Source of the DNA: a virus | DNA length: 64,000 nt | Virus genome (UHGV): UHGV-0277313 | Direction: 5' to 3' (one strand) | Shown here: one piece after another, positions 1 through 64,000 of the stretch | Layout: every line of letters begins with the position of its first letter | Numbering within the stretch: position 1 is the stretch's first letter | Made by a program: the position numbers and the translations under genes | The notes under the pieces: model-generated | What the model was told of the DNA's origin: nothing | The model's database searches: none | What the model saw: only the letters and a program-made list of their open reading frames with translations

Positions 1-103
1 CTAACAATGCATAAAAAGTAACCGCAGTATCCTCTTCAGCAAAAACACAAGACATCTCTTCAACCAACTTTCCTTCAGAATAAAACTGTGAAATTGTTGA
101 CAT
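1..103 (-). CDS. hypothetical protein, 5' portion; gene continues beyond the window start
   Basis: Minus-strand ATG at 101-103 preceded by GGAGGT Shine-Dalgarno (plus 111-116). The frame reads MSTISQFYSEGKLVEEMSCVFAEEDTAVTFYALL... and runs off the window edge. Not in the supplied ORF track because it is truncated. Confidence 0.3.
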   Translation of the reverse strand, partial: MSTISQFYSEGKLVEEMSCVFAEEDTAVTFYALL

Positions 104-203
104 TAAAGAAACCTCCGATTCCTTGACTTGTTCAACCGCTTTTTGCGGGTAATGAATAACTTATCAAAGAATCGAAGGTTTTGCAAGAAGTATTTTTAAA
201 ATT

Positions 204-446
204 TTAAAATTTATATGTTCCAGACCACACACCTGTTGCATCTTGGACATGCAAAGTCACGTCACTTAACTCAACAGTATCATTCTTAAAAACTTCAATT
301 TCATTGCCTTTTCCTAAAACTTCATCTTGCGATTGCATCATTCGCAAAGATTTAGAAATATTTTCTTTTAAAGGTTTTATTTTGAAACGTTTTTTCTTTT
401 TATCAACTGTGATTTCAGCTTCATCATTTTTAAAATAAAAAATCAT
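204..446 (-). CDS. hypothetical small protein (80 aa)
   Basis: ORF with GAGGT SD 5-6 nt upstream of the ATG at 444-446. Same strand and tight spacing with neighbouring early genes. No recognisable motif. Confidence 0.4.
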   Translation of the reverse strand: MIFYFKNDEAEITVDKKKKRFKIKPLKENISKSLRMMQSQDEVLGKGNEIEVFKNDTVELSDVTLHVQDATGVWSGTYKF

Positions 447-453
447 TTTAACC

Positions 454-699
454 TCAAATGATTGGTGAATTTAGAATTTTAACAATATAGTCATCTAGAA
501 ACAATGTCAACAATTCTCTTTTGTTAACAACATCAAATTTTTTATAAAGCTTTTTAATTTGATATTCTAAAGTTGGTTTAATAATATTTAACTCTTTTGA
601 AATTTCTGAATTTGAATACCCATAAACCATTAACTTTAGAATGCTTCTTTCTTTTTCATCTGTATCTTGCAATGCAAAATAAATAGCATCTTTTGACAT
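454..699 (-). CDS. LuxR/GerE-type helix-turn-helix regulator (sigma region-4-like), 81 aa
   Basis: Sequence KERSILKLMVYGYSNSEISKELNIIKPTLEYQIKKLYKKFDVVNKRELL fits the LuxR/FixJ/GerE HTH signature (ExE-L-L-x-G-x-S-N-x-EIa-x-L-x-I-x-x-T-V-x-x-h-x-x-I-x-x-KL-x-V-x-NR). Start ATG 697-699 immediately follows the TAA (700-702) of the upstream ORF, in the same frame. Confidence 0.55.
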   Translation of the reverse strand: MSKDAIYFALQDTDEKERSILKLMVYGYSNSEISKELNIIKPTLEYQIKKLYKKFDVVNKRELLTLFLDDYIVKILNSPII

Positions 700-1491
700 T
701 TATTTAGGCTTTCTTAATCCGTAATTGCGCCATGTATCATCAGCAACAGCAATACTTTTTAAAATTAAACTGGGATCTACACCTAATTTAATCAAATTCA
801 TTCCAATAATTTCTTTTATTTTACTCATTTTGGAATACTCAATACCTAATTCTTCGCAAATTACTTTTGCTGGTATTCCTTTATTTTTATGTGGATTCTT
901 TGGGTTTGTAATTCGAAGCCATTTTTCATATCTGGCTTCCGTACTATCTGAAGGTGAAATTGATTCTTTTAAATAACCGATTGTTTCGTACGGCATTTCA
1001 GATACTTCTAAATTCTGAATCAATCTTTCTACTAGATTATTTGCTTCTGAAACACTTTCTTCATCTTGATAGTATGTGATTTGGATAGGTGCATCTGTCG
1101 TACTAAATTCATAAATATCTTTTTCTGGATTTCGTTCATCTGAATCATCTAAACTATTGATGAACATTGAAGTATCTTTTTTCTTTGAAAATTCCATACT
1201 TAAGTCTGCAAATCTATTATGAATAATTCTAACAGCCATAAATATCAAATCTTGAATAGTTGCATCCTCACGTAAAATTGTTAATTCAAATTCATATTGT
1301 CGAAACACTCTCAAAGCCTTCAGCTTTAACTCTTGTTTGTAATCGTCAGTCGTTCCTATAGCGTTTCTTAAACGGAATGCAAATTTATTAATATATTTAT
1401 CAAGATGCTGAATAGCTAGCAAACAACAATTATCATAATTTCGACATGTTAAAATAATCTTTTTTTCATCTTTTGTCAGTTGTCTAGGCAT
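700..1491 (-). CDS. putative sigma-70-family-like transcription factor (region-2.2-like segment), 263 aa
   Basis: N-terminal ILTCRNYDNCCLLAIQHLDKYINKFAFRL...DYKQELKLKALRVFRQYEFE resembles sigma region 2.1-2.2 (DLIQEGNIGLMKAVDKFE pattern). A second HTH-like stretch is ICEELGIEYSKMSKIKEIIG. SD AAGGGA lies upstream of the ATG at 1489-1491. Assignment from motif recall only. Confidence 0.35.
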   Translation of the reverse strand: MPRQLTKDEKKIILTCRNYDNCCLLAIQHLDKYINKFAFRLRNAIGTTDDYKQELKLKALRVFRQYEFELTILREDATIQDLIFMAVRIIHNRFADLSMEFSKKKDTSMFINSLDDSDERNPEKDIYEFSTTDAPIQITYYQDEESVSEANNLVERLIQNLEVSEMPYETIGYLKESISPSDSTEARYEKWLRITNPKNPHKNKGIPAKVICEELGIEYSKMSKIKEIIGMNLIKLGVDPSLILKSIAVADDTWRNYGLRKPK

Positions 1492-1573
1492 AAGTTATCC
1501 CTTTAACTTGATTTAAAATTCAAGTTAAAGTTTAACGGCTACAAATATTATGTCAAACAAAAAAATTACAAAC

Positions 1574-2536
1574 TTAAGATTGCGTTATTTTATTGAAACT
1601 CTTGAAGTATAATTTTAAGAAATGTCTGTACTCAATTCTCTTTTTATACCTATCAGAATACGAATCAGGCTTCATATTATCAGGATCTTCGTCGCCATTT
1701 AATTTAATTATTGTAACTGTTCCATTATAAAATTTTCTTAAGGTTTTGTAATTATTTATAATTTCAGCTCGTGAAACATCCCCGTCGAAACTAAACGAAA
1801 TTTCCGTTGGGTTTTTCGACGCGATAATTCTTGCTTGCGAATCAGCTAATACTTTACCAAAAATAGATACTGCAGTCACATCTTCAGGTGTATTACGGTT
1901 AGCTGCAATACCCGAAAAAACACCTTCAGTAATAATTACTTTACCATTTGTTGATACATTCTGAATATTCCAAACAGCAAATGATTTGTGACTTCCTTGA
2001 GGATTGATATATTTTGCTTCAGGGTTTTCTGATACATAATCACGTGCAACTAAATAAACAACGTTATTATTCAAATCAAACGTCGGAACAATAATCCTTC
2101 CCCGATATCTTCCTTGCCCAATACGGATATCGTATTTTTTAATTTCTTCAAACGTTATATTTCTTGAACGCAGATACTCAACTGCATTAACAAATGAACG
2201 ATCTATTTTTACTGAAATATTGTCCAAATCAATCAATTCAGCTTGAATTAACAGACCACTCGGTGATGTATATTTTATACGCTGTTTAGTATCAATGTTG
2301 TCTAGTTTATATCTTAATAATGCACCACCATTTACATAACCTTGTAATAGCTGATCTACTCTTCCAGACCACCCACATCGATAACAATGAAATACGTTTT
2401 TTTCAAGTGATAAACTTAATTTATAATCATCATAACGTTTACCTAACATTTTACAATTTGGACAATGTGTCACATATTGATCGACATTCGATGTTAAGCT
2501 TACATCTCTCAAACTTTCAACGCGTACATCACACAT
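1574..2536 (-). CDS. 61: DNA primase (T4 gp61-like; zinc-ribbon + TOPRIM)
   Basis: N-terminal zinc-binding motif HCPNCK...(21 aa)...HCYRCGWSG, followed by a TOPRIM-like core (IIVPTFDLNNNVVYLVARDY, ...ITEGVFSG...). Lies immediately downstream of the helicase, as in the T4 41-61 order. Confidence 0.75.
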   Translation of the reverse strand: MCDVRVESLRDVSLTSNVDQYVTHCPNCKMLGKRYDDYKLSLSLEKNVFHCYRCGWSGRVDQLLQGYVNGGALLRYKLDNIDTKQRIKYTSPSGLLIQAELIDLDNISVKIDRSFVNAVEYLRSRNITFEEIKKYDIRIGQGRYRGRIIVPTFDLNNNVVYLVARDYVSENPEAKYINPQGSHKSFAVWNIQNVSTNGKVIITEGVFSGIAANRNTPEDVTAVSIFGKVLADSQARIIASKNPTEISFSFDGDVSRAEIINNYKTLRKFYNGTVTIIKLNGDEDPDNMKPDSYSDRYKKRIEYRHFLKLYFKSFNKITQS

Positions 2537-3411
2537 TATTTAACACCATTAGCAGCTTTTTTCATTTCCTTAACGTCATACGGCTCACATTCTTTCACTT
2601 GATTAGCCGCTTTATCAAAGTTTACATACACAGTTGTATTTGTTTTACCACGACGGGCTTTAGCAACATATAATCTCATTTTACCATTGTCAGACTCTTC
2701 ACGAGTTTGGTTTAATGTAACAATGCCATATGCCACATGCGCTTTTCTTGATGAATCAGCTAACATGTCTTGCGATGCCACTTCATTGTCTTCAGTGTTC
2801 CATGCAGCCTTTCCTAACTGTGAACCTGTAACAACAGGACAATTAAATTGGTCAGCTAACGCCTTCAAGTCATAAAAAATTGTACCCATTTCTTCATATG
2901 TACTTTCAGATGACCGTCGCGTTTGTTTGTTCGGTAACATTAAATCTGCATAGTCTACAATAATTAAACCAGGTTCAAAATTTTCCAAAGAATGTAACTT
3001 CGTCAAATATGTTCTCAAATGATTAGCAGATACTGTTTTATTAGAATAATAAATAGTCCTTACATTAGGTGCCCAATATTTAATTTTCTGCACACGCTGT
3101 TTGTATTTTTCAATTTGTGATTCATCCAATAAATCTCTCATTGACATACCAGTTGAACAGGAAATGATATTTGATAACACTTCCTTTTCAGACCACTCAA
3201 ACGAAAAATACACAACCGGGCGTCTCTGAAACATTGCCTGATATGCCAAAAAGCTCAAGAACTTACTTTTTCCACGACCAGGCGCTCCGCAGTTTTTACT
3301 GTAAAAACAATGACTTAGCTCGAAGTTGTGATACTTATTATTCACCGTCAAATTGTAAACAGGCACCTTTTCATCAAGGTGAATGCGTTTTTTATTTACT
3401 AATTTCATCAA
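2536..3411 (-). CDS. 41: replicative DNA helicase (gp41/DnaB family), C-terminal gene fragment; begins with a 40-aa split-intein C-half then the Walker-A extein
   Basis: Residues 1-40 MMKLVNKKRIHLDEKVPVYNLTVNNKYHNFELSHCFYSKN match the DnaE-type Int-C consensus (VYDIGVERDHNFALKNGFIASN) and end in the terminal Asn. The +1 Cys starts CGAPGRGKSKFLSFLAYQA, a DnaB/gp41-like P-loop, followed by a RecA-like core. Own strong SD AAGGAAG sits 7 nt upstream of the ATG at 3411. Confidence 0.8.
   Translation of the reverse strand: MMKLVNKKRIHLDEKVPVYNLTVNNKYHNFELSHCFYSKNCGAPGRGKSKFLSFLAYQAMFQRRPVVYFSFEWSEKEVLSNIISCSTGMSMRDLLDESQIEKYKQRVQKIKYWAPNVRTIYYSNKTVSANHLRTYLTKLHSLENFEPGLIIVDYADLMLPNKQTRRSSESTYEEMGTIFYDLKALADQFNCPVVTGSQLGKAAWNTEDNEVASQDMLADSSRKAHVAYGIVTLNQTREESDNGKMRLYVAKARRGKTNTTVYVNFDKAANQVKECEPYDVKEMKKAANGVK
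3292..3411 (-). mobile_element. split intein C-fragment (Int-C, 40 aa) of the helicase
   Basis: See CDS 2536..3411. Block F/G-like VYNLTV...YHNFELSHCFYSKN, then the +1 Cys. Confidence 0.7.
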
Positions 3412-3518
3412 TTACTTCCTTACTTAAACCCAACTTCAGAACATAATCCAAATCGTTTTTGTATAAAAACTTCAGTGATGTTATCACAAAATCAGACAGT
3501 TCGTCAACCTTTAATGTT

Positions 3519-4475
3519 TTAAAATTCATCATCTTCCGACAAATCTTCCGCTTTTTTATATGCAACACCTTCTGACCATATAACTTTTTCATCACCTTTT
3601 TTTGGATTTGTAATTCTAAATTTATGATCAGGTGTACATTTAATTGTATACCCATTATCAAAAGTTAATTCGATCAATTCGTCTGTATCTCTAGTTTTCC
3701 ATACATTATAAATATCAGTTTCGAAAGAGTTTCCATTCTCATCAACTGAATAGGCTTTTTTATCTTTAAAGTTGTTTACCAAATCTTTGATTTCGATGAA
3801 ACCTTTATTTGTTTTCACTTTTGTATCACCTGTTAAACAGAATACATACAGTTCACCTTTTGCAATGCCGCCACCAAAAGCGTCATCTAATGAAGGAATG
3901 CCTGTTGTGAACATATTATCTTTGCCATAACTGTCACGTAACATTTGAGGTAATTCATCAAGTGAACTAACCAAATCTAACCCAAGATTTGTTCCTGCAC
4001 CAACAGACAATGCATCATCGATAATAGATACGGCTTTTTCGTAATCATTTGTTTTATCATACATATCGACCAATTTACCAATTGCATCACGCATTGCAAC
4101 GCTTTTAGCAAAATCTAAAGCTTGATCTTTTATGTACTGTGCGTCTTCAATAACAGTTGTTGTTAAGCTACGAATCACTGAAGCAAAATTTTCTTGTTCG
4201 ACAATAGGAATTGCATATTTACTCGTATAATTATTCAATTCAGTCAACAAAACAGATTCAGTCGGTTTTGTATGATACTGTTCGTAATATGAAATAATCC
4301 ACTGACAAATATTTTGCAAATAGACATTATCAAAAAAAGAAGGTTTAATTAATTCCACGCCAACTGTTGATAAATAGGTGAAATCTTGAAATAATAATGC
4401 AACAATCTTTTTCTGCATTTCAACTTCAAAATTATATGTTGTATCCTGTACAACTTCTTCGTTTTCATTGTCCAT
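3519..4475 (-). CDS. 41: replicative DNA helicase (gp41/DnaB family), N-terminal gene fragment (212-aa extein) fused to a 106-aa split-intein N-half
   Basis: Extein ends ...GIPSLDDAFGGGIAKGELYVF (DnaB-like segment preceding the P-loop). Then CLTGDTKVKTNKGFIEIKDLV...AYSVDENGNSFETDIYNVWK...KCTPDHKF (intein blocks A and B, TxxH), very similar to DnaE split-intein N-halves as I recall them. ORF stops after ...EDDEF. No contiguous frame into the C-fragment. Confidence 0.8.
   Translation of the reverse strand: MDNENEEVVQDTTYNFEVEMQKKIVALLFQDFTYLSTVGVELIKPSFFDNVYLQNICQWIISYYEQYHTKPTESVLLTELNNYTSKYAIPIVEQENFASVIRSLTTTVIEDAQYIKDQALDFAKSVAMRDAIGKLVDMYDKTNDYEKAVSIIDDALSVGAGTNLGLDLVSSLDELPQMLRDSYGKDNMFTTGIPSLDDAFGGGIAKGELYVFCLTGDTKVKTNKGFIEIKDLVNNFKDKKAYSVDENGNSFETDIYNVWKTRDTDELIELTFDNGYTIKCTPDHKFRITNPKKGDEKVIWSEGVAYKKAEDLSEDDEF
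3522..3839 (-). mobile_element. split intein N-fragment (Int-N, 106 aa) of the helicase
   Basis: Cys1 of CLTGDTKV lies at residue 213 of the ORF. Block B TPDHKF present. ORF terminates about 106 aa later, typical Int-N size. Confidence 0.7.
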
Positions 4476-4514
4476 AACTTTTTCCTTTTAAAAGAGAACT
4501 ACGGTTACCTTATA

Positions 4515-6479
4515 TCAACCTATTCTCGATTCACCCATTTTTTTAATCAACATTTTAAATTGTTCTTCATTTATTTCTGGAATTCCTTCGTTTTCTAGAT
4601 GTTGTTTCCTTTCTCTAGTCCAAGACTCAAGATATGGATGTCCTTTGTCATTAAAATCTACAAACACTGAACAGTTCAATCCTTTATCTTTTCTTCTGGT
4701 TACGCGGCCGATTCTTTGAACATGTGAAATAATATTTTTTCCAGCATCCATCAAGATACCAACATCAAATTCAGGAACATCAATACCTTCATTAAAAACA
4801 ACGTTTCCAACAATTACACGATATCCTTCTTCACGAATTGCCTTTTTAATTGTTTCAGCATTTCCCTTGCGTTCGACAACAACATGTTGAACAATACCTT
4901 TTTTTGTTTTTTCAGTCGCGTCAATAGCTTCATAAATCGTATTACCACCACACATAAATAAAGCTTTAATTCCTTTATCCTTCATTTCACGTACTATTGC
5001 TTTTCCATGTTCAATACGATTAACCATAACCAAAATTTTTAAATTATTCTTGTAACAAAATTCAATACAACGATATGCTGCTTCATTCCTATTAAAACTT
5101 TCTGCAACATATTTCTTATATACATCTGTGCAAGATTTACAAAACACAAATGATTTTGGTGCATAATTAATATAATATGAATAAACTAAAGACGAATATC
5201 CTTTATCACGAAGATACTTTGATGAAATATAATAAAACGAATTACCAAACAACGCTTTTAAAACAATATCATCAACACATTGCCCACCTTCTTTAAAAGG
5301 CGATGCTGTAAACCCAATTAAATATTCAGGATTCGCAACCATTGCGGGTATTGCAATGCTCTGACAGCTGCCGTGATGACATTCATCAACTATAATAGCT
5401 CTTACACTTTTCAGATATCTCATAATTTTTGGATCGTTACGTTTCACCATATTCCAAACTAAATTATTAGTTGAAACAATAATATCTGAATTATCCAAAA
5501 CAGGGTTTCTGTTAAGATATTCAATTTTACGGTCAATACCACGAAGTTTAGCACGACCTTCAATTTGATTTAAAATATTTGTTCGATTATTAATAACTAA
5601 AATTTTCCCATCAATTAATTTAAACAAAGATGCAATGATTTCAGTTTTACCAGAATTATGTACAATCACACCGTTGCTTAATGCAAAATTATGCAAATCA
5701 CAATCAACCTCAATATCATATACAGGAATAGGGTCTACATAATGTTCAGCAAATACTTGCTCAACAACACGACTCCCATAAACACCAGCTACAGGTGATT
5801 CAGCTAAAAGATTGATAGCTTCTACATATTTTCCATTACTTAAAAGGAAAAGATGATCGGGCGTGCATTCAACTTTAACACCATCATTAAATTTAATCTT
5901 CAATGTATCTTTAACATATTTTGACAAATGTGCCGAAACAATTGAATGAAACTTTCCATCTGAACAAAAAACAGACTTTCCATTAAAATTCATACTTAAT
6001 GAACTTAAAGTTTCAAAACCAGTATTTGTTAAAATTAAAGTATCGCCAACAAAACAACCTGTCGCAGCTTCACAGATACCATGTTTATTAATCAAACATT
6101 TTAAAGTACCAATCAATTGATGTTCACGTACTTCAAAACCAGGTGAAGCTAGTGCCATTTCATTATACGCTTGCCTAACCTTTTGCATTGTTGACTTTAC
6201 ATCAATATCAATTACTTTACGCTGATCGATTACAGTTTCAAAATGAAAATACGGTAAAATCAAATCATCAACACAACCTGATTGTACATATAAAGAAGTT
6301 TTTGTATTTTCAACTTCCATATACAATGTAATCAAACTCTGCCCATCAGCTGACAGTAATGTCAAACGTTTTTTTATACGGTTAATAAAATCAGCATCTT
6401 CATCTGAAATTAAAGACCACATCGATTTCGTAATCGTTAACATTTTATTTCTCTCAATTAGACTGTGTTTGAAAAACAA
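4515..6479 (-). CDS. uvsW: SF2 DExH-box ATP-dependent helicase, UvsW-like, interrupted by an in-frame 134-aa mini-intein in the Walker-A motif
   Basis: Extein junction ...KHGICEAATG|intein|SGKTEIIASL restores AATGSGKTE (helicase motif I). Motif II is VDECHHG. C-terminal QRIGRVTRR resembles the UvsW QTIGRVLRK. Spliced product would be about 520 aa. Confidence 0.65.
   Translation of the reverse strand: MFFKHSLIERNKMLTITKSMWSLISDEDADFINRIKKRLTLLSADGQSLITLYMEVENTKTSLYVQSGCVDDLILPYFHFETVIDQRKVIDIDVKSTMQKVRQAYNEMALASPGFEVREHQLIGTLKCLINKHGICEAATGCFVGDTLILTNTGFETLSSLSMNFNGKSVFCSDGKFHSIVSAHLSKYVKDTLKIKFNDGVKVECTPDHLFLLSNGKYVEAINLLAESPVAGVYGSRVVEQVFAEHYVDPIPVYDIEVDCDLHNFALSNGVIVHNSGKTEIIASLFKLIDGKILVINNRTNILNQIEGRAKLRGIDRKIEYLNRNPVLDNSDIIVSTNNLVWNMVKRNDPKIMRYLKSVRAIIVDECHHGSCQSIAIPAMVANPEYLIGFTASPFKEGGQCVDDIVLKALFGNSFYYISSKYLRDKGYSSLVYSYYINYAPKSFVFCKSCTDVYKKYVAESFNRNEAAYRCIEFCYKNNLKILVMVNRIEHGKAIVREMKDKGIKALFMCGGNTIYEAIDATEKTKKGIVQHVVVERKGNAETIKKAIREEGYRVIVGNVVFNEGIDVPEFDVGILMDAGKNIISHVQRIGRVTRRKDKGLNCSVFVDFNDKGHPYLESWTRERKQHLENEGIPEINEEQFKMLIKKMGESRIG
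5655..6056 (-). mobile_element. mini-intein (134 aa, no homing-endonuclease domain) inside the UvsW-like helicase P-loop
   Basis: CFVGDTLILTNTGFE (block A, Cys1) ... VECTPDHLF (block B) ... VYDIEVDCDLHNFALSNGVIVHN (blocks F/G, terminal HN), then +1 Ser. Same sequence family as the split intein in the gp41-like helicase. Confidence 0.7.
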
Positions 6480-6559
6480 CGTACCACATCTAATGCTATA
6501 TTGTCAATACAAAATGCAATAAATATTATAATTTATACATCATTTTTCAATAAAATAAC

Positions 6560-7873
6560 TCACTTATCTAAACTATTATAAATTTTATATAAATTTACCA
6601 TAGATTTAGATGACTTGAGTCTAAAAACTTCAGAATCAAAAGATTCTAAAGAACGTCTATATTTCACTTTAGATGTTTTTGTTATATCAAACAGTTCTTT
6701 CCAATTCTTATAAACCCAGCTTGATGATTCCTTCCATAGGTTGAACAAACTGGTTTTGTCTATAAGCTCTGGATAGAACTGACCTTTGATATATTTGAAC
6801 ATTGCTCTACGGGCAATTTCCAAACTTGCTGCTATTGGATCTGGTGCTTCATTACATATGTTTCCAATGAATGAAGAATAAACAGGGTTGACTTCGACGA
6901 AGTCTATTTTGTTTAGAAGAAAGTGCTTTCTTAAAGCAGAAACCAGTGCTTCATGTTTCCATTTATTCTTCGTTAATCTATTGAATGATTTACCTTTTCC
7001 TGTATTCCCAGTTTTGAAAGACAAATCTTCAATGCCAAATTTACCAACTTTATAATACTTACATTTCTGGATGATATCTTTAGCTATCTCTTTAAGCTCA
7101 AAGATTTGTTTGTTATTCTGGTGTTTACTTTTAGCATCATTTGAAGATTTGTGTAAGTTCTTTGTGAAATATGACAAATCATACTGCTCTTCAAGCAAAA
7201 TCTTTCTCTTATCACCAGTCCATTTAGAAATAGAAAATCCAATATAGTTTGGATTCATATCTATAGCACCAACTATATTTGGATTTCCAACATAATTGGA
7301 ACAATAGATTTTGGAATCATCAAAGGTTATGCAGATTCTATCCAACTTTAATTCAACACTAAAGTTAGATAACTTCTGCTTACATTGTTCTTCAAGGTTG
7401 ATTAATTCATATAAATAATTCTTATGTAAAATAGGCAATTTCAAGTTGATATGTTTTGATTTAGAAAACTTAAAGATTATCTGGTTATTCGAAATATCCA
7501 ACTGGAATTTACGGTTTCCGCCTTTTGACGTTTCACCTTGTGAATAACCCCCTAAAAGCCTATTTTCTTTGAAAATATCTTTATCTAACTTATGTTTTAA
7601 TCTTTGATAAAAAGAAAATTTGCCACCGAAAATAACCTTTTCTTTATTGGTTAAAAATATGTAATTTGCTTTCTTAATAGCACACTGAATAAACCAAGAA
7701 TCCGAAGGTACATTTGATAAACTTTTAGAAAGTAATCTAATGTCTTTTTCAGATTTGGAATCTTTATATCTGTTGAAAGCATATCTTACCATATTAGACG
7801 ACTTCCGAATTTCATCTTTGATGAAGCTTCGGTCGTCATCTGAACATGTATATGGTAAGTTAATCGTTTTCAA
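6560..7873 (-). CDS. TnpB/OrfB (IS200/IS605-family)-like RuvC-fold nuclease, lacking the usual C-terminal zinc finger (437 aa)
   Basis: RuvC-I GAIDMNPNYIGFSI (Asp), RuvC-II KFGIEDLSFK (Glu), then NRLTKNKW...FVEVNPVYSSFIGNIC, then NEAPDPIAASLEIARRA (RuvC-III Asp). N-terminus is TnpB-like (MKTINLPYT...). No CxxC...CxxC between RuvC-II and RuvC-III. Confidence 0.65.
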   Translation of the reverse strand: MKTINLPYTCSDDDRSFIKDEIRKSSNMVRYAFNRYKDSKSEKDIRLLSKSLSNVPSDSWFIQCAIKKANYIFLTNKEKVIFGGKFSFYQRLKHKLDKDIFKENRLLGGYSQGETSKGGNRKFQLDISNNQIIFKFSKSKHINLKLPILHKNYLYELINLEEQCKQKLSNFSVELKLDRICITFDDSKIYCSNYVGNPNIVGAIDMNPNYIGFSISKWTGDKRKILLEEQYDLSYFTKNLHKSSNDAKSKHQNNKQIFELKEIAKDIIQKCKYYKVGKFGIEDLSFKTGNTGKGKSFNRLTKNKWKHEALVSALRKHFLLNKIDFVEVNPVYSSFIGNICNEAPDPIAASLEIARRAMFKYIKGQFYPELIDKTSLFNLWKESSSWVYKNWKELFDITKTSKVKYRRSLESFDSEVFRLKSSKSMVNLYKIYNSLDK

Positions 7874-7943
7874 ATTTAAAACCTTATCAAACTTTTTGTC
7901 TTTATTTGTTATAAATTATAAAAAATTAAAAATCAAGACTTGT

Positions 7944-8720
7944 TTAAAAAATAATATAAGCGTAATTAGATAAACCTGTTGCTTCAAACATGTATGCAGT
8001 TTCCTGTGTATCTTCCAATTTACAAACAGGTGTGTACTTAAAAGTTGTTCCTTCTCTATCACGTGTATATACAGAAATACCTTGATTCAGATACATGATG
8101 ACTTCCTGACGAGATTTAAGAAATTTCTTTTTATATTTAGGTACAGACATTACAGAAGCAATTTCTTCATTTGTAAAACCATACACTTTCATCAAATCAC
8201 CTAATGTGACAGGGCAATCTTCTTTAGGATTATTTTGTTCAAATTTAGCAATCACATTTTTTAAAGACTTCAACAATTCATTTTTTTCAGATGACAACTG
8301 AACTCTTTTTTCATCAATGATTACTTCTTTTTCTTTCTTTTTAGGCAAACTATTAAATGTTGGTTTAACTTCTTTAGCCTTTTCTGTCTTTTTGGGTTTC
8401 GACTTTTTAGTCTCAACCTTCTTAACAGCGACCTCTTTTTTCTTTTCAGGTTCATGTTTTTTAGCTTCAGCTTTTTCTTTAATAGCTTTAGCTGGGCCAT
8501 ACCCTTCAGCATATCCCCATTTAGTTAATGCAACTTTAGCAGCACGATAACGATTTGCTTCAGTTACAACAATTGAATTACCACAATCATTACACAAAAT
8601 AGTTTGAGTAATTGATTTATCTTTATTCTTTACATATTTAGCAGTGATGTTATGTTTTCCACATTTAGGACAATTACCCGCCTGAACATTCAACGCTTCA
8701 CTATCTTTTCTTTTAGCCAT
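7944..8720 (-). CDS. zinc-ribbon protein with lysine-rich (histone-H1-like) linker and a C-terminal globular domain (258 aa)
   Basis: N-terminal CPKCGK...(20 aa)...CNDCGN, a C4 ribbon. Middle KEKAEAKKHEPEKKKEVAVKKVETKKSKPKKTEKAKEVKP low-complexity K/E tract. About 110-aa C-terminal domain of unknown fold. Lies between two TnpB-like genes. Confidence 0.5.
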   Translation of the reverse strand: MAKRKDSEALNVQAGNCPKCGKHNITAKYVKNKDKSITQTILCNDCGNSIVVTEANRYRAAKVALTKWGYAEGYGPAKAIKEKAEAKKHEPEKKKEVAVKKVETKKSKPKKTEKAKEVKPTFNSLPKKKEKEVIIDEKRVQLSSEKNELLKSLKNVIAKFEQNNPKEDCPVTLGDLMKVYGFTNEEIASVMSVPKYKKKFLKSRQEVIMYLNQGISVYTRDREGTTFKYTPVCKLEDTQETAYMFEATGLSNYAYIIF

Positions 8721-8993
8721 TTAAAAACACCTTTAAAAGTTAAATATCAAATATGCTTTATCATTACATAAATTTTGCTAAATAGCAACAGAAAAGTTCT
8801 TTATTTATTTGTTGTTGACAAAGGAATATGAAAACAAATGAATGAACTTGATTTGCTGATTGAAGAATTTCAAAAAGAAATTAGAAATAAACTTGAAGAA
8901 AACAATCAAAAAACAAACTTTGCTAAATTGTTTGAAGATTTCATGATGACTATTGATAAAAAGGCGTCTAGCTTCAATTAAATACCTCAAATA

Positions 8994-10355
8994 TTAAAAC
9001 TTATTAACATCTTGCATAAAGAAATTAACGAATCTTAAAGTTTTAGACTGAAAGACTCTTTCATCAAGAGGAAACCTATATTTAAATTTAGATTTCTTTA
9101 ACTCGGAATGAATCTGTTGCCAATTCACAAAACCAACAAAGCACTTTACTTCTTCCAACGAGTGTTTTACTTTGTCTAATAATGATTCTGTTAAATCTGG
9201 AAAGATCACATTCTTCGTTTTGGCTTTAATCTTCTGTATGTATTGAAGATTAAACTCATAGCATCTTCTACTGATTTCAATAGAAGATAACACCATGTCT
9301 GGTAATTCTAAATCTCTATAGACTAGATTACCAATAGTGGATGAATATTGTGGAGATATTTCTATAAACTTAATTCCATAAATATTGCATCTCTTTTTAA
9401 GATTATTGACTAATTTATTTCTACACCAATTATTATTTACAAGTCTATTGAAATTCTTTCCTTGTTTATTATCCTTGGACTTAATAGACAAATCCTCAAC
9501 ACCAAAACATTCGCAATGATAATGTTTTGCTATATCAACAAGAAACTTGGCTACTTTCAATGTTTCATATTGACGTTTATTGTTAAGATATTTTCTTTCC
9601 TTTGATGTTGAAGGTAATTTTAATTTCTTGAGTTTATACTCAATATCATTGATATTCTTTAATGATACTACACCTGAATTTATAGCCTTTAATTCATCAG
9701 ATGATTTCCAGTCTACGACTGACCAACCAACATAATTTGGGTTCATATCGATAGAAAATATTCTGTTTGATATTGGTTTAAATATCTTTTCTGACAATAT
9801 CATTTCATCAAATGAAATATATACAAATTTTTTATCTAATTTGTATGTGATTGGAGTATCTTTCAACTGTTGATGAATATATAATTTTTGTAATACTTTA
9901 ATTCTATTACCAACACCAATAAGTTTTAAGTGTATTCTGTTTTTAATTGTTGGACTAAAGTTGACTGAATAGCAATCTTCAGATAATCTGAAGAATCTAT
10001 TTCCCCTATAGTTTCTATCACCAATTGAACACAAAGATACTAATCTTTTTTCTTTAAATTCTTCATTTGATATGTTGTGTCTAAATCTTTGTTCGAATAG
10101 ACGTTTGCCACCAAATAAAACAGTTTCTTCTTTCTTCAACAAAAATGAAGCATCTTTTACACAAGATTGTCTGAACCATGATTTCATTAAATCAAGATTA
10201 TTGAATTGTAAATGTTTACAAGCAGTTTCAGATACGCCATCTTTTAATCTATTATAAAACAAATGAAGAAGATTATTATATTGCCTCTGATAATCAGCTA
10301 TCAACTGATTATCAGATTCTTTTTCTGCAATATACTTAATCTTCAATGTTATCAT
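8994..10355 (-). CDS. TnpB/OrfB-like RuvC-fold nuclease, second diverged paralog, also lacking a zinc finger (453 aa)
   Basis: IFSIDMNPNYVGWSV (RuvC-I), ECFGVEDLSIKS (RuvC-II), FIEISPQYSSTIGNLVYRDLELPDMVLSSIEISRRC (RuvC-III Asp). N-terminal MITLKIKY... is typical of TnpB. Paralogous to 6560..7873. Confidence 0.65.
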   Translation of the reverse strand: MITLKIKYIAEKESDNQLIADYQRQYNNLLHLFYNRLKDGVSETACKHLQFNNLDLMKSWFRQSCVKDASFLLKKEETVLFGGKRLFEQRFRHNISNEEFKEKRLVSLCSIGDRNYRGNRFFRLSEDCYSVNFSPTIKNRIHLKLIGVGNRIKVLQKLYIHQQLKDTPITYKLDKKFVYISFDEMILSEKIFKPISNRIFSIDMNPNYVGWSVVDWKSSDELKAINSGVVSLKNINDIEYKLKKLKLPSTSKERKYLNNKRQYETLKVAKFLVDIAKHYHCECFGVEDLSIKSKDNKQGKNFNRLVNNNWCRNKLVNNLKKRCNIYGIKFIEISPQYSSTIGNLVYRDLELPDMVLSSIEISRRCYEFNLQYIQKIKAKTKNVIFPDLTESLLDKVKHSLEEVKCFVGFVNWQQIHSELKKSKFKYRFPLDERVFQSKTLRFVNFFMQDVNKF

Positions 10356-10425
10356 TAAATAATTCCTTAACTTACCTATTATTCTACATTATCATCTTTT
10401 TAAGAAAAATACAAGAAAGATTTAT

Positions 10426-10635
10426 ATGATCTTATACAAAATTCCTTTTACCAACAAAGCTTCATATGAAACAATTTCAAAAGTGTTTGATGATAAAGAA
10501 AATAGCAACAGGTTTTTACAACCAACATGTGAACATATTGAAGATTTCTTAAAAGATGAAGGTGTTGAAGGCCTTGATGCTGATTCTCAACAAATATGTA
10601 TTGGCTGGGAATTTAAACTAGAAGATATTTTGTAA
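10426..10635 (+). CDS. hypothetical small acidic protein (69 aa), lone plus-strand ORF in the early block
   Basis: ORF ends 8 nt before a strong bidirectional terminator. Weak SD (aagaaag). No homology recognised. Confidence 0.3.
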   Translation: MILYKIPFTNKASYETISKVFDDKENSNRFLQPTCEHIEDFLKDEGVEGLDADSQQICIGWEFKLEDIL

Positions 10636-10643
10636 ACAATAAA

Positions 10644-10671
10644 GGCGGGAATTGAACCCGCCTTTTCTTTT
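10644..10671. terminator. bidirectional rho-independent terminator between convergent genes
   Basis: GGCGGG-aattgaa-CCCGCC stem-loop, followed by TTTTCTTTT on the plus strand and by a U-rich tract (ttattgttta) on the minus strand. Confidence 0.7.
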
Positions 10672-11056
10672 AATCGTTACGCCCCAAATCAGAATCAATA
10701 CCCATTGCTTCAAGGGTTCGCATTTCTTCTTTTTTACGTAAATACTCTTCAGTCAACTTTTGTTGTGCCTGTTCCCATTCTTCACGAGCTGTTGCTGAAG
10801 TTTTCCATTCTTCCGCTGAACATGTATAAAAGGCTTGTGGATGTGGTTTATCAAGTGTGTATTCAACAGGGAATACCATTTGACCGCGTTCTTCATCCCA
10901 CATAGCGGCTGGCATTAAATTACACATACAGCCTGGAACTGACAAGATTTCGTCAACAGATTGAAAATCGGCTGTTTTCAATCCCATTTCAACATACGTC
11001 CCATCTTTTTGACGAATCTTTGATTTACCTTTTTCTTCTTTTAGTTCAATAGACAT
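10670..11056 (-). CDS. hypothetical protein (128 aa)
   Basis: Long ORF in the early operon context. No motif recognised. Confidence 0.45.
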   Translation of the reverse strand: MSIELKEEKGKSKIRQKDGTYVEMGLKTADFQSVDEILSVPGCMCNLMPAAMWDEERGQMVFPVEYTLDKPHPQAFYTCSAEEWKTSATAREEWEQAQQKLTEEYLRKKEEMRTLEAMGIDSDLGRND

Positions 11057-11080
11057 TTAGATCCACTTTCATTCTAGAGT

Positions 11081-12118
11081 TTAAGACAATTGTTCAATGA
11101 TTTTATCAACAGTAATTTCTTTCATTTCTTCATCAGAAGGAACGTCTTCCAACAAGGAACAATAATCAGAAAGATATTGTTTTAAATCACAATTTAATTC
11201 CTTGATATGTTTAGGTTCAGTTTTTAAAGCTAATTCATAACACAACGGAATCATTTTTAAAGGCAATCCTAAACAATAACTATTAATAAAATTTTCTATA
11301 CGTTTAACATGTTGAAATCCGTTAAATTCAAATTTTGTATATCTAGTTACTCCACTTTTAAGTTCCAATAAAGCAAACATTTTAGGTGACTTGCTAGGTA
11401 ATATATTAAACATGTTATTCTTTAATAAATCATGTTTACTCATGAACTTCAGCAGATAATTCATATACGATATTTTACCACCACGCGGAAGATTCTTTCC
11501 TTCAGTCCATAAACGATACCATATACGAATGCAAGGCAAATCTTGTTTACCTGTTTCTGAAATAACATCAGTTTTCCAATTTACACGTTTATTTGAATAT
11601 AATAAACCATCAATTAAATTGACTTGTTTTCTTTCAGACAACGCAGGGCCGTCATAATACAATTTAACCTTCCTAATAATTTCAGGCATTTCAGTTTTAT
11701 CAACTTGCTGATCCGCGCTTCTTTTTGCCGTATAACGAACACGAACAGGTTTGCGAATATCAATTAAAGGCAAACCTTCTCTTTCCAAAACTTTATTCGC
11801 TTCTGGAATTAAATCATAGGCTGTATAGCTTTTACCTTTATATAAATAATGTCTATATCCGTTTGGTGTTATCTTGTTATATAATAGATTTAAAACAAAT
11901 CTAAAAGTATCGCTCGTTTCCCAATCAAGAATTTCATCTTTTACACAAAAGAAATCCATATAAAAATTATACAATTGAGAATTATTACCACGCTGATATT
12001 CAATCTGCATAGGCTTTAAATCATACTTTACAGCTAAATCTGAAATAGGGATACCAAAGGCTAATTCCTTTAATAACTGATCCCTTAAATCATCAGTTAA
12101 TAGAGATGCTTTAGGCAT
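11081..12118 (-). CDS. hypothetical protein with N-terminal HTH-like segment (345 aa)
   Basis: N-terminal LRDQLLKELAFGIPISDLAVKYDLKPMQIEY looks like a helix-turn-helix. The remainder is unassigned. Confidence 0.45.
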   Translation of the reverse strand: MPKASLLTDDLRDQLLKELAFGIPISDLAVKYDLKPMQIEYQRGNNSQLYNFYMDFFCVKDEILDWETSDTFRFVLNLLYNKITPNGYRHYLYKGKSYTAYDLIPEANKVLEREGLPLIDIRKPVRVRYTAKRSADQQVDKTEMPEIIRKVKLYYDGPALSERKQVNLIDGLLYSNKRVNWKTDVISETGKQDLPCIRIWYRLWTEGKNLPRGGKISYMNYLLKFMSKHDLLKNNMFNILPSKSPKMFALLELKSGVTRYTKFEFNGFQHVKRIENFINSYCLGLPLKMIPLCYELALKTEPKHIKELNCDLKQYLSDYCSLLEDVPSDEEMKEITVDKIIEQLS

Positions 12119-12199
12119 GAAATAGAACTCATCATTAGATCAATTAGGATTTACAATTACCTAAAGAACAATTACGAATTCATCTTAAAGAAATTAATT

Positions 12200-13525
12200 C
12201 TACAATTTTGCCTTAAAGACGGCATCTTTTATTTTATTATAAATAGATTGAAATTGTTCAACAATCCCCATAGTATGATTTAATTGTTTGTTGCTTGTTC
12301 GACCAAACATAATATATTGAACGGCATCTTTAAAGGCACCTGAACGATAATGAATATTCTTGCACCACATCTTAAAATTCTGTGTAACAACATGAATTAC
12401 AGTTGAATATTTATAATTCGTACTCAAAGCAATTTTAGTAATGTTTTCATATAGATATCTTAAATCTGCAACAATAACATCATCTAAAACATCACCATCA
12501 AAACGAAAACCTAATAATTGGCAATTTTCTAGAAATTCATTGAATGTACGCATACAAGTAAAGTTATGTATATTTGGATGTGCATCAACGAAATTTTGAA
12601 TTGTCGGATCTAATCCTTCTGTAACAAATTCAACAGGAATCGTTCTTTTCTGGCCACCAATTAATAAATTTTTCTTCAGTCTTTTGTGCTCTTTTAAAGT
12701 ACGTTGCATTGCAACCTTTTCCAAACGTTTACTATGTTTTGTAAACAATTTGGCAATATTCACATCAGGAATCAATAATGAAGGAACATAATTCGCTTCA
12801 TCAAATGTTTCAGGCTCACCTTCACATGTTTTAATACCCAACCCTTTACGAGTACCATCACCATGTGTTTTACAAAAATAGTGATATGCCACTAAAACAT
12901 TGATAATATTACCCCATTCTAATGAACCAAAACCAAATTCCTTATCGTCAAACCAACCATTTTGTGTTTGAATTGCCATGATGTCATAATCAATTGCATC
13001 TAATCTGGCAAGAATAATAGCTAAAGCGCAATCATGTGTATGAAAATCTTGCACCTTAACTAGTTTTTTATGTACAAATTCTTTTAATTCCAAAAAGACA
13101 TGATTCACTAAATTTGGGTTTTTAGCTAATATATCAATTGCATCTTCAGGTTTATATCTATTCAATGCTTCAATATCATATTGAACAACATTACCTTTAA
13201 TTACCTTACTTTTTTGTACTTTATATGTGCCAAATTGATCCGCCAGTTTTTTAAATACACTTCTCTTATTTTTAATTTTTCCACCACGATCAATACACCA
13301 ATCCATATTGGCAATCTTCATCTTTTCTGGTGCATAATATTGTAAAAATGTCGGGGTGAACCAACCGTAATGACTAGACATCGGCAACCCTGATTTAACA
13401 TACTTCTTCGTGAACTGACGGCCACCTAATTTGTTCATAGTTGTTACTGCAATTTTAGACAAGTCTTTTTTCTTATAAAAGACTATTTCTTCACGTAACT
13501 TTTTTAGAACATTAATAGGTAACAA
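12200..13525 (-). CDS. hypothetical protein (441 aa); first gene of the leftward early operon
   Basis: Long ORF. The caller start is TTG at 13525 and the first in-frame ATG is at residue 30, so the start is uncertain. Contains an FHTHDCA histidine cluster. No confident family assignment. Confidence 0.45.
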   Translation of the reverse strand: MLPINVLKKLREEIVFYKKKDLSKIAVTTMNKLGGRQFTKKYVKSGLPMSSHYGWFTPTFLQYYAPEKMKIANMDWCIDRGGKIKNKRSVFKKLADQFGTYKVQKSKVIKGNVVQYDIEALNRYKPEDAIDILAKNPNLVNHVFLELKEFVHKKLVKVQDFHTHDCALAIILARLDAIDYDIMAIQTQNGWFDDKEFGFGSLEWGNIINVLVAYHYFCKTHGDGTRKGLGIKTCEGEPETFDEANYVPSLLIPDVNIAKLFTKHSKRLEKVAMQRTLKEHKRLKKNLLIGGQKRTIPVEFVTEGLDPTIQNFVDAHPNIHNFTCMRTFNEFLENCQLLGFRFDGDVLDDVIVADLRYLYENITKIALSTNYKYSTVIHVVTQNFKMWCKNIHYRSGAFKDAVQYIMFGRTSNKQLNHTMGIVEQFQSIYNKIKDAVFKAKL

Positions 13526-13566
13526 TGTAGACCAACCTGTTTATCTAGATTTTTATCATAGAACAC

Positions 13567-13595
13567 ACTATAGTCTTGTTAAAAAACTTTGTCAA
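13567..13595 (-). promoter_or_regulatory. candidate sigma70-type early promoter driving the minus-strand operon
   Basis: On the minus strand: TTGACA (plus 13590-13595), 17 nt, TATAGT (plus 13567-13572). About 40 nt upstream of the 441-aa gene start. Confidence 0.35.
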
Positions 13596-13596
13596 C

Positions 13597-13854
13597 GATC
13601 TTTTTAAAAAAAATCAAATCCTCTACTATATATACTCTTTTATTATATATATATATAAAGATCTGATCATCAAAGTGAATTTCATATCAGAGAAGTGAAC
13701 ATAGATAATATATTTAGATCAGATCAGATCTTTAAGATCATAGAAGAAAAAATAAAAAATCATATGATCACAAAATCAGATCTTATTAAAAAATAAAATG
13801 ATAGAAATATCATTAACTTGAAAAGATCTAAAGATGAATAAAGATTTTAAGATC
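13597..13854. promoter_or_regulatory. GATC / AGATCT iteron-like cluster; candidate replication origin or Dam-controlled early/late switch
   Basis: 11 GATC tetranucleotides in 258 bp, at 13597, 13660, 13665, 13717, 13722, 13727, 13736, 13766, 13779, 13825 and 13851. Five are full AGATCT palindromes and three are AGATCA. Tandem AGATCAGATCAGATCT at 13716-13731. My composition-based expectation is under 1 GATC in this span. Confidence 0.5.
13644..13657. repeat. (TA)7 dinucleotide tract (potential DNA-unwinding element)
   Basis: tatatatatatata sits directly next to the GATC cluster. Confidence 0.6.
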
Positions 13855-13892
13855 TCTATATTTTTAAATACTTAAGATATTAACATTTCATA

Positions 13893-14008
13893 GGGACTTC
13901 GTTCGCTTCGCTTCGCAGGGCTACGCTCACTTCGTCCCTGATTTGTTTCTTTCTTGTATTGTCCTGGGACCCGCCCCTGTTCACTACGTTCACAGAGCCG
14001 ACCCAACC
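13893..14008. other. GC-rich island of about 115 bp in an AT-rich intergenic region; candidate structured element or ncRNA
   Basis: GGGAC TTCG (TTCGC)x3 AGGGCTACGCTCACTTC GTCCC forms an inverted pair GGGAC...GTCCC. Then GTCCtgGGAC, CCGCCCC, and the direct repeat GTTCAC-tac-GTTCAC. No tRNA cloverleaf found on either strand. Confidence 0.3.
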
Positions 14009-14027
14009 TATTACTTAAATATTTTAA

Positions 14028-14050
14028 TAAATAAAATAAATAAATAAATA
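14028..14050. repeat. (TAAA)n microsatellite
   Basis: aataaataaaataaataaataaata. Confidence 0.5.
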
Positions 14051-14340
14051 TATTCCAAAACTGATTCTCTTCGAAGAAAAGTCAATTGGTGATCATAAAG
14101 CTTAAAAGGTTTTACAGATAAAAAGGAAAATGTTAAAAAGAAAATAGGAATCCCAAAGCTAAAGGATAGAAATATTACACCCATATCCCCGCCAAAAAAT
14201 TTCCGAACGAATGAAATGAAGTTCGGAATAAACAAATATCCTAGCATTCGAATTTTTTGATATTTTAAAAATCAATATCAAATCTAAATTTAATGTTCTT
14301 AAAAGAAAATGTACTGTTTCAATGAATAGGAAATAGGTAA

Positions 14341-15834
14341 ATGAAGATTACATATGGTGATCCAAACGAATTAGAAATTGAAGAAGGCAGTTTTACGAAT
14401 ATCGAAGCTATTGATATTCCTGAAGGTAAATGTTTGTTTAGATTATTCGTAAACAAACCTAAAGATGCCAAAATTGTACTTAATGATATTGAGCAGGATT
14501 CTGTTTTAGTTGATGAAATGGATGTTGTACACTGGAATGTTACTTGTGATGGATACAAATCTTCTGTCGGTGAATTCCAGGTTATCAATTCTATTGGGTT
14601 TACTATTTCCTTATTACCTGAAAGAAAAAAGAAAAAGAGAATTAAAAATCCGTATATTAAATGGTCGGTGAATAATAAATACGGGTATCAAGTTGATATT
14701 ATTGATTTATCTGATCAGGAAGATTGTGATTTACCACTACCTTCACCTGAAGGATATGATAATACATATTTGTATGCATTTGGTGGAAATGTATATTGGA
14801 AAGAAATCAAACTTGAGAATCTATTAACGCCAAAAGTATCAGATTCAGGAAAGTATTTAACTTTTGATTCTACTAAAGGATTTTCATTTAATTCACCAAT
14901 TCCTGTATTGCCTGAAGATGAAACAGGTGTCTTTATATTAAAGAATGAAAACGGAAATTTATATTGGGCTAAAGATAATGCTCTTCCTGATTTCCCTGTC
15001 GAACAATTAGGCAATAAACAATATTATATGTTGACATATAAAGATGGTAAAATGAAATGGACTTTAAACCCGTTCACTTTACCAAAACTTCCTGATGAAA
15101 CATATTTTAATGGTGACAAGTTTGTTTTGTCATATAGAAACGATGAAACATTCTGGTCTGATGGTACTGTGTATTGGAAAGATATTAAAGGTACTATAGC
15201 TGATCAACCTGAAATTAGTGAAGATTTAAATAAAGCACTTCAAGATGCTAAAGATATGTCTGAAAAGGCAAATAATAATGCTACAGACGCTTTAGCAAAA
15301 GCTGATAAAGCACTGGCATGGGAAGATTCATTTGGTGTTGAAGCTCCTGGATTTGTCTTTATTGATGGTAAAATAAAAAATGAAGATGGATTCTATTATC
15401 CTGATGGAAGAGATATTGCTCAACTTCATACAGATTTTGATATTTTTAAAAACAGGTATTCAACATTTGAAAAATATGTTATTGCACAAGTTCAAATGAG
15501 ATTAACTTCCCCTGACTATTCACAATTAAGCAATGTCGAATATGTTATGGGTAACTTCTTTTATAATTCTAAAAAAAGATATTTACATATTGAATCGTTT
15601 GAAGTTGGTTCAACTATAGAAGTGTTTAAACCTTTATATAATGAAGATTCAGGATCGGTACAAGGACCTGATTTATCAAGTGGACCAATTATGACGATTT
15701 ATAAAAATGTGTCAGGTGTTGGTGATATTCGTATGCTTGAATTAACTACAGGGTTCTTTTATAAAGTATCAAATAAAAAATCGTTTGAATTAAAATATGT
15801 CGGAGAATTACCCTATGGCGAATACCCAGGTTGA
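14341..15834 (+). CDS. virion structural protein with internal Trp-containing repeats (497 aa); first gene of the rightward late block
   Basis: Repeated motifs NVYWKEIK / NLYWAKDN / KMKWTLNP / TFWSDGTVYWKDIK, spaced about 40 aa apart, suggesting a repeat or beta-rich fold (neck, whisker or fibre-like). Located upstream of the portal. Confidence 0.5.
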   Translation: MKITYGDPNELEIEEGSFTNIEAIDIPEGKCLFRLFVNKPKDAKIVLNDIEQDSVLVDEMDVVHWNVTCDGYKSSVGEFQVINSIGFTISLLPERKKKKRIKNPYIKWSVNNKYGYQVDIIDLSDQEDCDLPLPSPEGYDNTYLYAFGGNVYWKEIKLENLLTPKVSDSGKYLTFDSTKGFSFNSPIPVLPEDETGVFILKNENGNLYWAKDNALPDFPVEQLGNKQYYMLTYKDGKMKWTLNPFTLPKLPDETYFNGDKFVLSYRNDETFWSDGTVYWKDIKGTIADQPEISEDLNKALQDAKDMSEKANNNATDALAKADKALAWEDSFGVEAPGFVFIDGKIKNEDGFYYPDGRDIAQLHTDFDIFKNRYSTFEKYVIAQVQMRLTSPDYSQLSNVEYVMGNFFYNSKKRYLHIESFEVGSTIEVFKPLYNEDSGSVQGPDLSSGPIMTIYKNVSGVGDIRMLELTTGFFYKVSNKKSFELKYVGELPYGEYPG

Positions 15835-16489
15835 TCCGTTTTATATGAAAGCTTTAGAATCATTCAAAGAGGCGGTTTACGTTAAATCTTTAAAAGAAAA
15901 AGAAGATGATGACGTTGATTTTTTGTCATCAACTGATATGAAGATTGCTTTATGTGATTTCCTAAAGACTAATAAAGATTATTTGGACAAGTTAAAGGGT
16001 TTGGAAGACTTTTTATCTGAAGTGTTATTACAAGTAATAACAAAAAGAAAACAGGTCGAAGCAAATCCAAATGAAAAGCCAGAAGAGTCTGATTTTTTCG
16101 AGATGTTTTATGATATTCTTTATAAAGGTTTATCTGAAGAAAAATTAACTTTTCTTAATGCATATCTTGAATCAAAATCTTTAGTCGAGAATTATTCTAT
16201 CGTTGACAATAATGAAGACCCGTTTAAACAGCTTTTCGGGGTGAACTATGACCCTAAAGTTTTGAGCGGCATGTCACAACAACAAAAAGATGAACTCGCG
16301 TCTAAAGCCGCTAAAATGGACCAGAAACAACGTGAAGATTTGTATAAAGAATTAGGTGCATTATGGAAACGGTTTTCCAATTTAGAATTGCCTAGAGTGA
16401 CAGCTATTTCTGCTTTAGGTAATTTTAATCCAGTTGCAGGTTTTTTAGCAAACCTTTTGACTGGTGGGTATGGCAGGATCAATAAATAA
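15815..16489 (+). CDS. hypothetical structural-module protein (about 225 aa)
   Basis: ORF 15797..16489. Start is ambiguous between ATG 15797 and ATG 15815 (MANTQVDPFYMK). Acidic. Confidence 0.45.
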   Translation: MANTQVDPFYMKALESFKEAVYVKSLKEKEDDDVDFLSSTDMKIALCDFLKTNKDYLDKLKGLEDFLSEVLLQVITKRKQVEANPNEKPEESDFFEMFYDILYKGLSEEKLTFLNAYLESKSLVENYSIVDNNEDPFKQLFGVNYDPKVLSGMSQQQKDELASKAAKMDQKQREDLYKELGALWKRFSNLELPRVTAISALGNFNPVAGFLANLLTGGYGRINK

Positions 16490-17160
16490 TGGCTGATTTA
16501 TTTGGAATAGATAATTACAGAAAAGCATTAATTGCACAAGCGGCTGATTATATTTGGATTGCAAGAGATCAGGCGTTGATGTTGCGAGGAATGTATGTCA
16601 CTGTATTAATTCCAAAAGAAGAAAATAATATTGATGAATATAGTGATTATAAAGATACTAAAACAGATTATGTTCAGATTCAGACATATATTGAACCACA
16701 ATTTGATAAATATATCTTAACTTTGTCATTGTTAGGTCAAGATATGGAAAGAGATTATCCTCTTGAAGTATCAATTATGTCAAGATTACATTTGCCGCGT
16801 AATTCTATTATTCAAATTCCTGAAATAAATTCTGCTGGACAACCTATCACTAGAGAGTGGAGAGTATTGTCAACATCAATAAAACAAGTTGGCAATATTT
16901 ATACAAGAACAGCGAATTGTACGCCAGCCCGTACTTTCGAAGAAATTACAACTGATATTGTTGAAGAATATTGTCGTAGTACTTTTGAAGTAATAGATTG
17001 TACTGTAACAAAAGATGACGAAGTTTGGGATATTCCTATAGATATTATGGGTGTTGGTACTTTAAAAGTTGTTGATTTTGTTTATTACGAACCGTATGGT
17101 TTAGTTGAATGTTCAAATAGACATAAATTTATAATATTTCAACCGACAATATCAGATTAA
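16489..17160 (+). CDS. hypothetical structural-module protein (223 aa)
   Basis: ATGA stop/start overlap with the upstream ORF, suggesting translational coupling. Confidence 0.45.
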   Translation: MADLFGIDNYRKALIAQAADYIWIARDQALMLRGMYVTVLIPKEENNIDEYSDYKDTKTDYVQIQTYIEPQFDKYILTLSLLGQDMERDYPLEVSIMSRLHLPRNSIIQIPEINSAGQPITREWRVLSTSIKQVGNIYTRTANCTPARTFEEITTDIVEEYCRSTFEVIDCTVTKDDEVWDIPIDIMGVGTLKVVDFVYYEPYGLVECSNRHKFIIFQPTISD

Positions 17161-17219
17161 TTTTATTTGTTCTTTTTTAATATACTAGTTTAAATAACCG
17201 TTTTAAGGGGAATTATTTC

Positions 17220-17648
17220 ATGAGTACAATGACAAAAGAAGCATGTAATGCTATGATTGATTTTGTTTTTGGAAACGGTCAAGGTTTAAAGTCACCAACA
17301 AGTCTACATTTGGCATTATTCAATAATGACCCTTCCGAAGATTTGCCAGTTGAAGTTCCAAATTCTTCAGCATATGGTTATTCAAGACAAGTTATTAAAT
17401 TTTCACAAGCTAAAGATGGACGTTCCTATAATACTGAAACAGTAACATTTCCAGCAGCTAAAAAATCATGGGGCGTCGTTAAGGCTATTGGTGTTTATGG
17501 GAATATTCAGACATCTGAAGGTGATGGAAATACAGGTGAAGTTGAGACATTATTGTTTTATGCTACTTTGCCAAATCAAAAAGAAATTCCGGCTAATGCT
17601 GTTTTAGCTTTTTCACCAGGGAATATTAGATATACATTGGTTATCTAA
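17220..17648 (+). CDS. hypothetical protein (142 aa)
   Basis: ORF with AAGGGGA SD at the correct spacing. Confidence 0.45.
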   Translation: MSTMTKEACNAMIDFVFGNGQGLKSPTSLHLALFNNDPSEDLPVEVPNSSAYGYSRQVIKFSQAKDGRSYNTETVTFPAAKKSWGVVKAIGVYGNIQTSEGDGNTGEVETLLFYATLPNQKEIPANAVLAFSPGNIRYTLVI

Positions 17649-17676
17649 TATTTTTTTCTTTTATTTCTTTTCGAGG

Positions 17677-17907
17677 ATGAATCTAATGTGTACCGAATCT
17701 GAATTAAAAGCTATTATTCGTGAAGAGCATAAAAATTTAAAAAAAGCTGCTAAAACAGCAGGTATTTCCGAAGATCTTTATTTATCCTGTATTGCTAAAA
17801 GTTTTGCAGACGCTTTTAAAATTTTCCCAAAAGAACATTTTTATAATTATAAACAAAATACGTGGATTGGAAGAGTCTACAAGAGGGCGGTTGCTTTGCG
17901 TGACTGA
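17677..17907 (+). CDS. hypothetical protein (76 aa)
   Basis: ORF with GAGGATGA SD-like sequence upstream. Confidence 0.35.
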   Translation: MNLMCTESELKAIIREEHKNLKKAAKTAGISEDLYLSCIAKSFADAFKIFPKEHFYNYKQNTWIGRVYKRAVALRD

Positions 17908-17915
17908 TATTTTTT

Positions 17916-19253
17916 ATGCAAGAAGCCGTTCCATTTTTTTCGGAAACTTTGCTCGAATTTTTTAAGTTCACACAAACTTTGGGTGATAGTTACGTTTTCT
18001 TTACTTTTTTAGCGATTTTTATAATAATTCTAAATAAAGCATTAGGTGCTGAAAGAATTGAAAAACTAGCATGCTTTATTTGGAAAATAACGACTTTTCC
18101 GTTTATTTATGTATATAAATTTCTTTTTAAGAAAACAAAAAGAGAAGAAGCCAATACAACTATTATACATCAACAAATTGTAAATATTGATTATTTTTCT
18201 TTAGTTAATCGATGTTTAAAAACATTTGAAGAATGTATAGCAGAAATAAATACATTTCATACAAATGATTTAGTTAAAGATATTTTATTACGTGATATTT
18301 GTGAATGTGTTTTTGAAGCTGTAAAAGAAGAGTTATATGACTTTGCAGAAAAAAATAAAGATGTAAATGATGTAGAGATTATATTATCAAATCTGTATGT
18401 GACTGTTAATAAAATTTCTGTAAATTATGATAGAAGATGGAAAAGTAAAAAGATTCAAATAAGTTTGATTCAAAAAATCTATAAAATTATTAGTGAGTTA
18501 GAGACGGTGTTTAAGGAAACTTTTAAACATATGATGAATTTTGATCATACGTCTTTTTCTATTGATACTGAAATTCGTTATATTTGTGCTCATTATCAAA
18601 CTTTAGCAGAAACTTTTAAGTCAGAAATAAAAGAAATGAATGGAACGCTTAACGGTGTTGAATATAAAAATAAAGTAATTGGATTGTATAATTCATTTGG
18701 TGCTTTAAAAATTGATCGATTTCCTTTTCCTTTAGGTATTCATGATGCAGATGTAAGTAGCGTACTGACAGTCACTATGAAAAAATTAAAATGTGATTAT
18801 GCAGGATTAGTAGATTTTTATGAAACACCTGAAATGATTGAAGATGGTTTGAATCATGAATTTAATGTACAACGTATTCTTGATTCGAAGTTTGCAGTGT
18901 CGTTTGCAAGCTGTCCAAAAAAATTCTCATATAGAGATTTTATTGAAAAACGTGCAACTGATTTATTAACTCGCGATTGTGCAGAACGTTTGATTAATAA
19001 TGAGGTTTTAATTTTTGATAGAAGTGAATTATTGGAATGGTCAAATATAAGAAGCTTTATGGCAATGAATGATTTTCAGACTATCGTAATGCAGCCGATT
19101 TTAAGCGGTCGTGAAGTTTTGATTGGTTTAATTGTTTATTTGTTTATTTATGAAAAGGATCATTCTACTGATAAACTTGATAAAGAGTATTTAAAAAGTA
19201 TGTCAGCAAGGTTTGTAAATTTTTTTCGTCATATGATAAGCTTGAAGAATTGA
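17916..19253 (+). CDS. hypothetical membrane-anchored protein (445 aa)
   Basis: N-terminal hydrophobic segment YVFFTFLAIFIIILNKALG. No Walker motif, so not a terminase. Confidence 0.45.
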   Translation: MQEAVPFFSETLLEFFKFTQTLGDSYVFFTFLAIFIIILNKALGAERIEKLACFIWKITTFPFIYVYKFLFKKTKREEANTTIIHQQIVNIDYFSLVNRCLKTFEECIAEINTFHTNDLVKDILLRDICECVFEAVKEELYDFAEKNKDVNDVEIILSNLYVTVNKISVNYDRRWKSKKIQISLIQKIYKIISELETVFKETFKHMMNFDHTSFSIDTEIRYICAHYQTLAETFKSEIKEMNGTLNGVEYKNKVIGLYNSFGALKIDRFPFPLGIHDADVSSVLTVTMKKLKCDYAGLVDFYETPEMIEDGLNHEFNVQRILDSKFAVSFASCPKKFSYRDFIEKRATDLLTRDCAERLINNEVLIFDRSELLEWSNIRSFMAMNDFQTIVMQPILSGREVLIGLIVYLFIYEKDHSTDKLDKEYLKSMSARFVNFFRHMISLKN

Positions 19254-19322
19254 TTGACTGAAGATAGTCAATAAACGTTCTTAACCTATAAAGATCACTT
19301 GATCTATTCTAGGAGATTTGTT

Positions 19323-19505
19323 ATGTGCACAAAATTTGAAATTAATGAATCAGTAAAAGATCGTTTAGAAAAGTCTGGTATTGAACTAACTGAACAAAAA
19401 TCTCAAGCAGAAGTTATTAGCGAAGTCAACCGTTCAAACATTGCTGTTGCTCGTTATGATGAAAAAAACGATAAAGTGACAATTAAAGAAAGTTTGAATG
19501 GGTAA
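19323..19505 (+). CDS. hypothetical small protein (60 aa)
   Basis: The caller used TTG at 19299. A better start is ATG 19323 with AGGAGA SD at 19311-19316. Confidence 0.35.
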   Translation: MCTKFEINESVKDRLEKSGIELTEQKSQAEVISEVNRSNIAVARYDEKNDKVTIKESLNG

Positions 19506-19974
19506 GTTTATGGCTGAAATTAAGTATCCTATTAAATGCATTAGTTATTGTGCGTCAAATTATGGTACGTATGATCGGGCTAATTCTTTTGAATTTTGGG
19601 TTCGTGGTCATCTGATTCGTATTGTTGGTGATAAACCTTTTTCACGTGGTGATATGATTTGGTTAGATGAAATCGATTACGACGATTTACATGAAGAATA
19701 TATTGTACGTATTCGTGTAATTGATGAAGAGCCGTATGAAGAAGGTTTGCCTGTATTATCTTTAGCAACATCACGTATCGTTTATAGTTCAGATGATTTT
19801 GATGTTATTGAGAAAGACGGTGTTAAAGTATTGAAAACATTGTCGGTTCAGACTGATGATAGTTATTCTTTAGCATTCATTAGTTTGTTATACGGTGATG
19901 GTGTTATTTCTTGTAAGTCTAAATCTTCAGGTGCGGCCTTTAATTTAGACTTCAAGTTGTCATGGAAAAAATAA
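19498..19974 (+). CDS. hypothetical protein (158 aa)
   Basis: ORF overlapping the previous stop (ATGGGTAAG...). Confidence 0.4.
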   Translation: MGKFMAEIKYPIKCISYCASNYGTYDRANSFEFWVRGHLIRIVGDKPFSRGDMIWLDEIDYDDLHEEYIVRIRVIDEEPYEEGLPVLSLATSRIVYSSDDFDVIEKDGVKVLKTLSVQTDDSYSLAFISLLYGDGVISCKSKSSGAAFNLDFKLSWKK

Positions 19975-19983
19975 GGATAGCGA

Positions 19984-21954
19984 ATGTCTGGTTTTGCTAG
20001 CAAGCTTAAAAATATGATTCCTTTTTTAGAATCTGAAACAGATCAGCTAAAGAAGGTGGCTCGTCATATGACTGATGATTCTTTACGGTCTTTTGCCGCA
20101 AGGAACAATCTTCGCGTTCAGCGTACAGAAACTGGTGATTTTATTTCAGTTCCAGTTGATACACCTGATAACATTTTTATGTCTTTTTATGAAAGCTGGA
20201 CTTCAACATTTTCAAACACTGGTAGTTTTACTGGAAACAATAAAGCTAATATTTATGCAATGTATGATGTCATGGATGAAAACATGACTGAAGCAAGTAT
20301 GATGCTTGATACATATGCAGAAGAATCAATTTCTTTTGGTGTTATTGATAACGCTATCAAAGTTACTGTTTCAGATCCAAGTGCTCAAAAAGTTCTTGAT
20401 TCTGTTTTAGAAAAAAATAAAATTTTAAAACGTGCAAAAGCTGATATTCGCACAATGTGTAAATACGGTGATGCAGCATATGTTTTAGAGTTTCCTCAAT
20501 CTTTATATGATGCATATAATAATTTACCGTCTGATATTAAAGACGAAACCGATCCTGGTGAATTCTTTAATATTATGGATTTAGATATTTATCCAATAAA
20601 TCCAAAGAATTTCGTGATTAATGCTGATGAACAAGGTCGTGTAATTAATTATAAACAAGATAATTCATTACAGTCTGATTCGAAGAGAATCGTCTCTTCA
20701 CATACAATATTAACTAAAGTTTGGCAGCCGTGGCAGTTTGCAAGATTCTCAATTGATGACGATACTTTACGCCCGTATGGAAAGTCTATTCTTTACGGCA
20801 TGCGTACATTGTTTGATCAGTTATCAACACTCGAAGCTTTATTAGCAATGTCTAGAGCGTCAAAAGTACAACGTTTAGTAATCAAAGTTCCTGTACCCTC
20901 AAGTAATGCCACTGAAGCTTTTCAGCAGATTTCAAGAACAAAAGCACAGTTTAAATCAACAATCTTTTCTGATGCCGTAAGTACTAAATCAGGTCGTAAA
21001 GTGGCCGGATTAACTGAAGTGTTCTTCATGCCTTCAGGTCCAGATTATAGCATTGATACAATTAAAAACGATATTGATATTTCTTCAACTGAAGACGTTA
21101 ATCATTTTCTTGATAAAGCTTTACGTGCAACAAAATTACCTAAAGGATTCTTTTCAGGTGAAGATGGTGAAGATTCTGGTACAGCTTTAGCTGAAAGAGA
21201 CCAAAAATTTGGTAAAGCGTTATTGCAAGTTCAAAATGCATATGCAGAAGGTTTGGTTGATTTATGTTCATGTATTTTAGCACATGCTGGTTTTCTTGTT
21301 GATCAGCTTGAAATTACTGTTGAAATTCAGCGTCCAACTCGTTTATCAAAGAATTTAATTGAAGAATATAAAAACATTTTGGACTTCGTTTCTGCATTAC
21401 GTGAAGTTGTTCAGGAAGATAATCCAAAGATTAAATATCCGGCAACGAATTTAGCGCAGTTGTTAGTTTTAGCAGGTATTCCTGTTGATTATGTTAAGTT
21501 GTTATTGGCTCAAAATCCTGTAACTGTTGTTAGTGATACTATTATGTATGACTTGATGAGTTCGTTGGAAGTTAAGCCGTATAATTATGAAAAATCAAAT
21601 AAAAAAGATATTGATGCTCAATCTGATATTTCTAGAGATGAGAAAGGTCAGTTGATTGTTAATGATGATAATACAACTTCTGATATTGATATTAATAATA
21701 TCAAACAGGCAACTATTAATGATGTAGATACAAAATCCGAAGATGATTTGTCTATTGGGTTTGGTATTGAACCTGATCATTATAAAGTAAGTTCAGTAAG
21801 CAATTCAAAAGACCTTTATTTGTGTGAACGTCGTACAATTGTTAGAGTTACAAGTCGTGAAGTTTTAGCAGCAGAACCTTCTTTGAAAAATGAGCTTCTT
21901 GAAGTAGCTAAAGATTTGCGTGGAAAGAAGTTGTTGAATGAACAATCAAAATAA
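19984..21954 (+). CDS. 20: portal vertex protein (T4 gp20-like), 656 aa
   Basis: Segment YAMYDVMDENMTEASMMLDTYAEESISFGVIDNAIKVTVSD parallels the T4 gp20 [31 protein letters not shown] region. Size and position upstream of the protease/scaffold and MCP fit a portal. Confidence 0.55.
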   Translation: MSGFASKLKNMIPFLESETDQLKKVARHMTDDSLRSFAARNNLRVQRTETGDFISVPVDTPDNIFMSFYESWTSTFSNTGSFTGNNKANIYAMYDVMDENMTEASMMLDTYAEESISFGVIDNAIKVTVSDPSAQKVLDSVLEKNKILKRAKADIRTMCKYGDAAYVLEFPQSLYDAYNNLPSDIKDETDPGEFFNIMDLDIYPINPKNFVINADEQGRVINYKQDNSLQSDSKRIVSSHTILTKVWQPWQFARFSIDDDTLRPYGKSILYGMRTLFDQLSTLEALLAMSRASKVQRLVIKVPVPSSNATEAFQQISRTKAQFKSTIFSDAVSTKSGRKVAGLTEVFFMPSGPDYSIDTIKNDIDISSTEDVNHFLDKALRATKLPKGFFSGEDGEDSGTALAERDQKFGKALLQVQNAYAEGLVDLCSCILAHAGFLVDQLEITVEIQRPTRLSKNLIEEYKNILDFVSALREVVQEDNPKIKYPATNLAQLLVLAGIPVDYVKLLLAQNPVTVVSDTIMYDLMSSLEVKPYNYEKSNKKDIDAQSDISRDEKGQLIVNDDNTTSDIDINNIKQATINDVDTKSEDDLSIGFGIEPDHYKVSSVSNSKDLYLCERRTIVRVTSREVLAAEPSLKNELLEVAKDLRGKKLLNEQSK

Positions 21955-22297
21955 AAACTTTAAGGTTTTCAGCGGAATACGATCTTTTTTAAAATTAGAA
22001 AACGGATATGTTTCCGTGACTGATGTTGAAACTAAAGTTTCTGTCGTTGAAGATTATAAAGTTGTTTATGATATTTTAAAAATTATCTTAACAGAACAAC
22101 GGTTTGATGTTTTTCTTCGTGAGTTGTCAGCAGGTAATCTTGTTGTTTATAATTTTTTAACAAACAAACTATCATTTGTTAAGGATAAAGAAGAAGAATT
22201 AGTTAAGTTCGGTTTGTCAAAAGAGTTAAATCGTTCGGTAATTGAAGAGCGATATCTAAATGAAGATGGTAAAGAAGAATTTTTCTTAAATTGGTAG
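21938..22297 (+). CDS. hypothetical head-module protein (119 aa), possible prohead core component
   Basis: Position between portal and prohead protease, as gp67/gp68 are in T4. No sequence evidence. Confidence 0.35.
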   Translation: MNNQNKNFKVFSGIRSFLKLENGYVSVTDVETKVSVVEDYKVVYDILKIILTEQRFDVFLRELSAGNLVVYNFLTNKLSFVKDKEEELVKFGLSKELNRSVIEERYLNEDGKEEFFLNW

Positions 22298-22349
22298 TTT
22301 TGTTTATTAATAAGAATTACGTTCTTTAGTTTAATTCTAGTTTCTATTT

Positions 22350-22736
22350 TTGAGAGAATTGCACATGGATAATAATTTTAATAACCCGTTTATTTTTGAC
22401 AATAGACCTGTACCGTGTGTATCTGTTAAGTTTAGGACTCTTTTAAACACAAAGGATACAAATCTGTATCAGTTGTGGAACTCTTTTATTTCAAAAGTTA
22501 TGCGTGAAGAAAAGAGCAGATATAAATATTCACAGGTTACTTTAATTCGTGAGTATTTACAAAGTCATCCAAATTTTGATATTGTCAAAGCAGCGGAATA
22601 TACATCATATACAATGCGTGAGTCTGTTGCTAGCATCAAGCCAATTTATGATTTAATTGACATTGATACACTAGCTTTTGTTTTGGCAATTTCTGGCTTT
22701 AATGTCAGAGAATTTGTTCGTAATGAAAATTGCTAA
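22350..22736 (+). CDS. hypothetical head-module protein (128 aa), possible prohead core component
   Basis: Positional only. Confidence 0.35.
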   Translation: MRELHMDNNFNNPFIFDNRPVPCVSVKFRTLLNTKDTNLYQLWNSFISKVMREEKSRYKYSQVTLIREYLQSHPNFDIVKAAEYTSYTMRESVASIKPIYDLIDIDTLAFVLAISGFNVREFVRNENC

Positions 22737-22759
22737 TTGATGATATAGGATTGTTTAAG

Positions 22760-24790
22760 ATGAAAAAGAAAACTCTTTTGATTGAACAATCAGACTTTTC
22801 CTTTCATGTAGAAAGAGAAAGCGAAGGGTTAAAAGAAGCTCTAGAGATCAAAGAAGACGGAAACGCGATTATTGTTAAACATGTTCCTTGCACGATTTTG
22901 GGCAAGAAAAATTTAAATGGTCGTATTTATCCTGCTGCAATGATGAAAAAGTCTTTAACAGATGCAAAACCACAGATCGATGCTCGTTCCTTGATTTGTC
23001 AGGCGCACGATCATCCTGAAGGTACATATGTTAAACCTATTGAAGCTTCACATCTAGTTGTTGATGCATATATCGAAGATGTTCCAAATGTTGGTCCGGT
23101 ATTGTTCAACGATTGGGAAATTTTACCAACAAGTCATGGTCGTGATTTAGCGGCCTTAATTGAAGCTGACGTTAGTTTAGGTACTTCAATTCGTGGTTTA
23201 GGTAATATGAGCGGTTCAGTTGTCGATGATTATGAATTTTTGGGAACTGATGTCGTAGGTAACCCTTCATCTGGTACGTTCACAGGAATGTTTAATCCAG
23301 CAAAAGCGACTAAAATGTCACGTAATGAAATGCGTGAAGCTTATGGTGATCCAGATGTTGCAGTAAATAAAAATATTGACATAATCATGCAAAATGCGTT
23401 AGCTGATAAAGAAGATGATGCTGCAGATGTTGGAAATATTAGTGCTCAAAAAGAATATAATGATATTCTTAAATTAGCTGAATATATTTATGTTGCTATT
23501 GTTAATAACAATAAATCTTTTGATAGTAAAGATGGTTTGTTAGATACAATGGCAGAAATTGTTTCTGAATATTTAGAGCTTAATAATTCTGAAGTTAAAG
23601 ATCAAGTCAATATGGCAATGTGTCAATTGCATGGTGCAAGTTGGTTTGAAGATTTAGACTCTTTAGTTAATCCTGTTAAAACAGATAAAGATAGTGAGTT
23701 CTCTAATCCAGAAAATGAAACGCCTGAAATGTCAGGCGAAGAACTAATTGATAATCAACAAACTCAAGTTAGTACGCTAGGAGAAAGTAAAATGGCTACA
23801 GTTGATCTTTCAGATTTACCTGAATTAAAACAGTTACAGAAAGGTGGCGACGCTACCGCTATTCATCAGGCACCTGAAGCTTTGGACCGTCCTGAAGAAG
23901 CTGTTACAGCTGAAGAAACACCAAATAAAGGTGCTTTGAAAGCTGGTCCAAATCCCGTCGTTGGAGATGCCCCTTCTGTTGAAGATATTAAAAAAGTTAA
24001 GTTCCAGGCTTATGATGCGAACAACATTCTTGCTCGTGAAAAAGTTAAAATGGAATCTCGTTGCACTGAATTAGCGCAGATGTTGGCGGAATCTCGTCGT
24101 AATCTGGCTGAAAAAGCTGAAAAGTATAATGAAGCTCAAAACGTTGTTAAGAGTCTTGTTGAACAATTATCAGTGTACAATACCGCGTTTGGTTCAAAAA
24201 CACCTGACGAAATTAAGGGTGAATATGAAAAACAGATCGCTGATCTGAAAGAATCCAGCGCTAAAGAATATGCTGTTCGTAAAGAAAAAGCGAATGCATA
24301 TGTTAAAGGTCTAATGACCGAATCTTCCGAAAAAGTCAAAAAGATTGCTGAAGACTTTAATGGTAAATTGTCTGTTAAAGAATCTGAAATCGCTGATTTG
24401 AATAAAAAGTTGGAAGAATCTGCGGCTGAAATGAAAGTTCTGAAAGCTGAATCTTATTCCGATAAACTTCGTATGGAAGAAGAATCCAAAAAAGCGCAGA
24501 AAGAAAAATATATGGAAGCTGCTAATAAAGCCGCTAAATTGAACGAAAAGCTGATCGAAGAATCTGCTAAAATGATTAAAGTCGCTTTAGAAGAATCCGC
24601 GAAAGCTCAAAAAGAACTGAAAAAAGAAATCGACATGCAAAAAGGCTTGTTCGAAAAAGTTCAGTCAATGTTCGATATTGCTTGCTCTATCAATGAAGCT
24701 TTGTCTGATGCCGTTATGAAAGAATGCATGGGCAAATGCGGAACTCGCCGTAAAGAATCAACTGCTCGCCGTTTGCGTGGTCACCGTTAA
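22760..24790 (+). CDS. 21: prohead core protease (T4 gp21-like) fused to a long acidic/coiled-coil scaffold domain (about 676 aa)
   Basis: N-terminal domain NLNGRIYPAAMMKKSL...QAHDHPEG...DVSLGTSIRGLGNMSG parallels the gp21 NKRLYPKRILEKAV...GELNHPPR...IPGVSSRGLGSLT (catalytic His and Ser). C-terminal 350 aa is K/E/A-rich heptad-like scaffold (KKAQKEKYMEAANKAAKLNEKLIEESAKMIK...). The caller start is TTG 22730; ATG at 22760 is more likely. Confidence 0.6.
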   Translation: MKKKTLLIEQSDFSFHVERESEGLKEALEIKEDGNAIIVKHVPCTILGKKNLNGRIYPAAMMKKSLTDAKPQIDARSLICQAHDHPEGTYVKPIEASHLVVDAYIEDVPNVGPVLFNDWEILPTSHGRDLAALIEADVSLGTSIRGLGNMSGSVVDDYEFLGTDVVGNPSSGTFTGMFNPAKATKMSRNEMREAYGDPDVAVNKNIDIIMQNALADKEDDAADVGNISAQKEYNDILKLAEYIYVAIVNNNKSFDSKDGLLDTMAEIVSEYLELNNSEVKDQVNMAMCQLHGASWFEDLDSLVNPVKTDKDSEFSNPENETPEMSGEELIDNQQTQVSTLGESKMATVDLSDLPELKQLQKGGDATAIHQAPEALDRPEEAVTAEETPNKGALKAGPNPVVGDAPSVEDIKKVKFQAYDANNILAREKVKMESRCTELAQMLAESRRNLAEKAEKYNEAQNVVKSLVEQLSVYNTAFGSKTPDEIKGEYEKQIADLKESSAKEYAVRKEKANAYVKGLMTESSEKVKKIAEDFNGKLSVKESEIADLNKKLEESAAEMKVLKAESYSDKLRMEEESKKAQKEKYMEAANKAAKLNEKLIEESAKMIKVALEESAKAQKELKKEIDMQKGLFEKVQSMFDIACSINEALSDAVMKECMGKCGTRRKESTARRLRGHR

Positions 24791-24810
24791 TTCTTCGGTC
24801 GTGATTATAA

Positions 24811-24845
24811 AAGAGGGGTGGTTAGTTCCGCCCCTCTTTTTGTTT
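24811..24845 (+). terminator. rho-independent terminator after the protease/scaffold gene
   Basis: AGAGGGGTGG-ttagtt-CCGCCCCTCT (one G.U pair) followed by TTTTTGTTTTATTT. Confidence 0.65.
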
Positions 24846-24872
24846 TATTTAGAATATTTATATAAATTTTTA

Positions 24873-24901
24873 TTGACATATTGTTTTATTTGTTGTAATA
24901 T
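24873..24901 (+). promoter_or_regulatory. sigma70-type promoter for the first homing-endonuclease-like gene
   Basis: TTGACA (24873-24878), 17 nt, TAATAT (24896-24901). Confidence 0.45.
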
Positions 24902-24933
24902 TATTTCATAAAATAAAGTTTAAGGTGTCTTTT

Positions 24934-26592
24934 ATGAAAAAAGCTATTTGTGAATTTTGCGGTAAAGAATATGAATATGATGAAAACAATATTCGTGTTC
25001 GTGAAGAAGGAAGAAAAGATTCGTATGATTCCTCGCGGTTTTGCTGTTTTCATTGTTTTTCAAAAGAACGTGTTAGAAAACAAAAAGAGACTCTATCTAA
25101 AAGATTGGGATACGAAGTAACCAGTACATTTCATCTTCCAGGAGTTCAAGAAAAAGCTCAAGCCACTAGTCTGAAAAGATACGGTACAAAATTCGGCGTG
25201 TGTTCAAAACAGTCCGTAGAAAAAAGAAGAAAAACGTGTAAAGAACGTTACGGATTTGAAATGCCGTTGCAGAATAAAGAAATTAAACAAAAGACGTATG
25301 ATTCAAATATAAAGAATCATAACGGTACGTATCACTTGCAAACCGAAGAAGTACGCGAAAAGTGTGCTGAAGGTCATCGTACTGATGAATATAGGGAAAA
25401 AGCAAGAAGATTGTTTGATGTTAAATCGAAACATACAGAGTTTGTTGAAAAGTATGGTGTAAGCAATCCTTTTCAATTAGAGTTTGTAAAAGAAAAAAGT
25501 AAAGAAACGTTGCTGAAAAAATACGGTGTTGAAAATATTTCTAAAGATGTTTGTACTTTAGAAAAACGTAGCAATACTCGTATGCTTAATGAAGCAATAA
25601 ATGTTGACAACTTAACAAAAGATTATTTGGAAGAAAATTTTGTTAAAGAAGAAAAGTTTCAATTAAAAGAAGCAGCGGATTATTTTAATGTAACATTGTT
25701 TGCAATGGATTCGTTTAAACAGCAGTTGGATATTGTTATTCCAAATGAAGAAAAGAAGAATAATACATTAGAAACAGAATTCTTTAATTTTATTTCTTCT
25801 TTAACTGATAAAGAGATTATAAGAAATACTAGAAATGTTATTTCGCCTTTGGAGTTGGATATTTATATTCCTACAATGAATCTAGCTTTTGAGTTCAATG
25901 GTGATTATTGGCATAGTGAAAATTTTGGCAGAAGTAAATTTTATCATATTGAGAAAACAAAACAATGTGAGAAAAAAGGAATTCGTTTAATTCATATTTG
26001 GGAACATGAATGGTTAAAAAATGATGAAAAGATCAAACTATTTATCAAAAGTCTTTTTGTTAAACGAGAAAAGATTCGAGCAAGTCAATGTGTGATCAAA
26101 GATCTATCGACAGAGGAGTTTGATAAATTTGCTGATAAATATCATTTGTTAGGTGCAACGTCAACTACAGCTGTTAAGTTTGGTTTGTTTTATGATGATA
26201 CTTTAGTTTCAGCAATAGGTTTGTCTTTTGATAGTAAACATGAATTCTGGAACTTGAAGCGTTACATTATTGGAGAATACCAAGTAATGGGTGGGTTTGA
26301 AAAATTATTTAAATATTTTATTGAAAAATACAATCCGGATAAAATTATTACTTTTGTTGAGTTGTCTAAATTTAAAGGTGATGTAAACTTTAAAAATGGT
26401 TTTGTATTAGATAAGGAATTAGCACCAGATTTCTTTTGGGTTATTAATGATGTCCGTGTAGATAAATGGACAGCATGGAGACAGTTTAAAGAAAGTGATG
26501 AAAATACCGCAGAGTATCAAAAAAAGATGAAAACTTTTGCATTAAAATGTTATGATGCAGGAAAAAGACGGTTAATTTGGAATAAAAGTTAA
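24934..26592 (+). CDS. free-standing homing-endonuclease-like protein, paralog 1: N-terminal zinc finger, tandem KxYGVxxP repeats, Vsr-like PD-(D/E)xK nuclease core, conserved C-terminal domain (553 aa)
   Basis: CEFCGK...CCFHCF zinc finger. Repeats LKRYGTKFGV / KERYGFEMPLQ / EKYGVSNPFQ / KKYGVENISK. Nuclease core ISPLELDIYIPTMNLAFEFNGDYWHSE matches the Vsr/DUF559 pattern (D-I-x-x-P...A-I-F/E-x-D/N-G-x-x-W-H). Start set at ATG 24934 (SD AAGGTG) rather than the caller's GTG at 24925. Confidence 0.6.
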   Translation: MKKAICEFCGKEYEYDENNIRVREEGRKDSYDSSRFCCFHCFSKERVRKQKETLSKRLGYEVTSTFHLPGVQEKAQATSLKRYGTKFGVCSKQSVEKRRKTCKERYGFEMPLQNKEIKQKTYDSNIKNHNGTYHLQTEEVREKCAEGHRTDEYREKARRLFDVKSKHTEFVEKYGVSNPFQLEFVKEKSKETLLKKYGVENISKDVCTLEKRSNTRMLNEAINVDNLTKDYLEENFVKEEKFQLKEAADYFNVTLFAMDSFKQQLDIVIPNEEKKNNTLETEFFNFISSLTDKEIIRNTRNVISPLELDIYIPTMNLAFEFNGDYWHSENFGRSKFYHIEKTKQCEKKGIRLIHIWEHEWLKNDEKIKLFIKSLFVKREKIRASQCVIKDLSTEEFDKFADKYHLLGATSTTAVKFGLFYDDTLVSAIGLSFDSKHEFWNLKRYIIGEYQVMGGFEKLFKYFIEKYNPDKIITFVELSKFKGDVNFKNGFVLDKELAPDFFWVINDVRVDKWTAWRQFKESDENTAEYQKKMKTFALKCYDAGKRRLIWNKS

Positions 26593-26623
26593 TTCATTAA
26601 TATTCTTGTAACTATTAATAAAT

Positions 26624-26660
26624 AAAGCGATTGACGTGATTGTTGGTCGCTTTATTTTTA
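26624..26660 (+). terminator. probable rho-independent terminator after HEG paralog 1
   Basis: AAAGCGA ... TCGCTTT stem with a 16-nt loop, followed by ATTTTTATTT. Confidence 0.4.
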
Positions 26661-26849
26661 TTTAAAATAACTTTTTTAACTTTTTTATATTTTTTGTACT
26701 TAATTACTTGTTCTTAAATTTCAGATAGTTAAGTCTATCATTCATTTTCCTATTCGCGGCGTTATTCGGTTAACATTTCTATCACTTTCTCTATACGTTT
26801 TTGTATAGGGTATTTAATCGTTTAATAAACCTTGATTAGGAGAATTATA

Positions 26850-28346
26850 ATGGGTTTTTTCCAAACAATTAACGAATCTGTTGCCGAAAAAGCGGCTCTA
26901 ACAGAAAGCCAGACAGTTGCTCGTGGTAAACGTGCTCTAGCTGAACATGCCGATTGGAAAGGCCGTTTCTCTAAATTGGAAGCGATGATGGAATCTGCCG
27001 ATGCTGCCGAAGCGAAAAAAGCTAGTGTTACAGCGCAGGTTATGTCAAATCTGTCCAATTTGATGGAACGCCAGAAAGAATATTACACTGAAGCGACATT
27101 CACTTCAATGTTAGGACCTATGGCTATGTTAACCCCGCGCGTTTTGGACATCGTTGGCGTGTTCTATCCAAACATGATTGCGCACCTGATTACAGACATC
27201 CAGGTTATGGATCGTTCAACAGGTGAAATCTTCGTTCTGCGCCCTCGCTATGGTTCTGACGCTGCTGGTGTTACAGCTGGTCAGGAAATGTGGGTTAATC
27301 AGACAGACGGAACCTATGCTTCTGAATATCGTTCAGCTTCTGCGAACGGTGGTGAAACAGACGGGACCACAACCGAATTTGCGGTTTCTGGTTTGACAGC
27401 TTCTGGTGGTCCTTTGCGTCGTGGTTCAGTTACCATTAAATTGGCTGGCATTGTTGTTGGTCGTGATGACGCTCATGGCATCATGGTTGGTAAAGATCGT
27501 GAAGGTCATGTTGTTTCCGGTACAGTTGATTATGACGCTGGTGACATTACAGTTGCTTTCTCTGCCGCTCCTTCAGCTGGCAAGAGCATTATGATCGACG
27601 CGTATGTTGATTCAGAAGAAGATCCTTCTTTGATCAATGAAGTCAACTTTGACATTCAGGCTGTTCCTGTTACAGCCCGTGCGCATCCTTTGCGTTACAC
27701 TGTTTCTGCCCAGGCGACATTGGTTGCTTCAGCGCACCTTGACGTTGATGTCAATGAAGTTCTGACAAACATTGCTGCTGGCGCGATCAAACAGGAACGT
27801 GACGTTGCTCTGGTCAACATGTTGGTTGCTGCTGCGACACATCTGGATACTCTCGACTTCGACCTGGCTGATGCTACAGTCAACTATCGTAACAAACGCG
27901 ATCGTTTCGCTGATATCGAACTGAAAGTCAACGAAGCCCAGACGAAGATTCAGACCGTTGCTGGCCGTGGTGGCGTTTCCTTCATTGTTGCTGGTGCGAA
28001 TGCTGCGAACTGCTTCCGTTTGGTTGAAGGTTTCGAAGCGGCTCCTGAAGCGACAAATGCGACAGTTGGTCCTTACAAGATGGGTGCTATTCGCAATGGT
28101 ACCGTTCCTGTTATCTGCGTTCCTATTTCCCGTACTCTGAAAGCTGACGATTTCGTTATCGGATTCCGTGGCTTCCAGGCTGGTGATAGCGCGACAGTGT
28201 TGGCGGAATGGATTCCTTTGTATTTCACCCCATTGTTCGAAGCCCCCAATTTACAGAATAAACGTGGTCTGATGAGTTTGTACGACATGTTGACAAACCG
28301 TCCTGAATACCTCGTTTCTGGTAAAGTTAAAGGCTATAACGCTTAA
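26850..28346 (+). CDS. 23: major capsid protein (T4 gp23-like), 498 aa
   Basis: GPMAMLTPRVLDIVGVFYPNMIAHLITDIQVMDRSTGEIFVLRPRYGSD parallels the T4 gp23 IGPAVMGMVRRAIPNLIAFDICGVQPMNSPTGQVFALRAVYGKD. GRGGVSFIVAGANAANCF parallels GRGEGNFIIASRNVVNVL. AGGAGA SD at 26838-26843. Markedly higher GC and optimal-codon usage than the surrounding DNA. Confidence 0.85.
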   Translation: MGFFQTINESVAEKAALTESQTVARGKRALAEHADWKGRFSKLEAMMESADAAEAKKASVTAQVMSNLSNLMERQKEYYTEATFTSMLGPMAMLTPRVLDIVGVFYPNMIAHLITDIQVMDRSTGEIFVLRPRYGSDAAGVTAGQEMWVNQTDGTYASEYRSASANGGETDGTTTEFAVSGLTASGGPLRRGSVTIKLAGIVVGRDDAHGIMVGKDREGHVVSGTVDYDAGDITVAFSAAPSAGKSIMIDAYVDSEEDPSLINEVNFDIQAVPVTARAHPLRYTVSAQATLVASAHLDVDVNEVLTNIAAGAIKQERDVALVNMLVAAATHLDTLDFDLADATVNYRNKRDRFADIELKVNEAQTKIQTVAGRGGVSFIVAGANAANCFRLVEGFEAAPEATNATVGPYKMGAIRNGTVPVICVPISRTLKADDFVIGFRGFQAGDSATVLAEWIPLYFTPLFEAPNLQNKRGLMSLYDMLTNRPEYLVSGKVKGYNA

Positions 28347-28365
28347 TTTAATTAAGTGTTATAAA

Positions 28366-28403
28366 GGAAGCGGAAGCAAGAAATTGCTTCCGCTTTTCTT
28401 TTG
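28366..28403 (+). terminator. strong rho-independent terminator after the major capsid gene
   Basis: GGAAGCGGAAGC-aagaaatt-GCTTCCGCTT followed by TTCTTTTGTTTG. Confidence 0.8.
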
Positions 28404-28406
28404 TTT

Positions 28407-28416
28407 GTGATACAAT
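28407..28416 (+). promoter_or_regulatory. candidate extended -10 promoter element (TGaTACAAT) for HEG paralog 2
   Basis: gTGATACAAT. The same TGATACAAT element precedes paralog 3 at 30297-30305. Confidence 0.3.
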
Positions 28417-28434
28417 TAATTTAGTTATTTTATT

Positions 28435-30264
28435 TTGAGGAAATTTATTTTGAATAGTAATTGGCAAGATGAGTTAAGAAAATTTTTCACTGAATATGAT
28501 TTTTCTGGATTTGTTTTGGAAATCAATAGTGGAAAAGAGTTTCAGTTTGGCAGTATCAGTCAAAATAAAAAGTTATTTTTAAATGTACAAAAAGAGTTGT
28601 CAAATTATTTTTCAAAACCTGGTGATTTAGGTGCATGTTTACTTTACCTAAAAGATCATTCAATAGATGAGTTGCTTAACAAATTAGAATGTCCAGTTTG
28701 TCATAAATTTAATGGTGTGTTTAGATTCAACAGACAACGTTGTGATGAGCATGTTTTTTGTTCAAGAGATTGTCGATATTCGTTAAAAGGTAAAACTTTA
28801 TTGATGAATCGATATAAAGAGAAAACAGGGTACGATAGTCCATATAGCAACCCAAAAGTTCAACAGAAACGAAAAGAGAACTTTTTGAGGAACTATGGTG
28901 TTGAATCGCCTATGCAAGTAGAAGAGTTTAAGAAAAGAAATATAGAAAGCAATAGAAACAATCACTGTGGTCTTCTAGCATGTCAGACTGAAGAAGTTAA
29001 GTTAAAAATAAAAGAAACGAATTTAAAGAATCACCATGGTGTGTTTAATTTGCAATTACCTGAAACAAAAGAAAAGTTAATTAAGCTGTCAAATGAACGA
29101 TATGGTGTAGATTTTCCTATAGCGAATAGTGACATCAGAAACAGACAGGAAAGGTTTTACGATGGTGTTGGTTTAGCATCATATATAATTAGAAAGAAAG
29201 CAGAAGAAACGTTTGGTGGGCCTTTAAACGGGTCTAATCCAATTATTTTTGAAAAGATGAAACAAACGGTAGAAAACAAAACAGGAAAGAGTTTTGAAGA
29301 AGCTGTTACTGAAAACATGCAACGTGGTTTAAAAGAAAAGTTTGGTGATGAAATAGGTTTTGCCAATGAAAAGATTGCAGCTAAAATTCAGAAACAGGTT
29401 GTTGAAAAATTTAACGTTCCTTATTTTTGTTTAACTGATAAATGTAGACAGGCAAATAAAAAGACAATTTCAAAAAGAAATGTGATGTTTGCCGAAAAGT
29501 TGAGAAAGTTAGGTTATGAAGTTGGTTTAGATTCGGTAAAGCTTGAGACTTTTTCATACGATATCTGTTTGGAAAAAGAAAAGATTTTGATAGAAATAGA
29601 TCCATCTTTTACACATAATTCGACAAGAAACCCGTTTGGTTCTGTACGGTTACCAGATTATCATTTAAGGAAATCTGAAGTTGCAAGAAGGTTTGGTTAT
29701 AGGTGCATTCACATTTTTGATTGGGATGATGAAAAAAAAGTTTTAGGTTTATTTGAAAAGAGCGAAAGAATCTATGCTAGAAAGTGTGAAGTTAGGGTAG
29801 TTGATTTTGAAAGTTGTTCAGAATTCTTAAATCGCTATAGTTTAACGAATTGTTTAACAAAAGAAGATGTTTGTTTATGTTTGTTTTATAATGAACTATT
29901 AGTTCAAATTATGGTTTTTGGAAAACCTAGAAAAGATAAAGACATTCAATATGAATTGTTGCATTTTTGTAGCAGAAAAGGTTTTAGAATCATTGGTGGT
30001 GTAAGCAGGTTATTCAGCTATTTCAAAAATAAATTTAAACCTGAATCATTAGTTTCATATTGTGATTTTTCAAAATTTGAAGGAGCTGTTTATGAAATTT
30101 TAGGGTTTCATAAAGTTGACGAATTGATACCAGTTTGTCATCTATCCAAAAAGAAACAACAATTCATTATTGAAGATAGTTGTGAAAAGATAGATTTGAT
30201 AGAAAAAGGTTTTGTAGAAGTTTTTGATTGTGGCTATAAAAAATATTTGTTTTGTGTAAAATAA
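28435..30264 (+). CDS. free-standing homing-endonuclease-like protein, paralog 2 (about 605 aa): zinc finger, YG-repeats, PD-(D/E)xK-like core, conserved C-terminal domain
   Basis: CPVCHKF...CSRDCRY zinc finger. Repeats LRNYGVESPMQVEEFKKR / NERYGVDFPIANSDIR. Core YDICLEKEKILIEIDPSFTHN. C-terminal IYARKCEVRVVDFESCSEFLNRYSL...GKPRKDKDIQYELLHFCS...GGVSRLFSYF is shared with paralogs 1 and 3. No in-frame ATG near the 5' end. Probable start is TTG at 28435, or TTG at 28450, which has GAGGAAA SD 6 nt upstream. Confidence 0.55.
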   Translation: MRKFILNSNWQDELRKFFTEYDFSGFVLEINSGKEFQFGSISQNKKLFLNVQKELSNYFSKPGDLGACLLYLKDHSIDELLNKLECPVCHKFNGVFRFNRQRCDEHVFCSRDCRYSLKGKTLLMNRYKEKTGYDSPYSNPKVQQKRKENFLRNYGVESPMQVEEFKKRNIESNRNNHCGLLACQTEEVKLKIKETNLKNHHGVFNLQLPETKEKLIKLSNERYGVDFPIANSDIRNRQERFYDGVGLASYIIRKKAEETFGGPLNGSNPIIFEKMKQTVENKTGKSFEEAVTENMQRGLKEKFGDEIGFANEKIAAKIQKQVVEKFNVPYFCLTDKCRQANKKTISKRNVMFAEKLRKLGYEVGLDSVKLETFSYDICLEKEKILIEIDPSFTHNSTRNPFGSVRLPDYHLRKSEVARRFGYRCIHIFDWDDEKKVLGLFEKSERIYARKCEVRVVDFESCSEFLNRYSLTNCLTKEDVCLCLFYNELLVQIMVFGKPRKDKDIQYELLHFCSRKGFRIIGGVSRLFSYFKNKFKPESLVSYCDFSKFEGAVYEILGFHKVDELIPVCHLSKKKQQFIIEDSCEKIDLIEKGFVEVFDCGYKKYLFCVK

Positions 30265-30277
30265 ATTGAAAATTTTG

Positions 30278-30305
30278 TTGACATTTATTGTGTTTATGAT
30301 ACAAT
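30278..30305 (+). promoter_or_regulatory. sigma70-type promoter (with TG-extended -10) for HEG paralog 3
   Basis: TTGACA (30278-30283), 16 nt, TACAAT (30300-30305), with TG at 30297-30298. Confidence 0.45.
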
Positions 30306-30335
30306 ATGATTATATATTGTAAGAGGTTTTTTGTA

Positions 30336-32153
30336 ATGTATAGTATTAAAGATATTGATGCTTCTCGTTTAAGAAGGGATTATTCTAAATATCCTTTAAT
30401 TGATGATGAGTATATTACAAAAGAAGAGTTTGAATATCTGTATTTAGAAGTGAATTTGTCTTTTGAAGAGATTGATATTTATTTGCAATCAAGACCTGGT
30501 ACTGCATTAAATAAAAACAGAAGAAAACCGAATGCAAAGAATTCTAATAAGTTTGGTTTAAAAAAAACAAGTGCATTAATTGCTGCTAAAATGAGAAATG
30601 CAACGTTTGACAGATATGGTGTAACAACGCCTTTTGCTTTAAATGAAGTAAAAGAAAAGGTTGTACTGTTGAATAAAGAAAGAATGCGGGATAAAGAAAA
30701 ACGCGATCAGATTGTTAAGAAAATAAAAGAAACGACTTTAAAACGTTTTGGTGTTGATAATGCAATGAAATGTAAAGAGGTGTATGAGAAGGGTGCCAAA
30801 AAGAGAGTTGAGTTATATGGAACTTGCAACAATAATGAAAAAATAAAAAAGACAAAATTTGAACGTTATGGGGATAGTGGGTATTTAAATAAAGAGAAAG
30901 CAAAAGAAACATTAAAGAATAATTTTGGTGTAGAGTCGCCTTTTGAATCGGTTGAAATTAAAAATAAAGCGATGGAATCTGTTAAAGAAAAATATGGTGT
31001 TGATAATGTTTTTAAGCTGAAAGAGTTTCAGAAAAAAGCAAAAGATGTAATTTTTGAAAGATATGGCGTTGATAAATTTTCTTTAACAGGTGTTCAGCAC
31101 CCTGAAAACTATAATAAAGATTTTATTGAAAAGAATTTTATAGAAGGTGGGTATTTTAAAATAGAAGAAGCATTGAGTTATTTTAATGTAAACAGATCGT
31201 CAATGGATTCTTTTAAGCGCAGAAATAATATCATTATTCCAAATAAACATGAAAAACATCAAATGCAAAATCAGATTTATGAATTTATTAAATCGATATA
31301 TGCAGGTAATGTTATTTGTGATACAAGAAAGGTTATTTCACCTTTAGAGTTGGACATTTATATTCCTGATTTAAGAATAGCAATAGAGTTTGATGGTTTG
31401 ATGTTTCATTCAGTATCGACTATTGAGGAAGATAGATCGTTGCGAGGTGAAATTATGATGAAAGACTATCATAAAGTCAAAACTGACATGTGTGAAGAAT
31501 TAGGAATTAAACTTTTTCACATTTTTGAGAATGAATGGTTAGATTTAAATAAGCAAGCTATTTGGAAGTCAGTCATTAGAAATGCAATTGTTCAAGATAA
31601 TTATATTTATGCAAGAAATTGTGTTGTAAAAAATGTAGATAAAACATTAAAGAAAAAGTTTTTGGAAGAAAATCATTTACAGGGTGATTGCATTTCAGAA
31701 ATTAATTTAGGTTTGTTTTATAATGATGAATTAGTGTCATTGATGTCTTTTGGCAAACCAAGATTTTCTAAAAAATATGATTATGAATTGTTGCGATTTT
31801 GTACTAAATTAAATTTGCAAGTTCGTTTTGCCGCGTCAAAATTGTTAAGTCATTTTAAAAAATTGATGAATACAAATACAAATTTAGTGTCGTATGCAAA
31901 CAGACGTTGGTCGAATGGACATTTGTATGAATCATTGTGTTTTGAAAAGCAGAATACAAAAGTTGAGCCTTCATATTTCTATTTTCGAAATAGTGAGAAA
32001 ATTCTATTTAGTCGAATTAAGTTTCAAAAGGGAAAGTTGAAAAATCTTTTAGAAAGTTTTGATGAAAGTTTATCTGAATCTGAAAATATGTTCAACAATG
32101 GTTTTAGAAAGATTTATGATTCAGGTTCATTAACATATTGCTTGAAACTATAG
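30336..32153 (+). CDS. free-standing homing-endonuclease-like protein, paralog 3 (605 aa): at least 7 tandem RYGVxxPF repeats, Vsr-like nuclease core, conserved C-terminal domain
   Basis: Repeats FDRYGVTTPFALNEVKEK, LKRFGVDNAMKCKEVYEK, FERYGDSGYLNKEKAKET, NNFGVESPFESVEIKNK, KEKYGVDNVFKLKEFQKK and FERYGVDKFSLTGV. Core ISPLELDIYIPDLRIAIEFDGLMFHS. C-terminal IYARNCVVKNVDKTLKKKFLEENHLQG...GLFYNDELVSLMSFGKPRFSKKYDYELLRFCT...ASKLLSHF. ATG 30336 with AAGAGG SD. Confidence 0.6.
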   Translation: MYSIKDIDASRLRRDYSKYPLIDDEYITKEEFEYLYLEVNLSFEEIDIYLQSRPGTALNKNRRKPNAKNSNKFGLKKTSALIAAKMRNATFDRYGVTTPFALNEVKEKVVLLNKERMRDKEKRDQIVKKIKETTLKRFGVDNAMKCKEVYEKGAKKRVELYGTCNNNEKIKKTKFERYGDSGYLNKEKAKETLKNNFGVESPFESVEIKNKAMESVKEKYGVDNVFKLKEFQKKAKDVIFERYGVDKFSLTGVQHPENYNKDFIEKNFIEGGYFKIEEALSYFNVNRSSMDSFKRRNNIIIPNKHEKHQMQNQIYEFIKSIYAGNVICDTRKVISPLELDIYIPDLRIAIEFDGLMFHSVSTIEEDRSLRGEIMMKDYHKVKTDMCEELGIKLFHIFENEWLDLNKQAIWKSVIRNAIVQDNYIYARNCVVKNVDKTLKKKFLEENHLQGDCISEINLGLFYNDELVSLMSFGKPRFSKKYDYELLRFCTKLNLQVRFAASKLLSHFKKLMNTNTNLVSYANRRWSNGHLYESLCFEKQNTKVEPSYFYFRNSEKILFSRIKFQKGKLKNLLESFDESLSESENMFNNGFRKIYDSGSLTYCLKL

Positions 32154-32194
32154 TAAAACTGTGTTCTATATTTAAAACAATAAAGGGTGAAGCG

Positions 32195-32713
32195 ATGCAA
32201 ACTTTTCGTGAATGTTTTTTAAATTATATGGAAGAAGCTTTTGAAGCTGATTTAAGTTTATCTGATTTAAAGATTGATAATATAGATAAAGTTGAAAAGT
32301 TTTTGAAAGACAAATTAGAGTTAGAAGGTCTTGAAAGATTTGAGGATGTTTTTCAAATATCTAATTCTTTAGACGAAGGTTTGCTTGACTCTTTAAGCAA
32401 TTATTTTAAAAATAATAAAAATGCTTTATTACTTGCAGCAGCATTGTCTATTTTAGGTTGGTCAATGTCTGATGTTGTAAAGAATTTTGTTGTTTTGTCT
32501 GTTACAAATTCGGCTTGTCGTTCATATGATTATAGTTTTAAATCGTGTCCTTATAGAAATGTAAAAGATTTGGCAAAAGAAGTCGATGAAAATAAAGATG
32601 CTGTTTTAAAAACTTTTGAGAAGATTGAAAATAAAGAAGACATTAATAAAGAAGATGTTGAACAATTTTTATCATGGCAGCAATTTATTGAAAAAGATTC
32701 AGTTTCTTCATAA
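32195..32713 (+). CDS. hypothetical protein (about 172 aa)
   Basis: The caller start is TTG 32138. An in-frame ATG at 32195 has AAGGGTGA SD. No motif recognised. Confidence 0.4.
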   Translation: MQTFRECFLNYMEEAFEADLSLSDLKIDNIDKVEKFLKDKLELEGLERFEDVFQISNSLDEGLLDSLSNYFKNNKNALLLAAALSILGWSMSDVVKNFVVLSVTNSACRSYDYSFKSCPYRNVKDLAKEVDENKDAVLKTFEKIENKEDINKEDVEQFLSWQQFIEKDSVSS

Positions 32714-33038
32714 AAATATTTAGGAAAATTGAAATCGTAAATAAAATTAACATTGAAGTTGTTGCAAAAAAAGCTTCGTGGCAATACAAAAGGATCCAAA
32801 TTGTAGAAGCTAAAAACGAAGTTTCAAACATTCGATCAAAAAAATTGATAGCAAAGTTTTTCTTATCTAGATAAACATTGAAAGCAACTAGTGTAAACAT
32901 AGCGATGAATGATTGAAAAGCTTCACGTAAAAAAGTTTTGGAATAAACTAAAGAAAACAATATTGCACCAATAAAGTAAATGAGCAAAATTGTGAAAATG
33001 ACATTAGCTATAAATTGTTCAAATTTGGTTTGTTTCAT
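32685..33038 (-). CDS. small multi-pass membrane protein (117 aa) on the opposite strand within the late block
   Basis: Hydrophobic segments FIANVIFTILLIYFIGAILFSLVY, FIAMFTLVAFNVYL and FLASTIWILLYCH...MLILFTISIFLNIFM. Candidate holin or superinfection-exclusion-type protein, or an AT-rich artefact. Confidence 0.35.
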   Translation of the reverse strand: MKQTKFEQFIANVIFTILLIYFIGAILFSLVYSKTFLREAFQSFIAMFTLVAFNVYLDKKNFAINFFDRMFETSFLASTIWILLYCHEAFFATTSMLILFTISIFLNIFMKKLNLFQ

Positions 33039-33164
33039 TTTATTTTCCTTTGCTTATATATGTATATTATAATATTGCGAAAGATTTGTCAATATAAAAA
33101 TTTTACTTAACTGTTTTATTGTTCTTTGGTTATCAATTTTATTCAAACTATTGGGGTAATCTAA

Positions 33165-33839
33165 ATGGTAGTGTATTTTCCTAAAAATGGTAAATCTGTT
33201 GTTGTTAACGGAATTCAGATTAAACGTCCTGGTTTACCTATGCAGTTTCCTGTAAAAGTTTATGAAAAGTTTGTTGAAAAGGGTCTTTTGGTTCGCCGTC
33301 CTCAAGATATGGATCCTATTTCACCTGAAGATTTACGTCGTCAAGTAGAGATGGCGCAAGAAGCGAAAAAACCTGTTTATATCCCTGAATCAACTGGTGG
33401 TGACGTATCTGGTGCCCCTGTACCAGCAGGAATTGGCGAAGATTATCCGTCTGCTTCATATAAAGATGAAAGTGGTGGTGATTTGGGTACAAATGAATAT
33501 GATTTACAATTGATTAATGAGTTACGTAAATTAGGTGTAGATACAGATAAAGTTTTAGCTGAAGCAAAAGCACAACAGAATGCCGAGACTGTTGTTAAAG
33601 AAGTTGTGGAAGAACCCGTTGTTGAAGAAACACATACAGGTGGTGTTTTTGCATCTTTTGTTGAAAAAGAAAATAAAGAAGAAGATTCAGGTTTGACTTA
33701 TGAAAAAGCATTATCTATGGTTAAATTAAACGAAGATGGTTCTTTTAAGTTAGGTAAAGATAGGACGTATGTATTAACACCTGGTGCAAAACCGTATTCA
33801 AAAGCAGAGATTTGTGCTGTTATTGATAAAGGTAAATAA
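33165..33839 (+). CDS. hypothetical head-module protein (224 aa)
   Basis: ORF with GGGGTAATC SD-like sequence upstream. Acidic central region. Confidence 0.45.
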   Translation: MVVYFPKNGKSVVVNGIQIKRPGLPMQFPVKVYEKFVEKGLLVRRPQDMDPISPEDLRRQVEMAQEAKKPVYIPESTGGDVSGAPVPAGIGEDYPSASYKDESGGDLGTNEYDLQLINELRKLGVDTDKVLAEAKAQQNAETVVKEVVEEPVVEETHTGGVFASFVEKENKEEDSGLTYEKALSMVKLNEDGSFKLGKDRTYVLTPGAKPYSKAEICAVIDKGK

Positions 33840-33886
33840 TAAAAGTTCATCTAAAGCAATCTAATTGTTTTGAAGAAAGATTTATC

Positions 33887-34660
33887 ATGGCTGACAACGT
33901 GCCGTCAATGTTAGATTTTGTTGAAAGAACAATTAGGTTAGCTTTAGGCAATCCTATAATGCTTCTTTGTGAAAAAGAAAAAGAGATCAAAGAAGATGCT
34001 GAATATGTAGGGTTAATGGACTATTATAGATTATGTCCTTTTATTCAGCGTACGTTTCATACATTGTCAGGAATGGACGGATTAAATCTGTCTATTCCTT
34101 TTTCGCAACCTATTGGAATGTTACCTAAAAGAGTTCAGAAGTATGCCTATTATTTAGGTGTTGTACGTGCTGATGTTTCTATAGGTATGTCATATCAAGG
34201 GTTGTATTCTTTTGATAACTATCTTTTAGGTACACCGTTAGTAAATCCGTTAGCGGCGTATTCTGGCAGTGGTAATCTTTTCTCAAGAACTGATTTCCCG
34301 TTGAAACAGTTGGCATATACAACAACAACGGATTTAACAACAGGTGAGCCTTCATATATAATTAATCGTACAGAAGAATGTGTTGATGTTATAGGGCCTG
34401 TTACGATCGGTCAGTTGATGATGGAACATGGTTTAGGTTTTTATTGTTGGGATATGATTGAGCCTAGTCATGTGGATTTGGTTTCAAAATTTGTTAGTAA
34501 AAGATTATTGGAATCCGTTATTACGTCAAGAACTTCAGTGAAGCTAAAATCAGATTTTGATATTGATGTATCAGCTTTAGAAAGACAATTAGATAAAATA
34601 GATACTTATTTAAAAGAAGAAGCACCAAAATATCAAAGACAGAATCTGATTTGGGGGTAA
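33887..34660 (+). CDS. hypothetical structural protein (257 aa)
   Basis: ORF tightly packed with the flanking late genes. Confidence 0.45.
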   Translation: MADNVPSMLDFVERTIRLALGNPIMLLCEKEKEIKEDAEYVGLMDYYRLCPFIQRTFHTLSGMDGLNLSIPFSQPIGMLPKRVQKYAYYLGVVRADVSIGMSYQGLYSFDNYLLGTPLVNPLAAYSGSGNLFSRTDFPLKQLAYTTTTDLTTGEPSYIINRTEECVDVIGPVTIGQLMMEHGLGFYCWDMIEPSHVDLVSKFVSKRLLESVITSRTSVKLKSDFDIDVSALERQLDKIDTYLKEEAPKYQRQNLIWG

Positions 34661-34663
34661 ATC

Positions 34664-36634
34664 ATGAATCAACAGAATAAAGATTTTTATAATGTTTTAA
34701 ATGATCATAATGTTTTAGTTGAAGAAGACGAAGGTTATGAAATTCAACAAGCTGAAGCTTTACAGAAATCTTTGGAAAAAGCTAAAACTTTAGAAGATTT
34801 GTTTAAAATTAAGTCATTCGGCAATTATGTTGGTTCATTGCATGTTATGTCTAGTGATGGTACTGATACAGAAGCATCGAGTTCAAATTATAAACCTATC
34901 ATTGATTTTAAGACTTTGACAGGTTTTTCATATGAAGATAAGTTAAGAGTTGTAACATTTTGTTGCGCTGTAATAACTTCTGTTTTTGACGCGTTGAAAC
35001 AAAAGAAGAAGCTGGACGACGAATCACTTGCACAAAAAATACCTGTTGGTAAAAAAATTGCTGTTAGTTTAGGAAAAGATTCTGATTTAAAAAACAATGT
35101 TTTTGGTTATGATATTGTAGCAGATAAATTAAATGAGATTAACGAAAATAAAAGTATGTTGATCAATTTAAATGTAAACAGTGATTATTTATATAAAATG
35201 TTTGCATCTGGTATTTTATCATTGGAAAATATTGGTGAATTCATTGTTAAGTTTAAATCAGATACGTGTGAATTTGTTTGTCAATCTTCAAAACTTTCTG
35301 AAATTTTGAATATCCTTAATTTATTGCAAAGAGAAGCAAGCAATGTAACTTCAATAAATTCTTTAAAAGATTCTTTTGGAGTTTTATTGAATAATATTGT
35401 TTTTACGTTTTGTGGTTTGACTGTTAATGAGATTTTCAGTGATACAAATGAACGTGAATATGAATTATTTTCCAGCTTAAGTGAAGAAGATAGAATTCAG
35501 TTAAAGCGTACTGTTGTAGAGGAATTAGTAGATAGTTTTTCTAAAAAAATACATTTAGATCCGTATAAGATTAATTTTAACAGTAGTTTTAATGTTGATG
35601 GAAAAGTTTCGTTTATAACGGATTTTAATTTCAAATCTGTAAATGTAAAAAAAGCTAGTGAAGATACAGCTTCAAAAAATATTAAAACTAAAGGTAAGTC
35701 AGATAATATTTTATATTATGTGGCGCAGCAATTATCAACAGCAGATTTTTCAAAATTTGATGAAAAATTTGAAATTCAGAATTCAGGTTTTGTTAAAAAG
35801 TTTAATGCTGATTGGAAATTGGTGCTTAAACCTGTATTTGATGAAGAAAATATTAAAAAAACAAAAGATGCACTTGATGATTTGAAGTTTGAAATTGACG
35901 AAAGATTATCAAAGTTAAAATTTTTGTATGATGCCAATATTCCAATGAAAAAGGTCGGTCAGTCAGAAATTGTAGATGATGACAAGATTTCAAATAATTT
36001 AATGGATGTAATGGAAGACTTGACAGAAAAAGATGAAATAAAAAGCACTCTATCTGGTTCTGGTTATTTCTTTAGAGTTACTTTAAAAAAGTTTGTTGTG
36101 TTAAAGAAAAATTTTAATGATAGCAAAAAACAGATACAGGCTTTGTATGATGTGAAACTAAAAAAAGCTAAAGACGATTACCCTGAACTTGGTAAAGATG
36201 GTAAGATTTCACAATCAAAATTGAAGTCCTATCAAAGTAATGTTTCGGAGTTGGAAGATAAAAAAGAAAGTAGTTTATCAGATTTGAAAACGAAATACAT
36301 GGAGTCTAGAGCTAAATTAGTTGCAAATGCAGAAGAGGCTGTCAGAGCAATAAATACTTTAGCATCATCTATTTCATCAAATCAAAATAAGTTGAGAAGA
36401 ACTGAAGATTTTATGAACAGTTTAGGTAAAGATAGTTATTCTAAAGATGTCTGTGAGGCATGGAAAGAAAGCTTTTTATCATTGTTGTCGGAAGAGGATA
36501 ACGTTGTTCAAAAAAGAATTCCTGAACCAAAACGTGAGTCAGATAAATCGTATAGGTTAAATGGAAAACTAAGCTTTAACTTTAATAATAAAGATTATTT
36601 TTATACAATGAATTTGTTGATTGTTGTACGGTGA
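34664..36634 (+). CDS. hypothetical K/D/E-rich structural-module protein (656 aa)
   Basis: Long ORF starting 3 nt after the upstream stop. Largely helical and charged. Confidence 0.45.
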   Translation: MNQQNKDFYNVLNDHNVLVEEDEGYEIQQAEALQKSLEKAKTLEDLFKIKSFGNYVGSLHVMSSDGTDTEASSSNYKPIIDFKTLTGFSYEDKLRVVTFCCAVITSVFDALKQKKKLDDESLAQKIPVGKKIAVSLGKDSDLKNNVFGYDIVADKLNEINENKSMLINLNVNSDYLYKMFASGILSLENIGEFIVKFKSDTCEFVCQSSKLSEILNILNLLQREASNVTSINSLKDSFGVLLNNIVFTFCGLTVNEIFSDTNEREYELFSSLSEEDRIQLKRTVVEELVDSFSKKIHLDPYKINFNSSFNVDGKVSFITDFNFKSVNVKKASEDTASKNIKTKGKSDNILYYVAQQLSTADFSKFDEKFEIQNSGFVKKFNADWKLVLKPVFDEENIKKTKDALDDLKFEIDERLSKLKFLYDANIPMKKVGQSEIVDDDKISNNLMDVMEDLTEKDEIKSTLSGSGYFFRVTLKKFVVLKKNFNDSKKQIQALYDVKLKKAKDDYPELGKDGKISQSKLKSYQSNVSELEDKKESSLSDLKTKYMESRAKLVANAEEAVRAINTLASSISSNQNKLRRTEDFMNSLGKDSYSKDVCEAWKESFLSLLSEEDNVVQKRIPEPKRESDKSYRLNGKLSFNFNNKDYFYTMNLLIVVR

Positions 36635-37113
36635 TTGATATGAACGATTTAGAGCAGATTAAAGAACATTTAGAAAAGGTAATGTTGGCAGAAAACGTTC
36701 GTGAGTGGATGGTTATAGTCAATAAAGGTTTGTTAGGAAATCGTCGTGTCGTATATTCAACTGATGATAGAAGTAAAGTAAAAGAAAAGTTTGAATGGTA
36801 CCGTGATACTTATCCTAATATTAAGTTTCGTATTATGACAAAATCATCTTTTAGAGATTCGTATCATCGTTTCCCTGAATACATTGACGATGCAAAAAAG
36901 CAACAGTTGTTTGGTGATAGAGAAAGAAAAGTTTCGTATGGTCAATCTGAAGTTAAAAAACGGTATGTTTTTTCGCCGCGTACAAAAGACGTAGAGGTTG
37001 ATGTAGAGGAACCTGTAGAAAAAGAGATTATTAGAACAACGGTTATTAAAGAGCCACAACAACAACAAAATGGTTATGTTAAAACAAAACCTGTTGATAT
37101 AAAGAAAGTTTAA
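36631..37113 (+). CDS. hypothetical protein (160 aa)
   Basis: 4-nt overlap with the upstream gene. Followed by a strong terminator. Confidence 0.45.
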   Translation: MIDMNDLEQIKEHLEKVMLAENVREWMVIVNKGLLGNRRVVYSTDDRSKVKEKFEWYRDTYPNIKFRIMTKSSFRDSYHRFPEYIDDAKKQQLFGDRERKVSYGQSEVKKRYVFSPRTKDVEVDVEEPVEKEIIRTTVIKEPQQQQNGYVKTKPVDIKKV

Positions 37114-37122
37114 TTTTGTTAG

Positions 37123-37161
37123 ACCCGTCAAATTAACTAAAATTTGACGGGTTCTTTATTT
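37123..37161 (+). terminator. rho-independent terminator upstream of the chaperonin operon
   Basis: ACCCGTCAAATT-aactaa-AATTTGACGGGT followed by TCTTTATTT. Confidence 0.8.
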
Positions 37162-37188
37162 ACTATATTTTCTATTCGGAGAATTTCT

Positions 37189-39068
<1,880 letters not shown>

Positions 39069-39139
39069 TAATTTTATTCCGTTTCTTTTTTCACTATTCA
39101 CGTTTTTTGTTCTTTATGCAATGAAGGTTACGGTGAAAA

Positions 39140-39538
39140 ATGGCTGGCGAAGTTCGATATCAATATCGTGATTTTAACTTGAATTACATAACAGGTGGTG
39201 AAAAAGGACCAGCTTGCGTATCAGGTTATGCTGCGATTAGAGAATCTTTATTAAATATTTTATATACAGATATGGGTTCACGTTTTTTTAATCGTGGATT
39301 TGGAAGTTTATTGCAACCGTTATTGTTTGAGCCTATGAATGAGTCAACGGTTTCAAGTATAAGAACAGTGTTATATACAAATATTCCTGAATTAGAGCCT
39401 CGTATTGAGATGGGACCTTATGATGTTGAGGTTGAAGCAGATTATGCCAATCATTGTTACATTGTGACAATGCATATGATAGAAAAAAGCACAAATCAAT
39501 CTTTGAAGTTAAGTGCTGTACTTGAACAGGTGTCGTAA
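39140..39538 (+). CDS. 25: baseplate wedge protein (T4 gp25 / GPW-like), 132 aa
   Basis: SGYAAIRESLLNILYTDMGSRFFNRGFGSLLQPLLFEPMNESTVSSIRTVLYTNIPELEPRIE parallels T4 gp25 SLGLRSIKNSLLGIITTRKGSRPFDPEFGCDLSDQLFENMTPLTADTVERNIESAVRNYEPRID. Confidence 0.75.
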   Translation: MAGEVRYQYRDFNLNYITGGEKGPACVSGYAAIRESLLNILYTDMGSRFFNRGFGSLLQPLLFEPMNESTVSSIRTVLYTNIPELEPRIEMGPYDVEVEADYANHCYIVTMHMIEKSTNQSLKLSAVLEQVS

Positions 39539-42500
39539 TGGAATTAAGAAATAATTTAGTAATTGACTATGATACTTTTAAAGCAGCATTGACTGAAATT
39601 TTATTGGAAGATTCTGATACTTTTAGGTCGTTATACCCTGGCTCAACGGCAAATATTTTCGTTGAGTGTTTATCAGGTTATGCTGCAATGTTAATGTATA
39701 GATTGCAGACAGCGATCACAAATTCATTTTTGAAAACAGCATTTTCGGAATATTCAATTTTTTCAATTGCTGAAATGTTGGGTGTTATCATTCGTGGTAA
39801 TACAGGTTCAAAAGTTGATGTGGTTTTAGAAAGACAGCCGTTTACGTCAACTCCCAATCTTCCTGCATTTACAATTCCACAGCATACAGGTTTTACGATT
39901 AATAATTTACCTTTTTATAATCGTGAAACATTAACATTCCCAAGTAGTTACACTCAAATTGAAACAACATTGTATCAAGGTGAGATTAAACAGAAAGAGT
40001 ATACAACAACAGGGGCTATGAATGAAAAGTTCTTGTTCGGAGACAGTTTTACCGTTGATATTAGTTATGTAACAGTTTTGGTAAATGGTGTTGAGTGGAA
40101 AACTGATTACGAAACAATTATGGATTATACTGTTGGTGAAGAAAATTCGACAGATAGTGTTCAAGTTGTTTTATTAAGAACAAATGTTGATGGTACGTGT
40201 TACATTCAGTTTGGTAACGGTATTTACGGTGCTTTACCACCAGCTGGATCTATTGTTCAAATTTTATATGCAACAACTGTTGGTGCAGCTGGTAACTTTA
40301 CAGGTGCACAAGATTTGTCAATTAATGACAATCTTCTATCTGACAATATTGAAGCTCCAGAAATTTTACAAGTATCTGGAGCAAGAATTGGCGCTGCAAC
40401 TGATGGTTCGAATAGATTGTCGGCCTCTTCTTTAAAATATGTTTCACCTCGATTATTTGCTTCTAATAATCGTGCTGTTAAGCGTTCCGATTATATTGGA
40501 CAGATGATTTACAATTGCAATTATAAGGATTGTAACTTTTGGGGCGAATATGAACAAGCAAAGAAAGAAGGTTATGCCGACAACTCGATGATGAATAGAG
40601 TTTATTATACGGCAATTACAAATGATTTTTCTGTCAATACTGTTGTTTTTACAACAGGTGATGGTGTAACAAAAGAGTTCACAAAAAATGTATCTTCTAT
40701 TGTGATGTTCCCTGGTTCTGTTGAAGTTAAAAGTGATACAGAAACTTTCCGTGATTATAATGGTATGGGTTACATGTTTTCTGAAGCTTCTGATTATACA
40801 ATTCAGAAAAGTTTAGGAAAAATTGTAACAACAGACGAAGATGATTCAGCAACAGGTGAAACTGTTTCAACTGATACAACTTGTGTTGTTCAGTTTAATT
40901 TATTAGGAAGTATTGGTGAAACAAATCTGAATATTGATTTTTCACAGAGCATGAAGTGTGTTATTGATGTTACAGGTGAAAAGCATTGTAAATTGGGTGA
41001 TAGAACATTTACAAAACAGATTGATGGGAAAACGTATACTTTTACTTTTGATTATAATGATAGACGTATTTTAACTGATGTTGAGTTTAAAGGTGTTGGT
41101 CAGGAGTTTGGATATTCAACATCTGAAATGTCAGTAGCCGTGACAGAAAAATCTGGAAGTATTGTAAATACTGTTAATGATGCAAGATTAAAGGTTTTAT
41201 CAATACAGTATATTACAGGCTCAAGTGTTGTTTATGATAAAACAGAAGTTGTGACAACGGAATTTGATGTTAAGACTTCTTCGAGTGGTAACTTCTCAAA
41301 CACGACAATTACAGTAGCATGGGATGATCCGTCATCTGAATCTGTAGATGGTTCATTACAAATAACTAAAACATTTGAAACATTTTTAAGTTGTAAATTT
41401 GATGAATCAGGTGTTCCACATTGTTGGTTAGGTAGCAATAAATTAGAAAAAGAATTTGATGGCAAGAATTATGTTTTTGAATTCTTGAATAAAGATGGAA
41501 CAACATTGTCTGATGTAGAGTTCATTGAAGGTCAACTTTTTAATAAAGATTCAATGATTTATGTGAAAGGTGAAATCCAAACTTTCACAGAAGAGGGTGT
41601 TGAATACGAAACAATTGAAAATGCGAATGTAAAGATTGTTACTGTTAAATTCGTAGAAAGAGACATTGGAAACATCTTAATACAAAAAGAAAGTGTTGAA
41701 GATGAATCGATGTCGAATGCTAATACTTATTATCAATCATCGCAAGCGCCAACTTCAAGTCACCCAATTGTTATTGATTTTTCATTTGATAAACCGATTG
41801 CTCTTGCTGGTATTCGATTCTTTTCATCTTCATTCTCAACAGCTGAAGACAGGTGTTTCCCGTCTAAAATAATTGTTTTAGGTTGGCGCGGCGGTGAAGA
41901 TGGAACAGACCCTGTCAATTTGCCACTTGAAGATTTTGAATCAAGTGATGAAAATAAGGCTTGGAATTTTAAAGAGTTAATGCATGATACTCGTTGGGAA
42001 CATTTAACTGAAGCCGTGAGTTTGTCTGAACCGGGCGTGTCAGCATGGTCAGATTGGGTAGGTTTGGATACTTCAGCAAACGAAAAAACATTTACATATA
42101 TCAAAGACGGTGCACCAGTAACATCGAAAAAACAGAATGTTTTTAAATTGTATCGTTTGATTGTTTTGGATCGTTTTGGTGCTTCAGAAGAACAGTCTAT
42201 TAAGATTGGTAAAGTTGCTTTAATTACAAAAGCAAAATCATCTTTAGTGAATTATGAAGATGGAAATGCTATAGTTAAGTTCAAATCAGCACCTGCAGTT
42301 GATGAAGTGATTTATGCGACAACTATTGGGGAAAAATTGTCTGATTATCAAAAGTTGCGCGATTACGCTTTCTTAAAGAAAATTAATCATTTTACAACTG
42401 AAGTTGAGTACAAAGATTTGAAATTAAAACGTGTTGATATTGATGTTAAAGTTATTTATAGCAATTCAACAGATGTTTCAACATTAAAATCAAATGTTGA

Positions 42501-42714
42501 AGAAGCAATTACTAATTTATTTGCTGTTACGCAGGGACGTATTGGTCAGAGTTTACGTGTTTCAACATTGTATTCAACAATAATGGGTGTTGAAGGTGTT
42601 GTGTATTGTATTAAGAAATTACCTGTTGATGACATTGAAATAAATGTTGACGAAATTTTGTATTTATCAAAATTGAACATCGAGTATGAATCAGCAGCAA
42701 GATTAGGGAACTAA
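39538..42714 (+). CDS. 6: baseplate wedge protein (T4 gp6 / baseplate-J family), enlarged to 1058 aa
   Basis: N-terminal FVECLSGYAAMLMYRLQTAITNSF resembles the gp6 VLCDLLAYNTLYIQQFGNAA region. Directly follows gp25, with an ATGA overlap. Confidence 0.55.
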   Translation: MELRNNLVIDYDTFKAALTEILLEDSDTFRSLYPGSTANIFVECLSGYAAMLMYRLQTAITNSFLKTAFSEYSIFSIAEMLGVIIRGNTGSKVDVVLERQPFTSTPNLPAFTIPQHTGFTINNLPFYNRETLTFPSSYTQIETTLYQGEIKQKEYTTTGAMNEKFLFGDSFTVDISYVTVLVNGVEWKTDYETIMDYTVGEENSTDSVQVVLLRTNVDGTCYIQFGNGIYGALPPAGSIVQILYATTVGAAGNFTGAQDLSINDNLLSDNIEAPEILQVSGARIGAATDGSNRLSASSLKYVSPRLFASNNRAVKRSDYIGQMIYNCNYKDCNFWGEYEQAKKEGYADNSMMNRVYYTAITNDFSVNTVVFTTGDGVTKEFTKNVSSIVMFPGSVEVKSDTETFRDYNGMGYMFSEASDYTIQKSLGKIVTTDEDDSATGETVSTDTTCVVQFNLLGSIGETNLNIDFSQSMKCVIDVTGEKHCKLGDRTFTKQIDGKTYTFTFDYNDRRILTDVEFKGVGQEFGYSTSEMSVAVTEKSGSIVNTVNDARLKVLSIQYITGSSVVYDKTEVVTTEFDVKTSSSGNFSNTTITVAWDDPSSESVDGSLQITKTFETFLSCKFDESGVPHCWLGSNKLEKEFDGKNYVFEFLNKDGTTLSDVEFIEGQLFNKDSMIYVKGEIQTFTEEGVEYETIENANVKIVTVKFVERDIGNILIQKESVEDESMSNANTYYQSSQAPTSSHPIVIDFSFDKPIALAGIRFFSSSFSTAEDRCFPSKIIVLGWRGGEDGTDPVNLPLEDFESSDENKAWNFKELMHDTRWEHLTEAVSLSEPGVSAWSDWVGLDTSANEKTFTYIKDGAPVTSKKQNVFKLYRLIVLDRFGASEEQSIKIGKVALITKAKSSLVNYEDGNAIVKFKSAPAVDEVIYATTIGEKLSDYQKLRDYAFLKKINHFTTEVEYKDLKLKRVDIDVKVIYSNSTDVSTLKSNVEEAITNLFAVTQGRIGQSLRVSTLYSTIMGVEGVVYCIKKLPVDDIEINVDEILYLSKLNIEYESAARLGN

Positions 42715-42715
42715 C

Positions 42716-45700
42716 ATGCATTCATTAAATTGGGACGTTACTTCAGAATATAATCTGAATATCACAGGTCAAACTTTAGATTTTATCTTGTTTAAAGATT
42801 CGGTTTGGCAAGATGATAGTATTTGTGATTTTAGCGATGGTACGTCATTTACTTTAAATGCATTGACAATTGAAGGCCAGTTATTAACTTTATTTGCGCT
42901 TTCAAAATATTATGTTGTTAGAAAATATATTTTAAGAAATGATGGGTATATTGCTGGTAGTGATGTTGACTTAAAACCTTTTAAGATTACGACTGATAAC
43001 GTTGCTGTGTTTCTTAATGGCACTTATGTCAGACCAACATGCTATACAGCAACTGATCATTCAATTAGATTTCATATTAAAGGGGAAAGAGTTTCAGGAA
43101 CATCCGAACTAAAGGATTATATTTCATGGTCCGAAGGTGATGTTGTAAAATTTATTACAAATGATCCTGATTCAAAAAAACAGACGTTCAATAGCTATTT
43201 TATGCAATATACGTCAAACAAAGCGACAACTGTTTTATCACAGAATGGTAAAAACTTTTATTCTGCAATAACACCAAAATTGTCTAAAGGTAAAACAATT
43301 GTTTTAGTGAATGATAAAATAATTCCTTACAGTGAATTATCATTTCCTGGTGGTGAATTTACAACAGGTAATGTAAACACACAGGGTGCTTTGGTCATTA
43401 AAAGAAACTTGTCAGAAGCTGATAAAGTTACAGTCTTTTATTTTGAAGAAGATTTTGAACATTTTGAATATTCCCCTAAAACAGGACAAACTAGGTTTCA
43501 AGGTCCAGATCTGTTAGGTAATTATTTAAGTTATTCAACGACTGAAGGCGCTGGTGTAGCACAACTTTTTGAATATTCTGTAGGTAATACTGGTGAAGTA
43601 GTTACAAATGGTGTTCCTTGGTCAAATATTACAGGTGTAACTAATGGTTGCCGTTTACATGCATCATGTATTTTTAATGGTGTTTCATATTCTGGTGAAG
43701 CTGAAATACAAGATTCAAATATGGAAAAATCTTATGTTTCAGTAAAGATTATTTCAGAATTTGGAAGAAAAGAATTTGATTCGTCAGAGTGGTATATTTC
43801 TCCAGCATATTCGAAAAATATTGTTTCTTATTTAGATGGAAGGACACAAAGTACTGTAGCGTTTCCTGAAATTTTAGGAACATTTCAGATGTTCTTTCTA
43901 GATTATTATCAGGATGGGTTACGTCGTTTAACAAACATTCGCAATGTTAATGAAGTTGAACCTGATTTACTGATCCCGACGTTAGATATGTTAGGCATGC
44001 GTTTGGATATGTCTAATGTTTCAGAGTTAAACAAACGTCGTGCTGTTCGTGAAGTAATTAACTTTTATAAACGTTGTGGTACTAAAAAGTCAATTAACTT
44101 TTTAGGTTATATCAACGACAGAGTTATTAATCTTGATGAAGCTTTATGGACTAATGATTATATTCATTTTGCAACACCTGATGAGTTAGGCGCAACTTAT
44201 GAAAGAAAACAATTAGCTCAATTTATTGATTATCGTTTCATTGCTGCAACTGCAGTAGAAACAGATGATTACGGTGATTGTTTGGATTTAAAAGGACCGT
44301 TTAAGTTAAAGGTAGAAGGTACAAAATTAACTATTCCTTACGGAAGCAGGGCTTTTTATCCTAATCACTATACTGGCACAGAAGGATCAATGAAATGGAA
44401 TTCAATTTCAGATAAATTGGAATTGAATAGTGAAGATTATTCGCCAGGTGATTACTTTTTAATTGTAATTGATGATCATGGATTTCAACATTTAGATTTA
44501 GTTGAAAATATACCTTCAGGAACACAAGAAGATTTTCTTGAAACAAATGTTAGTTATTATTATAATGAAACATATAATTCGATCAATATGGTTGACGATT
44601 TAGAAGTTTCAGTATCTTTACCTGTCGCAAAAGTTAATATCGCGCTAGATGATTATACAATTACTTTGTTGCAAGAATATAAAACATGTTCGTTTGTAGA
44701 TGATTTTGTTTTTGCAATGACATCAGATCCTGTTAGCGATCCAGTGTCTAAAATTAAAACACAAACAGGTTTGTCTTATTCATATCAAATAATTGATAAC
44801 GAAGATTTTGTAAATGATCGAAAAGTTGAGTTACAGAAATCACAGCGTTTAGATATAAAAGATGCAACAGGGGAAAATTACCTTGTATTTCTTAATGATT
44901 CGAATGAATTAAAGGATGTCAATAACGTAACATTAAAGTATATTCCTAAAGGGTATTATACTAATACAGGTATTCAACCTGTAGCAACAAATCATGCTTT
45001 ATGGAAATTTCATAATGAATGGTTTGTATATGATAACTTCGCTGTTGGGTTAGATAAATATGAATTTACTGTAGATGAATCTGGAGAGATTGTAAAAGAT
45101 TCATCAGGTTATTCAGATATTAAATATGTTGTTAAAGATTCTTGGTATAAAAGTGTATTCATTGGTGATTTCGTAGAATTGCCAAAAGCTAGTACATTAG
45201 AAGAAATCAAAAATATAAGTAATACTTTTTATGCATTTTACAATAAAGAACAACAACTTCAAGTTGTTTATACATTAGAACAAGATCCTGAAGTAGGTTC
45301 TGTCGTATACAAAATAGCAGATGCGAGTGTTGTTTTAGGTGTTGTTGATAGCGTAGATAAAACCAAACATACGATAACTATTGGTTCAGCAACTTATTCG
45401 TTTAGCCCTTCTAGAAATGTAACAGGTCGTCCGTTATGTCGTGTCGATGGCGTATATTATTCATTAGTTAAACGCCAAACTTATGAAGTCGATACTTGTC
45501 ATGAGTATTCAAACGGTAATGATTTGATGTTTCTTTTGAGTTCGAATCCTATTGTTGGTGATATTGCACATACTTATAAAGATTACGAACGAAGTGATTA
45601 TGTCGTTACAAGTGTTGATGCATTTCTAGGTGTTGTCAAGGTTTGTCCAAAACAATATTTTGGAACAGAACAGCAAGATGATTTTACTAAACAATATACA

Positions 45701-48265
45701 CGTGTAACAACATATGATCCAGTTGCTGAAGAAAATGTAGATTTAATAGTTTATAATTATTATTATACATACGATGTAGCTTCTGGTTGGTCAAAAATCG
45801 AACGATATTTCACTGATGTTAATGAAGTATATGAAACAGTAGAGACTGTTGAAAATGGTATTGTAAAATATACTGTTCATTTGTTAGGTGTAAATAAAAA
45901 GGATAATTATATTGCATACACAGTATATGGCATGCCTGGTGCAACAGAAAATTTTATTCCTTATTTCAATGGTGAAATTTATTATGATTCAAGCGTTTTA
46001 AAATATTTTCAATTTAAAGATGGTGCTTGGGTTGAGATTAACGCAGCAATCGTTGGCGAATTTTCTAGAGGTGGTAAAGCTTCAGAAAGTGGTAAATCAT
46101 ATAAAGATAATTTTATTGCAACTGAAATTTTAGGCGAAAGATTCTATTTAAAACATCAAGAATTGCTAAATACGTCTTCTGTATCTGTTATTGTAAATGA
46201 TGATACTTTTGATATTATTTTTGACAGTTTTGACAAGTATGACAGTGAGTCGTATGTTGTATTGTTGAAAAAGGATTCAGTAGGTAAATGGTATTTACAG
46301 TTTGGTGACGGTGTACACGGTGTTCGTCCGATAAAAGGTTCAAAAATATTAGTAACTTATGACAGTTTAGATTTCCCGGTAATGAATAAATTCTTACCGT
46401 ATGAGAAATTGTATACAAATTTACATAAAGATGAACATAAAATAGGTTATAAAAAAGTTTATGTTAATACATGGGTTGAAGATCCAACTGTTGAAGATGT
46501 TATACCAGTTACAGGTTATCGATTTGAAAAGTTTACAAATCCAGAGAGTGTTGATACATCTTCGATAGCCGTTTTTGTTAACGGTTCGCAGTGGAATATA
46601 GTAAAAGATAAATCAAAGTATGGACCTTATGATCGTGTTGTTGAAATCAGACGTGCACGAACAAACAGTGGTGTGTTCTTATATGTAATTTTCGGTGATA
46701 ATAAACATTCACAAAACTTAAGAAAAGGTGATTTGATTTCAGTTTATTATAAAACTTTGAATGAAGAAATCATTAATAATAATACATACTTAAAATGTTC
46801 AACATTTAAACATGCATTAACAACACGTGTTGCTTATGATTATGGTTTAATTACACAAACAAAAGAATCTGAATGGGTATATTATAGAAACTTTATCCCG
46901 CCTGAAGGTTATTATCCAACAAACCACGTTAGATTTAATGTTAATTCAAATTCTATGATCGATGCTAAAGATTTTGAAGCTGAAGCAAAATATCAGTTTT
47001 ACGAATTGGCATCAACACCTTGGGTTTTGGAGAACATTTGTAACATCATTGAATTCAATGAATTGTATTTGGGAGTGGCATCAGTTTCAACATCTGTTGG
47101 CAACTTATTCTTTAGAGCAACTGAAGAGTTAGGTATGCTAAAGGTGAGTTTGCCAAATTTAACTTCTAAAATGACATCAATGAATAAAGATCAAACAGAA
47201 AATATTTATTGTGTTAGAAATGGCGATATTGGTCGTTTGGAAGACGTCAATAAATTGAAGTATATAGTTCCAGTTGAAGACGAAAATGGTGTAATTTGGA
47301 ATTACATGGTTTATACAACAAATGCTGGTGGTTTGACAAAGTATGCAACTTTAGTAAATAATTTAGATTTTATTAGACCCGGTGAGATTTTTGATATTAA
47401 ACAAGGTGATATTTTATTTGCTAAAAATGGTATGGTTATTCCTGTAACTATTGAAACTGATGATCGTAATACTGTAACAACAGATTTGACATTTACAGAA
47501 AAAGGCACTTCTGTTGAATTCAAAGATTTTACAAAAGATTGTTTTGTAAAAGTTAATGTTGAAACAGAAAATAAAAGGATTTCAGATAAAGTTTCATTGT
47601 ATATTGGTGGAAAGAAAGTTGATGTAGGTTCGACTTTATCATTTAAAATGATTGATGGTGGTAAAGTTGAATTAGATATTTCTGCGAAACAAAATGGGTG
47701 TACGCCTGTTACAAAACATTTAACTTTAGACATTTCAATGTTTAATAACAAAGATTCTTTATTAGAAGAAACTTTATATTTGAAGTTGTATGAAGTTAAG
47801 ACAACTGTATTCGCACCGTCATTAGATTGTAAAGTTAATGTTAACGGTACTTTGTATGAAAGCGGTTCAGACATTATAACAAAATATGGTGAATCTTTAG
47901 TTATTTTTGCCGTTGGTGATAGATATATTGAGGCAACAGAAAATCAAACTGTTCGTATAGAAACATTACAAGATGCAACATACTATTTAGATTTGACTTT
48001 AAGAAAATATCGTTTAAAAGTAACAACTAGAGTTAATGGTAATGTAGACAACAATCAGCCTGTCTATTTAAATGGTGTACCAAATACTTATAATGATATT
48101 TGGACATTAGGTCAGGTTGTAGAGATTGTTGCTGGTGGCGAGTGGCAAAATACAAAAGTTGTTTCGAAAGTTGTTACAATTTCTAGCAACACTGCTGACA
48201 ATGTTTATGTAATTGACTGCCCTGTTTTAGATGATTCTTATTTAAGTGCAGATTTAATTCCTTAA
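42716..48265 (+). CDS. giant baseplate/tail-fibre structural protein (1849 aa), possibly gp7-like or a fusion of wedge components
   Basis: 5.5-kb ORF immediately after gp6. Beta-rich T/S/N/G/Y composition typical of baseplate and fibre proteins. No precise family recognised. Confidence 0.5.
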   Translation: MHSLNWDVTSEYNLNITGQTLDFILFKDSVWQDDSICDFSDGTSFTLNALTIEGQLLTLFALSKYYVVRKYILRNDGYIAGSDVDLKPFKITTDNVAVFLNGTYVRPTCYTATDHSIRFHIKGERVSGTSELKDYISWSEGDVVKFITNDPDSKKQTFNSYFMQYTSNKATTVLSQNGKNFYSAITPKLSKGKTIVLVNDKIIPYSELSFPGGEFTTGNVNTQGALVIKRNLSEADKVTVFYFEEDFEHFEYSPKTGQTRFQGPDLLGNYLSYSTTEGAGVAQLFEYSVGNTGEVVTNGVPWSNITGVTNGCRLHASCIFNGVSYSGEAEIQDSNMEKSYVSVKIISEFGRKEFDSSEWYISPAYSKNIVSYLDGRTQSTVAFPEILGTFQMFFLDYYQDGLRRLTNIRNVNEVEPDLLIPTLDMLGMRLDMSNVSELNKRRAVREVINFYKRCGTKKSINFLGYINDRVINLDEALWTNDYIHFATPDELGATYERKQLAQFIDYRFIAATAVETDDYGDCLDLKGPFKLKVEGTKLTIPYGSRAFYPNHYTGTEGSMKWNSISDKLELNSEDYSPGDYFLIVIDDHGFQHLDLVENIPSGTQEDFLETNVSYYYNETYNSINMVDDLEVSVSLPVAKVNIALDDYTITLLQEYKTCSFVDDFVFAMTSDPVSDPVSKIKTQTGLSYSYQIIDNEDFVNDRKVELQKSQRLDIKDATGENYLVFLNDSNELKDVNNVTLKYIPKGYYTNTGIQPVATNHALWKFHNEWFVYDNFAVGLDKYEFTVDESGEIVKDSSGYSDIKYVVKDSWYKSVFIGDFVELPKASTLEEIKNISNTFYAFYNKEQQLQVVYTLEQDPEVGSVVYKIADASVVLGVVDSVDKTKHTITIGSATYSFSPSRNVTGRPLCRVDGVYYSLVKRQTYEVDTCHEYSNGNDLMFLLSSNPIVGDIAHTYKDYERSDYVVTSVDAFLGVVKVCPKQYFGTEQQDDFTKQYTRVTTYDPVAEENVDLIVYNYYYTYDVASGWSKIERYFTDVNEVYETVETVENGIVKYTVHLLGVNKKDNYIAYTVYGMPGATENFIPYFNGEIYYDSSVLKYFQFKDGAWVEINAAIVGEFSRGGKASESGKSYKDNFIATEILGERFYLKHQELLNTSSVSVIVNDDTFDIIFDSFDKYDSESYVVLLKKDSVGKWYLQFGDGVHGVRPIKGSKILVTYDSLDFPVMNKFLPYEKLYTNLHKDEHKIGYKKVYVNTWVEDPTVEDVIPVTGYRFEKFTNPESVDTSSIAVFVNGSQWNIVKDKSKYGPYDRVVEIRRARTNSGVFLYVIFGDNKHSQNLRKGDLISVYYKTLNEEIINNNTYLKCSTFKHALTTRVAYDYGLITQTKESEWVYYRNFIPPEGYYPTNHVRFNVNSNSMIDAKDFEAEAKYQFYELASTPWVLENICNIIEFNELYLGVASVSTSVGNLFFRATEELGMLKVSLPNLTSKMTSMNKDQTENIYCVRNGDIGRLEDVNKLKYIVPVEDENGVIWNYMVYTTNAGGLTKYATLVNNLDFIRPGEIFDIKQGDILFAKNGMVIPVTIETDDRNTVTTDLTFTEKGTSVEFKDFTKDCFVKVNVETENKRISDKVSLYIGGKKVDVGSTLSFKMIDGGKVELDISAKQNGCTPVTKHLTLDISMFNNKDSLLEETLYLKLYEVKTTVFAPSLDCKVNVNGTLYESGSDIITKYGESLVIFAVGDRYIEATENQTVRIETLQDATYYLDLTLRKYRLKVTTRVNGNVDNNQPVYLNGVPNTYNDIWTLGQVVEIVAGGEWQNTKVVSKVVTISSNTADNVYVIDCPVLDDSYLSADLIP

Positions 48266-48345
48266 ACATCTGAATTTGGATTCAAACTTAAACCTGCTGA
48301 TGTTGTTCTTAACTAAAGTGGGTTTTTGTTTTTTAGGTTAAAAAA

Positions 48346-50523
48346 ATGGCAGATACATATTCTTCAATTGTAACAAATGATGGTGAATCTACCTTATTAC
48401 AAAATACGGTTAATGCATATATTTTTAAATTAGCACGTATTGAAATTTGTTCTCGTGCAAATTTAGATATGACTGATGCAATGACTTGGAAGAGTATGGA
48501 AGCGGCAAATGTTGTCTATACAATTTCAAAACAAGAAAACATTAATTCAATGGTGCGTAAAGTACAGTTGGATTCAAATACTGTACAGTTTAGGGTTTCT
48601 TTAGATACATCTATTGGTGGCATTTCAAGTTCAGGTATGATTTGTGGAAGTATTGGTTTATACTTGCAAGGTTATAATGAACGTGGAGAAGCTTTAAATA
48701 CACCGTTTTTATTTGCTGTAGGAAGTTTAGGTTCAGAATTTGTTAAATATGCCGACAGTTCAAATACAGTTGGCAATATGGTTTCTTTTTACTTAAACTT
48801 TAGAATTTCTAATACAGCCTTAATTGAAAATGTTTTAGTAGCACCAACTGAAAACTATTCCTTACCGACAGTTGATACAGAAAATTCAGATTATTTGAAT
48901 GATTATTTTAATGCATATATAGTAAACAATTATGATAGAACAGGTTTGTCTGCTATTGCATATAAAACTAATAAAAATTCTGAAGGGTTTGCATATGTAT
49001 TACCGAAAAACGAAAGCACAACGCGTTTAGGTATGGGTGGTGTATATGAAGCCCCTGAATTAGATCCTTCTGTTACAGATGCGTCTTTTAAGCGTTTTGC
49101 ATATTATAAAAGAACAGGTAATACTTATTCAGTATGTTTAGAACCAGGAAGAACATTAGCTTTAACAAATGGGTTGGAATCTGATGGTTTTTATCGAAAT
49201 GAAAGATTTTTATTAGATAAACCTTATGAATCAAATGTAGTTACAAATGCTGGCGAATATGTAACATTAGCAGTTAATGGTGTTCAGTTTGGTAAAGAAG
49301 ATGAAGAAGAACAGTTTTATTTGATTACTGTTCCGTCAGACAGTGTAAAGACAGTTAATGATAAAGATTTAAATAATATCGAACATCCAAAAACAAAATC
49401 TGATGTTTACTTTATTTTTAATACATTAACTGGTTTTGTTCATGAAACAACCGTTTCGCAAGCATATGAAGTTAAAGCAACAAAACTCGCATTCTTCAAG
49501 ATAAACAGCAATGGCGATCTTGATTACTTTATACAAGTTACATCAGCTTCAGGAAGTAATTCTTTTGAAGTAAATTCAGTAAAAGCTGATATGAAGAAGT
49601 TGCGTAGTGAATTTGAAGATGGCGCTTCTAATAAGTTTGTTCATTTTGTTGGAACGGAAACAATTAGTGGTAAAAAAGTTTTCACAGCCGACGGAACTTC
49701 AGCTTTAAAGGAAAGCTTGCAGGTTTTTTCAAAAAATCCGACAATTGGTTTGAAGGTTAATACAACAAATTCTTTCGTTGGTGGTGTTGTTGCAAAGAAT
49801 AGTAATGATCAAAACATTACTAGTTTGTATATGAACAACAAAGCTATCGGTGTAGTTAGCTGGCCTGACAGTGCAATTAACGGAAACAAAAATAATACAT
49901 ATTCAACTGGTGAATATTTATTGATTGATTCGAGTAAAACAGGAAATAGTGTTGTTTCAGAATCAACAAATGTAAAGAATCATTTCATTCAGAATACTCT
50001 AGATAAATTGTCTGTTGTAAAAGTTACAGATAATTCAGGTGTTGCTGGATTTCAGCATGCAAATACTGTTTATTTTAGTAAGAATATTCAAGCTGGTTTG
50101 TTTAGGGGCGCTGCATCATATACCTATTGGGCAGATTTAGCTGAAATGTACGAATCTGATATGAAATTACAACCTGGCACTCTAGTAAAGTTTGGCGGTA
50201 AAAAAGATATTACTATAGCTGAAAATGAAGAATGTGCAGAAGGTGTTATTTCAACAAAACCTGGTGTTGTGTTAAATAGTCTTTCCGAAGGTGAGCATGT
50301 GTATCCGGTTGCTTTAGTCGGACAAGTTCCGGTTAGAGTTATTGGAAGTGTAAAAAAACATGATTATATTTATCATTCTTCAGTAATTGGTAAAGATTTA
50401 AGTGGTGTAGCTATAGCATCTTCTAAAAAGATTCTAAATGCCAAAATTATAGGTAAAGCATTAGAAGATAATCTGAATGAAGATGAAAAGCTTGTTAATT
50501 GTGTTGTTCGTTTAGTTTTCTAA
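48346..50523 (+). CDS. tail-fibre / baseplate-associated structural protein (725 aa)
   Basis: ORF with AGG SD. Beta-rich composition. Lies between the giant baseplate protein and the long tail fibre. Confidence 0.45.
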   Translation: MADTYSSIVTNDGESTLLQNTVNAYIFKLARIEICSRANLDMTDAMTWKSMEAANVVYTISKQENINSMVRKVQLDSNTVQFRVSLDTSIGGISSSGMICGSIGLYLQGYNERGEALNTPFLFAVGSLGSEFVKYADSSNTVGNMVSFYLNFRISNTALIENVLVAPTENYSLPTVDTENSDYLNDYFNAYIVNNYDRTGLSAIAYKTNKNSEGFAYVLPKNESTTRLGMGGVYEAPELDPSVTDASFKRFAYYKRTGNTYSVCLEPGRTLALTNGLESDGFYRNERFLLDKPYESNVVTNAGEYVTLAVNGVQFGKEDEEEQFYLITVPSDSVKTVNDKDLNNIEHPKTKSDVYFIFNTLTGFVHETTVSQAYEVKATKLAFFKINSNGDLDYFIQVTSASGSNSFEVNSVKADMKKLRSEFEDGASNKFVHFVGTETISGKKVFTADGTSALKESLQVFSKNPTIGLKVNTTNSFVGGVVAKNSNDQNITSLYMNNKAIGVVSWPDSAINGNKNNTYSTGEYLLIDSSKTGNSVVSESTNVKNHFIQNTLDKLSVVKVTDNSGVAGFQHANTVYFSKNIQAGLFRGAASYTYWADLAEMYESDMKLQPGTLVKFGGKKDITIAENEECAEGVISTKPGVVLNSLSEGEHVYPVALVGQVPVRVIGSVKKHDYIYHSSVIGKDLSGVAIASSKKILNAKIIGKALEDNLNEDEKLVNCVVRLVF

Positions 50524-50534
50524 TAGGTGTTTAA

Positions 50535-50777
50535 ATGGCGGATCTATATGTGTCTTTTAGGTGTTCAGCTTGTGGAGAGTTTTCAGAACCTATTCGTGTA
50601 ACAGGTTCATGGGTTCCTAAAAGGGATATTTTGGAAGTTATGAAGGCTCGTGGGTGGAAAGTTACTAGATCACACATAGCTTTATGTAAAGAGTGTCATT
50701 TAGATATGGTCGCACATAATCGAACATATATTGAAGAAATTGAAGAAAAGAAAAAAGAAAGCGTTCAAAAGAAATAG
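50535..50777 (+). CDS. small zinc-binding protein (80 aa)
   Basis: CSACGEF...(about 40 aa)...CKECH, a C4 arrangement. Confidence 0.4.
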   Translation: MADLYVSFRCSACGEFSEPIRVTGSWVPKRDILEVMKARGWKVTRSHIALCKECHLDMVAHNRTYIEEIEEKKKESVQKK

Positions 50778-50831
50778 TCTTTTGAATTTATGTTCTTTAA
50801 CTATTAAAGTTTTAGTTGTCAAGGGTTTAAC

Positions 50832-53800
50832 ATGAGTGATACTGACGTAAAAGCAATACAGCGCCGCAGAGGTACAGCAGCTGAATTTGATGGTTTTACA
50901 ACAGGCCTAGAAGGTGAAATTACTGTAAACACGACGAACAATTCTGTTGTCGTTAGTGATGGTAATATGAACAATTACGAGGCGTCACGTGCTGATATGA
51001 CAAATGTCGATCAGTTCGATATTATGAAACGTGGTATCGCAGACAATAGTTTAACAAATACGGTTTTTGAATATAAGTTAGACATGACAGGGTCAGTTCA
51101 GCAAATGAGAAAATCTGCTGATCAAATAAAGGCTCAATTAACAAAGGCTTATATTGCAGACAAAGATTTAACAAACGTTCCTTTACAAATTATGTTGAAT
51201 AAAGGTATTGCAAAGTATACATTTGCTAATGTTCCTTTTTCAGCTGTTTCATGGGATAGTGATGCTTTTAGGGAACATATTGGTAGTGAAGAAGTTGATA
51301 TCACTGGCGGTGGTTTAGCTTTTCGAAACTTGCAAAATCTTAAAGCGGAAACATTTAACAGTATTCCTACAGATGATTTTGAATTGACTGGCGGTGGAGT
51401 TGCTTATAAAACATTAGAAAATGTTGACGCTCTAAAAATGGAAGTTAAGACACAAATTGGTGTAGCTTCTATTGATATGGCAAACGTTTCTGATGATACT
51501 TTGTATGGTAAAGGTGGCAGTAGAAAGTATTTATTACAGCGTGATTTGAATAACATTGATGGGCCAAATGTTGATCCAGAGAATTTGACTTATGCTGGTA
51601 TTGCACAAAAGAATTTGTCAAATATTGACTTCAATGGAGATGCTGTTTTACAACAATCAGTGTTAGATACTTTAGGAGCATGCAACTATAACTTGGATCA
51701 TGTCAGTTTAACAGTGTTTACTGATAAATTTCATTTGATGAAAGATGACGGAAGTAACGCTGTTAAAGAAAAAGTTTTTAAAGGCATTAAAAATCTATTA
51801 TTGAACGGTGACTTTAAAGAAAAACATTCGGCATTCGCTGATGTTTCAATGGCTGAAAACGAGATTGCTAGTAAAGGTGACACATTCTATTCAGAATGGG
51901 TTGCAATGTATGACGGTGCTAAAATTCATTTAGAAGATGGTTTAGCAACAATTTCTGGTTCATGGGGACAATGCATTGGTTGGGATGCTGCTTTCAGCAA
52001 GATTGATGCTTTGTACTTTTCCTGTTCAAAAGATAGCTCAATGGATATTAATGTGTCATTAATGCAGCCGTCAAAAGATGGGTGGATTACTATATCCGCG
52101 AACGTTATCAATGATATTGAAGGAAAAGATTACGACAGAAAAGGTTGTAAATTAATAATTAACAAGGAAAAGTTACTTAAAAAAGTTCCTTTAATGTTAG
52201 TGATTTCTGGCGGTCAATCTAAAATTGGTTATTGTCAGTTGGAACGTGAAGGAATTACAAATTTTTATCAAACTCCTTCAAATTATTCTAGAATGTTTTC
52301 TGGTGAAGCTTCTGGTAAAACATGTTATTTACAAATTCATGATAAATTACCTGCAGCGACTGATGAGTATTATAAACTTGAGCCTTTATTTACATCTGAT
52401 GGTGCAGCTGGCACTAAAGAGATTTATTACTATTCACTGAAGAGTAATGGTTACGTACATTTGTCTGATACAAAAAAATGCGTCAGATATGGTGATGAAG
52501 TTTATCGTTTTGTTGGTGATAGTTTTGAATTATATTGTTTAGCTGCAACAGGTCAGTTTAAGCTGGTTGATAGTGAAGAAGTTGTCACTATATCAAAATT
52601 TAAGAATGGTGATTTGTTCTTTTCTGAAGAAGATGGCAAAATTCATACATTTGCTAATGATGATTTCTATTATATGTATGATACAATTCCTTATCAAGGT
52701 TTGTTGTATATTGATGGGAAGTATAGTGATCATTCAGTGTTTTTGTGGAATGCATTAAAAGAAGATTTCGAAGTAGTGACTTCTGAAGGCACTGGTTTAG
52801 CATCATTACCTTTATTTACACATCTGTTTTCAGATAGAAGATTGGAATCAGCTGGATGGACAGAAGCGGATTCTTTCTCCAAAAAGTCTGCATCAGTTTA
52901 TCAAGGTGCATATGATTATTTGGTTAATCAGTTACACCCTGTTGGTAAATTGATTGCTGGTGGTAGTGTTGGTGATCAGGTAGGTGCTTCTGAACAGACG
53001 ACGTGGATTATTGAGTGGTCTGATAATCAGTTTGAAAATACAATTGTGTCATTGTTGTTAAATCCTATCGAAGCCAAACAGAAAATTATTGAATTTTGTA
53101 ACAAACAAGGGTATTTGATTGACGGTGCAATCTATGATCCAAATACGGATCCTGGTACAACAATTATTACAGATGTTCCTGGAAAAGAGTTACATGATTT
53201 AGTTTTCAGAAAAGTTTTAAAACAAAGTGATGATCACGGAATTGTTCACTATAAAACATATGATGGTTTGAGAATCGTTATTGAAACTCAAGAAGCTTGT
53301 AGATTGATAACAACACAGTTTGAATCAACTGGAAACGGTTGGTTTTACCTTCTAAACGAATCTGATGATATTAAACAAGCATATTTTAGATTACCTAGAA
53401 TGAAAGGGTTTGCTGTAACTGAAGGTGTTGTCGAGGAACCATATGGAGAGTCATATCAAGAAAACATTACTTTCAATACAGATGTAAGCAAAGGGTTTGC
53501 AGCCGTAAAACACAAACTGTATTTTTACATGGGTGTTCCTAGCTTAAAACGTGAAGAAGTAGCTGTTAATAGTGTATTTTCAGCGTTGAGTCAAATTGAT
53601 ACGAAATTAAATAAATCAATTTATGATTTGAATGGTGTTGAAGAATCTACTGTTGATAGTAAAACATATCATTGGATTAAGTTAGGTGCGAATACTCATG
53701 AATTTGTATGGAAACCTAAAAATAACAATTCAGTAATTTTAATTGATTTAACATCAATTTTAGGTGAAATGGATCAGGATCCTATTACTAAAATTTATCC

Positions 53801-54620
53801 TGCATCAGTATATAATGAGTTTACAAAGTTTGCTTTTAAATTGTGTATTGATAAAAGTTTCATTGAAGATTTGAGTGATAAAACTAAAGCACGTTATTAT
53901 ATTAAGTATTATATTAAGAATGATGCTCGTGCAAACGGAAGACCTCAAATTATTACTGGAATTGGGTATGATGAATACTTTAGCAATTCTGGAACTGATA
54001 CATTAACAAATGTCCCTGTTGAATATAACGATGCAACATTAATTACGAATTATGATGTGTTTAGTAATATTCGCGCTGGTTTTGATGCTGAAATTCAAAA
54101 CTATACAAGGGATATGTTTGTTTTTGATACAACATTAACAACGCGTCCTCAAATACCTTTAAACGTGATGCATTTAGATGGTGATGAAGTTGTTAACGGC
54201 CTAAAAATTTTTACAGGAACACCTGCTGTGGCAAATACTGCACCTGCTGTTTTATATAATAACAGGAGTTATGAAGGTGGGGTAGTTAATCCAGGGAGTA
54301 ATACACAAACACCTTTTTCTATTGTAACAGGAACAAATGGAGTGCATCAGAGCTATCTTGAACAGTGGTATTATACAGATGGCAGCGTTAATATGAATCT
54401 TTGTGCATCAACATATAAAGCTGACGGATCTCGTGTTGTAGGGGCTTTGACAGCAAGGGCAGATCGTAACGGTGGCGTTTATACGTATGCAGCAACACCT
54501 GACGTTGAAGCAAATGACACAAGAATTGCAACGACAAATTATGTAAATAATAAGTTTCAGGTTGTATCTGCATTGCCAGCAAATCCTAATGCAAATGTGT
54601 TTTACTTTATTCCAGAATAA
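50832..54620 (+). CDS. 37: long tail fibre protein (distal fibre, gp37-like), 1262 aa
   Basis: N-terminal IQRRRGTAAEFDGFTTGLEGEITVNTTNNSVVVSDGN matches the widespread tail-fibre N-terminal motif (RRGT.A...L..GE.g...DT....iGDG). C-terminal DTRIATTNYVNNKF is a tail-fibre IATT..V signature. Followed by the gp38-like adhesin genes. Confidence 0.65.
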   Translation: MSDTDVKAIQRRRGTAAEFDGFTTGLEGEITVNTTNNSVVVSDGNMNNYEASRADMTNVDQFDIMKRGIADNSLTNTVFEYKLDMTGSVQQMRKSADQIKAQLTKAYIADKDLTNVPLQIMLNKGIAKYTFANVPFSAVSWDSDAFREHIGSEEVDITGGGLAFRNLQNLKAETFNSIPTDDFELTGGGVAYKTLENVDALKMEVKTQIGVASIDMANVSDDTLYGKGGSRKYLLQRDLNNIDGPNVDPENLTYAGIAQKNLSNIDFNGDAVLQQSVLDTLGACNYNLDHVSLTVFTDKFHLMKDDGSNAVKEKVFKGIKNLLLNGDFKEKHSAFADVSMAENEIASKGDTFYSEWVAMYDGAKIHLEDGLATISGSWGQCIGWDAAFSKIDALYFSCSKDSSMDINVSLMQPSKDGWITISANVINDIEGKDYDRKGCKLIINKEKLLKKVPLMLVISGGQSKIGYCQLEREGITNFYQTPSNYSRMFSGEASGKTCYLQIHDKLPAATDEYYKLEPLFTSDGAAGTKEIYYYSLKSNGYVHLSDTKKCVRYGDEVYRFVGDSFELYCLAATGQFKLVDSEEVVTISKFKNGDLFFSEEDGKIHTFANDDFYYMYDTIPYQGLLYIDGKYSDHSVFLWNALKEDFEVVTSEGTGLASLPLFTHLFSDRRLESAGWTEADSFSKKSASVYQGAYDYLVNQLHPVGKLIAGGSVGDQVGASEQTTWIIEWSDNQFENTIVSLLLNPIEAKQKIIEFCNKQGYLIDGAIYDPNTDPGTTIITDVPGKELHDLVFRKVLKQSDDHGIVHYKTYDGLRIVIETQEACRLITTQFESTGNGWFYLLNESDDIKQAYFRLPRMKGFAVTEGVVEEPYGESYQENITFNTDVSKGFAAVKHKLYFYMGVPSLKREEVAVNSVFSALSQIDTKLNKSIYDLNGVEESTVDSKTYHWIKLGANTHEFVWKPKNNNSVILIDLTSILGEMDQDPITKIYPASVYNEFTKFAFKLCIDKSFIEDLSDKTKARYYIKYYIKNDARANGRPQIITGIGYDEYFSNSGTDTLTNVPVEYNDATLITNYDVFSNIRAGFDAEIQNYTRDMFVFDTTLTTRPQIPLNVMHLDGDEVVNGLKIFTGTPAVANTAPAVLYNNRSYEGGVVNPGSNTQTPFSIVTGTNGVHQSYLEQWYYTDGSVNMNLCASTYKADGSRVVGALTARADRNGGVYTYAATPDVEANDTRIATTNYVNNKFQVVSALPANPNANVFYFIPE

Positions 54621-54770
54621 AGTAATGTCAAAATAAAATAGCGATTTTAGAAATAGTGTTTATAGAGCGATTTGTAAACCTGATGTAGGTTATTTTAAAA
54701 TAACAACTGCATGATTAGTTTTGTAATTCTGTAGTTGATATTTCATGTGCATTAAAATTAGGAGGTTTTA

Positions 54771-55403
54771 ATGTCGATATATAAAAGTAACCGTAAACAA
54801 TCTAAAATTGTTATAAGTGGTCACAGATCTGTTAAAAAAGTTTTCAATGGAAACAATTTACTTTTTGGTAAAGAATCATTTGAAAAGATATTTACAGCAA
54901 GTGGTTCGATTACATTTCCAGCAACAATGTTTTCATTAACTGTTATTGTTGTTGGAGCTGGTGGTTGCGGTGGTCAGTGGATTTTAGGTAAACATGGAGA
55001 TTGGATAGGTGCTGGCGGTGGTGGTGCTGGTGGTTATTCAAAAAGAATGTTTAATAATATTGAGTGTAAATCAATCGCAGGGAAAACAATATCTTTTGTT
55101 GTAGGTGTTATACATTTGCAAGCTAAAGGTGACGATTCAGTTTTTATGGATGTTACAGCATATGGTGGTCAACCTGGTGGTCCTTATTCTGACGCACACG
55201 GTGGTGTTGGCGGTTCAGCTACAGGTGGTTCAGAAAATAAAACAGGAGCAAGTGGAACAAACGGTGGATATGTAGTTGTAGGAAGAGGTGGTGCAGGTTG
55301 GGTTATAAATGGAATGACTTATGGTTCTGGTGGAGATTCAACACAAATTGCTCATAATGGGGCCGGTACAAATGGTTGCATTTATATCAGATATGAATTT
55401 TGA
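54771..55403 (+). CDS. 38: gp38-like glycine-rich-motif (GRM) tail-fibre adhesin, paralog A (210 aa)
   Basis: VVGAGGCGGQW, GAGGGGAGGYS, YGGQPGGPYSDAHGGVGGSATGGS and GRGGAGWV, interspersed with variable segments as in T2/S16-type gp38 adhesins. AGGAGG SD at the correct spacing. N-terminal MSIYKSN... is shared with paralog B. Confidence 0.6.
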   Translation: MSIYKSNRKQSKIVISGHRSVKKVFNGNNLLFGKESFEKIFTASGSITFPATMFSLTVIVVGAGGCGGQWILGKHGDWIGAGGGGAGGYSKRMFNNIECKSIAGKTISFVVGVIHLQAKGDDSVFMDVTAYGGQPGGPYSDAHGGVGGSATGGSENKTGASGTNGGYVVVGRGGAGWVINGMTYGSGGDSTQIAHNGAGTNGCIYIRYEF

Positions 55404-55415
55404 TGTTCTTGTTTT

Positions 55416-56078
55416 ATGTTGTTTTTAGAATATAGGTGCTCCATGTTTTATGCTTTATGTATACTTTCAGTAATTGTAAACTCGTTTTGGAGAAGGTGGT
55501 TCGGCGGTGGTTATAAAAATACATGGTTAGGTAATAATCGTGCCGTTCAGTGTACAATCTATTTATTGTATACATCCGCTTTAGCATACTATTTATCAAG
55601 ATTTTCTGAAGTTTGGTATAATGCAAGTTTTGCTGTAATTTTTGCTGTTTTTACATATTGTCAGTTTTGGGCACGTGGTCATGGTGCATGCTTTGATATC
55701 GGCCGTGGTGACTTTGATGAAACAACTATAAACAGATATAATGCACGTTGGTATCATATACCTTGTGATTGGTTGTTAAAGAATCATAAATACGGTTTTG
55801 TGTATGATTTCTTATACATGGGGTTAAGATATACAATGCCGTTAGTGTTATTGTATATTTTAGGTTTAGTCACTGAACCTGTTTTTATTGAGCCTTTGTT
55901 TACAAAATGGATTATTGTTATAGGTGCAAGTATTAGCCCAATTTATGCAATCTGTTGGACTTTGTATGAAAAAGAAAATTGGATTTTCAAGAAATATTGG
56001 TCAGTTGTTGGGCCAACGAATCTGGCTGAATATTTGGCTGGTGCTGTTTGGGGTTTGTGGCCGTTGTGTGTAGTTTGA
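55416..56078 (+). CDS. polytopic inner-membrane protein (about 6 TM), unknown function, embedded in the receptor-binding module
   Basis: Six hydrophobic segments, e.g. FYALCILSVIVNSFW, IYLLYTSALAYYL, FAVIFAVFTYCQFW, MPLVLLYILGLV, WIIVIGASISPIYAICW and LAGAVWGLWPLCVV. Confidence 0.45.
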   Translation: MLFLEYRCSMFYALCILSVIVNSFWRRWFGGGYKNTWLGNNRAVQCTIYLLYTSALAYYLSRFSEVWYNASFAVIFAVFTYCQFWARGHGACFDIGRGDFDETTINRYNARWYHIPCDWLLKNHKYGFVYDFLYMGLRYTMPLVLLYILGLVTEPVFIEPLFTKWIIVIGASISPIYAICWTLYEKENWIFKKYWSVVGPTNLAEYLAGAVWGLWPLCVV

Positions 56079-56086
56079 GGCGTTAA

Positions 56087-57061
56087 ATGAGTGCTTTAAT
56101 TGAATCATTTAGAAATGCAGTTTATGAAAAACTTGTTGAGATGGGATCAATAACAGTCTTTTCATATGATGACATTGATTTTATTTATGATAAAATTTTT
56201 AAATCATCAGATGAGTTTAAAGATTTGTGTGATGAATATAAAGCAAAGTATCTAAAAGTTTATGAACCTTATTATGATCTTGAAACATTTGATTTAACTA
56301 AAGTAACTCGTGTATTAAAAATTGTAAAGAATGATAGAATAGTGGGGTATGTGACTTTTTATGTTTATGAAAAAGTTAATGCTGAAATTGATTTCTTTAC
56401 TAAAGAGTCCCGTTATAACGAAGCGGTAGAAAAGTTAATCAAAAAACTTAATAAAAACATCTGTGAACAGATTGGGTTAGGTGAAATAGAAAACATATTC
56501 GCAACGTCACATAATCAAAAATCTCATACAGAGTTGTTTGAAAAGTGTTTAGATTTTTATTCCGTTGAATTTTATAAACCTGTTGAAAATCTTAAATTTG
56601 ATGTAAAAGATAAATTGGTTATTTCAAAAAAGGTTGAGGGCACTTACTTTGATTTTATCTTTGATCAAAAAGCCTTTAATTCTGAAAGATTAATCAAAAT
56701 GGATCATGATTTCTTTAAAGATGAACAAAAGAATGCTGGTACAGATTTTAAATACAGAGATCCAAACTATGATGTAACTATTAAAATCGTTGACAGAAAT
56801 AAAGATGTTGACGTTGGTTTCATTGGGCTTAGGATGTTCAATAAAGGAATTGTTACAGTTTCTGTTTATATCGAAAATAAATATCGTGGTTTAGGTTTAT
56901 ATTCTTACTTTATTGATCATTTTAATTTATTTACACGTTTATTTAAACAGGAAATCAATTGGTTGTCGATTTATGTTTATGCTAAAAATAAGACTTCGAT
57001 GAGTGTTCACAATAAACTTTTAGGTGAAGCTAAAATCAAGACTTTCTATAAAGGCATTTAA
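56087..57061 (+). CDS. putative GNAT-fold N-acetyltransferase (tandem-domain), 324 aa
   Basis: C-terminal IVTVSVYIENKYRGLGLYSYFIDHF matches GNAT motif A (beta-strand, then R/Q-x-x-G-x-G/A). The N-terminal half has a similar strand (RIVGYVTFYVYEK) without the motif. Confidence 0.35.
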   Translation: MSALIESFRNAVYEKLVEMGSITVFSYDDIDFIYDKIFKSSDEFKDLCDEYKAKYLKVYEPYYDLETFDLTKVTRVLKIVKNDRIVGYVTFYVYEKVNAEIDFFTKESRYNEAVEKLIKKLNKNICEQIGLGEIENIFATSHNQKSHTELFEKCLDFYSVEFYKPVENLKFDVKDKLVISKKVEGTYFDFIFDQKAFNSERLIKMDHDFFKDEQKNAGTDFKYRDPNYDVTIKIVDRNKDVDVGFIGLRMFNKGIVTVSVYIENKYRGLGLYSYFIDHFNLFTRLFKQEINWLSIYVYAKNKTSMSVHNKLLGEAKIKTFYKGI

Positions 57062-57101
57062 TCAGTTCTATTGGATATAATTTAAACATTTAAGGTGGAA
57101 C

Positions 57102-57626
57102 ATGTCAGAATTTGAATACAATCAGATGATTGAGTATATTGACGGGACTTTTGATGAAAATTTCAACGCTGCACGTCAATGGGCGATGTTACATAATACA
57201 ACATTTGAAGAAAATGTTGAGATGCGAGAAGAGTTTGTCGGGAAACGTATGGAAACATATCAGGATCCTGAAACTGGTGCAGAAGTTGAAAAGGAAGTAA
57301 ATTATCCGACTTTAAAAAGATTTTGGTTTATTGGCGAAGAACCAAAACCATATGTTCCTCCTGAACCGACAGTTGATGAGTTACAATTAAACGCACGACA
57401 GGTTCGTAATACATATATGGAATCTACCCAGAACCGTATTGACAGATACCGAAATCAAAAAGAGATTGGTATAAAGACAACAGATTCGGAAGCAACATAC
57501 AAGTTATTGCTTCAGTATACGCAATATTTGCGCGATTACCCGAATGGTGAAAACTGGTGGGTTAGTACCTGTAAAACATTTGATGAATTCGTGTTTGAAA
57601 ACGAAGCAAGTGAGGAAGAGGTTTAA
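57102..57626 (+). CDS. possible tail-fibre assembly chaperone (Tfa-like), 174 aa
   Basis: Located between the two adhesin paralogs. C-terminal SEATYKLLLQYTQYLRDYPNGENWW is reminiscent of Tfa-family C-termini. Weak evidence. Confidence 0.3.
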   Translation: MSEFEYNQMIEYIDGTFDENFNAARQWAMLHNTTFEENVEMREEFVGKRMETYQDPETGAEVEKEVNYPTLKRFWFIGEEPKPYVPPEPTVDELQLNARQVRNTYMESTQNRIDRYRNQKEIGIKTTDSEATYKLLLQYTQYLRDYPNGENWWVSTCKTFDEFVFENEASEEEV

Positions 57627-57629
57627 AAA

Positions 57630-58325
57630 ATGCCGATTTATAAAGGTAGCAGTATTCTCTCAAAAATCACCAGTGGGTGGTGGGTAGATGCGGTTTACCG
57701 TGGTGCCAGTTTAATTTATACTGCAAGAACTTTTCCTAAAGATACCATAATTGCGAATAGTGCTATTGGTGATGAAACGGGATATTTTACCTTAAAAAAT
57801 AAACAGAAGTTTTATGTAGAAATGTATGGTGGCGGTGCTGGCGGATCTTCATCTCAACGTGATAGTAAGTGGTTCTATGGCCCAGGAGGAAGCGGGGCTG
57901 GTTTTGTTGGGGTGGTTGAACTTTTACAAGGCGTTTACACTTGGAAAGTTGGAGCAGCTGGCTATGGTTGGAATATAAACAACCAATTAAATATGAGTGG
58001 TTCGGTTGCTGGCGGTGATAGTTCATTAATAAACACTTCAACTGGTGAGACATATATATTAGCTGGAGGCGCACCAGCTAATCATGAAGTTTTGAGTACG
58101 CAAGGCGGTACTTTTACAAAAGCTGGTGGAATCCTTACGGTTAAGGAAGTTTCAGTTATTTCATTTACCAAAAAATCTAATGGGAATCCAAGCCAAGCAA
58201 ACAACACGCCTGGCGTTTCTTTATATGATGGTACTTTACAAGGATATGGAGCTGGGAACAACTCATTTATCAATGGCGACACTCGTTATGCTATTGGTGG
58301 TTTTATCCATATAAAAGCTTTATGA
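57630..58325 (+). CDS. 38: gp38-like glycine-rich-motif tail-fibre adhesin, paralog B (231 aa)
   Basis: YGGGAGGSSSQ, GPGGSGAGFVGVV, GAAGYGWN, VAGGDSS, AGGAPAN and YGAGNN glycine-rich motifs. N-terminal MPIYKGS... parallels paralog A. Confidence 0.6.
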   Translation: MPIYKGSSILSKITSGWWVDAVYRGASLIYTARTFPKDTIIANSAIGDETGYFTLKNKQKFYVEMYGGGAGGSSSQRDSKWFYGPGGSGAGFVGVVELLQGVYTWKVGAAGYGWNINNQLNMSGSVAGGDSSLINTSTGETYILAGGAPANHEVLSTQGGTFTKAGGILTVKEVSVISFTKKSNGNPSQANNTPGVSLYDGTLQGYGAGNNSFINGDTRYAIGGFIHIKAL

Positions 58326-58575
58326 TTTATAGAAGAAAATAAATAACTTTATAGCATTGTGATCAAATTTATGAAATTGCTAAAGTTATTTGAATTACAA
58401 CTATGTGTCATCGTTTTCTTTTATATTTTTTAAAAGCTCATTCATTAAAGCACAGTATAATTCTAAAGATATCTTGTGACCGCCGATTAATTTGTGTGCG
58501 TCAACAATTTTATAAAGTCGTGATGCACATAATTTTAAAGCAGGACAGTCTAAACAATTTACTTCATCTAGCATT

Positions 58576-61500
58576 TTATTGTAATTTAAGATATTGATTT
58601 AGAAATTTAGATTCTAGTTTAGCAAGGTAATTTATTTTTCCTGCACGCAAATCTGCTTTTTTAAATATAGTAGCGTTAGAAGAAGGATTACGCTTGAATG
58701 ATTCTAACATATCGTCGAAATCAGATATGTTATCATTATGCAAATCTGATTGAATATTGTCAATTTCTTTAACTAAATCATCAAATAATTTATCAGTATC
58801 TTTTTTGTATTTGTTTAGAAGTTGTGATAAATCCTGTTCAATGTTGACTTCGTTAAGACTTGAGATAGTTTTAATAATTGTGTCTTTTGAATTGTCTTTC
58901 AAAATATTGTCATTAGAATTTATTAAAGCATCCGTTTGATCTTCAAATGTTTTGACATATTGTTTTTTAAGTTCAGGAATATTTTCAACATACTTTTCTA
59001 ATACATTTTCAATATTTTGTAGTGATGTAGAAATCTTGTCTTTTAAAGATTTTTCATCAATCAAATTTGGCATTTGAGGTTTTTCTTTAGATTGCTTAAA
59101 TGCATTGAACGATGTGATATTATTATTGTTTTTTCTGTAGTTAGCAATATCAGCTCTATATTTTGAAATACGTTTTTCATTTAGGTTATTCAAATAATTG
59201 TAGATATTTTCAACAACAGAATTTAGTCTAAACATGTATGTGAGGTATGCAATTCCTGTTTCATTCAACATACCTTTATTTGCAAAATTTAAAAATTTAT
59301 CACAGTTGTCTTTGTATCTGCTGAAATCGATTGCATTTATATTTTCAATAGATGTATTTTTAATTTCATCTCCTAGTGATGAAAAATCAAGGAAAGAAGC
59401 TTCATTTTTGAATTGTAAAAAGAATGTATCATTACTCTTTTTGAATCTATCCAATTTTGTGATAAAATTAGATTCTTTACCAAAGTCTTTTAGAAGTGTT
59501 TGAGTTAATTCAGAGATTTCACTTGAAAGTTCTTCCTTTTTTTCATTTAAATCAGGTAAGTTTCCGTCAGCATTTCTTATCTGATTTTTAATTTTATTTA
59601 ATTCATCAATTTTATTTTGCGTTGTTTCTAAAGTTGTTTTTGCTGAAATGATATTATCTTTAAAATTTTCAATTTCAGCTCTTTGAGATGTATCAACTTT
59701 ACCTTTTGTAAATTTTATCTTTTTTATTTGATGAATTAATGAATTGATTACAAATGTTAAAAGTTCGTTATTATTGGTAATTGTGACTGCGCTCAAAGGT
59801 GTTGCAAGATCAAATGCTTTATCAAATAAGATAATTGAGTCATTATTTATTTGAATAATGTCAGAAGTAAATTTAGGTTCGATTGATTTCAAGTAAGTTA
59901 AATCAAGTTCAATTTTAGGTTCAGTAACGTTTATTTGTTTAGGCTCTTCTGGCTTACTATCGTTTTTGGTGTTAATGGTAGTGTCAATTTTTTCTTTATT
60001 ATCATCAAAGTTAAATTTGATATCTTTTTCATTATCAGCAATAGCTTCATTAATAATGTCATTAACGGTATTAACAAAATTTTTACCGTCTTCTATTTCG
60101 CTAGCAAGATTGCATAAGTATTCTGCATCATCACCTGAACAGTAATTGATGATAAAGACGCGTGCTTTTGGTGTTAAAGCAATCAAGAAAAGGATGCATT
60201 TCTCAAATCTAAAAGCATCAATTTTATTGTTTAGTGTTTCAAAAAACTTTGCTTTTTCGGCATCATTTAATGTTTTAAGAATTTTATTAATCTTTACTGT
60301 ATAATTAGAATGTTTTTGTTTATCTCCGAACAAGTCTTGGAAACGCTGATAAATACCTTTAATCGCTTGTGTTTTTTTAGCAATTTCCAATAATTCCTTA
60401 TATTTATTTTCATCATCTGAATCTAAAGTAGAGTTGTCATCTGAATTAAAGAAGTCAATGTCGTTATTATCAGCGTCATTTACATTTGTATGTATAACAT
60501 TTGGTGAATCATTAAATTGGAAAATTTTTCTTTCTTCTTTGTCAGAGTTTAAGAATCGAGCAATTTCAGATCCGAGTTTTTTTGATTTTGAGTAATCACG
60601 AACAAAAGATTCCAGTTGTAATTTATCGTTTACATTTAAGTCAGCGTATTTTATAGCAAGTTCTGGAGTTTTTGTGTTATATAGTTGAGCAAATCTGTTT
60701 AAAAACAAATTGACATTTGGTGAATCACCTGTTGAGGGGATACCATATTTTTTCTGTTGTTGAATACATGTTAAGACGTTGTCTAAATTGTATATATTTT
60801 TATAAAGGATATCTTGGACTTCTTCCGGAACTTTAGTAATTGTAGTTGGTTGTACTCCTTTTTCAAACAATTTTTCAAACATATCAAAAGTGTTGCGCAA
60901 ATTGTTATGATTAATGTGATAAATATCAACAATTGAATCAACAGACTGTTGAGCGATGTAATCTTGAGTGTTTTTATCTTGTTTATAAAAAGCATTCAAG
61001 AATCCTTCAATGAGTTCATCAACTTTTTGAAGTTTTTGGAATTTTGTTAGATTTTCAGGTTGGTTGTTTTTATTCTCATTAGGGTATTGCTGTTTTGCAT
61101 ATGCATCTGCAGCCAATCGTAGAGTATCACGATTATCTTTATCAATCTTTTTTAATTCATCATCTTTAGCTTTTTTGTCGCTGGCATCAATAGATTGTTT
61201 CGTTTCAGCAGCTTCTTTAGTTTCAACTTTTATAGAGAGACTGTCTAAAAAGTCATTACGAAATTGTTCGTTTGTAGCAAAAAGATAGTAATATTTTTCT
61301 GGCAGTGTAGATAAAACGCTTGCACCAAATTTTTTTTTGCTGACAGCTTCTTCCCAAAATAGCAAACTGTTGAATAGTTTTTTATTTTTTTGTGATAAAC
61401 GAAGAAGATTTCTTGCAATACTAGGTGGTAATTCAGCAAGACATAAACGTGCATTATCAGATAAATTTAAAAATTGTTTGCGACTTATGTCATCTGAAAG

Positions 61501-62247
61501 TTCGTTATAAAACTTTTGAGATTCTTCATCTGTTATTTCTTTGTTGTCGTAATGAAATGTTTTTAGTGCTGTTAATAAAGAATCTATTACTTTTTCATCG
61601 TTTTGCAATTTTTTTGAATTAAAAATATCTGTAAGTGAAAAATAATTTTTATCAAAAAAATCTTTTTTATCTTTATCTGTCAGCAACAGAAAAGCCGTTT
61701 GTAATTCTGGATAAAAGCTTAAATTATTATATACATATAGAAGTTCACTATTTTTTACAAATTCAAATGGTTTGTTAATTTGTGTAATGTGTCTGTTTCC
61801 TGAAGTTGCTAAATAGTACAAATCATACGACAGTTCGTTGGCAACATCTTCAGGGTTGTTTTTATAAACATCTTTTAGTTGATGCACAAACCAATCTGCA
61901 ACATCGTTTGTTAAAAATGGCAGAGCAGCAACAAGTTGTTCATTGCCGTCAGACACTAGTGTATTATAAAATTTTAAAACATTTTCATGTTGAAAAATTT
62001 TTAAAGGGTCTTCAATCTTAATTAACTCATCACGTTTATTTGGATTAACATATTTACAAATATTGTATAAAATGTCTTGAAGCTGATCAAGTGTGTTTTG
62101 ATCAGAATTTTTGTATAGGTTTTCCAAACGTCTGTTCAATAATTTAAATAAAGAGACCTTATCGCCTCTGTAATGTTTAAGGTCATTTATTTCTTCTTGA
62201 GAAATAGATTCTTTGATACCGAAAAGTGTTTCAAAATCATTAGACAT
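58576..62247 (-). CDS. giant ORFan (1223 aa), N/K/D-rich, predicted all-helical, on the opposite strand within the late module
   Basis: 3.67-kb uninterrupted ORF, far too long to be chance in AT-rich DNA. No nucleotide-binding or catalytic motif recognised. Convergent with the adhesin gene. Divergent from gp27 across a 50-nt spacer. Confidence 0.6.
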   Translation of the reverse strand: MSNDFETLFGIKESISQEEINDLKHYRGDKVSLFKLLNRRLENLYKNSDQNTLDQLQDILYNICKYVNPNKRDELIKIEDPLKIFQHENVLKFYNTLVSDGNEQLVAALPFLTNDVADWFVHQLKDVYKNNPEDVANELSYDLYYLATSGNRHITQINKPFEFVKNSELLYVYNNLSFYPELQTAFLLLTDKDKKDFFDKNYFSLTDIFNSKKLQNDEKVIDSLLTALKTFHYDNKEITDEESQKFYNELSDDISRKQFLNLSDNARLCLAELPPSIARNLLRLSQKNKKLFNSLLFWEEAVSKKKFGASVLSTLPEKYYYLFATNEQFRNDFLDSLSIKVETKEAAETKQSIDASDKKAKDDELKKIDKDNRDTLRLAADAYAKQQYPNENKNNQPENLTKFQKLQKVDELIEGFLNAFYKQDKNTQDYIAQQSVDSIVDIYHINHNNLRNTFDMFEKLFEKGVQPTTITKVPEEVQDILYKNIYNLDNVLTCIQQQKKYGIPSTGDSPNVNLFLNRFAQLYNTKTPELAIKYADLNVNDKLQLESFVRDYSKSKKLGSEIARFLNSDKEERKIFQFNDSPNVIHTNVNDADNNDIDFFNSDDNSTLDSDDENKYKELLEIAKKTQAIKGIYQRFQDLFGDKQKHSNYTVKINKILKTLNDAEKAKFFETLNNKIDAFRFEKCILFLIALTPKARVFIINYCSGDDAEYLCNLASEIEDGKNFVNTVNDIINEAIADNEKDIKFNFDDNKEKIDTTINTKNDSKPEEPKQINVTEPKIELDLTYLKSIEPKFTSDIIQINNDSIILFDKAFDLATPLSAVTITNNNELLTFVINSLIHQIKKIKFTKGKVDTSQRAEIENFKDNIISAKTTLETTQNKIDELNKIKNQIRNADGNLPDLNEKKEELSSEISELTQTLLKDFGKESNFITKLDRFKKSNDTFFLQFKNEASFLDFSSLGDEIKNTSIENINAIDFSRYKDNCDKFLNFANKGMLNETGIAYLTYMFRLNSVVENIYNYLNNLNEKRISKYRADIANYRKNNNNITSFNAFKQSKEKPQMPNLIDEKSLKDKISTSLQNIENVLEKYVENIPELKKQYVKTFEDQTDALINSNDNILKDNSKDTIIKTISSLNEVNIEQDLSQLLNKYKKDTDKLFDDLVKEIDNIQSDLHNDNISDFDDMLESFKRNPSSNATIFKKADLRAGKINYLAKLESKFLNQYLKLQ

Positions 62248-62257
62248 TTTACATACC

Positions 62258-62265
62258 TATAAAAT
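62258..62265 (+). promoter_or_regulatory. candidate T4-type late promoter core (TATAAAAT) upstream of the gp27-like gene
   Basis: 7/8 match to the T4 late consensus TATAAATA. A similar TATAAAGA lies 29 nt upstream of ATG 19323, and TATAAAAA at 33093-33100. A canonical TATAAATA was not found upstream of most late genes. Confidence 0.2.
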
Positions 62266-62338
62266 ATAAACGCAGATATTTAAAGAACCGTAGTGTGTGA
62301 TTTTAAAGTTCTTTTTGTGTGACAACAGGGTGTTGAAT

Positions 62339-63520
62339 ATGGCTAATAATATTGTTTCTATATCAGTTTATATCAACGGTATTTTATTGAATGAATCAAA
62401 TTCAGTTGTATATAAAATCTTTATCGAAGAGTCTATAAGTAATGAATTTCCAAAGTTGGAGATGCATTTAGGTTTACGTGATGAATTTTTAACAAACCAC
62501 CCTGTTACAGATGGTTCAGCTATTAAGATTGAATTGCGTAAAGGAAGCAATATTAACATTTGTAATTTTAAAGTGTTTCATTATCAGGCAATGTCATCAC
62601 CATTAGGTGGAACTTTAGAATATCAGATAGTTGCGTATCATGAAGCTTTATGGTATTTATCAAAGATTGAAGATGAAGCCTATAATATGACTTCAGAATG
62701 TGCTTTTCATCGTATTGCAAATAAATCTGATTTAGGTTTTGATTCAGATCAAACGAATGATTCAATGGTTTGGTTTACTGTTGAAGGCAATCGCTTGAAT
62801 TTCATGAGAGAGATGTGTTTGCATGCGTGGGCAAACAAGTTTTCTATTTATGCATGGTGGGTTAGCAAAACAGGTGTTTTAAATTTTAAAAACATTGTAG
62901 ATCGTGTACAGCAGAAATCTAGATATGTTTTCGCCGAATCAAATGACATTCTTAACGAGTTAAAGACAGGGGTTCAACCAGTGACAAATGTTTCATATAC
63001 TGTTGAATCAGCTGTTAATAATTTCAGATTTGGTTACGGTAATAATTTATCATTTTTTGATACTGATAAAGTACAAAATAGAATCTTGTATCCTAGAGAA
63101 TTTCAAACAAATGTTCAATCGCTAAATATCGCAAAAGTTGGCCAGAATCAAAGTTGGATTTCCAGTGGTTTATCCTCCGAAAATGTTCATACGAATTATA
63201 AAAGAGCTGAAATTCAAAACAGACGTGGCTTGGCTTTATGGTCAACGGTTGTTACTTGTGTTGATCAATATTGTATTGATGTTGATATTGGTGATTGTAT
63301 TGAGTTTCTATTTAGAATTGATGGCAAAGAAGATTGTCAATTATTTTCAGGAAATTATTTAGTATCAGGAATTAGTTTCTTGATTGATTCGACGGATACG
63401 CCAGTACAGCAGATTACATTAGTTCGTCAAGGAATTTCTGTTCCTGTGTTTGACGCAACAACTGGTGAACAACCTTTTTCAAATTCGCAATTTGATCAGA
63501 ACGTTTTGGGACAACATTGA
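62339..63520 (+). CDS. 27: baseplate hub protein (T4 gp27-like), about 393 aa
   Basis: Immediately precedes and overlaps (TGATG) the gp5-like gene, as in T4. Size matches the 391-aa gp27. The caller start is GTG 62297; ATG 62339 with GGGTG SD is preferred. Confidence 0.5.
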   Translation: MANNIVSISVYINGILLNESNSVVYKIFIEESISNEFPKLEMHLGLRDEFLTNHPVTDGSAIKIELRKGSNINICNFKVFHYQAMSSPLGGTLEYQIVAYHEALWYLSKIEDEAYNMTSECAFHRIANKSDLGFDSDQTNDSMVWFTVEGNRLNFMREMCLHAWANKFSIYAWWVSKTGVLNFKNIVDRVQQKSRYVFAESNDILNELKTGVQPVTNVSYTVESAVNNFRFGYGNNLSFFDTDKVQNRILYPREFQTNVQSLNIAKVGQNQSWISSGLSSENVHTNYKRAEIQNRRGLALWSTVVTCVDQYCIDVDIGDCIEFLFRIDGKEDCQLFSGNYLVSGISFLIDSTDTPVQQITLVRQGISVPVFDATTGEQPFSNSQFDQNVLGQH

Positions 63521-64000
63521 TGTTATTAAAAGAGCCAATTTTACAAACAGATAAAATCTTTGTTGGTGTGGTTGTAGATAATAAGGATCCCGCGCGTATG
63601 CAACGTGTACGTGTAAAACTTCCTCAACATCCTTCAAATTTGGAAAATAAGGATATTCCGTGGTCTGTACCTGAAAAATCAGGATTGTTTGGTAGTGGTA
63701 ATGGTTTAGGTACTTTAGCTGTTCCTATTGAAGGTTCATTTGTATCGGTTCGTATGTGCCCTGATCAGTATTCAACTGTTTATACTCAAATACAAACAAT
63801 TACTGACGCTGACATTTCTAGTGGTTATCCGAATGCATATGGTTTTAAAGATGCAAATGGAAATCGAATAAGCATGGATCTTGTTAATAAACTTTTAAAA
63901 GTGTTAATGAATAGTGATGTGCAAATTTCACAATCAGGTGATGTTAAGATTAAATTGAATGGCAACTTGCATTTATATTGTAAGGGTTTATTTATGCAGT
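63520..64000 (+). CDS. 5: baseplate hub / tail-associated cell-puncturing protein (T4 gp5-like), N-terminal OB-fold part; continues beyond the window
   Basis: MLLKEPILQTDKIFVGVVVDNKDPARMQRVRVKLPQHPSNLENKDIPWS parallels T4 gp5 MEMISNNLNWFVGVVEDVMDPLKLGRVRVRVHGFYTDDIEDDDLPWA. Confidence 0.7.
   Translation, partial: MLLKEPILQTDKIFVGVVVDNKDPARMQRVRVKLPQHPSNLENKDIPWSVPEKSGLFGSGNGLGTLAVPIEGSFVSVRMCPDQYSTVYTQIQTITDADISSGYPNAYGFKDANGNRISMDLVNKLLKVLMNSDVQISQSGDVKIKLNGNLHLYCKGLFMQ

Follow-up and report, generated by a model that had tools for sequence, protein, structure and literature searches.

Split inteins in "fractured genes" were described in the GOS metagenome by Dassa et al. 2009 (PMC2677866), and the loci reported there include several phage helicases of the gp41/DnaB type. 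The gp41-1 to gp41-7 inteins are inserted at a site corresponding to position 356 of P-SSM2 gp41; the gp41-7 locus has no endonuclease between the halves and has a hairpin upstream of the C-half gene, and the gp41-8 locus has a DnaG primase as neighbour (PMC2677866). Contiguous inteins are known in DnaB helicases: the DnaB-b inteins sit inside the P-loop (Novikova et al. 2016, PMC4760082), and in the modelled structure of Dte DnaB the +1 residues at sites a and b are Thr (PMC4760082). Split inteins have been found in cultured phages as well, e.g. in the PolB of Aes123 and CP21 (PMC12707363).

The window analysed here, a stretch of 64,000 nucleotides of the virus genome UHGV-0277313, contains on its minus strand a replicative DnaB/gp41-like helicase in the form of two adjacent genes (3519-4475 and 2536-3408). 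The product of the first gene (318 aa) is composed of the N-terminal part of the helicase (212 aa) and an N-terminal intein half (IntN, 106 aa), after which there is a stop codon. The product of the second gene (290 aa) starts with a C-terminal intein half (IntC, 39 aa), which ends in ...VYNLTVNNKYHNFELSHCFYSKN and is directly followed by CGAPGRGKS and the DnaB_C ATPase domain. We consider it highly probable that this is a fractured helicase gene joined by a naturally split class-1 intein, the two helicase halves of which would be united by trans-splicing. The locus has the following features:

3840 to 4475, minus strand: N-extein, 212 aa, ending in ...GGGIAKGELYVF, the last beta-strand preceding the P-loop; aligns with uninterrupted DnaB-like helicases
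3522 to 3839, minus strand: IntN, 106 aa, with Cys1 (CLTGDTKV), block B TPDH (TPDHKF) and an acidic C-terminal end (EDLSEDDEF); Pfam Intein_splicing 2.3e-8, best PDB matches DnaE inteins
3519 to 3521, minus strand: stop codon TAA of the N-half gene, kept in all 16 of the 16 short-spacer loci read
3409 to 3518, minus strand: spacer, 110 nt, remnant of a putative homing-endonuclease gene, holding the next two features
3500 to 3518, minus strand: 19-nt repeat core AACATTAAAGGTTGACGAA
3415 to 3421, minus strand: Shine-Dalgarno sequence of the IntC gene, AAGGAAG, a good match
3392 to 3532, minus strand: scar ORF, 45/46 aa, MMNFKTLKVDELSDFVITSLKFLYKNDLDYVLKLGLSKEVIDEISK and stop; its last 41 codons correspond to the 3' tail of an endonuclease gene, and the short stretch 5' to them shares its DNA with the end of the IntN gene
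3292 to 3408, minus strand: IntC, 39 aa, with a basic N-terminal segment (MKLVNKKRIHL), block F VYNLTVNNKYHNF, block G ...FYSKN and a terminal Asn
2536 to 3291, minus strand: C-extein, 251 aa and stop, with Cys+1, Walker A GAPGRGKS and the RecA-like ATPase domain; Pfam DnaB_C 1.1e-22

Re-reading of the sequence bore out the ORF coordinates, the motifs and the stop codon given in the original prediction, as well as the strong Shine-Dalgarno sequence that it had assigned to the second gene. It was also right about the presence of an IntC half, but the start of this gene is most likely ATG 3408 and not TTG 3411, because all database gene calls and all relatives begin with MKLV (here MKLVNKK...). 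The IntC half is thus one residue shorter than the 40 aa proposed, and the spacer is 110 nt instead of 107 nt. The proposal that split inteins in phage helicases are mainly seen in metagenomic fragments, and that a genomic example would be experimentally attractive, has to be tempered: the exteins are intact, but the genome is itself metagenome-derived (it is that of a gut phage, about 310 kb in size and widespread), and split inteins of cultured phages were known before.

The break in the helicase is located, as had been predicted, directly upstream of Walker A, one residue before the motif (F/C-GAPGRGKS, residue 212/213). Three syntenic relatives (P0057, P0060 and P0065) encode uninterrupted helicases of 455-461 aa with the sequence GEL[YF]VF[CA]GAPGRGKS. 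The continuous P-loop region predicted for the spliced product, GELYVF-CGAPGRGKS, does exist in intein-less relatives: across the intein-less site P0057 reads ...GELYVFCGAPGRGKS..., which is identical to the predicted product. The N-extein is 69-72% identical to the P0057 and P0060 helicases. Among cultured phages there is no close relative; the best is Pseudomonas phage QdP_Psa3 (39% aa identity), with whose helicase the N-extein aligns over query residues 7-211; in tblastn the match of the IntC gene product to phage DnaB-like helicases begins at query residue 41, and the QdP_Psa3 helicase is colinear across the intein junction. A megablast search of phage records with positions 2400-4600 gave no match. 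The intein is therefore in-frame at a conserved host site, across which its intein-less homologues are colinear.

It is interesting to compare this locus with the fractured helicase genes of the GOS metagenome. In its organization it matches the arrangement of Dassa et al., specifically the endonuclease-less gp41-7 type, at a different insertion site. Shared features are a gp41/DnaB-type phage helicase divided over two neighbouring ORFs, one carrying IntN and the other IntC, an intein split where endonucleases are inserted, the adjoining primase gene, and a free-standing endonuclease, here of putative GIY-YIG type, which separates the halves in related loci and has been lost from one allele type. 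The insertion site, residue 212/213 before Walker A, is set apart from that of gp41-1 to gp41-7 by the published P-SSM2 numbering. The intein is also distant from gp41-1 (no phmmer match at E<=1, rank 43 in Foldseek), and the charge polarity of the halves, acidic IntN and basic IntC, is opposite to that of gp41-1 and gp41-8 (PMC2677866). Unlike at the gp41-7 locus, there is no hairpin upstream of the C-half gene: the spacer shows no RNA structure beyond that of shuffled controls (z = 0.76). A further difference from the Dassa loci is that two traces of the endonuclease can be seen here, namely what is left of the lost gene and a near-isogenic allele that still bears it. The ATP-binding loop is also where the DnaB-b inteins and the intein of Streptococcus phage vB_SagM-GXN1 interrupt their DnaB-family helicases (that of vB_SagM-GXN1 is encoded by L001, 3962-5749). 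The intein of the window differs from the DnaB-b inteins, as these have been described, in being split, and its insertion point, with Cys+1 before Walker A, may also be a different one. The intein of vB_SagM-GXN1 is contiguous and lies four residues further in (SPPG/C...N/TGKT). No earlier description of the locus turned up in literature searches on LR756497 and on split inteins in huge phages.

An intein profile built from 35 mini-inteins matched IntN at positions 1-95 (2e-30) and IntC at positions 107-145 (9e-10), thus the two are complementary halves of one domain. Together they have Cys1, block B TPDH, blocks F and G and a terminal Asn followed by Cys+1, as expected of a class 1 intein. 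In an alignment with 34 contiguous mini-inteins C1, T69, H72 and N145 were invariant, and the split fell in the variable linker. When the fused intein (146 aa) was used as query, a word-indexed protein search gave a single match, and an exhaustive search of representatives was used instead, which found 1433 library representatives at E<=1e-3. With phmmer the fused halves matched 7qil (7e-9) and Npu 4kl5 (1.7e-7) over query residues 5-146, and they aligned with the Npu DnaE intein end to end, both inteins being split at the same point. This alignment and the variable linker of the mini-inteins place the split at the canonical homing-endonuclease insertion position. AlphaFold2 prediction from a single sequence was uninformative (pLDDT 40). 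With the 35-sequence alignment it yielded a HINT fold (pLDDT 95.6, pTM 0.88), values that refer to an artificial fusion modelled with contiguous inteins, hence they indicate fold compatibility and say nothing on the association of the separate halves. The top Foldseek match of this model was NpuDnaE 4kl5, with the Ssp DnaB and NrdJ-1 inteins also at the top (TM 0.72-0.79), and all of the top 50 PDB matches were inteins or intein-like domains.

The halves of the Npu DnaE intein are 102 and 36 aa long, and those of the window are of nearly the same size (106 and 39 aa). The likeness to Npu and Ssp DnaE extends to the best sequence and structure matches, the split position, Cys1 and Cys+1, the acidic IntN and basic IntC, and the lack of a penultimate His. 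The resemblance to DnaE inteins claimed by the original prediction is thus real, but the name "DnaE-type" cannot be taken as membership, since the host gene and the insertion site are different: the host is a DnaB_C helicase and not Pol III alpha, and the halves are 110 nt apart instead of being encoded at distant loci. Identity to cyanobacterial DnaE inteins is about 30-35% over the aligned IntN. The net charge is -6 for IntN (the last 25 aa alone account for -6) and +4 for IntC.

The intein deviates from the canonical sequence, in part at catalytically relevant positions. In block F the Asp of most inteins is replaced by Asn (VYNLTV vs. VYDL), the penultimate residue of IntC is Lys instead of His (NpuDnaE has Ser there), and block G varies among otherwise near-identical genomes (SHCFYSKN, SHCIYSKN, SHCLISCN). 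These deviations would be compatible with a helicase that works as two chains, in which the intein halves bind each other non-covalently without splicing and serve as a dimerisation module derived from a mobile element; a precedent is the Aeh1 NrdA (PMC3045599), a fragmented phage enzyme whose pieces are kept together by protein interaction domains. We think that this is quite unlikely. No intein-bearing allele down to 52% identity has lost Cys1, TPDH, the terminal Asn or Cys+1, and an N-half found alone at 36% identity still has Cys1 and TLDH. Cys+1 is present in every intein-bearing allele read, whereas of the three alleles without intein that were read, P0060 and P0065 have Ala at this position; Cys+1 is therefore not imposed by the helicase, as a requirement for splicing predicts. 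Moreover, judging from the DnaB_C profile positions, an unspliced 145-aa domain would separate beta-strand 1 of the ATPase from the P-loop.

The split form is reproducible and conserved. The exact proteins of the window were found on 15-16 contigs of up to 313 kb, the same 110-nt spacer occurs in 16 loci from 15 samples, and relatives in which both halves are present in split form reach down to 52-53% identity. ERZ28615576 and GCA_902729595.1 (LR756497.1) are among the samples in which the phage is present. Comparison of the window with L017 gave dN/dS values of 0.08 for the N-extein, 0.06 for IntN, 0.015 for IntC and 0.02 for the C-extein, at dS 0.7-1.1. Both intein halves are under purifying selection. 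A gene for an SF2 helicase adjoins the split helicase (4515-6479), which could suggest that the latter is a decaying pseudogene and that another helicase serves replication. The probability of this is very low: dN/dS is 0.02-0.08 on exteins and intein halves alike at near-saturated dS, no allele has a damaged start, Shine-Dalgarno sequence or stop, and the SF2 helicase, a member of another family, is no substitute for DnaB.

The spacer was said to contain no frame linking the halves, and this is true: the IntN frame has three more stops within it and the IntC frame eight. It is not featureless, however, as the third frame is open throughout. This frame is the 45/46-aa ORF at 3392-3532, which shares 11-14 nt with the end of the IntN gene and 17 nt with the start of the IntC gene and cannot link the halves. 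A frame open across the whole spacer is what one might expect if an assembly or sequencing frameshift had broken a contiguous mini-intein of about 180 aa, but such an error would need two compensating frameshifts, in a sequence that different pipelines have obtained in independent assemblies of at least 15 samples. The open frame corresponds, moreover, to the tail of an endonuclease gene and not to an intein linker, and relatives hold the whole gene at the position of the spacer. The frameshift explanation, which the original prediction had named as its own possible refutation, has a negligible chance of being correct and is in practice refuted. An explanation by RNA splicing was dropped: Rfam over 2400-6600 detected neither an intron nor a relevant family, and the sole hit was a sub-threshold miRNA chance match.

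Judged by sequence comparison, the short spacer is the scar of a GIY-YIG-like homing endonuclease gene, which is new in this analysis. Genes of 308-353 aa stand between the helicase halves in L010, L013, L021 and L031, whereas at the window locus no free-standing endonuclease gene is present and the remnant ORF is all that is found. The scar ORF is identical to the C-terminus of the L021 endonuclease in 38 of 41 aa and matches that of L010 in BLASTP (8e-6); the scar DNA of the L017 haplotype is identical to the tail of the L031 endonuclease gene. L031 and L017 are near-isogenic, the only difference being a segment of 820 bp with a 19-bp direct repeat at its ends. In silico removal of the L031 segment between the repeats gives L017 with 25 mismatches in 5137 nt; the 820-bp event may have been either a deletion or a re-insertion. 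The GIY-YIG motif can be recognised in the endonucleases as (F/Y)YVYELID...PFY(I/V)G. Their Pfam matches are weak (GIY-YIG 0.0025 for L014, LEM-3_GIY-YIG 0.0011 for L013), and in their C-terminal module they show homology to P0068 (hhalign 98%, 2e-13), a protein that exceeds the Pfam GIY-YIG threshold. A PDB profile search with the endonuclease alignment gave nothing significant, and PHROGs returned no named family. An IMG/VR scan for the scar junction found two loci, one of which was an already known JGI contig; locus L025 was rejected as a chance match inside an unrelated gene.

The spacer is 96.5% identical between lineages, while the flanking coding DNA is 83-86% identical. Codon-by-codon reading of four DNA haplotypes showed that seven of the nine distinct spacer substitutions are synonymous in the scar frame, and the ORF is intact in seven protein variants. 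Taken as hints, these observations make it conceivable, though we regard it as rather doubtful, that the ORF is maintained non-neutrally, either coupling stoichiometric translation of the helicase halves or encoding a small regulatory or DNA-binding peptide. In a related reading the 19-bp repeat would allow reversible loss and regain of the endonuclease cassette; if this were true, the clade would show a full homing cycle (empty site, intein with endonuclease, degenerate endonuclease, scar). Alternatively, recombination may have spread the scar recently, and its variation would then stem from alleles with an intact endonuclease, which fits the identity of the L017 scar to the L031 tail.

Returning to trans-splicing as the preferred explanation, we propose the following course of events. 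The two genes would be co-transcribed, because a promoter/terminator scan found no minus-strand terminator between them and the ORFs overlap; the same scan found in the spacer only a weak promoter-like site. Translation would give the N-extein-IntN protein and the IntC-C-extein protein, and IntN may associate through its acidic end with the basic start of IntC to form one HINT domain. Splicing would then proceed through an N-S acyl shift at Cys1, trans-thioesterification to Cys+1, cyclisation of IntC Asn39 and an S-N shift, to yield a 463-aa helicase with a continuous P-loop (...GELYVF-CGAPGRGKS...). As to the history of the locus, which is partly shown, an intein probably first invaded the helicase directly before Walker A. 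This intein would then have been split by a free-standing GIY-YIG-like endonuclease gene at the canonical endonuclease position, a state still visible in relatives, and the window lineage, without 820 bp of this gene, would have been left with the 110-nt spacer and the in-frame remnant ORF.

The locus leaves our knowledge of how split inteins work unchanged; it is a well-documented new example of the known fractured-gene arrangement. It contributes a naturally split, DnaE-like intein pair with Cys1 and Cys+1 and with intact native exteins, a candidate orthogonal trans-splicing pair that can be compared with several diverged natural variants (identity 88%, 76%, 71% and 52%). It also provides an allelic series at one syntenic locus, comprising intein-less alleles, split inteins with an intact endonuclease, degenerate or chimeric endonucleases, and the scar. 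This series, which includes the near-isogenic pair differing by the 820-bp event, should be useful for models of split-intein origin and of the homing cycle.

Two of four consecutive minus-strand genes encode the halves of the helicase, between an SF2 helicase gene and the gene of a DnaG-like primase:

4515-6479 (-), SF2 helicase gene
3519-4475 (-), ORF of the N-extein and IntN, 318 aa
3522-3839 (-), IntN
3519-3521 (-), stop of the N-half gene, TAA
3415-3421 (-), Shine-Dalgarno sequence of the IntC gene, AAGGAAG
2536-3411 or 2536-3408 (-), ORF of IntC and the C-extein, 291 or 290 aa by the start chosen
3292-3408 (-), IntC, 39 aa
1574-2536 (-), DnaG-like primase gene

The C-terminal part of the 318-aa product, CLTGDTKV...TPDHKF...AEDLSEDDEF, runs into the TAA stop, and the C-half product starts with MKLVNKKRIHLDEKVPVYNLTVNNKYHNFELSHCFYSKN, after which come CGAPGRGKS and a DnaB_C domain (Pfam, 1.1e-22). 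A second check gave the same coordinates for IntN, the stop, IntC and the Shine-Dalgarno sequence. The finding is real, and the original interpretation of a helicase split into an IntN-terminated gene and an IntC-initiated gene with its own Shine-Dalgarno sequence is supported. The C-half gene was confirmed, its proposed start at 3411, with a 40-aa IntC and a 107-nt spacer, was not: the ATG at 3408 (MKLV...) is the start in every database gene call and in every relative, therefore IntC has 39 aa and the spacer 110 nt. As first noted, no frame joins the halves, multiple stops in the spacer closing both the IntN and the IntC frame.

Proteins identical to those of the window are encoded on 15-16 contigs, which reach 313 kb, and all members of their 90% clusters (38 and 51 members), fragments aside, are 318 or 290 aa long. 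In the 16 loci read, which came from 15 samples and included NCBI LR756497.1 (309 kb), a JGI contig of 313,762 bp, a Hadza-labelled contig and other metagenome assemblies, the stop, the 110-nt spacer and the start were identical without exception. This excludes a sequencing frameshift in a contiguous intein, the artefact considered originally. Between the window and L017, an endonuclease-less locus of the 88% lineage, dN/dS (Nei-Gojobori; dS 0.7-1.1) was 0.08 for the N-extein, 0.06 for IntN, 0.015 for IntC and 0.02 for the C-extein; in more distant pairs the values for the intein halves were 0.08-0.25. The intein halves are under the same constraint as the helicase, which does not fit a decayed intein, and the low values in all four segments led us to reject a helicase pseudogene as well.

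IntN matched Pfam Intein_splicing (2.3e-8). Its best solved relatives, when it was searched alone, were DnaE split inteins (7qil, 1e-8; Npu 4lx3, 1e-6); NrdJ-1 was a weaker match, and gp41-1 was absent from the matches among solved structures. Fused NpuDnaE (4kl5) aligned with the fused halves from end to end (query 5-146, chain 8-141), the IntC blocks of the window and of Npu being VYNLTV..HNFELSHCFYSKN and VYDIGV..HNFALKNGFIASN, respectively, and the natural Npu split falls in the same place as that of the window, which upholds the claimed DnaE-like character of the halves. With the fused intein as query, an exhaustive HMMER scan yielded 1433 library representatives (E<=1e-3), and many of these were contiguous mini-inteins with matches over 1-146. 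In an alignment of the fused halves with 34 of these mini-inteins C1, T69, H72 and N145 were invariant, and the IntN/IntC junction fell in a length-variable linker, where large inteins hold the endonuclease domain. The profile built from this alignment had only three matches in the window: IntN (positions 1-95), IntC (107-145) and an entire intein that lies in the SF2 helicase next door. AlphaFold gave no usable model from the single sequence of the fused intein; with the mini-intein alignment it reached pLDDT 95.6 and pTM 0.88, and a Foldseek search with this model had NpuDnaE as its top hit, then the Ssp DnaB and NrdJ-1 inteins, with gp41-1 in 43rd place. The net charge is -6 for IntN, concentrated in its final 25 residues, and +4 for IntC; an acidic IntN and a basic IntC is the polarity of DnaE split inteins.

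The N-half protein search returned split N-halves (309-318 aa; 99, 88, 76, 71, 53, 52 and 36% identical to the window N-half), uninterrupted helicases (455-461 aa), which match the N-extein only (69-72% identity over 66% of the query), and a few unrelated intein carriers. The junction reads ...GGGMAKGELYVFCGAPGRGKSKFLS... in the intein-less helicase P0057 and ...FVFAGAPGRGKS... in P0060 and P0065, and gene order in the intein-less alleles is as in the window (SF2 helicase, helicase, primase, a 264-aa gene, a GerE-like gene). Because these syntenic helicases read straight across the junction, the predicted trans-splicing would restore exactly the natural contiguous protein (212 + 251 = 463 aa), including the uninterrupted P-loop region that had been anticipated. 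The +1 residue is Cys in all intein-bearing alleles read and Ala in two of the three intein-less ones, thus the helicase itself does not need Cys+1, and the pattern fits a splicing requirement. Trans-splicing of the predicted split intein is what we strongly infer. In P0067, the 36% identical N-half (317 aa, known from its N-half alone on a contig of only 1.6 kb), the extein ends two residues later, ...NNLHIIGG followed by CLVGKTKIK; it may represent the same intein lineage two residues further into the P-loop, or an extein insertion.

In several relatives a gene lies between the halves, encoding 353 aa in loci L010/L011, 313 aa in L013, 308 aa in L021 and in L031, and a 212-aa chimera in L014/L015. 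The intervening proteins have an N-terminal GIY-YIG-like motif, (F/Y)YVYELID...PFY(I/V)G, and a C-terminal module, YNKSEKGRNES..RA..MR.L, shared with P0068, a relative's protein that is GIY-YIG above the Pfam threshold (hhalign, 98% probability, 2e-13). We call them GIY-YIG-like because profile searches gave the catalytic domain only weak direct support: Pfam matches were 0.0025 and 0.0011, and a PDB profile search with their alignment gave nothing significant. The 212-aa chimera of the 71% lineage (L014 4944-5582, L015 3172-3810), a GIY-YIG-like N-part fused to a TnpB/Cas12f-type TNB zinc-ribbon (PF07282, 1.7e-17), looks like an endonuclease in decay, either interrupted by a TnpB element or recombined with one.

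Judged from its sequence, the window spacer is evidently the scar of such a GIY-YIG-like homing-endonuclease gene. Its sole open frame, MMNFKTLKVDELSDFVITSLKFLYKNDLDYVLKLGLSKEVIDEISK*, is identical in 38 of 41 positions to the C-terminal 41 residues of the L021 protein, and the scar ORF (3392-3532, -) matches the C-terminus of the L010 protein (E 8e-6). L031, the near-isogenic endonuclease-bearing allele of the 88% lineage, has two copies of a 19-bp direct repeat, AACATTAAAGATTGACGAA:

L031 3458-3476, copy 1, directly after the IntN stop
L031 4278-4296, copy 2, 820 bp downstream, inside the endonuclease tail
window 3500-3518, single copy, endonuclease-less allele

Since in silico removal of the inter-repeat segment of L031 reproduces L017 with 25 mismatches in 5137 nt (one in the repeat, at position 3468; the tail has none), alleles with and without the endonuclease are one repeat-bounded event apart. 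This 820-bp event may have been a deletion through recombination between the repeats, or else a re-insertion duplicating the 19 bp. Both L031 copies have one sequence, a base off that of the scar alleles; endonuclease-less alleles carry a single copy, which has G at position 11, and in L021 the upstream copy is missing.

Window and L017 share 96.5% identity in the spacer and 83-86% in the flanking coding DNA; for the window and locus L003 the values are 95% for spacer plus IntC and 99.8-100% for the flanks. The scar ORF is unbroken in seven protein variants, and seven of nine substitutions among four haplotypes, read by eye, are synonymous in its frame. Either selection acting on the scar ORF or a local recombination that shuffles scar and IntC would account for this. 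For selection, translational coupling is the obvious candidate, because the scar ORF shares 11-14 nt with the IntN gene and 17 nt with the IntC gene; no RNA structure, Rfam family or minus-strand terminator was found in the spacer. With recombination, the scar variation would be inherited from intact endonuclease alleles, and the L003 divergence amid near-identical flanks suggests a patch of local recombination. Block G of IntC (window 3292-3315) varies among otherwise near-identical genomes (SHCFYSKN, SHCIYSKN and SHCLISCN in comparison with L003 and L020).

The SF2 helicase gene carries a contiguous 134-aa mini-intein (5655-6056, -) inside Walker A (EAATG|CFVGDT...VIVHN|SGKTE), 26% identical to the split intein. 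Its intein content is variable, since relatives' genes encode either 503-510 aa without or 641-959 aa with intein Pfam matches. In L032 (420-1959) the SF2 helicase is fractured: N-extein and IntN are fused in frame to the GIY-YIG endonuclease (P0068, 468 aa; its IntN 46% identical to that of the window helicase), and an overlapping ORF encodes IntC (...VYDLTVDNNLHNFALENGAIVHN) and SGKTE.... In L023 and L024 (1699-2959), of the lineage whose DnaB-like helicase is intein-less, a 62-aa fragment of DUF559, a relative of Vsr-type endonucleases, precedes a 255-aa C-terminal SF2 helicase ORF, which hints at one more arrangement that is fractured or decayed. In the 52-53% relatives (L010 688-2487; L013 1-20 and 711-2510) precomputed Pfam matches place inteins in two kinds of gene that lie just upstream of the helicases, topoisomerase IV/gyrase A-like and gyrase B-like, thus this phage group has an intein-rich replication module. 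The window genes 8994-10355 (-) and 6560-7873 (-) encode paralogous proteins of ~440-450 aa (35% identical) with weak transposase and SSO2105_N matches and, by eye, motifs like those of RuvC-type (TnpB-like) nucleases. An 87% identical copy of the former (L003 6081-7442) lies between the helicase C-half and primase genes in L003, L005, L007 and L009 and not in the window, thus these genes change place within the replication module.

The locus has the "fractured gene" layout described by Dassa et al. 2009, in which the halves of a phage helicase or of another replication enzyme each carry one half of a split intein and are separated by a free-standing GIY-YIG or Vsr-like endonuclease gene; at the gp41-7 locus the endonuclease is lost, step III of their model (PMC2677866). 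Cultured phages, too, are known to have split inteins, e.g. Aes123 and CP21 PolB (PMC12707363). Contiguous inteins at the DnaB P-loop (site b) are known, the DnaB modelled there having Thr at +1 (PMC4760082), and the contiguous P-loop helicase intein of Streptococcus phage GXN1 lies four residues further in than the window site. A literature search found no previous description of this locus. The window locus is a further example of a known arrangement (PMC2677866), from which it differs in site (one residue before Walker A vs. P-SSM2 gp41 position 356), in intein lineage (DnaE-like, not gp41-1-like), in the charge polarity of the halves, and in having a visible scar with a near-isogenic partner. 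Its contribution is twofold: a complete series of natural alleles, and a new candidate pair of split-intein halves.

Follow-up and report, generated by a model that had tools for sequence, protein, structure and literature searches.

The insert that interrupts the P-loop of a helicase in the window (the whole 64,000-nucleotide stretch of phage DNA analysed here) is, judged by its sequence, a class-1 mini-intein of ordinary, canonical type. It occupies 5655..6056 on the minus strand and comprises 134 aa with Cys1, T65-P-D-H68 and H133-N134; an endonuclease domain is absent. Comparison of alleles and a structure model make it very probable that the element has been vertically inherited and kept splicing-competent.

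The host gene (4515..6443, minus strand) encodes the precursor of an SF2 DNA helicase, 642 aa plus stop, with the domains ResIII (2.5e-9) and Helicase_C (3.3e-8; both Pfam) and the intein between. Helicase and intein form a single uninterrupted ORF, which starts at the ATG at 6443 (MLTITK...), as in all orthologues. A TTG at 6479 was rejected as start, being an extension by the ORF finder. The N-extein (6057..6443, minus strand, 129 aa) ends in KHGICEAATG, the first half of Walker A (alignment A1). The C-extein (4515..5654, minus strand, 379 aa plus stop) begins with the nucleophile Ser+1 (codon 5654-5652) of SGKTE. After removal of the intein the sequence matches phrog_16 with 9.6e-50, and the PHROG label is only 'DNA helicase'. 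The sequence-only reading had called the protein UvsW-like. The assignment to SF2 stands, while the name is loose: the best solved relatives of the extein are XPB/Rad25 (E 5e-14), as against E 3.7e-5 for T4 UvsW (2oca), for which no single stretch was significant alone. Positions 1500-8000 had no megablast match among 50,697 phage records, hence no cultured close relative is present in that collection. Where the intein goes unrecognised, annotation presents a helicase without motif I. The 437-aa ORF upstream of the helicase yielded an unusable AF2 model (pLDDT 37.6).

Translation of the minus strand from 6056 to 5655 results in 134 aa, CFVGDTLIL...NGVIVHN; the plus strand of 5655-6056 yields stop codons. 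The coordinates proposed earlier were exact, and the feature lies on the minus strand. The flanks, ...ICEAATG / intein / SGKTEII... (a slash marks an insertion point), are in frame within Walker A and, together with the uninterrupted loops of orthologues, bear out an insertion in helicase motif I (AATG/SGKTE). Intein profiles, applied to the 134 aa alone, agree with the translation and with the predicted fold in identifying a contiguous mini-intein, with similarity far above chance level. Both NCBIfam models exceeded their cut-offs, TIGR01445 (intein_Nterm) with 34.1 bits and E 4e-8 (cut-off 24.5 bits) and TIGR01443 (intein_Cterm) with 26.5 bits and E 5e-6 (cut-off 15.6 bits); Pfam PF14890 (Intein_splicing) alone remained below its gathering score (26.7, required 35.8). 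A phmmer search with the intein among 1.84 billion representatives retrieved 1555 matches at E<=1e-3, and the top-scoring matches inspected all had intein-type boundaries (C...HN, then S or C). An intein HMM built here was applied to the ORFs of the window (stop-to-stop, >=40 aa, all six frames) and matched only the helicase intein and two halves of a split intein in the neighbouring DnaB genes. The intein block F/G reads VYDIEVDCDLHNFALSNGVIVH133-N134. The same-site alleles (n=13) are each 134 aa long and share Cys1, TP[DE]H, the His-Asn end and Ser+1 without exception; alignment A3, with 37 sequences, shows no variation at Cys1, T65 or H68 either.

The AF2 model of the intein (pLDDT 97.3, pTM 0.89) is compact and all-beta. 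Among its 50 best PDB matches in Foldseek there is nothing but inteins and BIL domains (TM 0.71-0.87 except for one domain-swapped entry); NrdJ-1, MchDnaB-1, NpuDnaE, gp41-1 and Mtu RecA are among the matched inteins at TM ~0.8. The predicted fold is that of a HINT domain. The earlier statement that a homing-endonuclease domain is lacking agrees with the length of 134 aa, the all-beta model and the full-length alignment with solved mini-inteins. Matches to nuclease families were not found in the intein with Pfam and NCBIfam profiles.

Orthologues without the insert had been anticipated to carry an intact loop at the same site, and this was seen in six of six (P0012, P0015-P0019). All are colinear with the window, exactly the 134 residues are absent (alignment A1), and the loop is unbroken as TG/SGKTE or TG/FGKTE (ATG/SGKTE, PTG/FGKTE). 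The extein of P0012 is 66% identical to that of the window. Intein and extein have diverged alike. Between the window and contig L002, dS was 0.95 for the intein and 0.99 for the extein, values to be read with dS near saturation for deeper pairs, and dN/dS was 0.056 and 0.058, respectively. Between the window and contig L005, dS amounted to 0.048 and 0.052. Intein and extein have GC contents of 31.3% and 31.4%, respectively. Equal dS (~0.95/0.99) together with equal dN/dS (~0.06) argues for a vertically inherited, functional mini-intein. In the extein tree, the intein-bearing alleles are all placed outside a basal intein-less clade (support 197/200), and P0012 is the sole intein-less sequence among them. 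Its placement is poorly supported (46/200), so that one gain plus one loss is indistinguishable from other histories. These sequence data indicate that the P-loop intein is an old, vertically inherited, functional and retained resident of the phage group.

The following course of events is proposed. The helicase would be made as a precursor of 642 aa, which should be ATPase-dead since its Walker A loop is parted by 134 residues. Self-removal by the HINT domain would start with an N-S acyl shift between Gly-1 and Cys1, followed by transesterification onto Ser+1, cyclisation of Asn134 assisted by His133, and an O-N shift yielding the Gly-Ser bond; these steps are assigned from the conserved residues. 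The expected products are a 508-aa helicase with an intact AATGSGKTE and the free intein of 134 aa. Without an endonuclease, the intein would be unable to home by itself; it was apparently acquired once and then descended vertically with the gene. Splicing competence would be kept, as the helicase would be left without a working P-loop if splicing were lost or the intein deleted imprecisely.

Co-option of the intein as a post-translational switch, in which conditional splicing (e.g. redox control via cysteines) gates the helicase during infection, is an unlikely addition to this scheme. The long retention, the purifying selection equal in strength to that on the helicase and the absence of an endonuclease are consistent with a switch, and the position in the catalytic P-loop would leave the unspliced protein off. 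Conditional splicing of helicase inteins has a precedent in mycobacterial DnaB (PMC6195587), and selective retention of P-loop inteins has been argued by Novikova et al. (PMC4760082). However, a selfish element trapped in an essential motif would give an identical pattern. Furthermore, apart from Cys1 and Cys64 the cysteines are variable from allele to allele (C, S, G or N at position 118), and a close relative, P0012, does without the intein.

The neighbouring DnaB-type helicase is encoded by two genes. Gene 1 (3519..4475, minus strand) comprises an N-extein of 212 aa and an IntN of 106 aa (3839->3522), which ends in the acidic tail ...AEDLSEDDEF. Gene 2 (2536..3408, minus strand) starts with an IntC of 39 aa (3408->3292, MKLVNKKRIHLDEKVPVYNLTVNNKYHNFELSHCFYSKN), followed by the C-extein from CGAPGRGKS; it contains a DnaB_C domain (1.1e-22, Pfam). 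The spacer (3409..3518, minus strand) is devoid of an endonuclease gene or remnant, and no remnant was found by tblastn of the GIY-YIG proteins of relatives against it. A Shine-Dalgarno-like AAGGAAG lies shortly upstream of the ATG of IntC. Adjacent ORFs for N-extein-IntN and IntC-C-extein constitute a fractured gene, and many contigs have both ORFs, conserved with 36-99% identity. The retention of the two-ORF arrangement in independent samples confirms the earlier view that this split intein is real. The layout equals that of the gp41-1/gp41-7 fractured genes (PMC2677866), which are split, unlike the contiguous intein of the window helicase. The oppositely charged junction tails are also shared, both by the window DnaB and by a split helicase intein in the contigs L006/L001 described below; the latter follows the layout of two adjacent ORFs as well. 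A GIY-YIG ORF is located between the DnaB halves in L007 and L009; the window has no such ORF there, which is also the situation of gp41-7 (Dassa et al., 2009, PMC2677866). Both P-loops had been described as interrupted. This applies to the helicase, where the intein lies inside the loop (G/SGKT), but not to DnaB, where a single residue separates the insertion point from the first Gly of Walker A that follows it (GELYVF/CGAPGRGKS). Three other searches gave no match: BLASTP of a 453-aa paralogue against canonical TnpB (L008) revealed no similarity, a PDB sequence search with this paralogue was without result, and Rfam had no match over 1-13000 of the window.

The two inteins of the window, the mini-intein in the helicase and the split intein in DnaB, had been interpreted as sister inteins of the same family. 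A sister relationship, with one derived by transfer between adjacent P-loop genes, is quite unlikely. It has in its favour that two class-1 HINT inteins are located at or next to Walker A in adjacent replication genes and find each other in BLASTP with E 3e-16. In addition, both lineages are linked by the split intein that occupies the helicase site in a relative (P0172+P0020). Its identity is 45% with the mini-intein of the window helicase and 46.5% with the split intein of DnaB. It resembles the DnaB intein at the N-terminus and around the split junction, and the helicase intein in its last ~25 residues and its indel pattern; P0172 was the closer of only two matches confined to the intein part in a search with the DnaB N-fragment. 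The pairwise alignment of the two window inteins, however, gave an identity of just 26-29%, below the 31-44% that inteins of unrelated host proteins share with the helicase intein. By phmmer domain score, the DnaB intein was the 72nd match among the top 150 library representatives, and more than 50 inteins from unrelated hosts outscored it. Seen from the helicase intein, the DnaB split intein had distance rank 56/57; in the reverse direction, the rank was 45/57. The two lineages and the bridging split intein formed a clade in 4/300 neighbour-joining bootstrap replicates; the two lineages alone did so in 0/300. The insertion points differ (G/SGKT versus F/CGAPGRGKS), and related contigs exhibit all four combinations of presence and absence of the two inteins, pointing to an independent distribution. 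At the sequence level, the helicase intein is a lineage distinct from the adjacent DnaB split intein.

The pair in the window had also been recommended as the natural comparison of a split and a contiguous intein. A better one is found outside the window, at the helicase site itself. In P0172+P0020, this site carries a split intein with its N-half fused to a GIY-YIG endonuclease. In contig L006 the endonuclease is fused in frame to IntN, in contrast to the free-standing endonuclease of gp41-type fractured genes. The gene for P0020 begins at nt 24 of L001, and an artefact of the contig end was considered; it was rejected, as the end of P0172 is encoded, in a different frame, by L001 nt 2-70. 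In L006, an independent contig, the P0172 and P0020 ORFs likewise overlap by 47 nt, which backs a real split. A scan of IMG/VR for relatives of P0172 found none. The exteins of P0172+P0020 are 99% identical to those of the empty allele P0019. One orthologous site (TG/SGKTE) is empty in P0019, contiguous in the window and split with a GIY-YIG endonuclease in P0172+P0020. A hop of the module between the adjacent genes is possible and is put forward tentatively: the split intein groups with DnaB-site split inteins (87% bootstrap), yet has a C-terminal end and an indel pattern of the helicase type, which would fit a move between replication genes. After the hop, the module of split intein and endonuclease would have recombined with the resident type of intein or become similar to it by convergence. 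If true, this would provide direct material on the change of host sites by inteins and on the origin and spread of split inteins. The phage population comprises empty, contiguous and split states of one site, and appears to have gained or lost three different inteins independently in two adjacent genes.

Current mobility of the P-loop intein, by homing with an endonuclease acting in trans or by recombination during co-infection, is very unlikely. Its presence varies among related phages, and the group possesses intein-associated GIY-YIG endonucleases. A difference in intein content is also seen nearby, at motif II/DExH (VDE/CHH). This site is empty in the window (5379..5384, minus strand; junction between 5382 and 5381, alignment A1) and is occupied by a second mini-intein of 132-166 aa in the close relatives P0002, P0005 and P0011. 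The comparison of the window with L005 (blastn) showed a 498-bp presence/absence at the motif II site between flanks of ~98-99% identity; this mini-intein varies between sister alleles that are otherwise near-identical. For the P-loop intein, in contrast, no near-identical extein pair differing in its presence occurred among the compared alleles, and its dS is equal to the dS of the surrounding helicase gene. A tblastn search of the 64-kb window for relatives of the group's GIY-YIG endonucleases found none.

BIL domains are found in variable proteins that are often secreted, and as a rule have no +1 nucleophile. The BIL domain 2lwy from Clostridium thermocellum is the best PDB sequence match to the intein (E 3.9e-6, full length) and matches its AF2 model at TM 0.87. 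Unlike BIL domains, the window insert is located in a catalytic motif, inside Walker A, has a conserved Ser+1 and is seamlessly absent from insert-free orthologues. That the insert is a non-splicing HINT/BIL domain or a decayed intein, permanent in the helicase, is extremely improbable: the match to 2lwy and the subthreshold Intein_splicing score are outweighed by splicing residues that are invariant across alleles including Ser+1, by the conserved catalytic motif with colinear insert-free orthologues, by the dN/dS of 0.06, and by 134 aa within Walker A, which would be hard to square with ATP binding.

P-loops are a classic location of inteins (PMC5050341, PMC4760082). The canonical mini-intein of the window helicase represents a routine case of the well-known preference of inteins for P-loops in replication ATPases. 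It is of the same kind as the P-loop mini-inteins of mycobacteriophage TerL1-a/b, DnaB site b, MCM site a and RFC-S site a (PMC5050341, PMC4760082). Shared features are the HINT-only architecture of ~130-150 aa within the Walker A motif of an ATPase for replication or packaging, the residues Cys1, TxxH, HN and a +1 nucleophile, and the sporadic occurrence among relatives. It differs from them in that an uncultivated phage supplies the host protein, an SF2 helicase of XPB/UvsW type, and in the insertion point, which is between Gly and Ser (TG/SGKT) instead of at the 'classic' GK/T of Kelley et al. (PMC5050341). Inteins are mentioned in a paper on the 'Jug' gut jumbo phages (PMC12880540); no link from the window to those phages was found. 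For protein engineering, the compact 134-aa intein offers a Gly-1/Ser+1 junction, and the neighbouring and related split inteins, whose junction tails are charged, are candidates for use as tools like gp41-1.

Two further inteins are inserted at the homologous helicase position. A metagenomic sequence, P0120, has the junctions MCTG/CFVGHT...FVHN/SGKSE, and its intein is 36% identical to that of the window. Bacillus phage vB_BceM-HSE3, a cultured phage, carries an intein at ATG/.../SGKTE of gp113, an 'ATP-dependent helicase' whose GenBank record (MF418016.1) is without intein annotation. The extein of gp113 is only ~26% identical to the window extein. Its junctions are LATG/CFTGDT...FVKN/SGKTE, with Lys in place of the penultimate His.

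The insertion in the SF2 helicase gene is a contiguous mini-intein and belongs to a well-known kind of element. The minus-strand translation of 5655-6056 comprises 134 codons (CFVGDTLIL...SNGVIVHN) and matches exactly the peptide quoted in the sequence-only reading. Plus-strand translation of this interval encounters stop codons and was rejected. A single ORF (4515..6479) encloses the intein. The true start of the helicase gene is the ATG at 6443 (MLTITK...), which is common to all orthologues. The gene encodes ResIII and Helicase_C domains, and the flanks ...KHGICEAATG and SGKTEIIASL... place the intein at AATG/SGKTE (slashes mark junctions), as had been proposed. P-loops are a classic location, with ~70% of inteins residing in ATP-binding proteins (PMC5050341, PMC4760082).

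Profile searches with the 134 residues alone exceeded the cut-offs of two curated NCBIfam models, with 34.1 bits for TIGR01445 (against 24.5) and 26.5 bits for TIGR01443 (against 15.6); Pfam PF14890 stayed under its gathering score. Sequence matches in the PDB comprised a BIL domain and the inteins of DnaE, RadA, NrdJ-1, DnaB and gp41-1. An exhaustive phmmer search against 1.84 billion representatives yielded 1555 matches at E<=1e-3. The best non-allelic matches are mini-inteins bounded by C...HN and a following S or C, in flanks including EGDSA/.../SA, which is presumably a GyrB-like motif, ...HN/SKD..DA..G, and other helicases. In a 37-sequence alignment, C1, T65, H68 and N134 are invariant and H133 is almost invariant. 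The AlphaFold2 model based on this alignment is an all-beta HINT module (pLDDT 97.3, pTM 0.89). Its best 50 Foldseek matches in the PDB were all inteins or intein-like domains, with TM values of 0.71-0.87, one domain-swapped entry excepted. The insert gave no match to an endonuclease domain and has no space for one, in agreement with the earlier description.

The spliced helicase served as query for orthologues, and the matches were aligned. Exactly the 134 residues are absent from six orthologues of 46-66% identity (P0012, P0015-P0019), in which the loop reads ATG/SGKTE or PTG/FGKTE. Same-site alleles were present in 13 proteins, each with an intein of 134 aa and the pattern AATG/C...TP[DE]H...HN/SGKTE. 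The sequence-only reading had named two findings that would speak against an intein, a failure to match intein blocks and the presence of the segment as a normal domain in intein-less orthologues. Given the profile matches and the six orthologues, neither applies.

After conceptual splicing, the protein matches phrog_16 (9.6e-50) and classifies as an SF2 DNA helicase. Among solved structures, XPB/Rad25 are the nearest relatives (5e-14), and T4 UvsW is far weaker (3.7e-5). A search for a close cultured phage of the window found none. Contigs of relatives stem from metagenome assemblies in ENA and Logan; one is labelled gut metagenome, and the largest has ~314 kb. The gene order helicase, DnaB, primase and a GerE-like gene is conserved, with RecA downstream in relatives. 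Inteins at the homologous position occur in gp113 of Bacillus phage vB_BceM-HSE3 (LATG/C...KN/SGKTE, unannotated) and in the metagenomic protein P0120.

Intein and extein show similar divergence. Between the window and contig L002, dS is 0.95 for the intein and 0.99 for the extein, with dN/dS of 0.056 and 0.058, respectively. The corresponding dS values against contig L005 are 0.048 and 0.052. GC contents of intein and extein are 31.3% and 31.4%, respectively. On the neighbour-joining (NJ) extein tree, all intein-bearing alleles lie outside a basal intein-less clade (197/200 with outgroup). These data are most simply explained by a single old acquisition, followed by vertical co-divergence under purifying selection for splicing competence. 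Within this history, the intein was perhaps lost precisely once: P0012 is the only intein-less sequence among the intein-bearing alleles, at a poorly resolved placement.

The adjacent DnaB gene is indeed split, as the sequence-only reading had stated. Its two-ORF form is kept in many independent contigs at 36-99% identity, and a contiguous-intein form was not present among 25 matches. Intein-less DnaB proteins have 455-461 aa and read GELYVF/CGAPGRGKS. In the window, the IntN gene encodes 318 aa and ends with an acidic tail, and the IntC gene opens with a basic stretch. The halves are 110 nt apart, and a Shine-Dalgarno-like AAGGAAG is located close upstream of the IntC ATG. The window IntC (3292-3408) ends with ...FYSKN/C, a lysine at the place of the usual penultimate histidine; relatives end with ...FTHN/C (L007) or ...FVTN/C (L009). 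Between the DnaB halves, these two contigs contain a GIY-YIG ORF, a GIY-YIG-like protein of 313 aa (L009 8459-9400) or a 212-aa chimera of a GIY-YIG-like N-terminus and the C-terminal zinc-ribbon/RuvC-III part of TnpB (L007 7001-7639; Cas12f1-like_TNB, E 1.7e-17). Such loci correspond to the fractured genes described by Dassa et al. (2009). A short spacer of ~100 nt is all that separates the halves in the window and L002, and the window DnaB resembles the gp41-7 locus of that study, both without an endonuclease.

The two inteins of the window had been regarded as sisters of one family. They are 26-29% identical. With the helicase intein as query, the DnaB intein ranked 72nd by domain score, within the top 150 library representatives only. 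Distances and NJ trees were calculated for 58 inteins on 138 alignment columns. The DnaB intein was 56th of 57 by distance from the helicase intein, a ranking biased because the other inteins had been picked for similarity to the latter; the reverse ranking, unaffected by this choice, placed the helicase intein 45th of 57. The contiguous helicase alleles formed a clade in 262/300 bootstraps, the two lineages alone in 0/300. All four combinations of presence occur in related contigs: DnaB split intein only (181,027 bp), helicase intein only (32,219 bp), neither (99,976 bp) and both (122,843 bp). The two inteins are not close relatives, and the window holds no mini/split pair of one lineage. The observation of the sequence-only reading is confirmed; its interpretation is right on the intein's nature and place and wrong on its kinship with the neighbouring intein.

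A bridging split intein occupies the helicase site of a relative. P0172 (468 aa, contig L006) consists of the helicase N-extein, IntN and an in-frame fused GIY-YIG endonuclease (Pfam GIY-YIG 26.5 bits, cut-off 22.6; phrog_314 4.6e-28). A C-terminal module of 52 aa is common to this endonuclease and the L009 GIY-YIG ORF, at 54% identity. P0020 comes from another sample (contig L001) and starts with IntC, followed by SGKTE. The P0172 stop overlaps the IntC-SGKTE ORF by 47 nt in another frame, and this fractured locus was seen in two independent samples (L006 420-1959; L001 1-1280). Its exteins are identical to the intein-less P0019 in 129/130 and 370/375 positions, and are its sisters on the extein tree (200/200). 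Recent homing would produce this pattern. The bridging intein shares 45% identity with the mini-intein and 46.5% with the DnaB split intein of the window. It clustered with DnaB split inteins in 260/300 bootstraps and with contiguous helicase inteins in 0/300; it formed a clade with both window lineages in 4/300. The N-terminus and split junction are DnaB-like, the last ~25 residues and the indels helicase-like. Across the phage group, one helicase site occurs empty, with a contiguous intein and with a split intein. The importance is modest, and the population context adds slightly to it.

In close relatives, motif II of the helicase contains a second mini-intein of 132-166 aa (IIVDE/CF.GSTKV...LVHN/CHHG; L005 9066-9563), precisely absent from the empty window site 5379-5384. 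It is the sole difference in three sister pairs of otherwise near-identical helicases (P0001/P0002, P0004/P0005, P0006/P0011), which indicates recent gain or loss of an intein lacking an endonuclease domain. Intein_splicing matches in GyrB-like (1041 aa) and GyrA/topoisomerase IV-like (599 aa) proteins of the 181-kb contig (L009 399-6014) mark the phage group as generally intein-rich.

Another relative encodes a canonical IS605-type TnpB of 398 aa (HTH_OrfB_IS605, OrfB_IS605 and TNB domains; L008 2234-3430), positioned upstream of the helicase at a distance of a few genes. BLASTP detected no similarity between this TnpB and the 453-aa ORF of the window (8994-10355, minus). This ORF and a 437-aa ORF (6560-7873, minus) lie in two window-specific insertions of ~1.4 kb, 8975-10439 and 6549-7949, absent from L005 (~98% identical) and L002. 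The proteins are paralogous to each other (32% identity, E 3e-57), and their TnpB/Cas12-type signals are only weak (phrog_12300 'transposase' 9.6e-5, Cas12f1-like_TNB 0.03, C2c1 RuvC-like 0.04). By eye, D/E/D RuvC-like motifs are discernible, without a zinc ribbon; an AlphaFold2 model of the 437-aa protein was unusable (pLDDT 37.6). The 6549-7949 insertion is flanked by an imperfect 10-nt direct repeat, TTAT(A/T)TTATT, and the 8975-10439 insertion substitutes for 195 bp. In contig L003, a homologue nearly identical to the 437-aa protein is encoded at another genomic position.

Follow-up and report, generated by a model that had tools for sequence, protein, structure and literature searches.

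Elements encoding TnpB are the ancestors of Cas12 and serve as miniature genome editors, and the TnpB-like TldR proteins, which are nuclease-dead, carry out RNA-guided repression. For one phage-rich clade of TnpB proteins devoid of the zinc finger we know of no functional description so far. A member of this clade, the TnpB of ISCaje4 from Campylobacter phage CP220, was named in 2010, before RNA guidance was known (PMC2853527), and its element is annotated as belonging to the IS200/IS605 family, with a tnpA fragment and tnpB. Two other groups serve for comparison: IS607-family TnpB proteins such as that of ISFba1 (PDB 8IAZ), RuvC D-E-D nucleases of about 390-450 aa, the ISFba1 reRNA lying wholly outside the coding sequence (PMC11061315); and ISDra2 and other IS605-type TnpB (PDB 8EXA, 8H1J; PMC8612924), in which the scaffold overlaps the 3′ end of tnpB and reaches the right end, and of which tnpB-only derivatives are common.

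The window, that is, the whole 64,000-nucleotide stretch of virus genome UHGV-0277313 analysed here, contains two TnpB-like genes (Table 1) of the same clade as ISCaje4 TnpB, which is 43% identical over 96% of paralog 2. The label "previously uncharacterised", used in a sequence-only reading of this DNA, therefore does not wholly hold for the clade. ISCaje4 is likewise phage-borne and compact, with about 50 bp past the stop codon, and its 3′ part also folds strongly (z = -7.9). However, it has an 80-aa resolvase-like tnpA remnant upstream, whereas the window copies have none, and identity stays below 45%. With IS607-family TnpB the window copies share the type of nuclease and its size, and their clade is associated with a TnpA composed of MerR-HTH and serine-recombinase parts; nevertheless, their predicted structured RNA is located inside the ORF, they lack a zinc finger, and the spacer from the catalytic E to the following D is 65 aa in the window clade versus 80 aa in ISFba1 TnpB (E290 to D371, PMC11061315). 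The position of the scaffold recalls ISDra2, but the zinc-finger/TNB insertion is missing and no Y1 tnpA was found in the clade neighbourhoods. The Seg and Mob homing endonuclease genes of T4-like phages provide a functional analogy only: they are also small selfish nuclease genes lying between conserved co-oriented phage genes, with a presence or absence that varies between close strains, although the proteins are unrelated, the window elements are multi-copy with transposon-like ends, and their targeting would be by RNA.

Table 1. Features of the two elements and their surroundings (positions in the window)
Feature	Position	Strand	Remarks
TnpB-like ORF 1 (paralog 1)	6560..7873	-	437 aa, TTG start; RuvC D-E-D intact, zinc finger absent
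TnpB-like ORF 2 (paralog 2)	8994..10355	-	453 aa; RuvC D203/E287/D353, without zinc finger
Zinc-ribbon / K-rich / C-terminal-domain gene	7944..8720	-	resident phage DNA, belongs to neither element
Element 1, tnpB-only insertion	6549..7949	-	~1,401 bp; L184 comparison; empty sites also in L014-L016
Element 1 left end	7874..7949	-	76 bp upstream of start codon; conserved in L176 and L177 copies
Element 2, tnpB-only insertion	8975..10439	-	~1,465 bp; L184 comparison; 195 bp of target gene replaced
Element 2 left end	10356..10439	-	84 bp upstream of ATG
5′ remnant of disrupted 175-aa gene	8838..8981	+	47-aa ORF; aligns to N-terminus of intact 173-175 aa proteins (L014-L016, L184)
3′ remnant of disrupted 175-aa gene	10426..10635	+	69-aa ORF; aligns to C-terminus of intact homologs
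Predicted omega-RNA-like scaffold, element 1	6549..6794	-	stem 1, hairpins 2-4, right end
Predicted omega-RNA-like scaffold, element 2	8975..9213	-	same four-part architecture as element 1
Predicted guide segment, element 1	6529..6548	-	flank DNA directly 3′ of right end; inferred
Predicted guide segment, element 2	8955..8974	-	directly 3′ of right end; inferred
Unoccupied site, DnaB_C / primase-like gene junction	2530..2545	-	TAATG overlap; junction comparison with L182 and L183

The nuclease proteins and their clade

As had been proposed, the two ORFs (437 and 453 aa, both on the minus strand) encode diverged paralogs that share 32% identity over their full length (E 3e-57). The three RuvC motifs picked out in the earlier reading coincide with the catalytic columns, and D203, E287 and D353 (paralog 2 numbering) are kept in 103-104 of the 104 family members; the residues lost in TldR are thus intact across the window clade. 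The best fold matches are RuvC and Cas12f/TnpB structures, with Cas12f and Cas12k as the top structural matches, and the proteins present an N-terminal WED/REC architecture resembling that of TnpB and Cas12f, while family members have around 99 aa C-terminal to RuvC-III. The zinc finger, reported as lacking, is truly absent, since the spacer between RuvC-II and RuvC-III has a median of only 65 aa and two CxxC motifs occur in 0 of the 104 members; in the predicted model, its position (that of the zinc-finger/TNB domain) is taken by a short helix. This absence runs through the whole clade, which clusters at 50% identity into about 1,650 groups and includes ISCaje4. These data support the identification of both proteins as TnpB-type RuvC nucleases without a zinc finger, although DNA cleavage might be compromised by the loss of the zinc-finger/TNB domain.

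In profile searches, TIGR01766 gives 38.7 bits for paralog 2 (cut-off 32) and 19.9 bits, under the cut-off, for paralog 1; the curated full-length TnpB model NF040570, with its cut-off at 100, yields 21.9 bits, and Cas12f1-like_TNB 14.9 against 26.3. Pfam OrfB_IS605 does not match, TnpB proteins of the PDB are not retrieved by sequence profile at E <= 1, and the family assigned in the precomputed Pfam annotation is PF27229 (SSO2105_N). The dN/dS ratios, 0.14-0.15 for paralog 1 against L176 and L177 and 0.12-0.16 overall, indicate that these proteins, with their triad intact, are under purifying selection.

Upstream of tnpB, an IS607-type tnpA (a MerR-HTH + Resolvase ORF; PF00239, E 1.9e-17) appears in 24 of the 159 fetched loci (about 15%), with no other recurrent upstream ORF family and no Y1 tnpA in the clade neighbourhoods. 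No tnpA is adjacent to the window elements or present elsewhere in the window. Therefore, the clade is IS607-associated and the window copies are non-autonomous; the earlier remark that no IS200-type tnpA is adjacent was true, but the transposase of this clade is a serine recombinase of IS607 type. In several other jumbo-phage contigs, one tnpA-bearing copy is found together with several solo copies. The zinc-finger-less TnpB clade to which both elements belong is abundant in jumbo and mega-phages and present there in multiple copies.

Two recent insertions and the genes around them

The carrier genome is that of a jumbo phage of about 300 kb (~277-314 kb), which is metagenome-only. Its designation as T4-like holds insofar as the portal protein matches the Portal_T4 Pfam family, but it is a loose label, the nearest isolate portal being only 29% identical. 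In strain L184, the flanks are 98-99% identical to those of the window (11 differences in 1.2 kb) and both nuclease genes are absent; hence each gene constitutes a discrete insertion of ~1.4-1.47 kb. Both sites are also empty in three more distant relatives (L014-L016), and the double-insert haplotype recurs in other samples. At other sites in related phages there are relatives 77-90% identical, among them paralog 2-like copies (85-90%) in four other contexts and paralog 1-like copies (83-85%) in two, one of these in the same genome. Reciprocally, the window is empty at the junction where L182 and L183 carry, between the DnaB_C and primase-like genes, an element copy sharing 87% identity with paralog 2. 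Homology between copies consistently breaks off ~70-145 bp before the start and ~10-45 bp past the stop, and the parts of each element are a short left end, the tnpB ORF, and a right end 11-19 nt past the stop codon. Each nuclease gene is therefore carried by an insertion sequence of its own, non-autonomous and recently inserted.

These empty sites, the search for which had been recommended, and the near copies at other loci contradict the reading as a domesticated conserved phage gene. Nor do the genes form a functional unit within the replication operon, being insertion products at sites empty in L184. Among the three readings first offered, the data speak best for a selfish RNA-guided element of homing type.

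The ends of element 1 are ambiguous within a 5-bp TTATT junction repeat. With the junctions marked by a slash, the empty site in L184 reads TATTATT/GAAAAATGA and the occupied site in the window TATTATT/TTTTAAAC...GAGTTATTTTATT/GAAAAATGA. The junctions are AT-rich (TATTATT/TTTTAAAC at one side and TTTTATT/GAAAA at the other), in contrast with IS607-type elements, which leave no target duplication and whose GG termini and G-rich target (AGGAG or GAGGG) are absent here, and a dinucleotide crossover is possible. No TAM motif could be defined, the sole hint being TTATT in the left flanks of all three paralog 1-type copies (element 1, L176 and L177; three sequences only). The insertion point lies at the very end of the zinc-ribbon gene, where the final codons were altered from IIEK/IIEN* to IIF*. 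The description of the product of this gene proved accurate: it has four invariant Cys (C17, C20, C43 and C46), residues 73-137 make up a disordered linker rich in K and E, and the C-terminal domain is folded. The partnership with TnpB attributed to it does not hold, however, as it has only 11 homologs, whereas either TnpB-like protein has more than 1,000, and as it occupies the same place in related phages without a TnpB gene. It is an ordinary phage gene and a chance neighbour of the elements.

The limits of element 2 were set by alignment, window positions 10440 and 8974 corresponding to 1664 and 1860 of L184, and homology to the L004 copy, located in an unrelated context, covers 10441-8977. 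Its target was a conserved 175-aa gene on the opposite strand, 195 bp of which were lost, a deletion that simple transposition does not explain. The 5′ remnant of this gene, a 47-aa ORF, falls within 8721-8993, a stretch previously taken to be 275 bp of non-coding DNA. The insertions adjoin essential replication genes and have their orientation; the helicase operon and the zinc-ribbon gene would represent a mere landing area.

A predicted structured RNA at the 3′ end of tnpB

The last 73 codons of each gene show a marked drop in synonymous divergence: dS is 0.13-0.18 versus 0.89-0.92 upstream in paralog 1 and 0.23-0.29 versus 0.47-0.73 in paralog 2 (2.5-7 times lower at the 3′ end), and over 149 pairs the fraction of synonymous differences falls from ~0.29 to 0.13-0.17. 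An extra synonymous constraint thus acts on the final ~220 nt of both ORFs and on the right end; part of this constraint could come from transposase binding or other DNA-level right-end signals. The same region is predicted to fold. In element 1, a long stem 1 is followed by hairpins 2 (6677-6652), 3 (6651-6628) and 4 (6621-6557), with a minimum free energy of -75.4 kcal/mol (z = -7.7), shuffled sequences giving -40.8 +/- 4.5. The scaffold of element 2 (hairpins 2, 3 and 4 at 9096-9071, 9070-9056 and 9040-8985) is thermodynamically weaker and alone not significant (z = -1.6); its fold agrees with that of L182 (z = -5.1) and of the rest of the family.

Across the family, the median fold z is -3.4 for the 3′ 250 nt, while internal control segments give -0.5 to -1.1. 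In hairpin 2, pairing reaches 93.8% and there are 122 double-change cells, where shuffles give 35 +/- 4.6 and slid controls no more than 30; it also contains G-U pairs, which work only on the sense RNA, and stem 1 and hairpin 3 are retained though their sequences are unrelated. Comparative analysis accordingly points to a four-part RNA structure conserved family-wide on the sense strand, and each tnpB gene apparently carries a guide-RNA scaffold within its 3′ end. No Rfam family, RAGATH-18 included, matches it, whether at the gathering threshold or with the limit relaxed to E <= 10, which separates it from IS607/RAGATH-18 RNAs.

The location proposed earlier for the guide RNAs, in the downstream spacers, has to be revised, as constraint, fold and covariation place the scaffold in the ORFs, and 6480-6559 is native intergenic DNA upstream of the helicase gene, except for 11 nt of the element 1 right end. 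By analogy with TnpB reRNAs, which read through the right end (PMC8612924, PMC10711439), the spacer would supply only the ~20-nt guide. Two of the 11 differences between the window and L184, at 6538 and 6531, fall within predicted guide 1.

Possible roles in jumbo phages

The elements are non-autonomous members of a phage-rich TnpB clade that lacks the zinc finger, and they probably represent recent, independent, selfish tnpB-only insertions in a jumbo phage, each with its own scaffold RNA. The 3′ structured RNA would act as an omega/reRNA scaffold, transcription running ~16-20 nt past the right end to provide the guide. The TnpB-RNA complex could then cut, beside a short AT-rich motif, the matching empty allele of a sister genome or of a co-infecting element-less phage, and repair by recombination from the occupied copy would restore the element or spread it (homing or retention). 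To move to new sites, an element would depend on a tnpA that an autonomous relative provides in trans. That the tnpA-less elements owe their spread among jumbo phages mainly to RNA-guided homing, with phage recombination copying the element into the cut allele of the co-infecting phage, can be put forward only tentatively.

In T4, free-standing homing endonucleases cause marker exclusion, and on this model the nucleases could have been co-opted as a weapon or competition factor, the phage benefiting when they cut element-less co-infecting relatives, or host or plasmid DNA. The recurrence of the occupied haplotype in several samples, the vicinity and orientation of essential replication genes, the purifying selection, and a review that counts homing between co-infecting phages among the possible modes of OMEGA systems (PMC13565253) are in line with this proposal. 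It is unlikely, however, given that a near-identical strain thrives without either element, one insertion wrecked a conserved gene, the copies are transposon-like and scattered over unrelated loci, and no guides were seen against targets beyond the element's own flank. Inactive relics, that is, tnpB-only fossils without a working ribonucleoprotein, in which loss of the zinc finger would reflect decay or a change to a non-nuclease role such as the RNA-guided repression of TldR, would fit the absence of tnpA and zinc finger, the low NF040570 score and the weak fold of paralog 2, but this seems quite improbable in the face of the preserved triad, which TldR lacks, the low dN/dS, a zinc-finger absence that is clade-wide and not a recent loss, the covarying RNA, and insertions recent enough to have 98-99% identical empty alleles. 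A compact Cas12f-like type V CRISPR effector with its array elsewhere, suggested by the top structural matches, is hardly credible, because no array-like direct repeats exist in 4000-13000 (9 kb), cas1/cas2 are absent from the gene lists of the examined loci, and the clade shows discrete ends, empty sites and association with tnpA.

For annotation, the lesson is that insertion accounts for the nuclease genes, the truncated zinc-ribbon end and the two small ORFs on the opposite strand. A clade without TNB whose triad is under purifying selection tests what that domain is needed for, and its ~240-nt scaffold, matching no catalogued RNA family, offers a new protein-RNA pair. Since near-identical strains exist with and without the elements, TnpB homing between co-infecting phages becomes directly testable, the occupied/empty pair being a natural test system. 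If the homing proposal is true, RNA-guided nucleases would occupy in these phages the niche that protein-only homing endonucleases hold in T4-like phages.

Two TnpB-like genes inserted recently in a phage replication module

The TnpB-like genes of the window, paralog 1 and paralog 2, share 32% identity along their entire length (E 3e-57) and stand in series with a zinc-ribbon gene and a helicase gene, beyond which lie further replication genes, namely a split DnaB-like helicase and a primase-like gene. The metagenomic phage genome of which the window is a part measures about 277-314 kb; no isolate has a portal more than 29% identical to its own, and a megablast against phage records gave no match.

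Features of the window at the two TnpB-like elements
Feature	Coordinates	Strand	Remark
Paralog 2 ORF, 453 aa	8994-10355	-	First of series
Zinc-ribbon ORF, 258 aa	7944-8720	-	Second of series
Paralog 1 ORF, 437 aa, TTG start	6560-7873	-	Third of series
Intein-containing helicase gene	4515-6479	-	After paralog 1
DnaB-like piece with intein domain, 318 aa	3519-4475		
Separate DnaB_C piece, 291 aa	2536-3411		
Element 1	7949-6549	-	From comparison with empty site
Element 2	10439-8975	-	Substitutes 195 bp mid-way in opposite-strand 175-aa gene
End remnants of disrupted 175-aa gene	8838-8981 and 10426-10635	+	Small ORFs
Low-difference first ~20 codons	7814-7873 and 10296-10355		Paralogs 1 and 2
Predicted omega/reRNA scaffold	6794-6549 and 9213-8975		Elements 1 and 2
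Predicted guide, ~20 nt past right end	6548-6529 and 8974-8955		Elements 1 and 2
Bidirectional terminator-like hairpin	10641-10665		Strong; AAAGGCGGG...CCCGCCTTT

Three related phages (L014-L016) keep the gene order of the window without any TnpB-like gene, with genes of 444, 346 and 128 aa followed by an opposite-strand gene of 173-175 aa, the zinc-ribbon gene and the helicase. Both TnpB-like genes are also absent from a fourth contig, L184, whose identity to the window is 98.1%, 95.4% and 99.0% over the three flanking segments. These comparisons show that the two nuclease genes are insertions, discrete mobile units that arrived recently, and not resident genes. Their absence from these relatives, together with close copies at other loci, argues against the proposal of the sequence-only reading that they were domesticated by the phage. 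The occupied double-insert haplotype has been seen again in other samples.

At element 1, the empty site reads ...GCTTATATTATT joined to GAAAAATGA..., and the occupied site reads ...GCTTATATTATT joined to TTTTAAAC...GAGTTATTTTATT, joined in turn to GAAAAATGA...; a 5-bp TTATT repeat makes this junction ambiguous. With the insertion, the zinc-ribbon protein ends in ...YAYIIF in place of ...YAYIIEK/N. Simple transposition does not account for the 195 bp lost at element 2. Comparison of flanks for a TAM and exact termini yielded junction microhomologies only, TTATT for element 1 and TA in L182, a locus with a paralog 2-type copy. As for a co-conversion signature, the differences between the window and L184 show no gradient away from the junctions. 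The 1.2 kb downstream of element 1 contain 11 differences, of which two, at 6531 and 6538, are in the predicted guide/target segment, the first 20 nt past the right end of the element; this clustering, which is only suggestive, could reflect target-site escape or chance. In the zinc-ribbon gene segment, about 120 nt (8150-8270) hold 26 of the 47 differences, a cluster that looks like a small recombination mosaic patch within the gene.

The replication module (2536-6479 in the window; 8870-11749 in L014) is also rich in other selfish elements. Its DnaB-like helicase is in two pieces, and intein content varies among related strains, some having a helicase of 642-654 aa and others one of 808-959 aa. 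The terminator-like hairpin separates the 128-aa gene from the 3' end of the opposite-strand gene that element 2 disrupted.

The zinc-ribbon gene had been regarded as a partner of the TnpB pair, a candidate role rejected because it has 11 homologs, against more than 1,000 for each TnpB-like protein, and because five related loci carry the gene and have no TnpB genes. Its distribution is limited to the lineage of the window phage, and its location does not depend on the TnpB elements. The protein combines a Lar/TFIIS-like C4 ribbon, with weak profile matches only, a disordered linker rich in lysine and glutamate, and a C-terminal domain that is confidently folded in the structure model; the model, this domain included, gave no significant fold match.

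A zinc-finger-less TnpB clade and its transposon affiliation

Curated profiles give only weak TnpB signals for the two large proteins. With TIGR01766 (cut-off 32), paralog 2 scores 38.7 bits and paralog 1 scores 19.9 bits, NF040570 (guided_TnpB) reaches 21.9 bits against a cut-off of 100, and Pfam OrfB matches neither protein. A PDB sequence search with a profile of 26 family members returned nothing at E <= 1. The AlphaFold model of paralog 2 (pLDDT 80.8) was matched by Foldseek to Cas12f, Cas12k, ISDra2 TnpB, ISFba1 TnpB and Fanzor2 with probability 1.0; the proteins are linked to TnpB and Cas12 by fold comparison only, the modelled fold itself being clear.

In an alignment of 104 members, drawn from the window and the fetched loci, 103-104 keep the three catalytic residues, none has two CxxC motifs, the spacer from RuvC-II to RuvC-III has a median of 65 aa, and about 99 residues follow RuvC-III. 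The observation of two TnpB-like, RuvC-intact, zinc-finger-less ORFs was therefore correct, and the description holds for the clade as a whole. An exhaustive profile search retrieved 1,648 clusters at 50% identity (E <= 1e-3).

Around 29 loci (L150, L155, L157, L163, L165, L171, L034-L036, L041, L044 and others) hold megaphage family members with in-frame TAG, the tally in otherwise intact megaphage members being 280 TAG, 4 TGA and 0 TAA; the clade therefore extends into TAG-recoded (Lak-type) phages, whose family genes get cut off in standard-code ORF calls. L183, from a related phage, carries a different TnpB gene (6659-7362) near the same replication module, which matches Cas12f1-like_TNB (PF07282), so that several TnpB lineages colonise these phages.

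Close copies of both elements occupy other positions. Paralog 2 has a copy (85%) after a radical-SAM cluster in 314-kb contigs, with DNA homology to the window limited to 10441-8977, another (87%) between DnaB_C and primase-like genes of a related phage, at a location matched in the window by an empty site at ~2536, and a third (90%) in a further, separate context. Paralog 1 has a copy (85%) that is the third within the window's own genome and another (83%) just before a dCMP deaminase gene. Radical-SAM clusters of several genes occur in the window phage lineage (L004 5255-8980; L176 1187-2934 and 6485-7308), a trait shared with Campylobacter phages CP220 and CPt10; in this lineage, two TnpB element copies are inside or beside such clusters.

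Across a family-wide survey of 159 loci from viral and metagenome collections, not de-duplicated, homology between copies ends ~70-145 bp upstream of the start codon on one side and ~10-45 bp past the stop on the other, and many large phage contigs carry 2-5 copies. Directly upstream in 24 of these 159 loci lies a co-oriented ORF of ~200 aa with a MerR-type HTH and a serine-recombinase domain (PF00239, E 1.9e-17), which is an IS607-type TnpA. Such tnpA genes share jumbo-phage contigs with several solo copies; none lies within the 64-kb window, and both of its copies are therefore non-autonomous. The closest annotated relative, at 43% identity, is the TnpB of ISCaje4 from Campylobacter phage CP220, an element assigned to IS200/IS605 in which a resolvase-like ORF of 80 aa lies upstream (PMC2853527). 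In contrast to described IS607 members, which have GG termini, G-rich flanks, a RAGATH-18 RNA and structured RNA after the ORF (PMC11061315, PMC10711439, PMC13565253), the window elements lack GG termini and RAGATH-18, have AT-rich flanks and carry their structured RNA within the ORF.

An RNA structure conserved at the 3' end of the ORF

In 149 family pairs with 70-97% protein identity, the fraction of identical-residue codons that differ is ~0.29 over most of the gene, falling to 0.13-0.17 in the last ~73 codons and to 0.09 in the first 20. The 5' suppression, also a strong one, may reflect cis signals of the left end; an element acting in translation or as RNA, and overlapping the gene start, is the alternative. 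Between paralog 1 and its copies in L176 and L177, dS is 0.13-0.18 in the last 73 codons and 0.89-0.92 upstream; the values for paralog 2 against L004 and L182 are 0.23-0.29 and 0.47-0.73. Whole-gene dN/dS (0.14-0.15 and 0.14-0.16, respectively), as estimated from these comparisons, shows that the nuclease, its RuvC intact, is under purifying selection.

The folding energy is -75.4 kcal/mol for the 3' 249 nt of paralog 1, while shuffled versions give -40.8 +/- 4.5 (z = -7.7). The paralog 2 scaffold alone folds weakly (z = -1.6), and its architecture matches that of the 87% relative L182 (z = -5.1). Among 76 members, a 250-nt stretch with hairpin 2 at its centre has a median z of -3.4, with 58% below -3, compared with z of -0.5 to -1.1 and 1-9% below -3 in three internal control windows. 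From 5' to 3', the scaffold comprises a stem of ~100 nt whose tip carries the conserved GUCGUUGGAAGAA, hairpin 2 (8 bp), hairpin 3 of variable length, a conserved GUUUUnAG motif and hairpin 4 (~60 nt), which runs into the right end.

For hairpin 2, the first scoring used a protein-guided alignment, made independently of RNA structure, and the second a MAFFT alignment, where the hairpin is 93.8% paired with double changes in seven of its eight pairs. Double-change cells number 122, against 35 +/- 4.6 when shuffled (0/500 reach 122) and at most 30 with partners slid. G-U pairs are present, and since these would be mismatches on the opposite strand or in DNA, the hairpin is supported on the sense RNA. 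RNAalifold, applied to the 76-sequence MAFFT alignment, recovered hairpin 2 only, because the other stems differ in length; these were therefore tested sequence by sequence against shuffles, a weaker test than structure-aware covariation, in which hairpin 3 and stem 1 each gave a median z of -3.4, both being kept despite quite different subfamily sequences. Rfam returned no family at the gathering threshold or at E <= 10.

A sense-strand RNA structure is thus conserved where TnpB guide RNAs are encoded. It would represent the omega/reRNA scaffold, with the guide predicted from the nucleotides just past each right end. The downstream spacers (8721-8993 and 6480-6559), in which omega RNAs had been expected, were rejected as the site of the scaffold: both are target-site DNA, and the structure sits inside the 3' ends of the ORFs.

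A proposed homing mode for the non-autonomous elements

The ribonucleoprotein would cut the element-free allele beside a short motif; the element would then be restored or spread by recombination, with an occupied copy as partner, a scheme established for IS605/IS607 TnpB (PMC8612924, PMC10055086, PMC10690162, PMC10711439). In a phage, the natural substrates would be sister genomes and co-infecting relatives, which corresponds to the 'non-restorative homing' mode proposed in PMC13565253. The insertions border conserved, co-oriented replication genes, either separating two of them or sitting at a gene end, as do the free-standing homing endonuclease genes of T4-like phages. This placement and the two differences near the right end of element 1 fit the homing mode and are no proof of it. 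Reaching new loci would require a transposase acting in trans, or another route.

Of the interpretations offered by the sequence-only reading, that of a selfish RNA-guided element is the one supported; the partner, domestication and guide-RNA position did not hold, nor did a Cas12-like effector, a search of 4000-13000 for a CRISPR array having found none. Both window elements are non-autonomous and belong to a zinc-finger-less, phage-rich TnpB clade with a link to IS607-type transposases. Their appeal for experiments is moderate, and lies in a clade without the TNB domain, an uncatalogued scaffold embedded in the ORF and a pair of occupied and empty strains.

Follow-up and report, generated by a model that had tools for sequence, protein, structure and literature searches.

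Why should a short intergenic stretch of a phage genome be crowded with copies of a single tetranucleotide? The question is raised by a cluster of GATC sites in the window, the term used here for the whole 64,000-nucleotide stretch of viral DNA that was analyzed. An earlier note on this DNA had counted 11 GATC sites within 258 bp (13597-13854), and a recount in which every GATC in the window was listed gives the same number, with sites at 13597, 13660, 13665, 13717, 13722, 13727, 13736, 13766, 13779, 13825 and 13851. The number expected per 258 bp is 0.61 at the rate of the window (151 sites per 64 kb) and 0.41 from the local mononucleotide composition. The Poisson probability of at least 11 sites is 6e-11 for the cluster, or about 4e-6 when corrected for all window positions. 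The note had also proposed that GATC and AGATCT be counted more widely, and when this was done over the 64-kb window no second cluster emerged: the runner-up 258-bp span holds 4 GATC sites, and the other intergenic regions have no more than three each.

Outside the cluster, GATC is scarce. With the cluster masked, a maximal-order Markov model predicts 223 sites where 140 are observed (O/E 0.63), and the array therefore stands out from a depleted background. Among 4-bp palindromes counted without the cluster, the most avoided are CCGG (O/E 0.46), GATC (0.63, the second) and CATG (0.71), a pattern that hints at restriction pressure in the host. The hexamer AGATCT occurs nine times in the window, where 16.6 occurrences are expected, and five of these are inside the cluster. 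The proposal that AGATCT might serve as a BglII-type restriction-modification target was rejected, because the count outside the cluster (4 versus 6.7 expected under the Markov model) does not depart significantly from expectation.

What, then, is the repeated unit? The iteron (A/C)AGATC(T/A) proposed in the earlier note holds in part. Eight of the 11 sites read AGATC and five read AGATCT, and the tandem of three AGATC units, AGATCAGATCAGATCT, is present at 13716-13731 as described, but the repeat is weakly defined and its flanks are mostly just A/T-rich. Two of the 11 sites have the context TGATCA. When the flanks of 31 GATC sites from two lineages were compared, they proved to be A/T-rich with a modest preference for AAGATCTT and little other information. 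Because the flanks are nearly uninformative, GATC itself is the constrained or selected unit.

The window belongs to an uncultivated huge phage of about 313 kb. Its relatives repeatedly assemble to 313.4-314.2 kb, and the 313-kb genomes run through the intergenic region that carries the array. A megablast search with 12200-15900 against cultured phages gave no match, and the closest cultured capsid protein is 42% identical. A capsid gene with 96% identity is found on a 175-kb contig that was binned with an Erysipelotrichaceae metagenome-assembled genome; this binning, on which the host assignment depends, is a weak hint that the host belongs to the Bacillota.

The array sits in an 815-bp intergenic region (13526-14340) between the first genes of two arms. 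To its left, on the minus strand, lie genes for a DnaG-like primase, an intein-split DnaB-like helicase and an SF2 helicase. To its right, on the plus strand, lie genes for a Gp80-like protein, a T4-like portal, a prohead protease, a gp23-like capsid protein and a chaperonin, as well as for baseplate and fibre proteins. The array had been placed at an early/late divergence point, and this layout, with the replication-gene arm on one side and the structural-gene arm on the other, agrees with that description.

Several proteins near the array resist annotation. The first early protein (441 aa, encoded at 12200-13525) has no match among Pfam, PHROG or PDB sequences or profiles, and its AlphaFold2 model (pLDDT 46) has no confident fold. 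An exhaustive representative search returned eight matches, five of them strong and full-length, which is consistent with a family confined to its own phage group. Likewise, the 497-, 230- and 223-aa proteins next to the array have no Pfam or PHROG match, and the searches gave the 497-aa protein, which like the 441-aa one flanks the region, no identity.

Some further features of the two arms can be recorded here. The segments 2536-4475 and 4515-6479 hold the DnaB-like helicase, split by an intein-containing segment, and the SF2 helicase, which has intein and HINT signatures. The SF2 helicase is 959 aa long in the lineage of L015 (handles beginning with L denote related loci) versus 642-654 aa here, and from this difference in length it follows that intein content varies between lineages. 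An ORF of 453 aa at 8994-10355, with weak transposase and SSO2105_N matches, is an insertion; at the same place L010, L014, L015, L081 and L085 hold a counter-oriented gene of 173-175 aa, of which the insertion-bearing strains keep only a 69-aa remnant. In the other arm, three consecutive large ORFs (555, 609 and 615 aa; 24925-32153) flank the capsid gene, and all have DUF7487.

The intergenic region is not a featureless spacer. Its parts, from left to right, are as follows.

13567-13595, minus strand: sigma-70-like early promoter, TTGACA-17-TATAGT, 11 of 12 matches
13597-13600, no strand: outlying GATC touching the -35 hexamer, not conserved in L001 or L014
13620-13626, plus strand: CCTCTAC box between the promoter and the TA tract, kept even in distant relatives
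13623-13662, no strand: AT-rich tract with (TA)7 at 13644-13657, dG -36.4 versus a mean of -48.6
13656-13668: left arm of a perfect 13-bp inverted repeat, TAAAGATCTGATC, containing two GATC sites
13660-13854, no strand: main body of the GATC array, with 10 sites over 195 bp
13669-13716, no strand: 48-bp core, ATCAAAGTGAATTTCATATCAGAGAAGTGAACATAGATAATATATTTA, in which two (A)GTGAA(C/T) units are separated by 20 bp
13722-13734: right arm of the inverted repeat, GATCAGATCTTTA, part of the triple AGATC tandem
13893-14008, no strand: GC-rich island that three lineages conserve and that has no second copy in the window
14014-14053, no strand: second AT tract, (AAAT)n, which ranks lowest in stability among the 40-bp stretches of the 64 kb
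14201-14228, plus strand: conserved hairpin, TTCCGAAC-N12-GTTCGGAA, ahead of the gene that opens the structural arm
14244-14251 and 14293-14310: motifs GCATTCGA and ATGTTCTTAAAAGAAAAT, which follow the hairpin

The minus-strand promoter facing the early operon is present as the earlier note had it, and its -35 hexamer is kept in L001, L014 and L008. It would drive the first gene of the replication arm. The (TA)7 repeat was likewise found beside the cluster, and the view that this tract is easily unwound gains support from its rank as the second least stable 40-bp stretch of the 64 kb, which makes the tract a candidate unwinding element. The two least stable stretches thus bracket the GATC array. 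Both are variable in length among strains, the TA repeat by up to 10 bases, and the (AAAT)n tract is also length-polymorphic. Within the array, the piece AGATCTTTAAGATC at 13726-13739 is the only one common to all three lineages that carry such an array.

The GC island carries GTTCACTACGTTCAC, which is identical to a 15-mer of the L014 core. The island is also unique in IMG/VR, and the genome around it is 31% GC; a search of JGI metagenomes with a 17-mer from the island gave almost only chance matches in high-GC contigs. An ORF of 123-128 aa, which some gene callers place over the island in some strains, was rejected as noncoding, because the indels among strains are not multiples of three and the product is of low complexity. 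Folding of the island gave z = -0.1 for the plus strand and -2.4 for the minus strand, and no Rfam match was found. For the array, fold scores were z = -1.4 and -1.5, and neither RNA nor DNA folds of the array and inverted-repeat module were significant. Scans of the region for tRNAs and Rfam families yielded nothing relevant.

Nearer to the structural arm, the hairpin is followed by the motif GCATTCGA and then by ATGTTCTTAAAAGAAAAT, about 30-50 nt ahead of the first structural gene. Most relatives also have the motif ATGTTCTT, and a version of the hairpin with a changed stem is present in L005 and L011. The segment from the hairpin to ATGTTCTTAAAAGAAAAT is probably a late-gene control region (a late promoter or leader) that is separate from the GATC array.

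Comparison with related phages provides a useful view of what is kept in this region. The phage's own lineage (L010, L081-L085) retains 10 or 11 of the 11 sites. In L014, whose early protein is 75% identical, the intergenic region holds 18 GATC sites, of which 16 fall in a span of about 380 bp. The count is 20 in a third lineage (L001, L015-L020 and L025; early protein 69% identical, late protein 90%). In the remainder of these loci, GATC occurs at about 2 per kb, with at most 4 per 258 bp. No k-mer is more enriched than AGATC in any of the three lineages (P from 3e-13 to 5e-23), and among tetramers with the composition of GATC, GATC alone is enriched. Nevertheless, the three-lineage alignment of the intergenic region, which has about 67% column identity and many indels, contains only two or three GATC sites that are shared in position. 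The density of GATC is therefore maintained in three lineages while the positions of the sites turn over. Within the phage's own lineage, variable columns number 2 of 48 in GATC sites versus 75 of 797 elsewhere, a difference that is not significant.

More distant relatives do not carry the array. Syntenic relatives (L008, L002-4 and L089) have an intergenic region of 250-300 bp with zero or one GATC, and L011, whose late protein is 67% identical, has a region of 725 bp with none. Absence of the element from close relatives with the same gene order, combined with a lack of any skew or coverage inflection, had been named in the earlier note as refuting evidence. Three lineages keep the array, but the syntenic relatives at 67% identity or less are without it. 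The array is therefore clade-specific and fairly recent, and it is neither ancestral nor indispensable at this junction, so that whatever role it has must be dispensable or replaceable. In L011, at 1440-1680 and thus in the same place, 8-10 same-strand units of TTTTAGAA(T/A) occur, and these may represent a different iteron in a sister lineage. Also, the palindrome GAAATAAATTTC is located between GATC sub-clusters in the intergenic region of L014 (three copies) and at 5253 in L001, and is absent from the window.

The 48-bp core is the best-conserved part between the window and L001, with a forward score of 26 versus a null of 7.6. Against L014, its reverse complement scores 14.5 and 16 versus a null of about 7 +/- 2, and the forward orientation does no better than the null. 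The flipped core of L014 lies at about 133-250 of its intergenic region (numbered on the reverse complement of 8945-10000). A cassette of roughly 80 bp (13656-13734), bounded by the inverted repeat, has thus flipped during evolution, with L014 differing from the window and L001. Both orientations of the core were not seen within any one sample. Since the core is inverted in L014, it would be expected to work either way round, a property more in keeping with a binding site than with a directional promoter.

In nine contigs, each from a different sample or assembly (L005-L007, L012-L013, L019-L020 and L086-L087), the sequence stops inside the intergenic region. Their ends are scattered, including within the TA microsatellite, and their sequence equals the reference up to the end. 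Genome termini and two coexisting orientations were considered as causes and rejected, because scattered ends that match the reference are what ordinary assembly breaks at microsatellites and strain variation would give, rather than fixed termini.

Is replication likely to start here? The earlier note had proposed GC skew as a check, and in the 64-kb window the skew changes sign at the junction that carries the array, from about -0.2 on the left to +0.2 on the right, with a cumulative minimum at 13-15 kb. The G-rich strand leads away on both sides, as at an origin. Gene orientation switches at the same point, and the third codon positions of counter-oriented genes were therefore used to separate the two effects. 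On the coding strand of a counter-oriented gene of 1223 aa in the right arm (58576-62247, minus strand), 73 third positions are G and 167 are C (skew -0.39, p 1e-9), whereas every co-oriented gene has a skew of the other sign, from +0.15 to +0.5. The direction is the same in L014 and L015, where the 173-175-aa gene that runs against the early arm has a G3/C3 of 12/24. Third-position skew thus follows the arm and not the transcribed strand, as a replication-driven bias around an origin predicts. This arm-specific asymmetry is suggestive of a bidirectional origin at this place, in a test that comprises one large and one small gene. Skew indicative of bidirectional replication is found in about 30% of huge phage genomes (PMC7162821).

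Components of known origins were sought as well. No DnaA boxes (TTATCCACA-like, with at most one mismatch) occur between 11111 and 20821, and the 16 matches found window-wide compare with 24 expected. The oriC-type GATCTnTTnTTTT 13-mers are at their expected frequency in the window (102 versus 105), extreme AT tracts being present nonetheless. A search for Dam-, SeqA- or MutH-like domains in the window, which represents 64 kb of a genome of about 313 kb, gave no match in ORFs of 100 aa or longer. SeqA is a gammaproteobacterial protein, and the suggestion that it reads the array finds no backing, given that no SeqA domain was found in these ORFs and the host hint points to the Bacillota.

Overall, the GATC-dense stretch is most likely part of a replication origin or of its control region, although the searches turned up no protein that reads it. 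More specifically, we assign a probability of roughly 40% to the reading in which the 815-bp region is, or adjoins, a bidirectional origin and the array is a multivalent pad for a protein that reads GATC. All three elements of this reading, namely a replication start at this place, protein binding to GATC and an involvement of methylation, are what we infer from the evidence assembled above. The putative reader is possibly methylation-sensitive, and it may be encoded by the phage or by the host. Under such a mechanism, the AT tracts at 13623-13662 and 14014-14053 would melt easily on the flanks of the inverted-repeat and core module, and an initiator or regulator would bind the 48-bp core through its two GTGAA(C) units. 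Occupancy of the GATC sites, which would depend on their density rather than their exact positions, would then time the firing of the origin, the early promoter or both. For example, hemimethylated GATC might be occupied, or left free, after a fork has passed.

The origin reading draws its support from the enrichment of GATC, its uniqueness in the 64 kb and the retention of density despite site turnover. It is further supported by the arm-specific skew switch, the instability of the AT tracts, the adjoining primase and helicase genes, the inverted-repeat and core anatomy, and the inversion of the core in one lineage. The same reading is weakened by the lack of an initiator homologue, of DnaA boxes and of a Dam-, SeqA- or MutH-like domain in the window, and by the absence of the array at 67% identity or less. 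It is also weakened by the coincidence of the skew switch with the gene-orientation switch, by the lack of helical phasing, and by GATC columns that are not significantly less variable within the lineage.

The main rival is transcriptional control in which replication has no part. The GATC palindromes would be operators for a dimeric phage regulator, or a Dam-type switch, and the array would be a lineage-specific operator array that coordinates the late operon with the early promoter diverging from it. This is a possible explanation, if a tentative one. The array lies 65-260 bp upstream of the strong early promoter and between divergent operons, the sites lean toward the palindrome AAGATCTT, further palindromes (GAAATAAATTTC) are available in L014 and L001, and the TTTTAGAA(T/A) array of L011 suggests that each lineage might pair its own iterons with its own protein. 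However, the enrichment of TAGAA in L011 (12 versus 3 expected, P 6e-5 over about 500 k-mers) is marginal once corrected for multiple tests, the information in the flanks is very low for a sequence-specific operator, and nowhere else in the 64 kb does a promoter or an intergenic region use the GATC motif. Furthermore, operators would leave the arm-specific third-position skew and the extreme AT tracts unexplained.

A more particular proposal is that the phage has independently evolved an oriC-like, methylation-read array, for which a phage-encoded reader or methylase would time the origin or the early-late switch. This would apply to a phage of a low-GC host, probably one of the Bacillota, to a young array gained in one clade whose sister lineages have another iteron or none, and to a cassette of inverted repeat and core that can invert. 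We regard it as rather doubtful.

The array might instead be the functionless product of slippage at AGATC, together with duplication or template switching, in a fast-evolving and microsatellite-rich spacer. Of 40 nearest-neighbour GATC spacings, eight are exactly 5 bp, as tandems of AGATC or GATCT would give; there is a preference for 5 and 9 bp, and no helical phasing was detected (Rayleigh p > 0.1). The polymorphic (TA)n and (AAAT)n microsatellites, the many indels, a core that is inverted between inverted repeats, the distant relatives without an array and the many assemblies that break in the region all look like the work of such processes. Yet most sites are spread over 200-500 bp and are not in tandem, tetramers of the same composition show no enrichment, and three lineages that have diverged by indels keep 11-20 sites while the remaining genome avoids GATC. 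A non-adaptive origin of the array is accordingly improbable.

Two other candidate roles are less probable still. The first is a methylation-gated packaging site, heading the structural module, of the kind known from phage P1, where pac is a site of GATC hexamers whose cleavage is controlled by methylation (PMC10028697). The position of the array directly upstream of the structural arm and the nine contigs that end in the region could be read in this way, but TGATCA is present at two of 11 sites only, and the site is intergenic rather than within a terminase gene. In addition, a search of the ORFs adjoining the array found no recognizable terminase domain, the contig ends are scattered and match the reference, and the 313-kb genomes assemble straight through, all of which makes a packaging site very unlikely. 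Equally little probability is given to a centromere-like partition site or a TubR/ParR-type nucleoprotein scaffold that positions phage DNA: huge phages often carry segregation or cytoskeletal systems, and short multicopy repeats whose density outweighs their position would suit one, but no ParA, ParB, TubZ or TubR-like domain was found in window ORFs and the spacing of the sites is irregular.

The locus offers a compact and testable anatomy of AT tracts, GATC array, inverted-repeat core and GC island at an origin-like junction defined by skew. Sister lineages that carry another repeat, or none, provide natural contrasts. Should the reading of GATC prove to depend on methylation, origin control in the style of Dam and SeqA would extend to phages of gut Firmicutes, beyond the gammaproteobacteria and plasmids.

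Known systems parallel this locus in some respects and differ from it in others. The origin of E. coli, oriC, contains 11 GATC sites that have been described as phylogenetically conserved (PMC5145175). The density found here is nearly identical, a candidate AT-rich unwinding tract lies beside the array, and the cumulative GC skew is at its minimum. Unlike oriC, the region has no DnaA boxes and no enrichment of 13-mers, and its GATC positions turn over between lineages; moreover, it belongs to a phage rather than a chromosome, the window has no Dam or SeqA gene, and the host is probably not a gammaproteobacterium. Thus, of the oriC/SeqA architecture that had been proposed, the GATC density and the skew minimum stand, the extreme AT tracts are present without enriched 13-mers, the DnaA boxes are missing and membership in this class is unsupported.

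At the chromosome-2 origin of Vibrio cholerae, each iteron for RctB contains a GATC, and the P1 plasmid origin oriR has GATC-containing heptamers in an AT-rich region. These iterons are 11-12-mers or 7-mers with defined flanks, they are served by the initiators RctB and RepA, and their methylation state gates initiator binding or opening. The present array resembles them in having GATC within repeated elements. It differs in that the flanks are nearly uninformative, with a weak preference for AAGATCTT, and no initiator homologue was found.

The pac site of P1 spans 161 bp and has seven GATC-containing hexamers, and its methylation state controls cleavage (PMC10028697). Here too the GATC cluster is borne by a phage, methylation-dependent reading being a feature of P1. 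Unlike pac, the array is intergenic, TGATCA/G is not dominant, and neither an adjoining terminase nor fixed termini were found.

In the T4 origins oriF and oriG, an unwinding element lies downstream of a promoter whose transcript forms an R-loop that primes synthesis. Here, too, a promoter occurs together with an AT tract that would unwind easily, and the portal and capsid proteins of the phage are T4-like. The strong promoter of this locus, however, faces left, so that its transcript leads away from both the AT tract and the array. The only plus-strand promoter candidate is weak: it matches at 9 of 12 positions, has an unconserved -35 element and lies in a segment that is inverted in L014. 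The promoter-dependent origin of T4 type that the earlier note had suggested is consequently not favoured.

A further comparison is provided by other huge phages, whose bacterial-type bidirectional skew is matched by the skew seen here. The origins reported by Al-Shayeb et al. (2020) were placed by skew and coverage only, with no sequence anatomy (PMC7162821), and it is in this respect that the present locus differs, since a sequence anatomy is offered for it.
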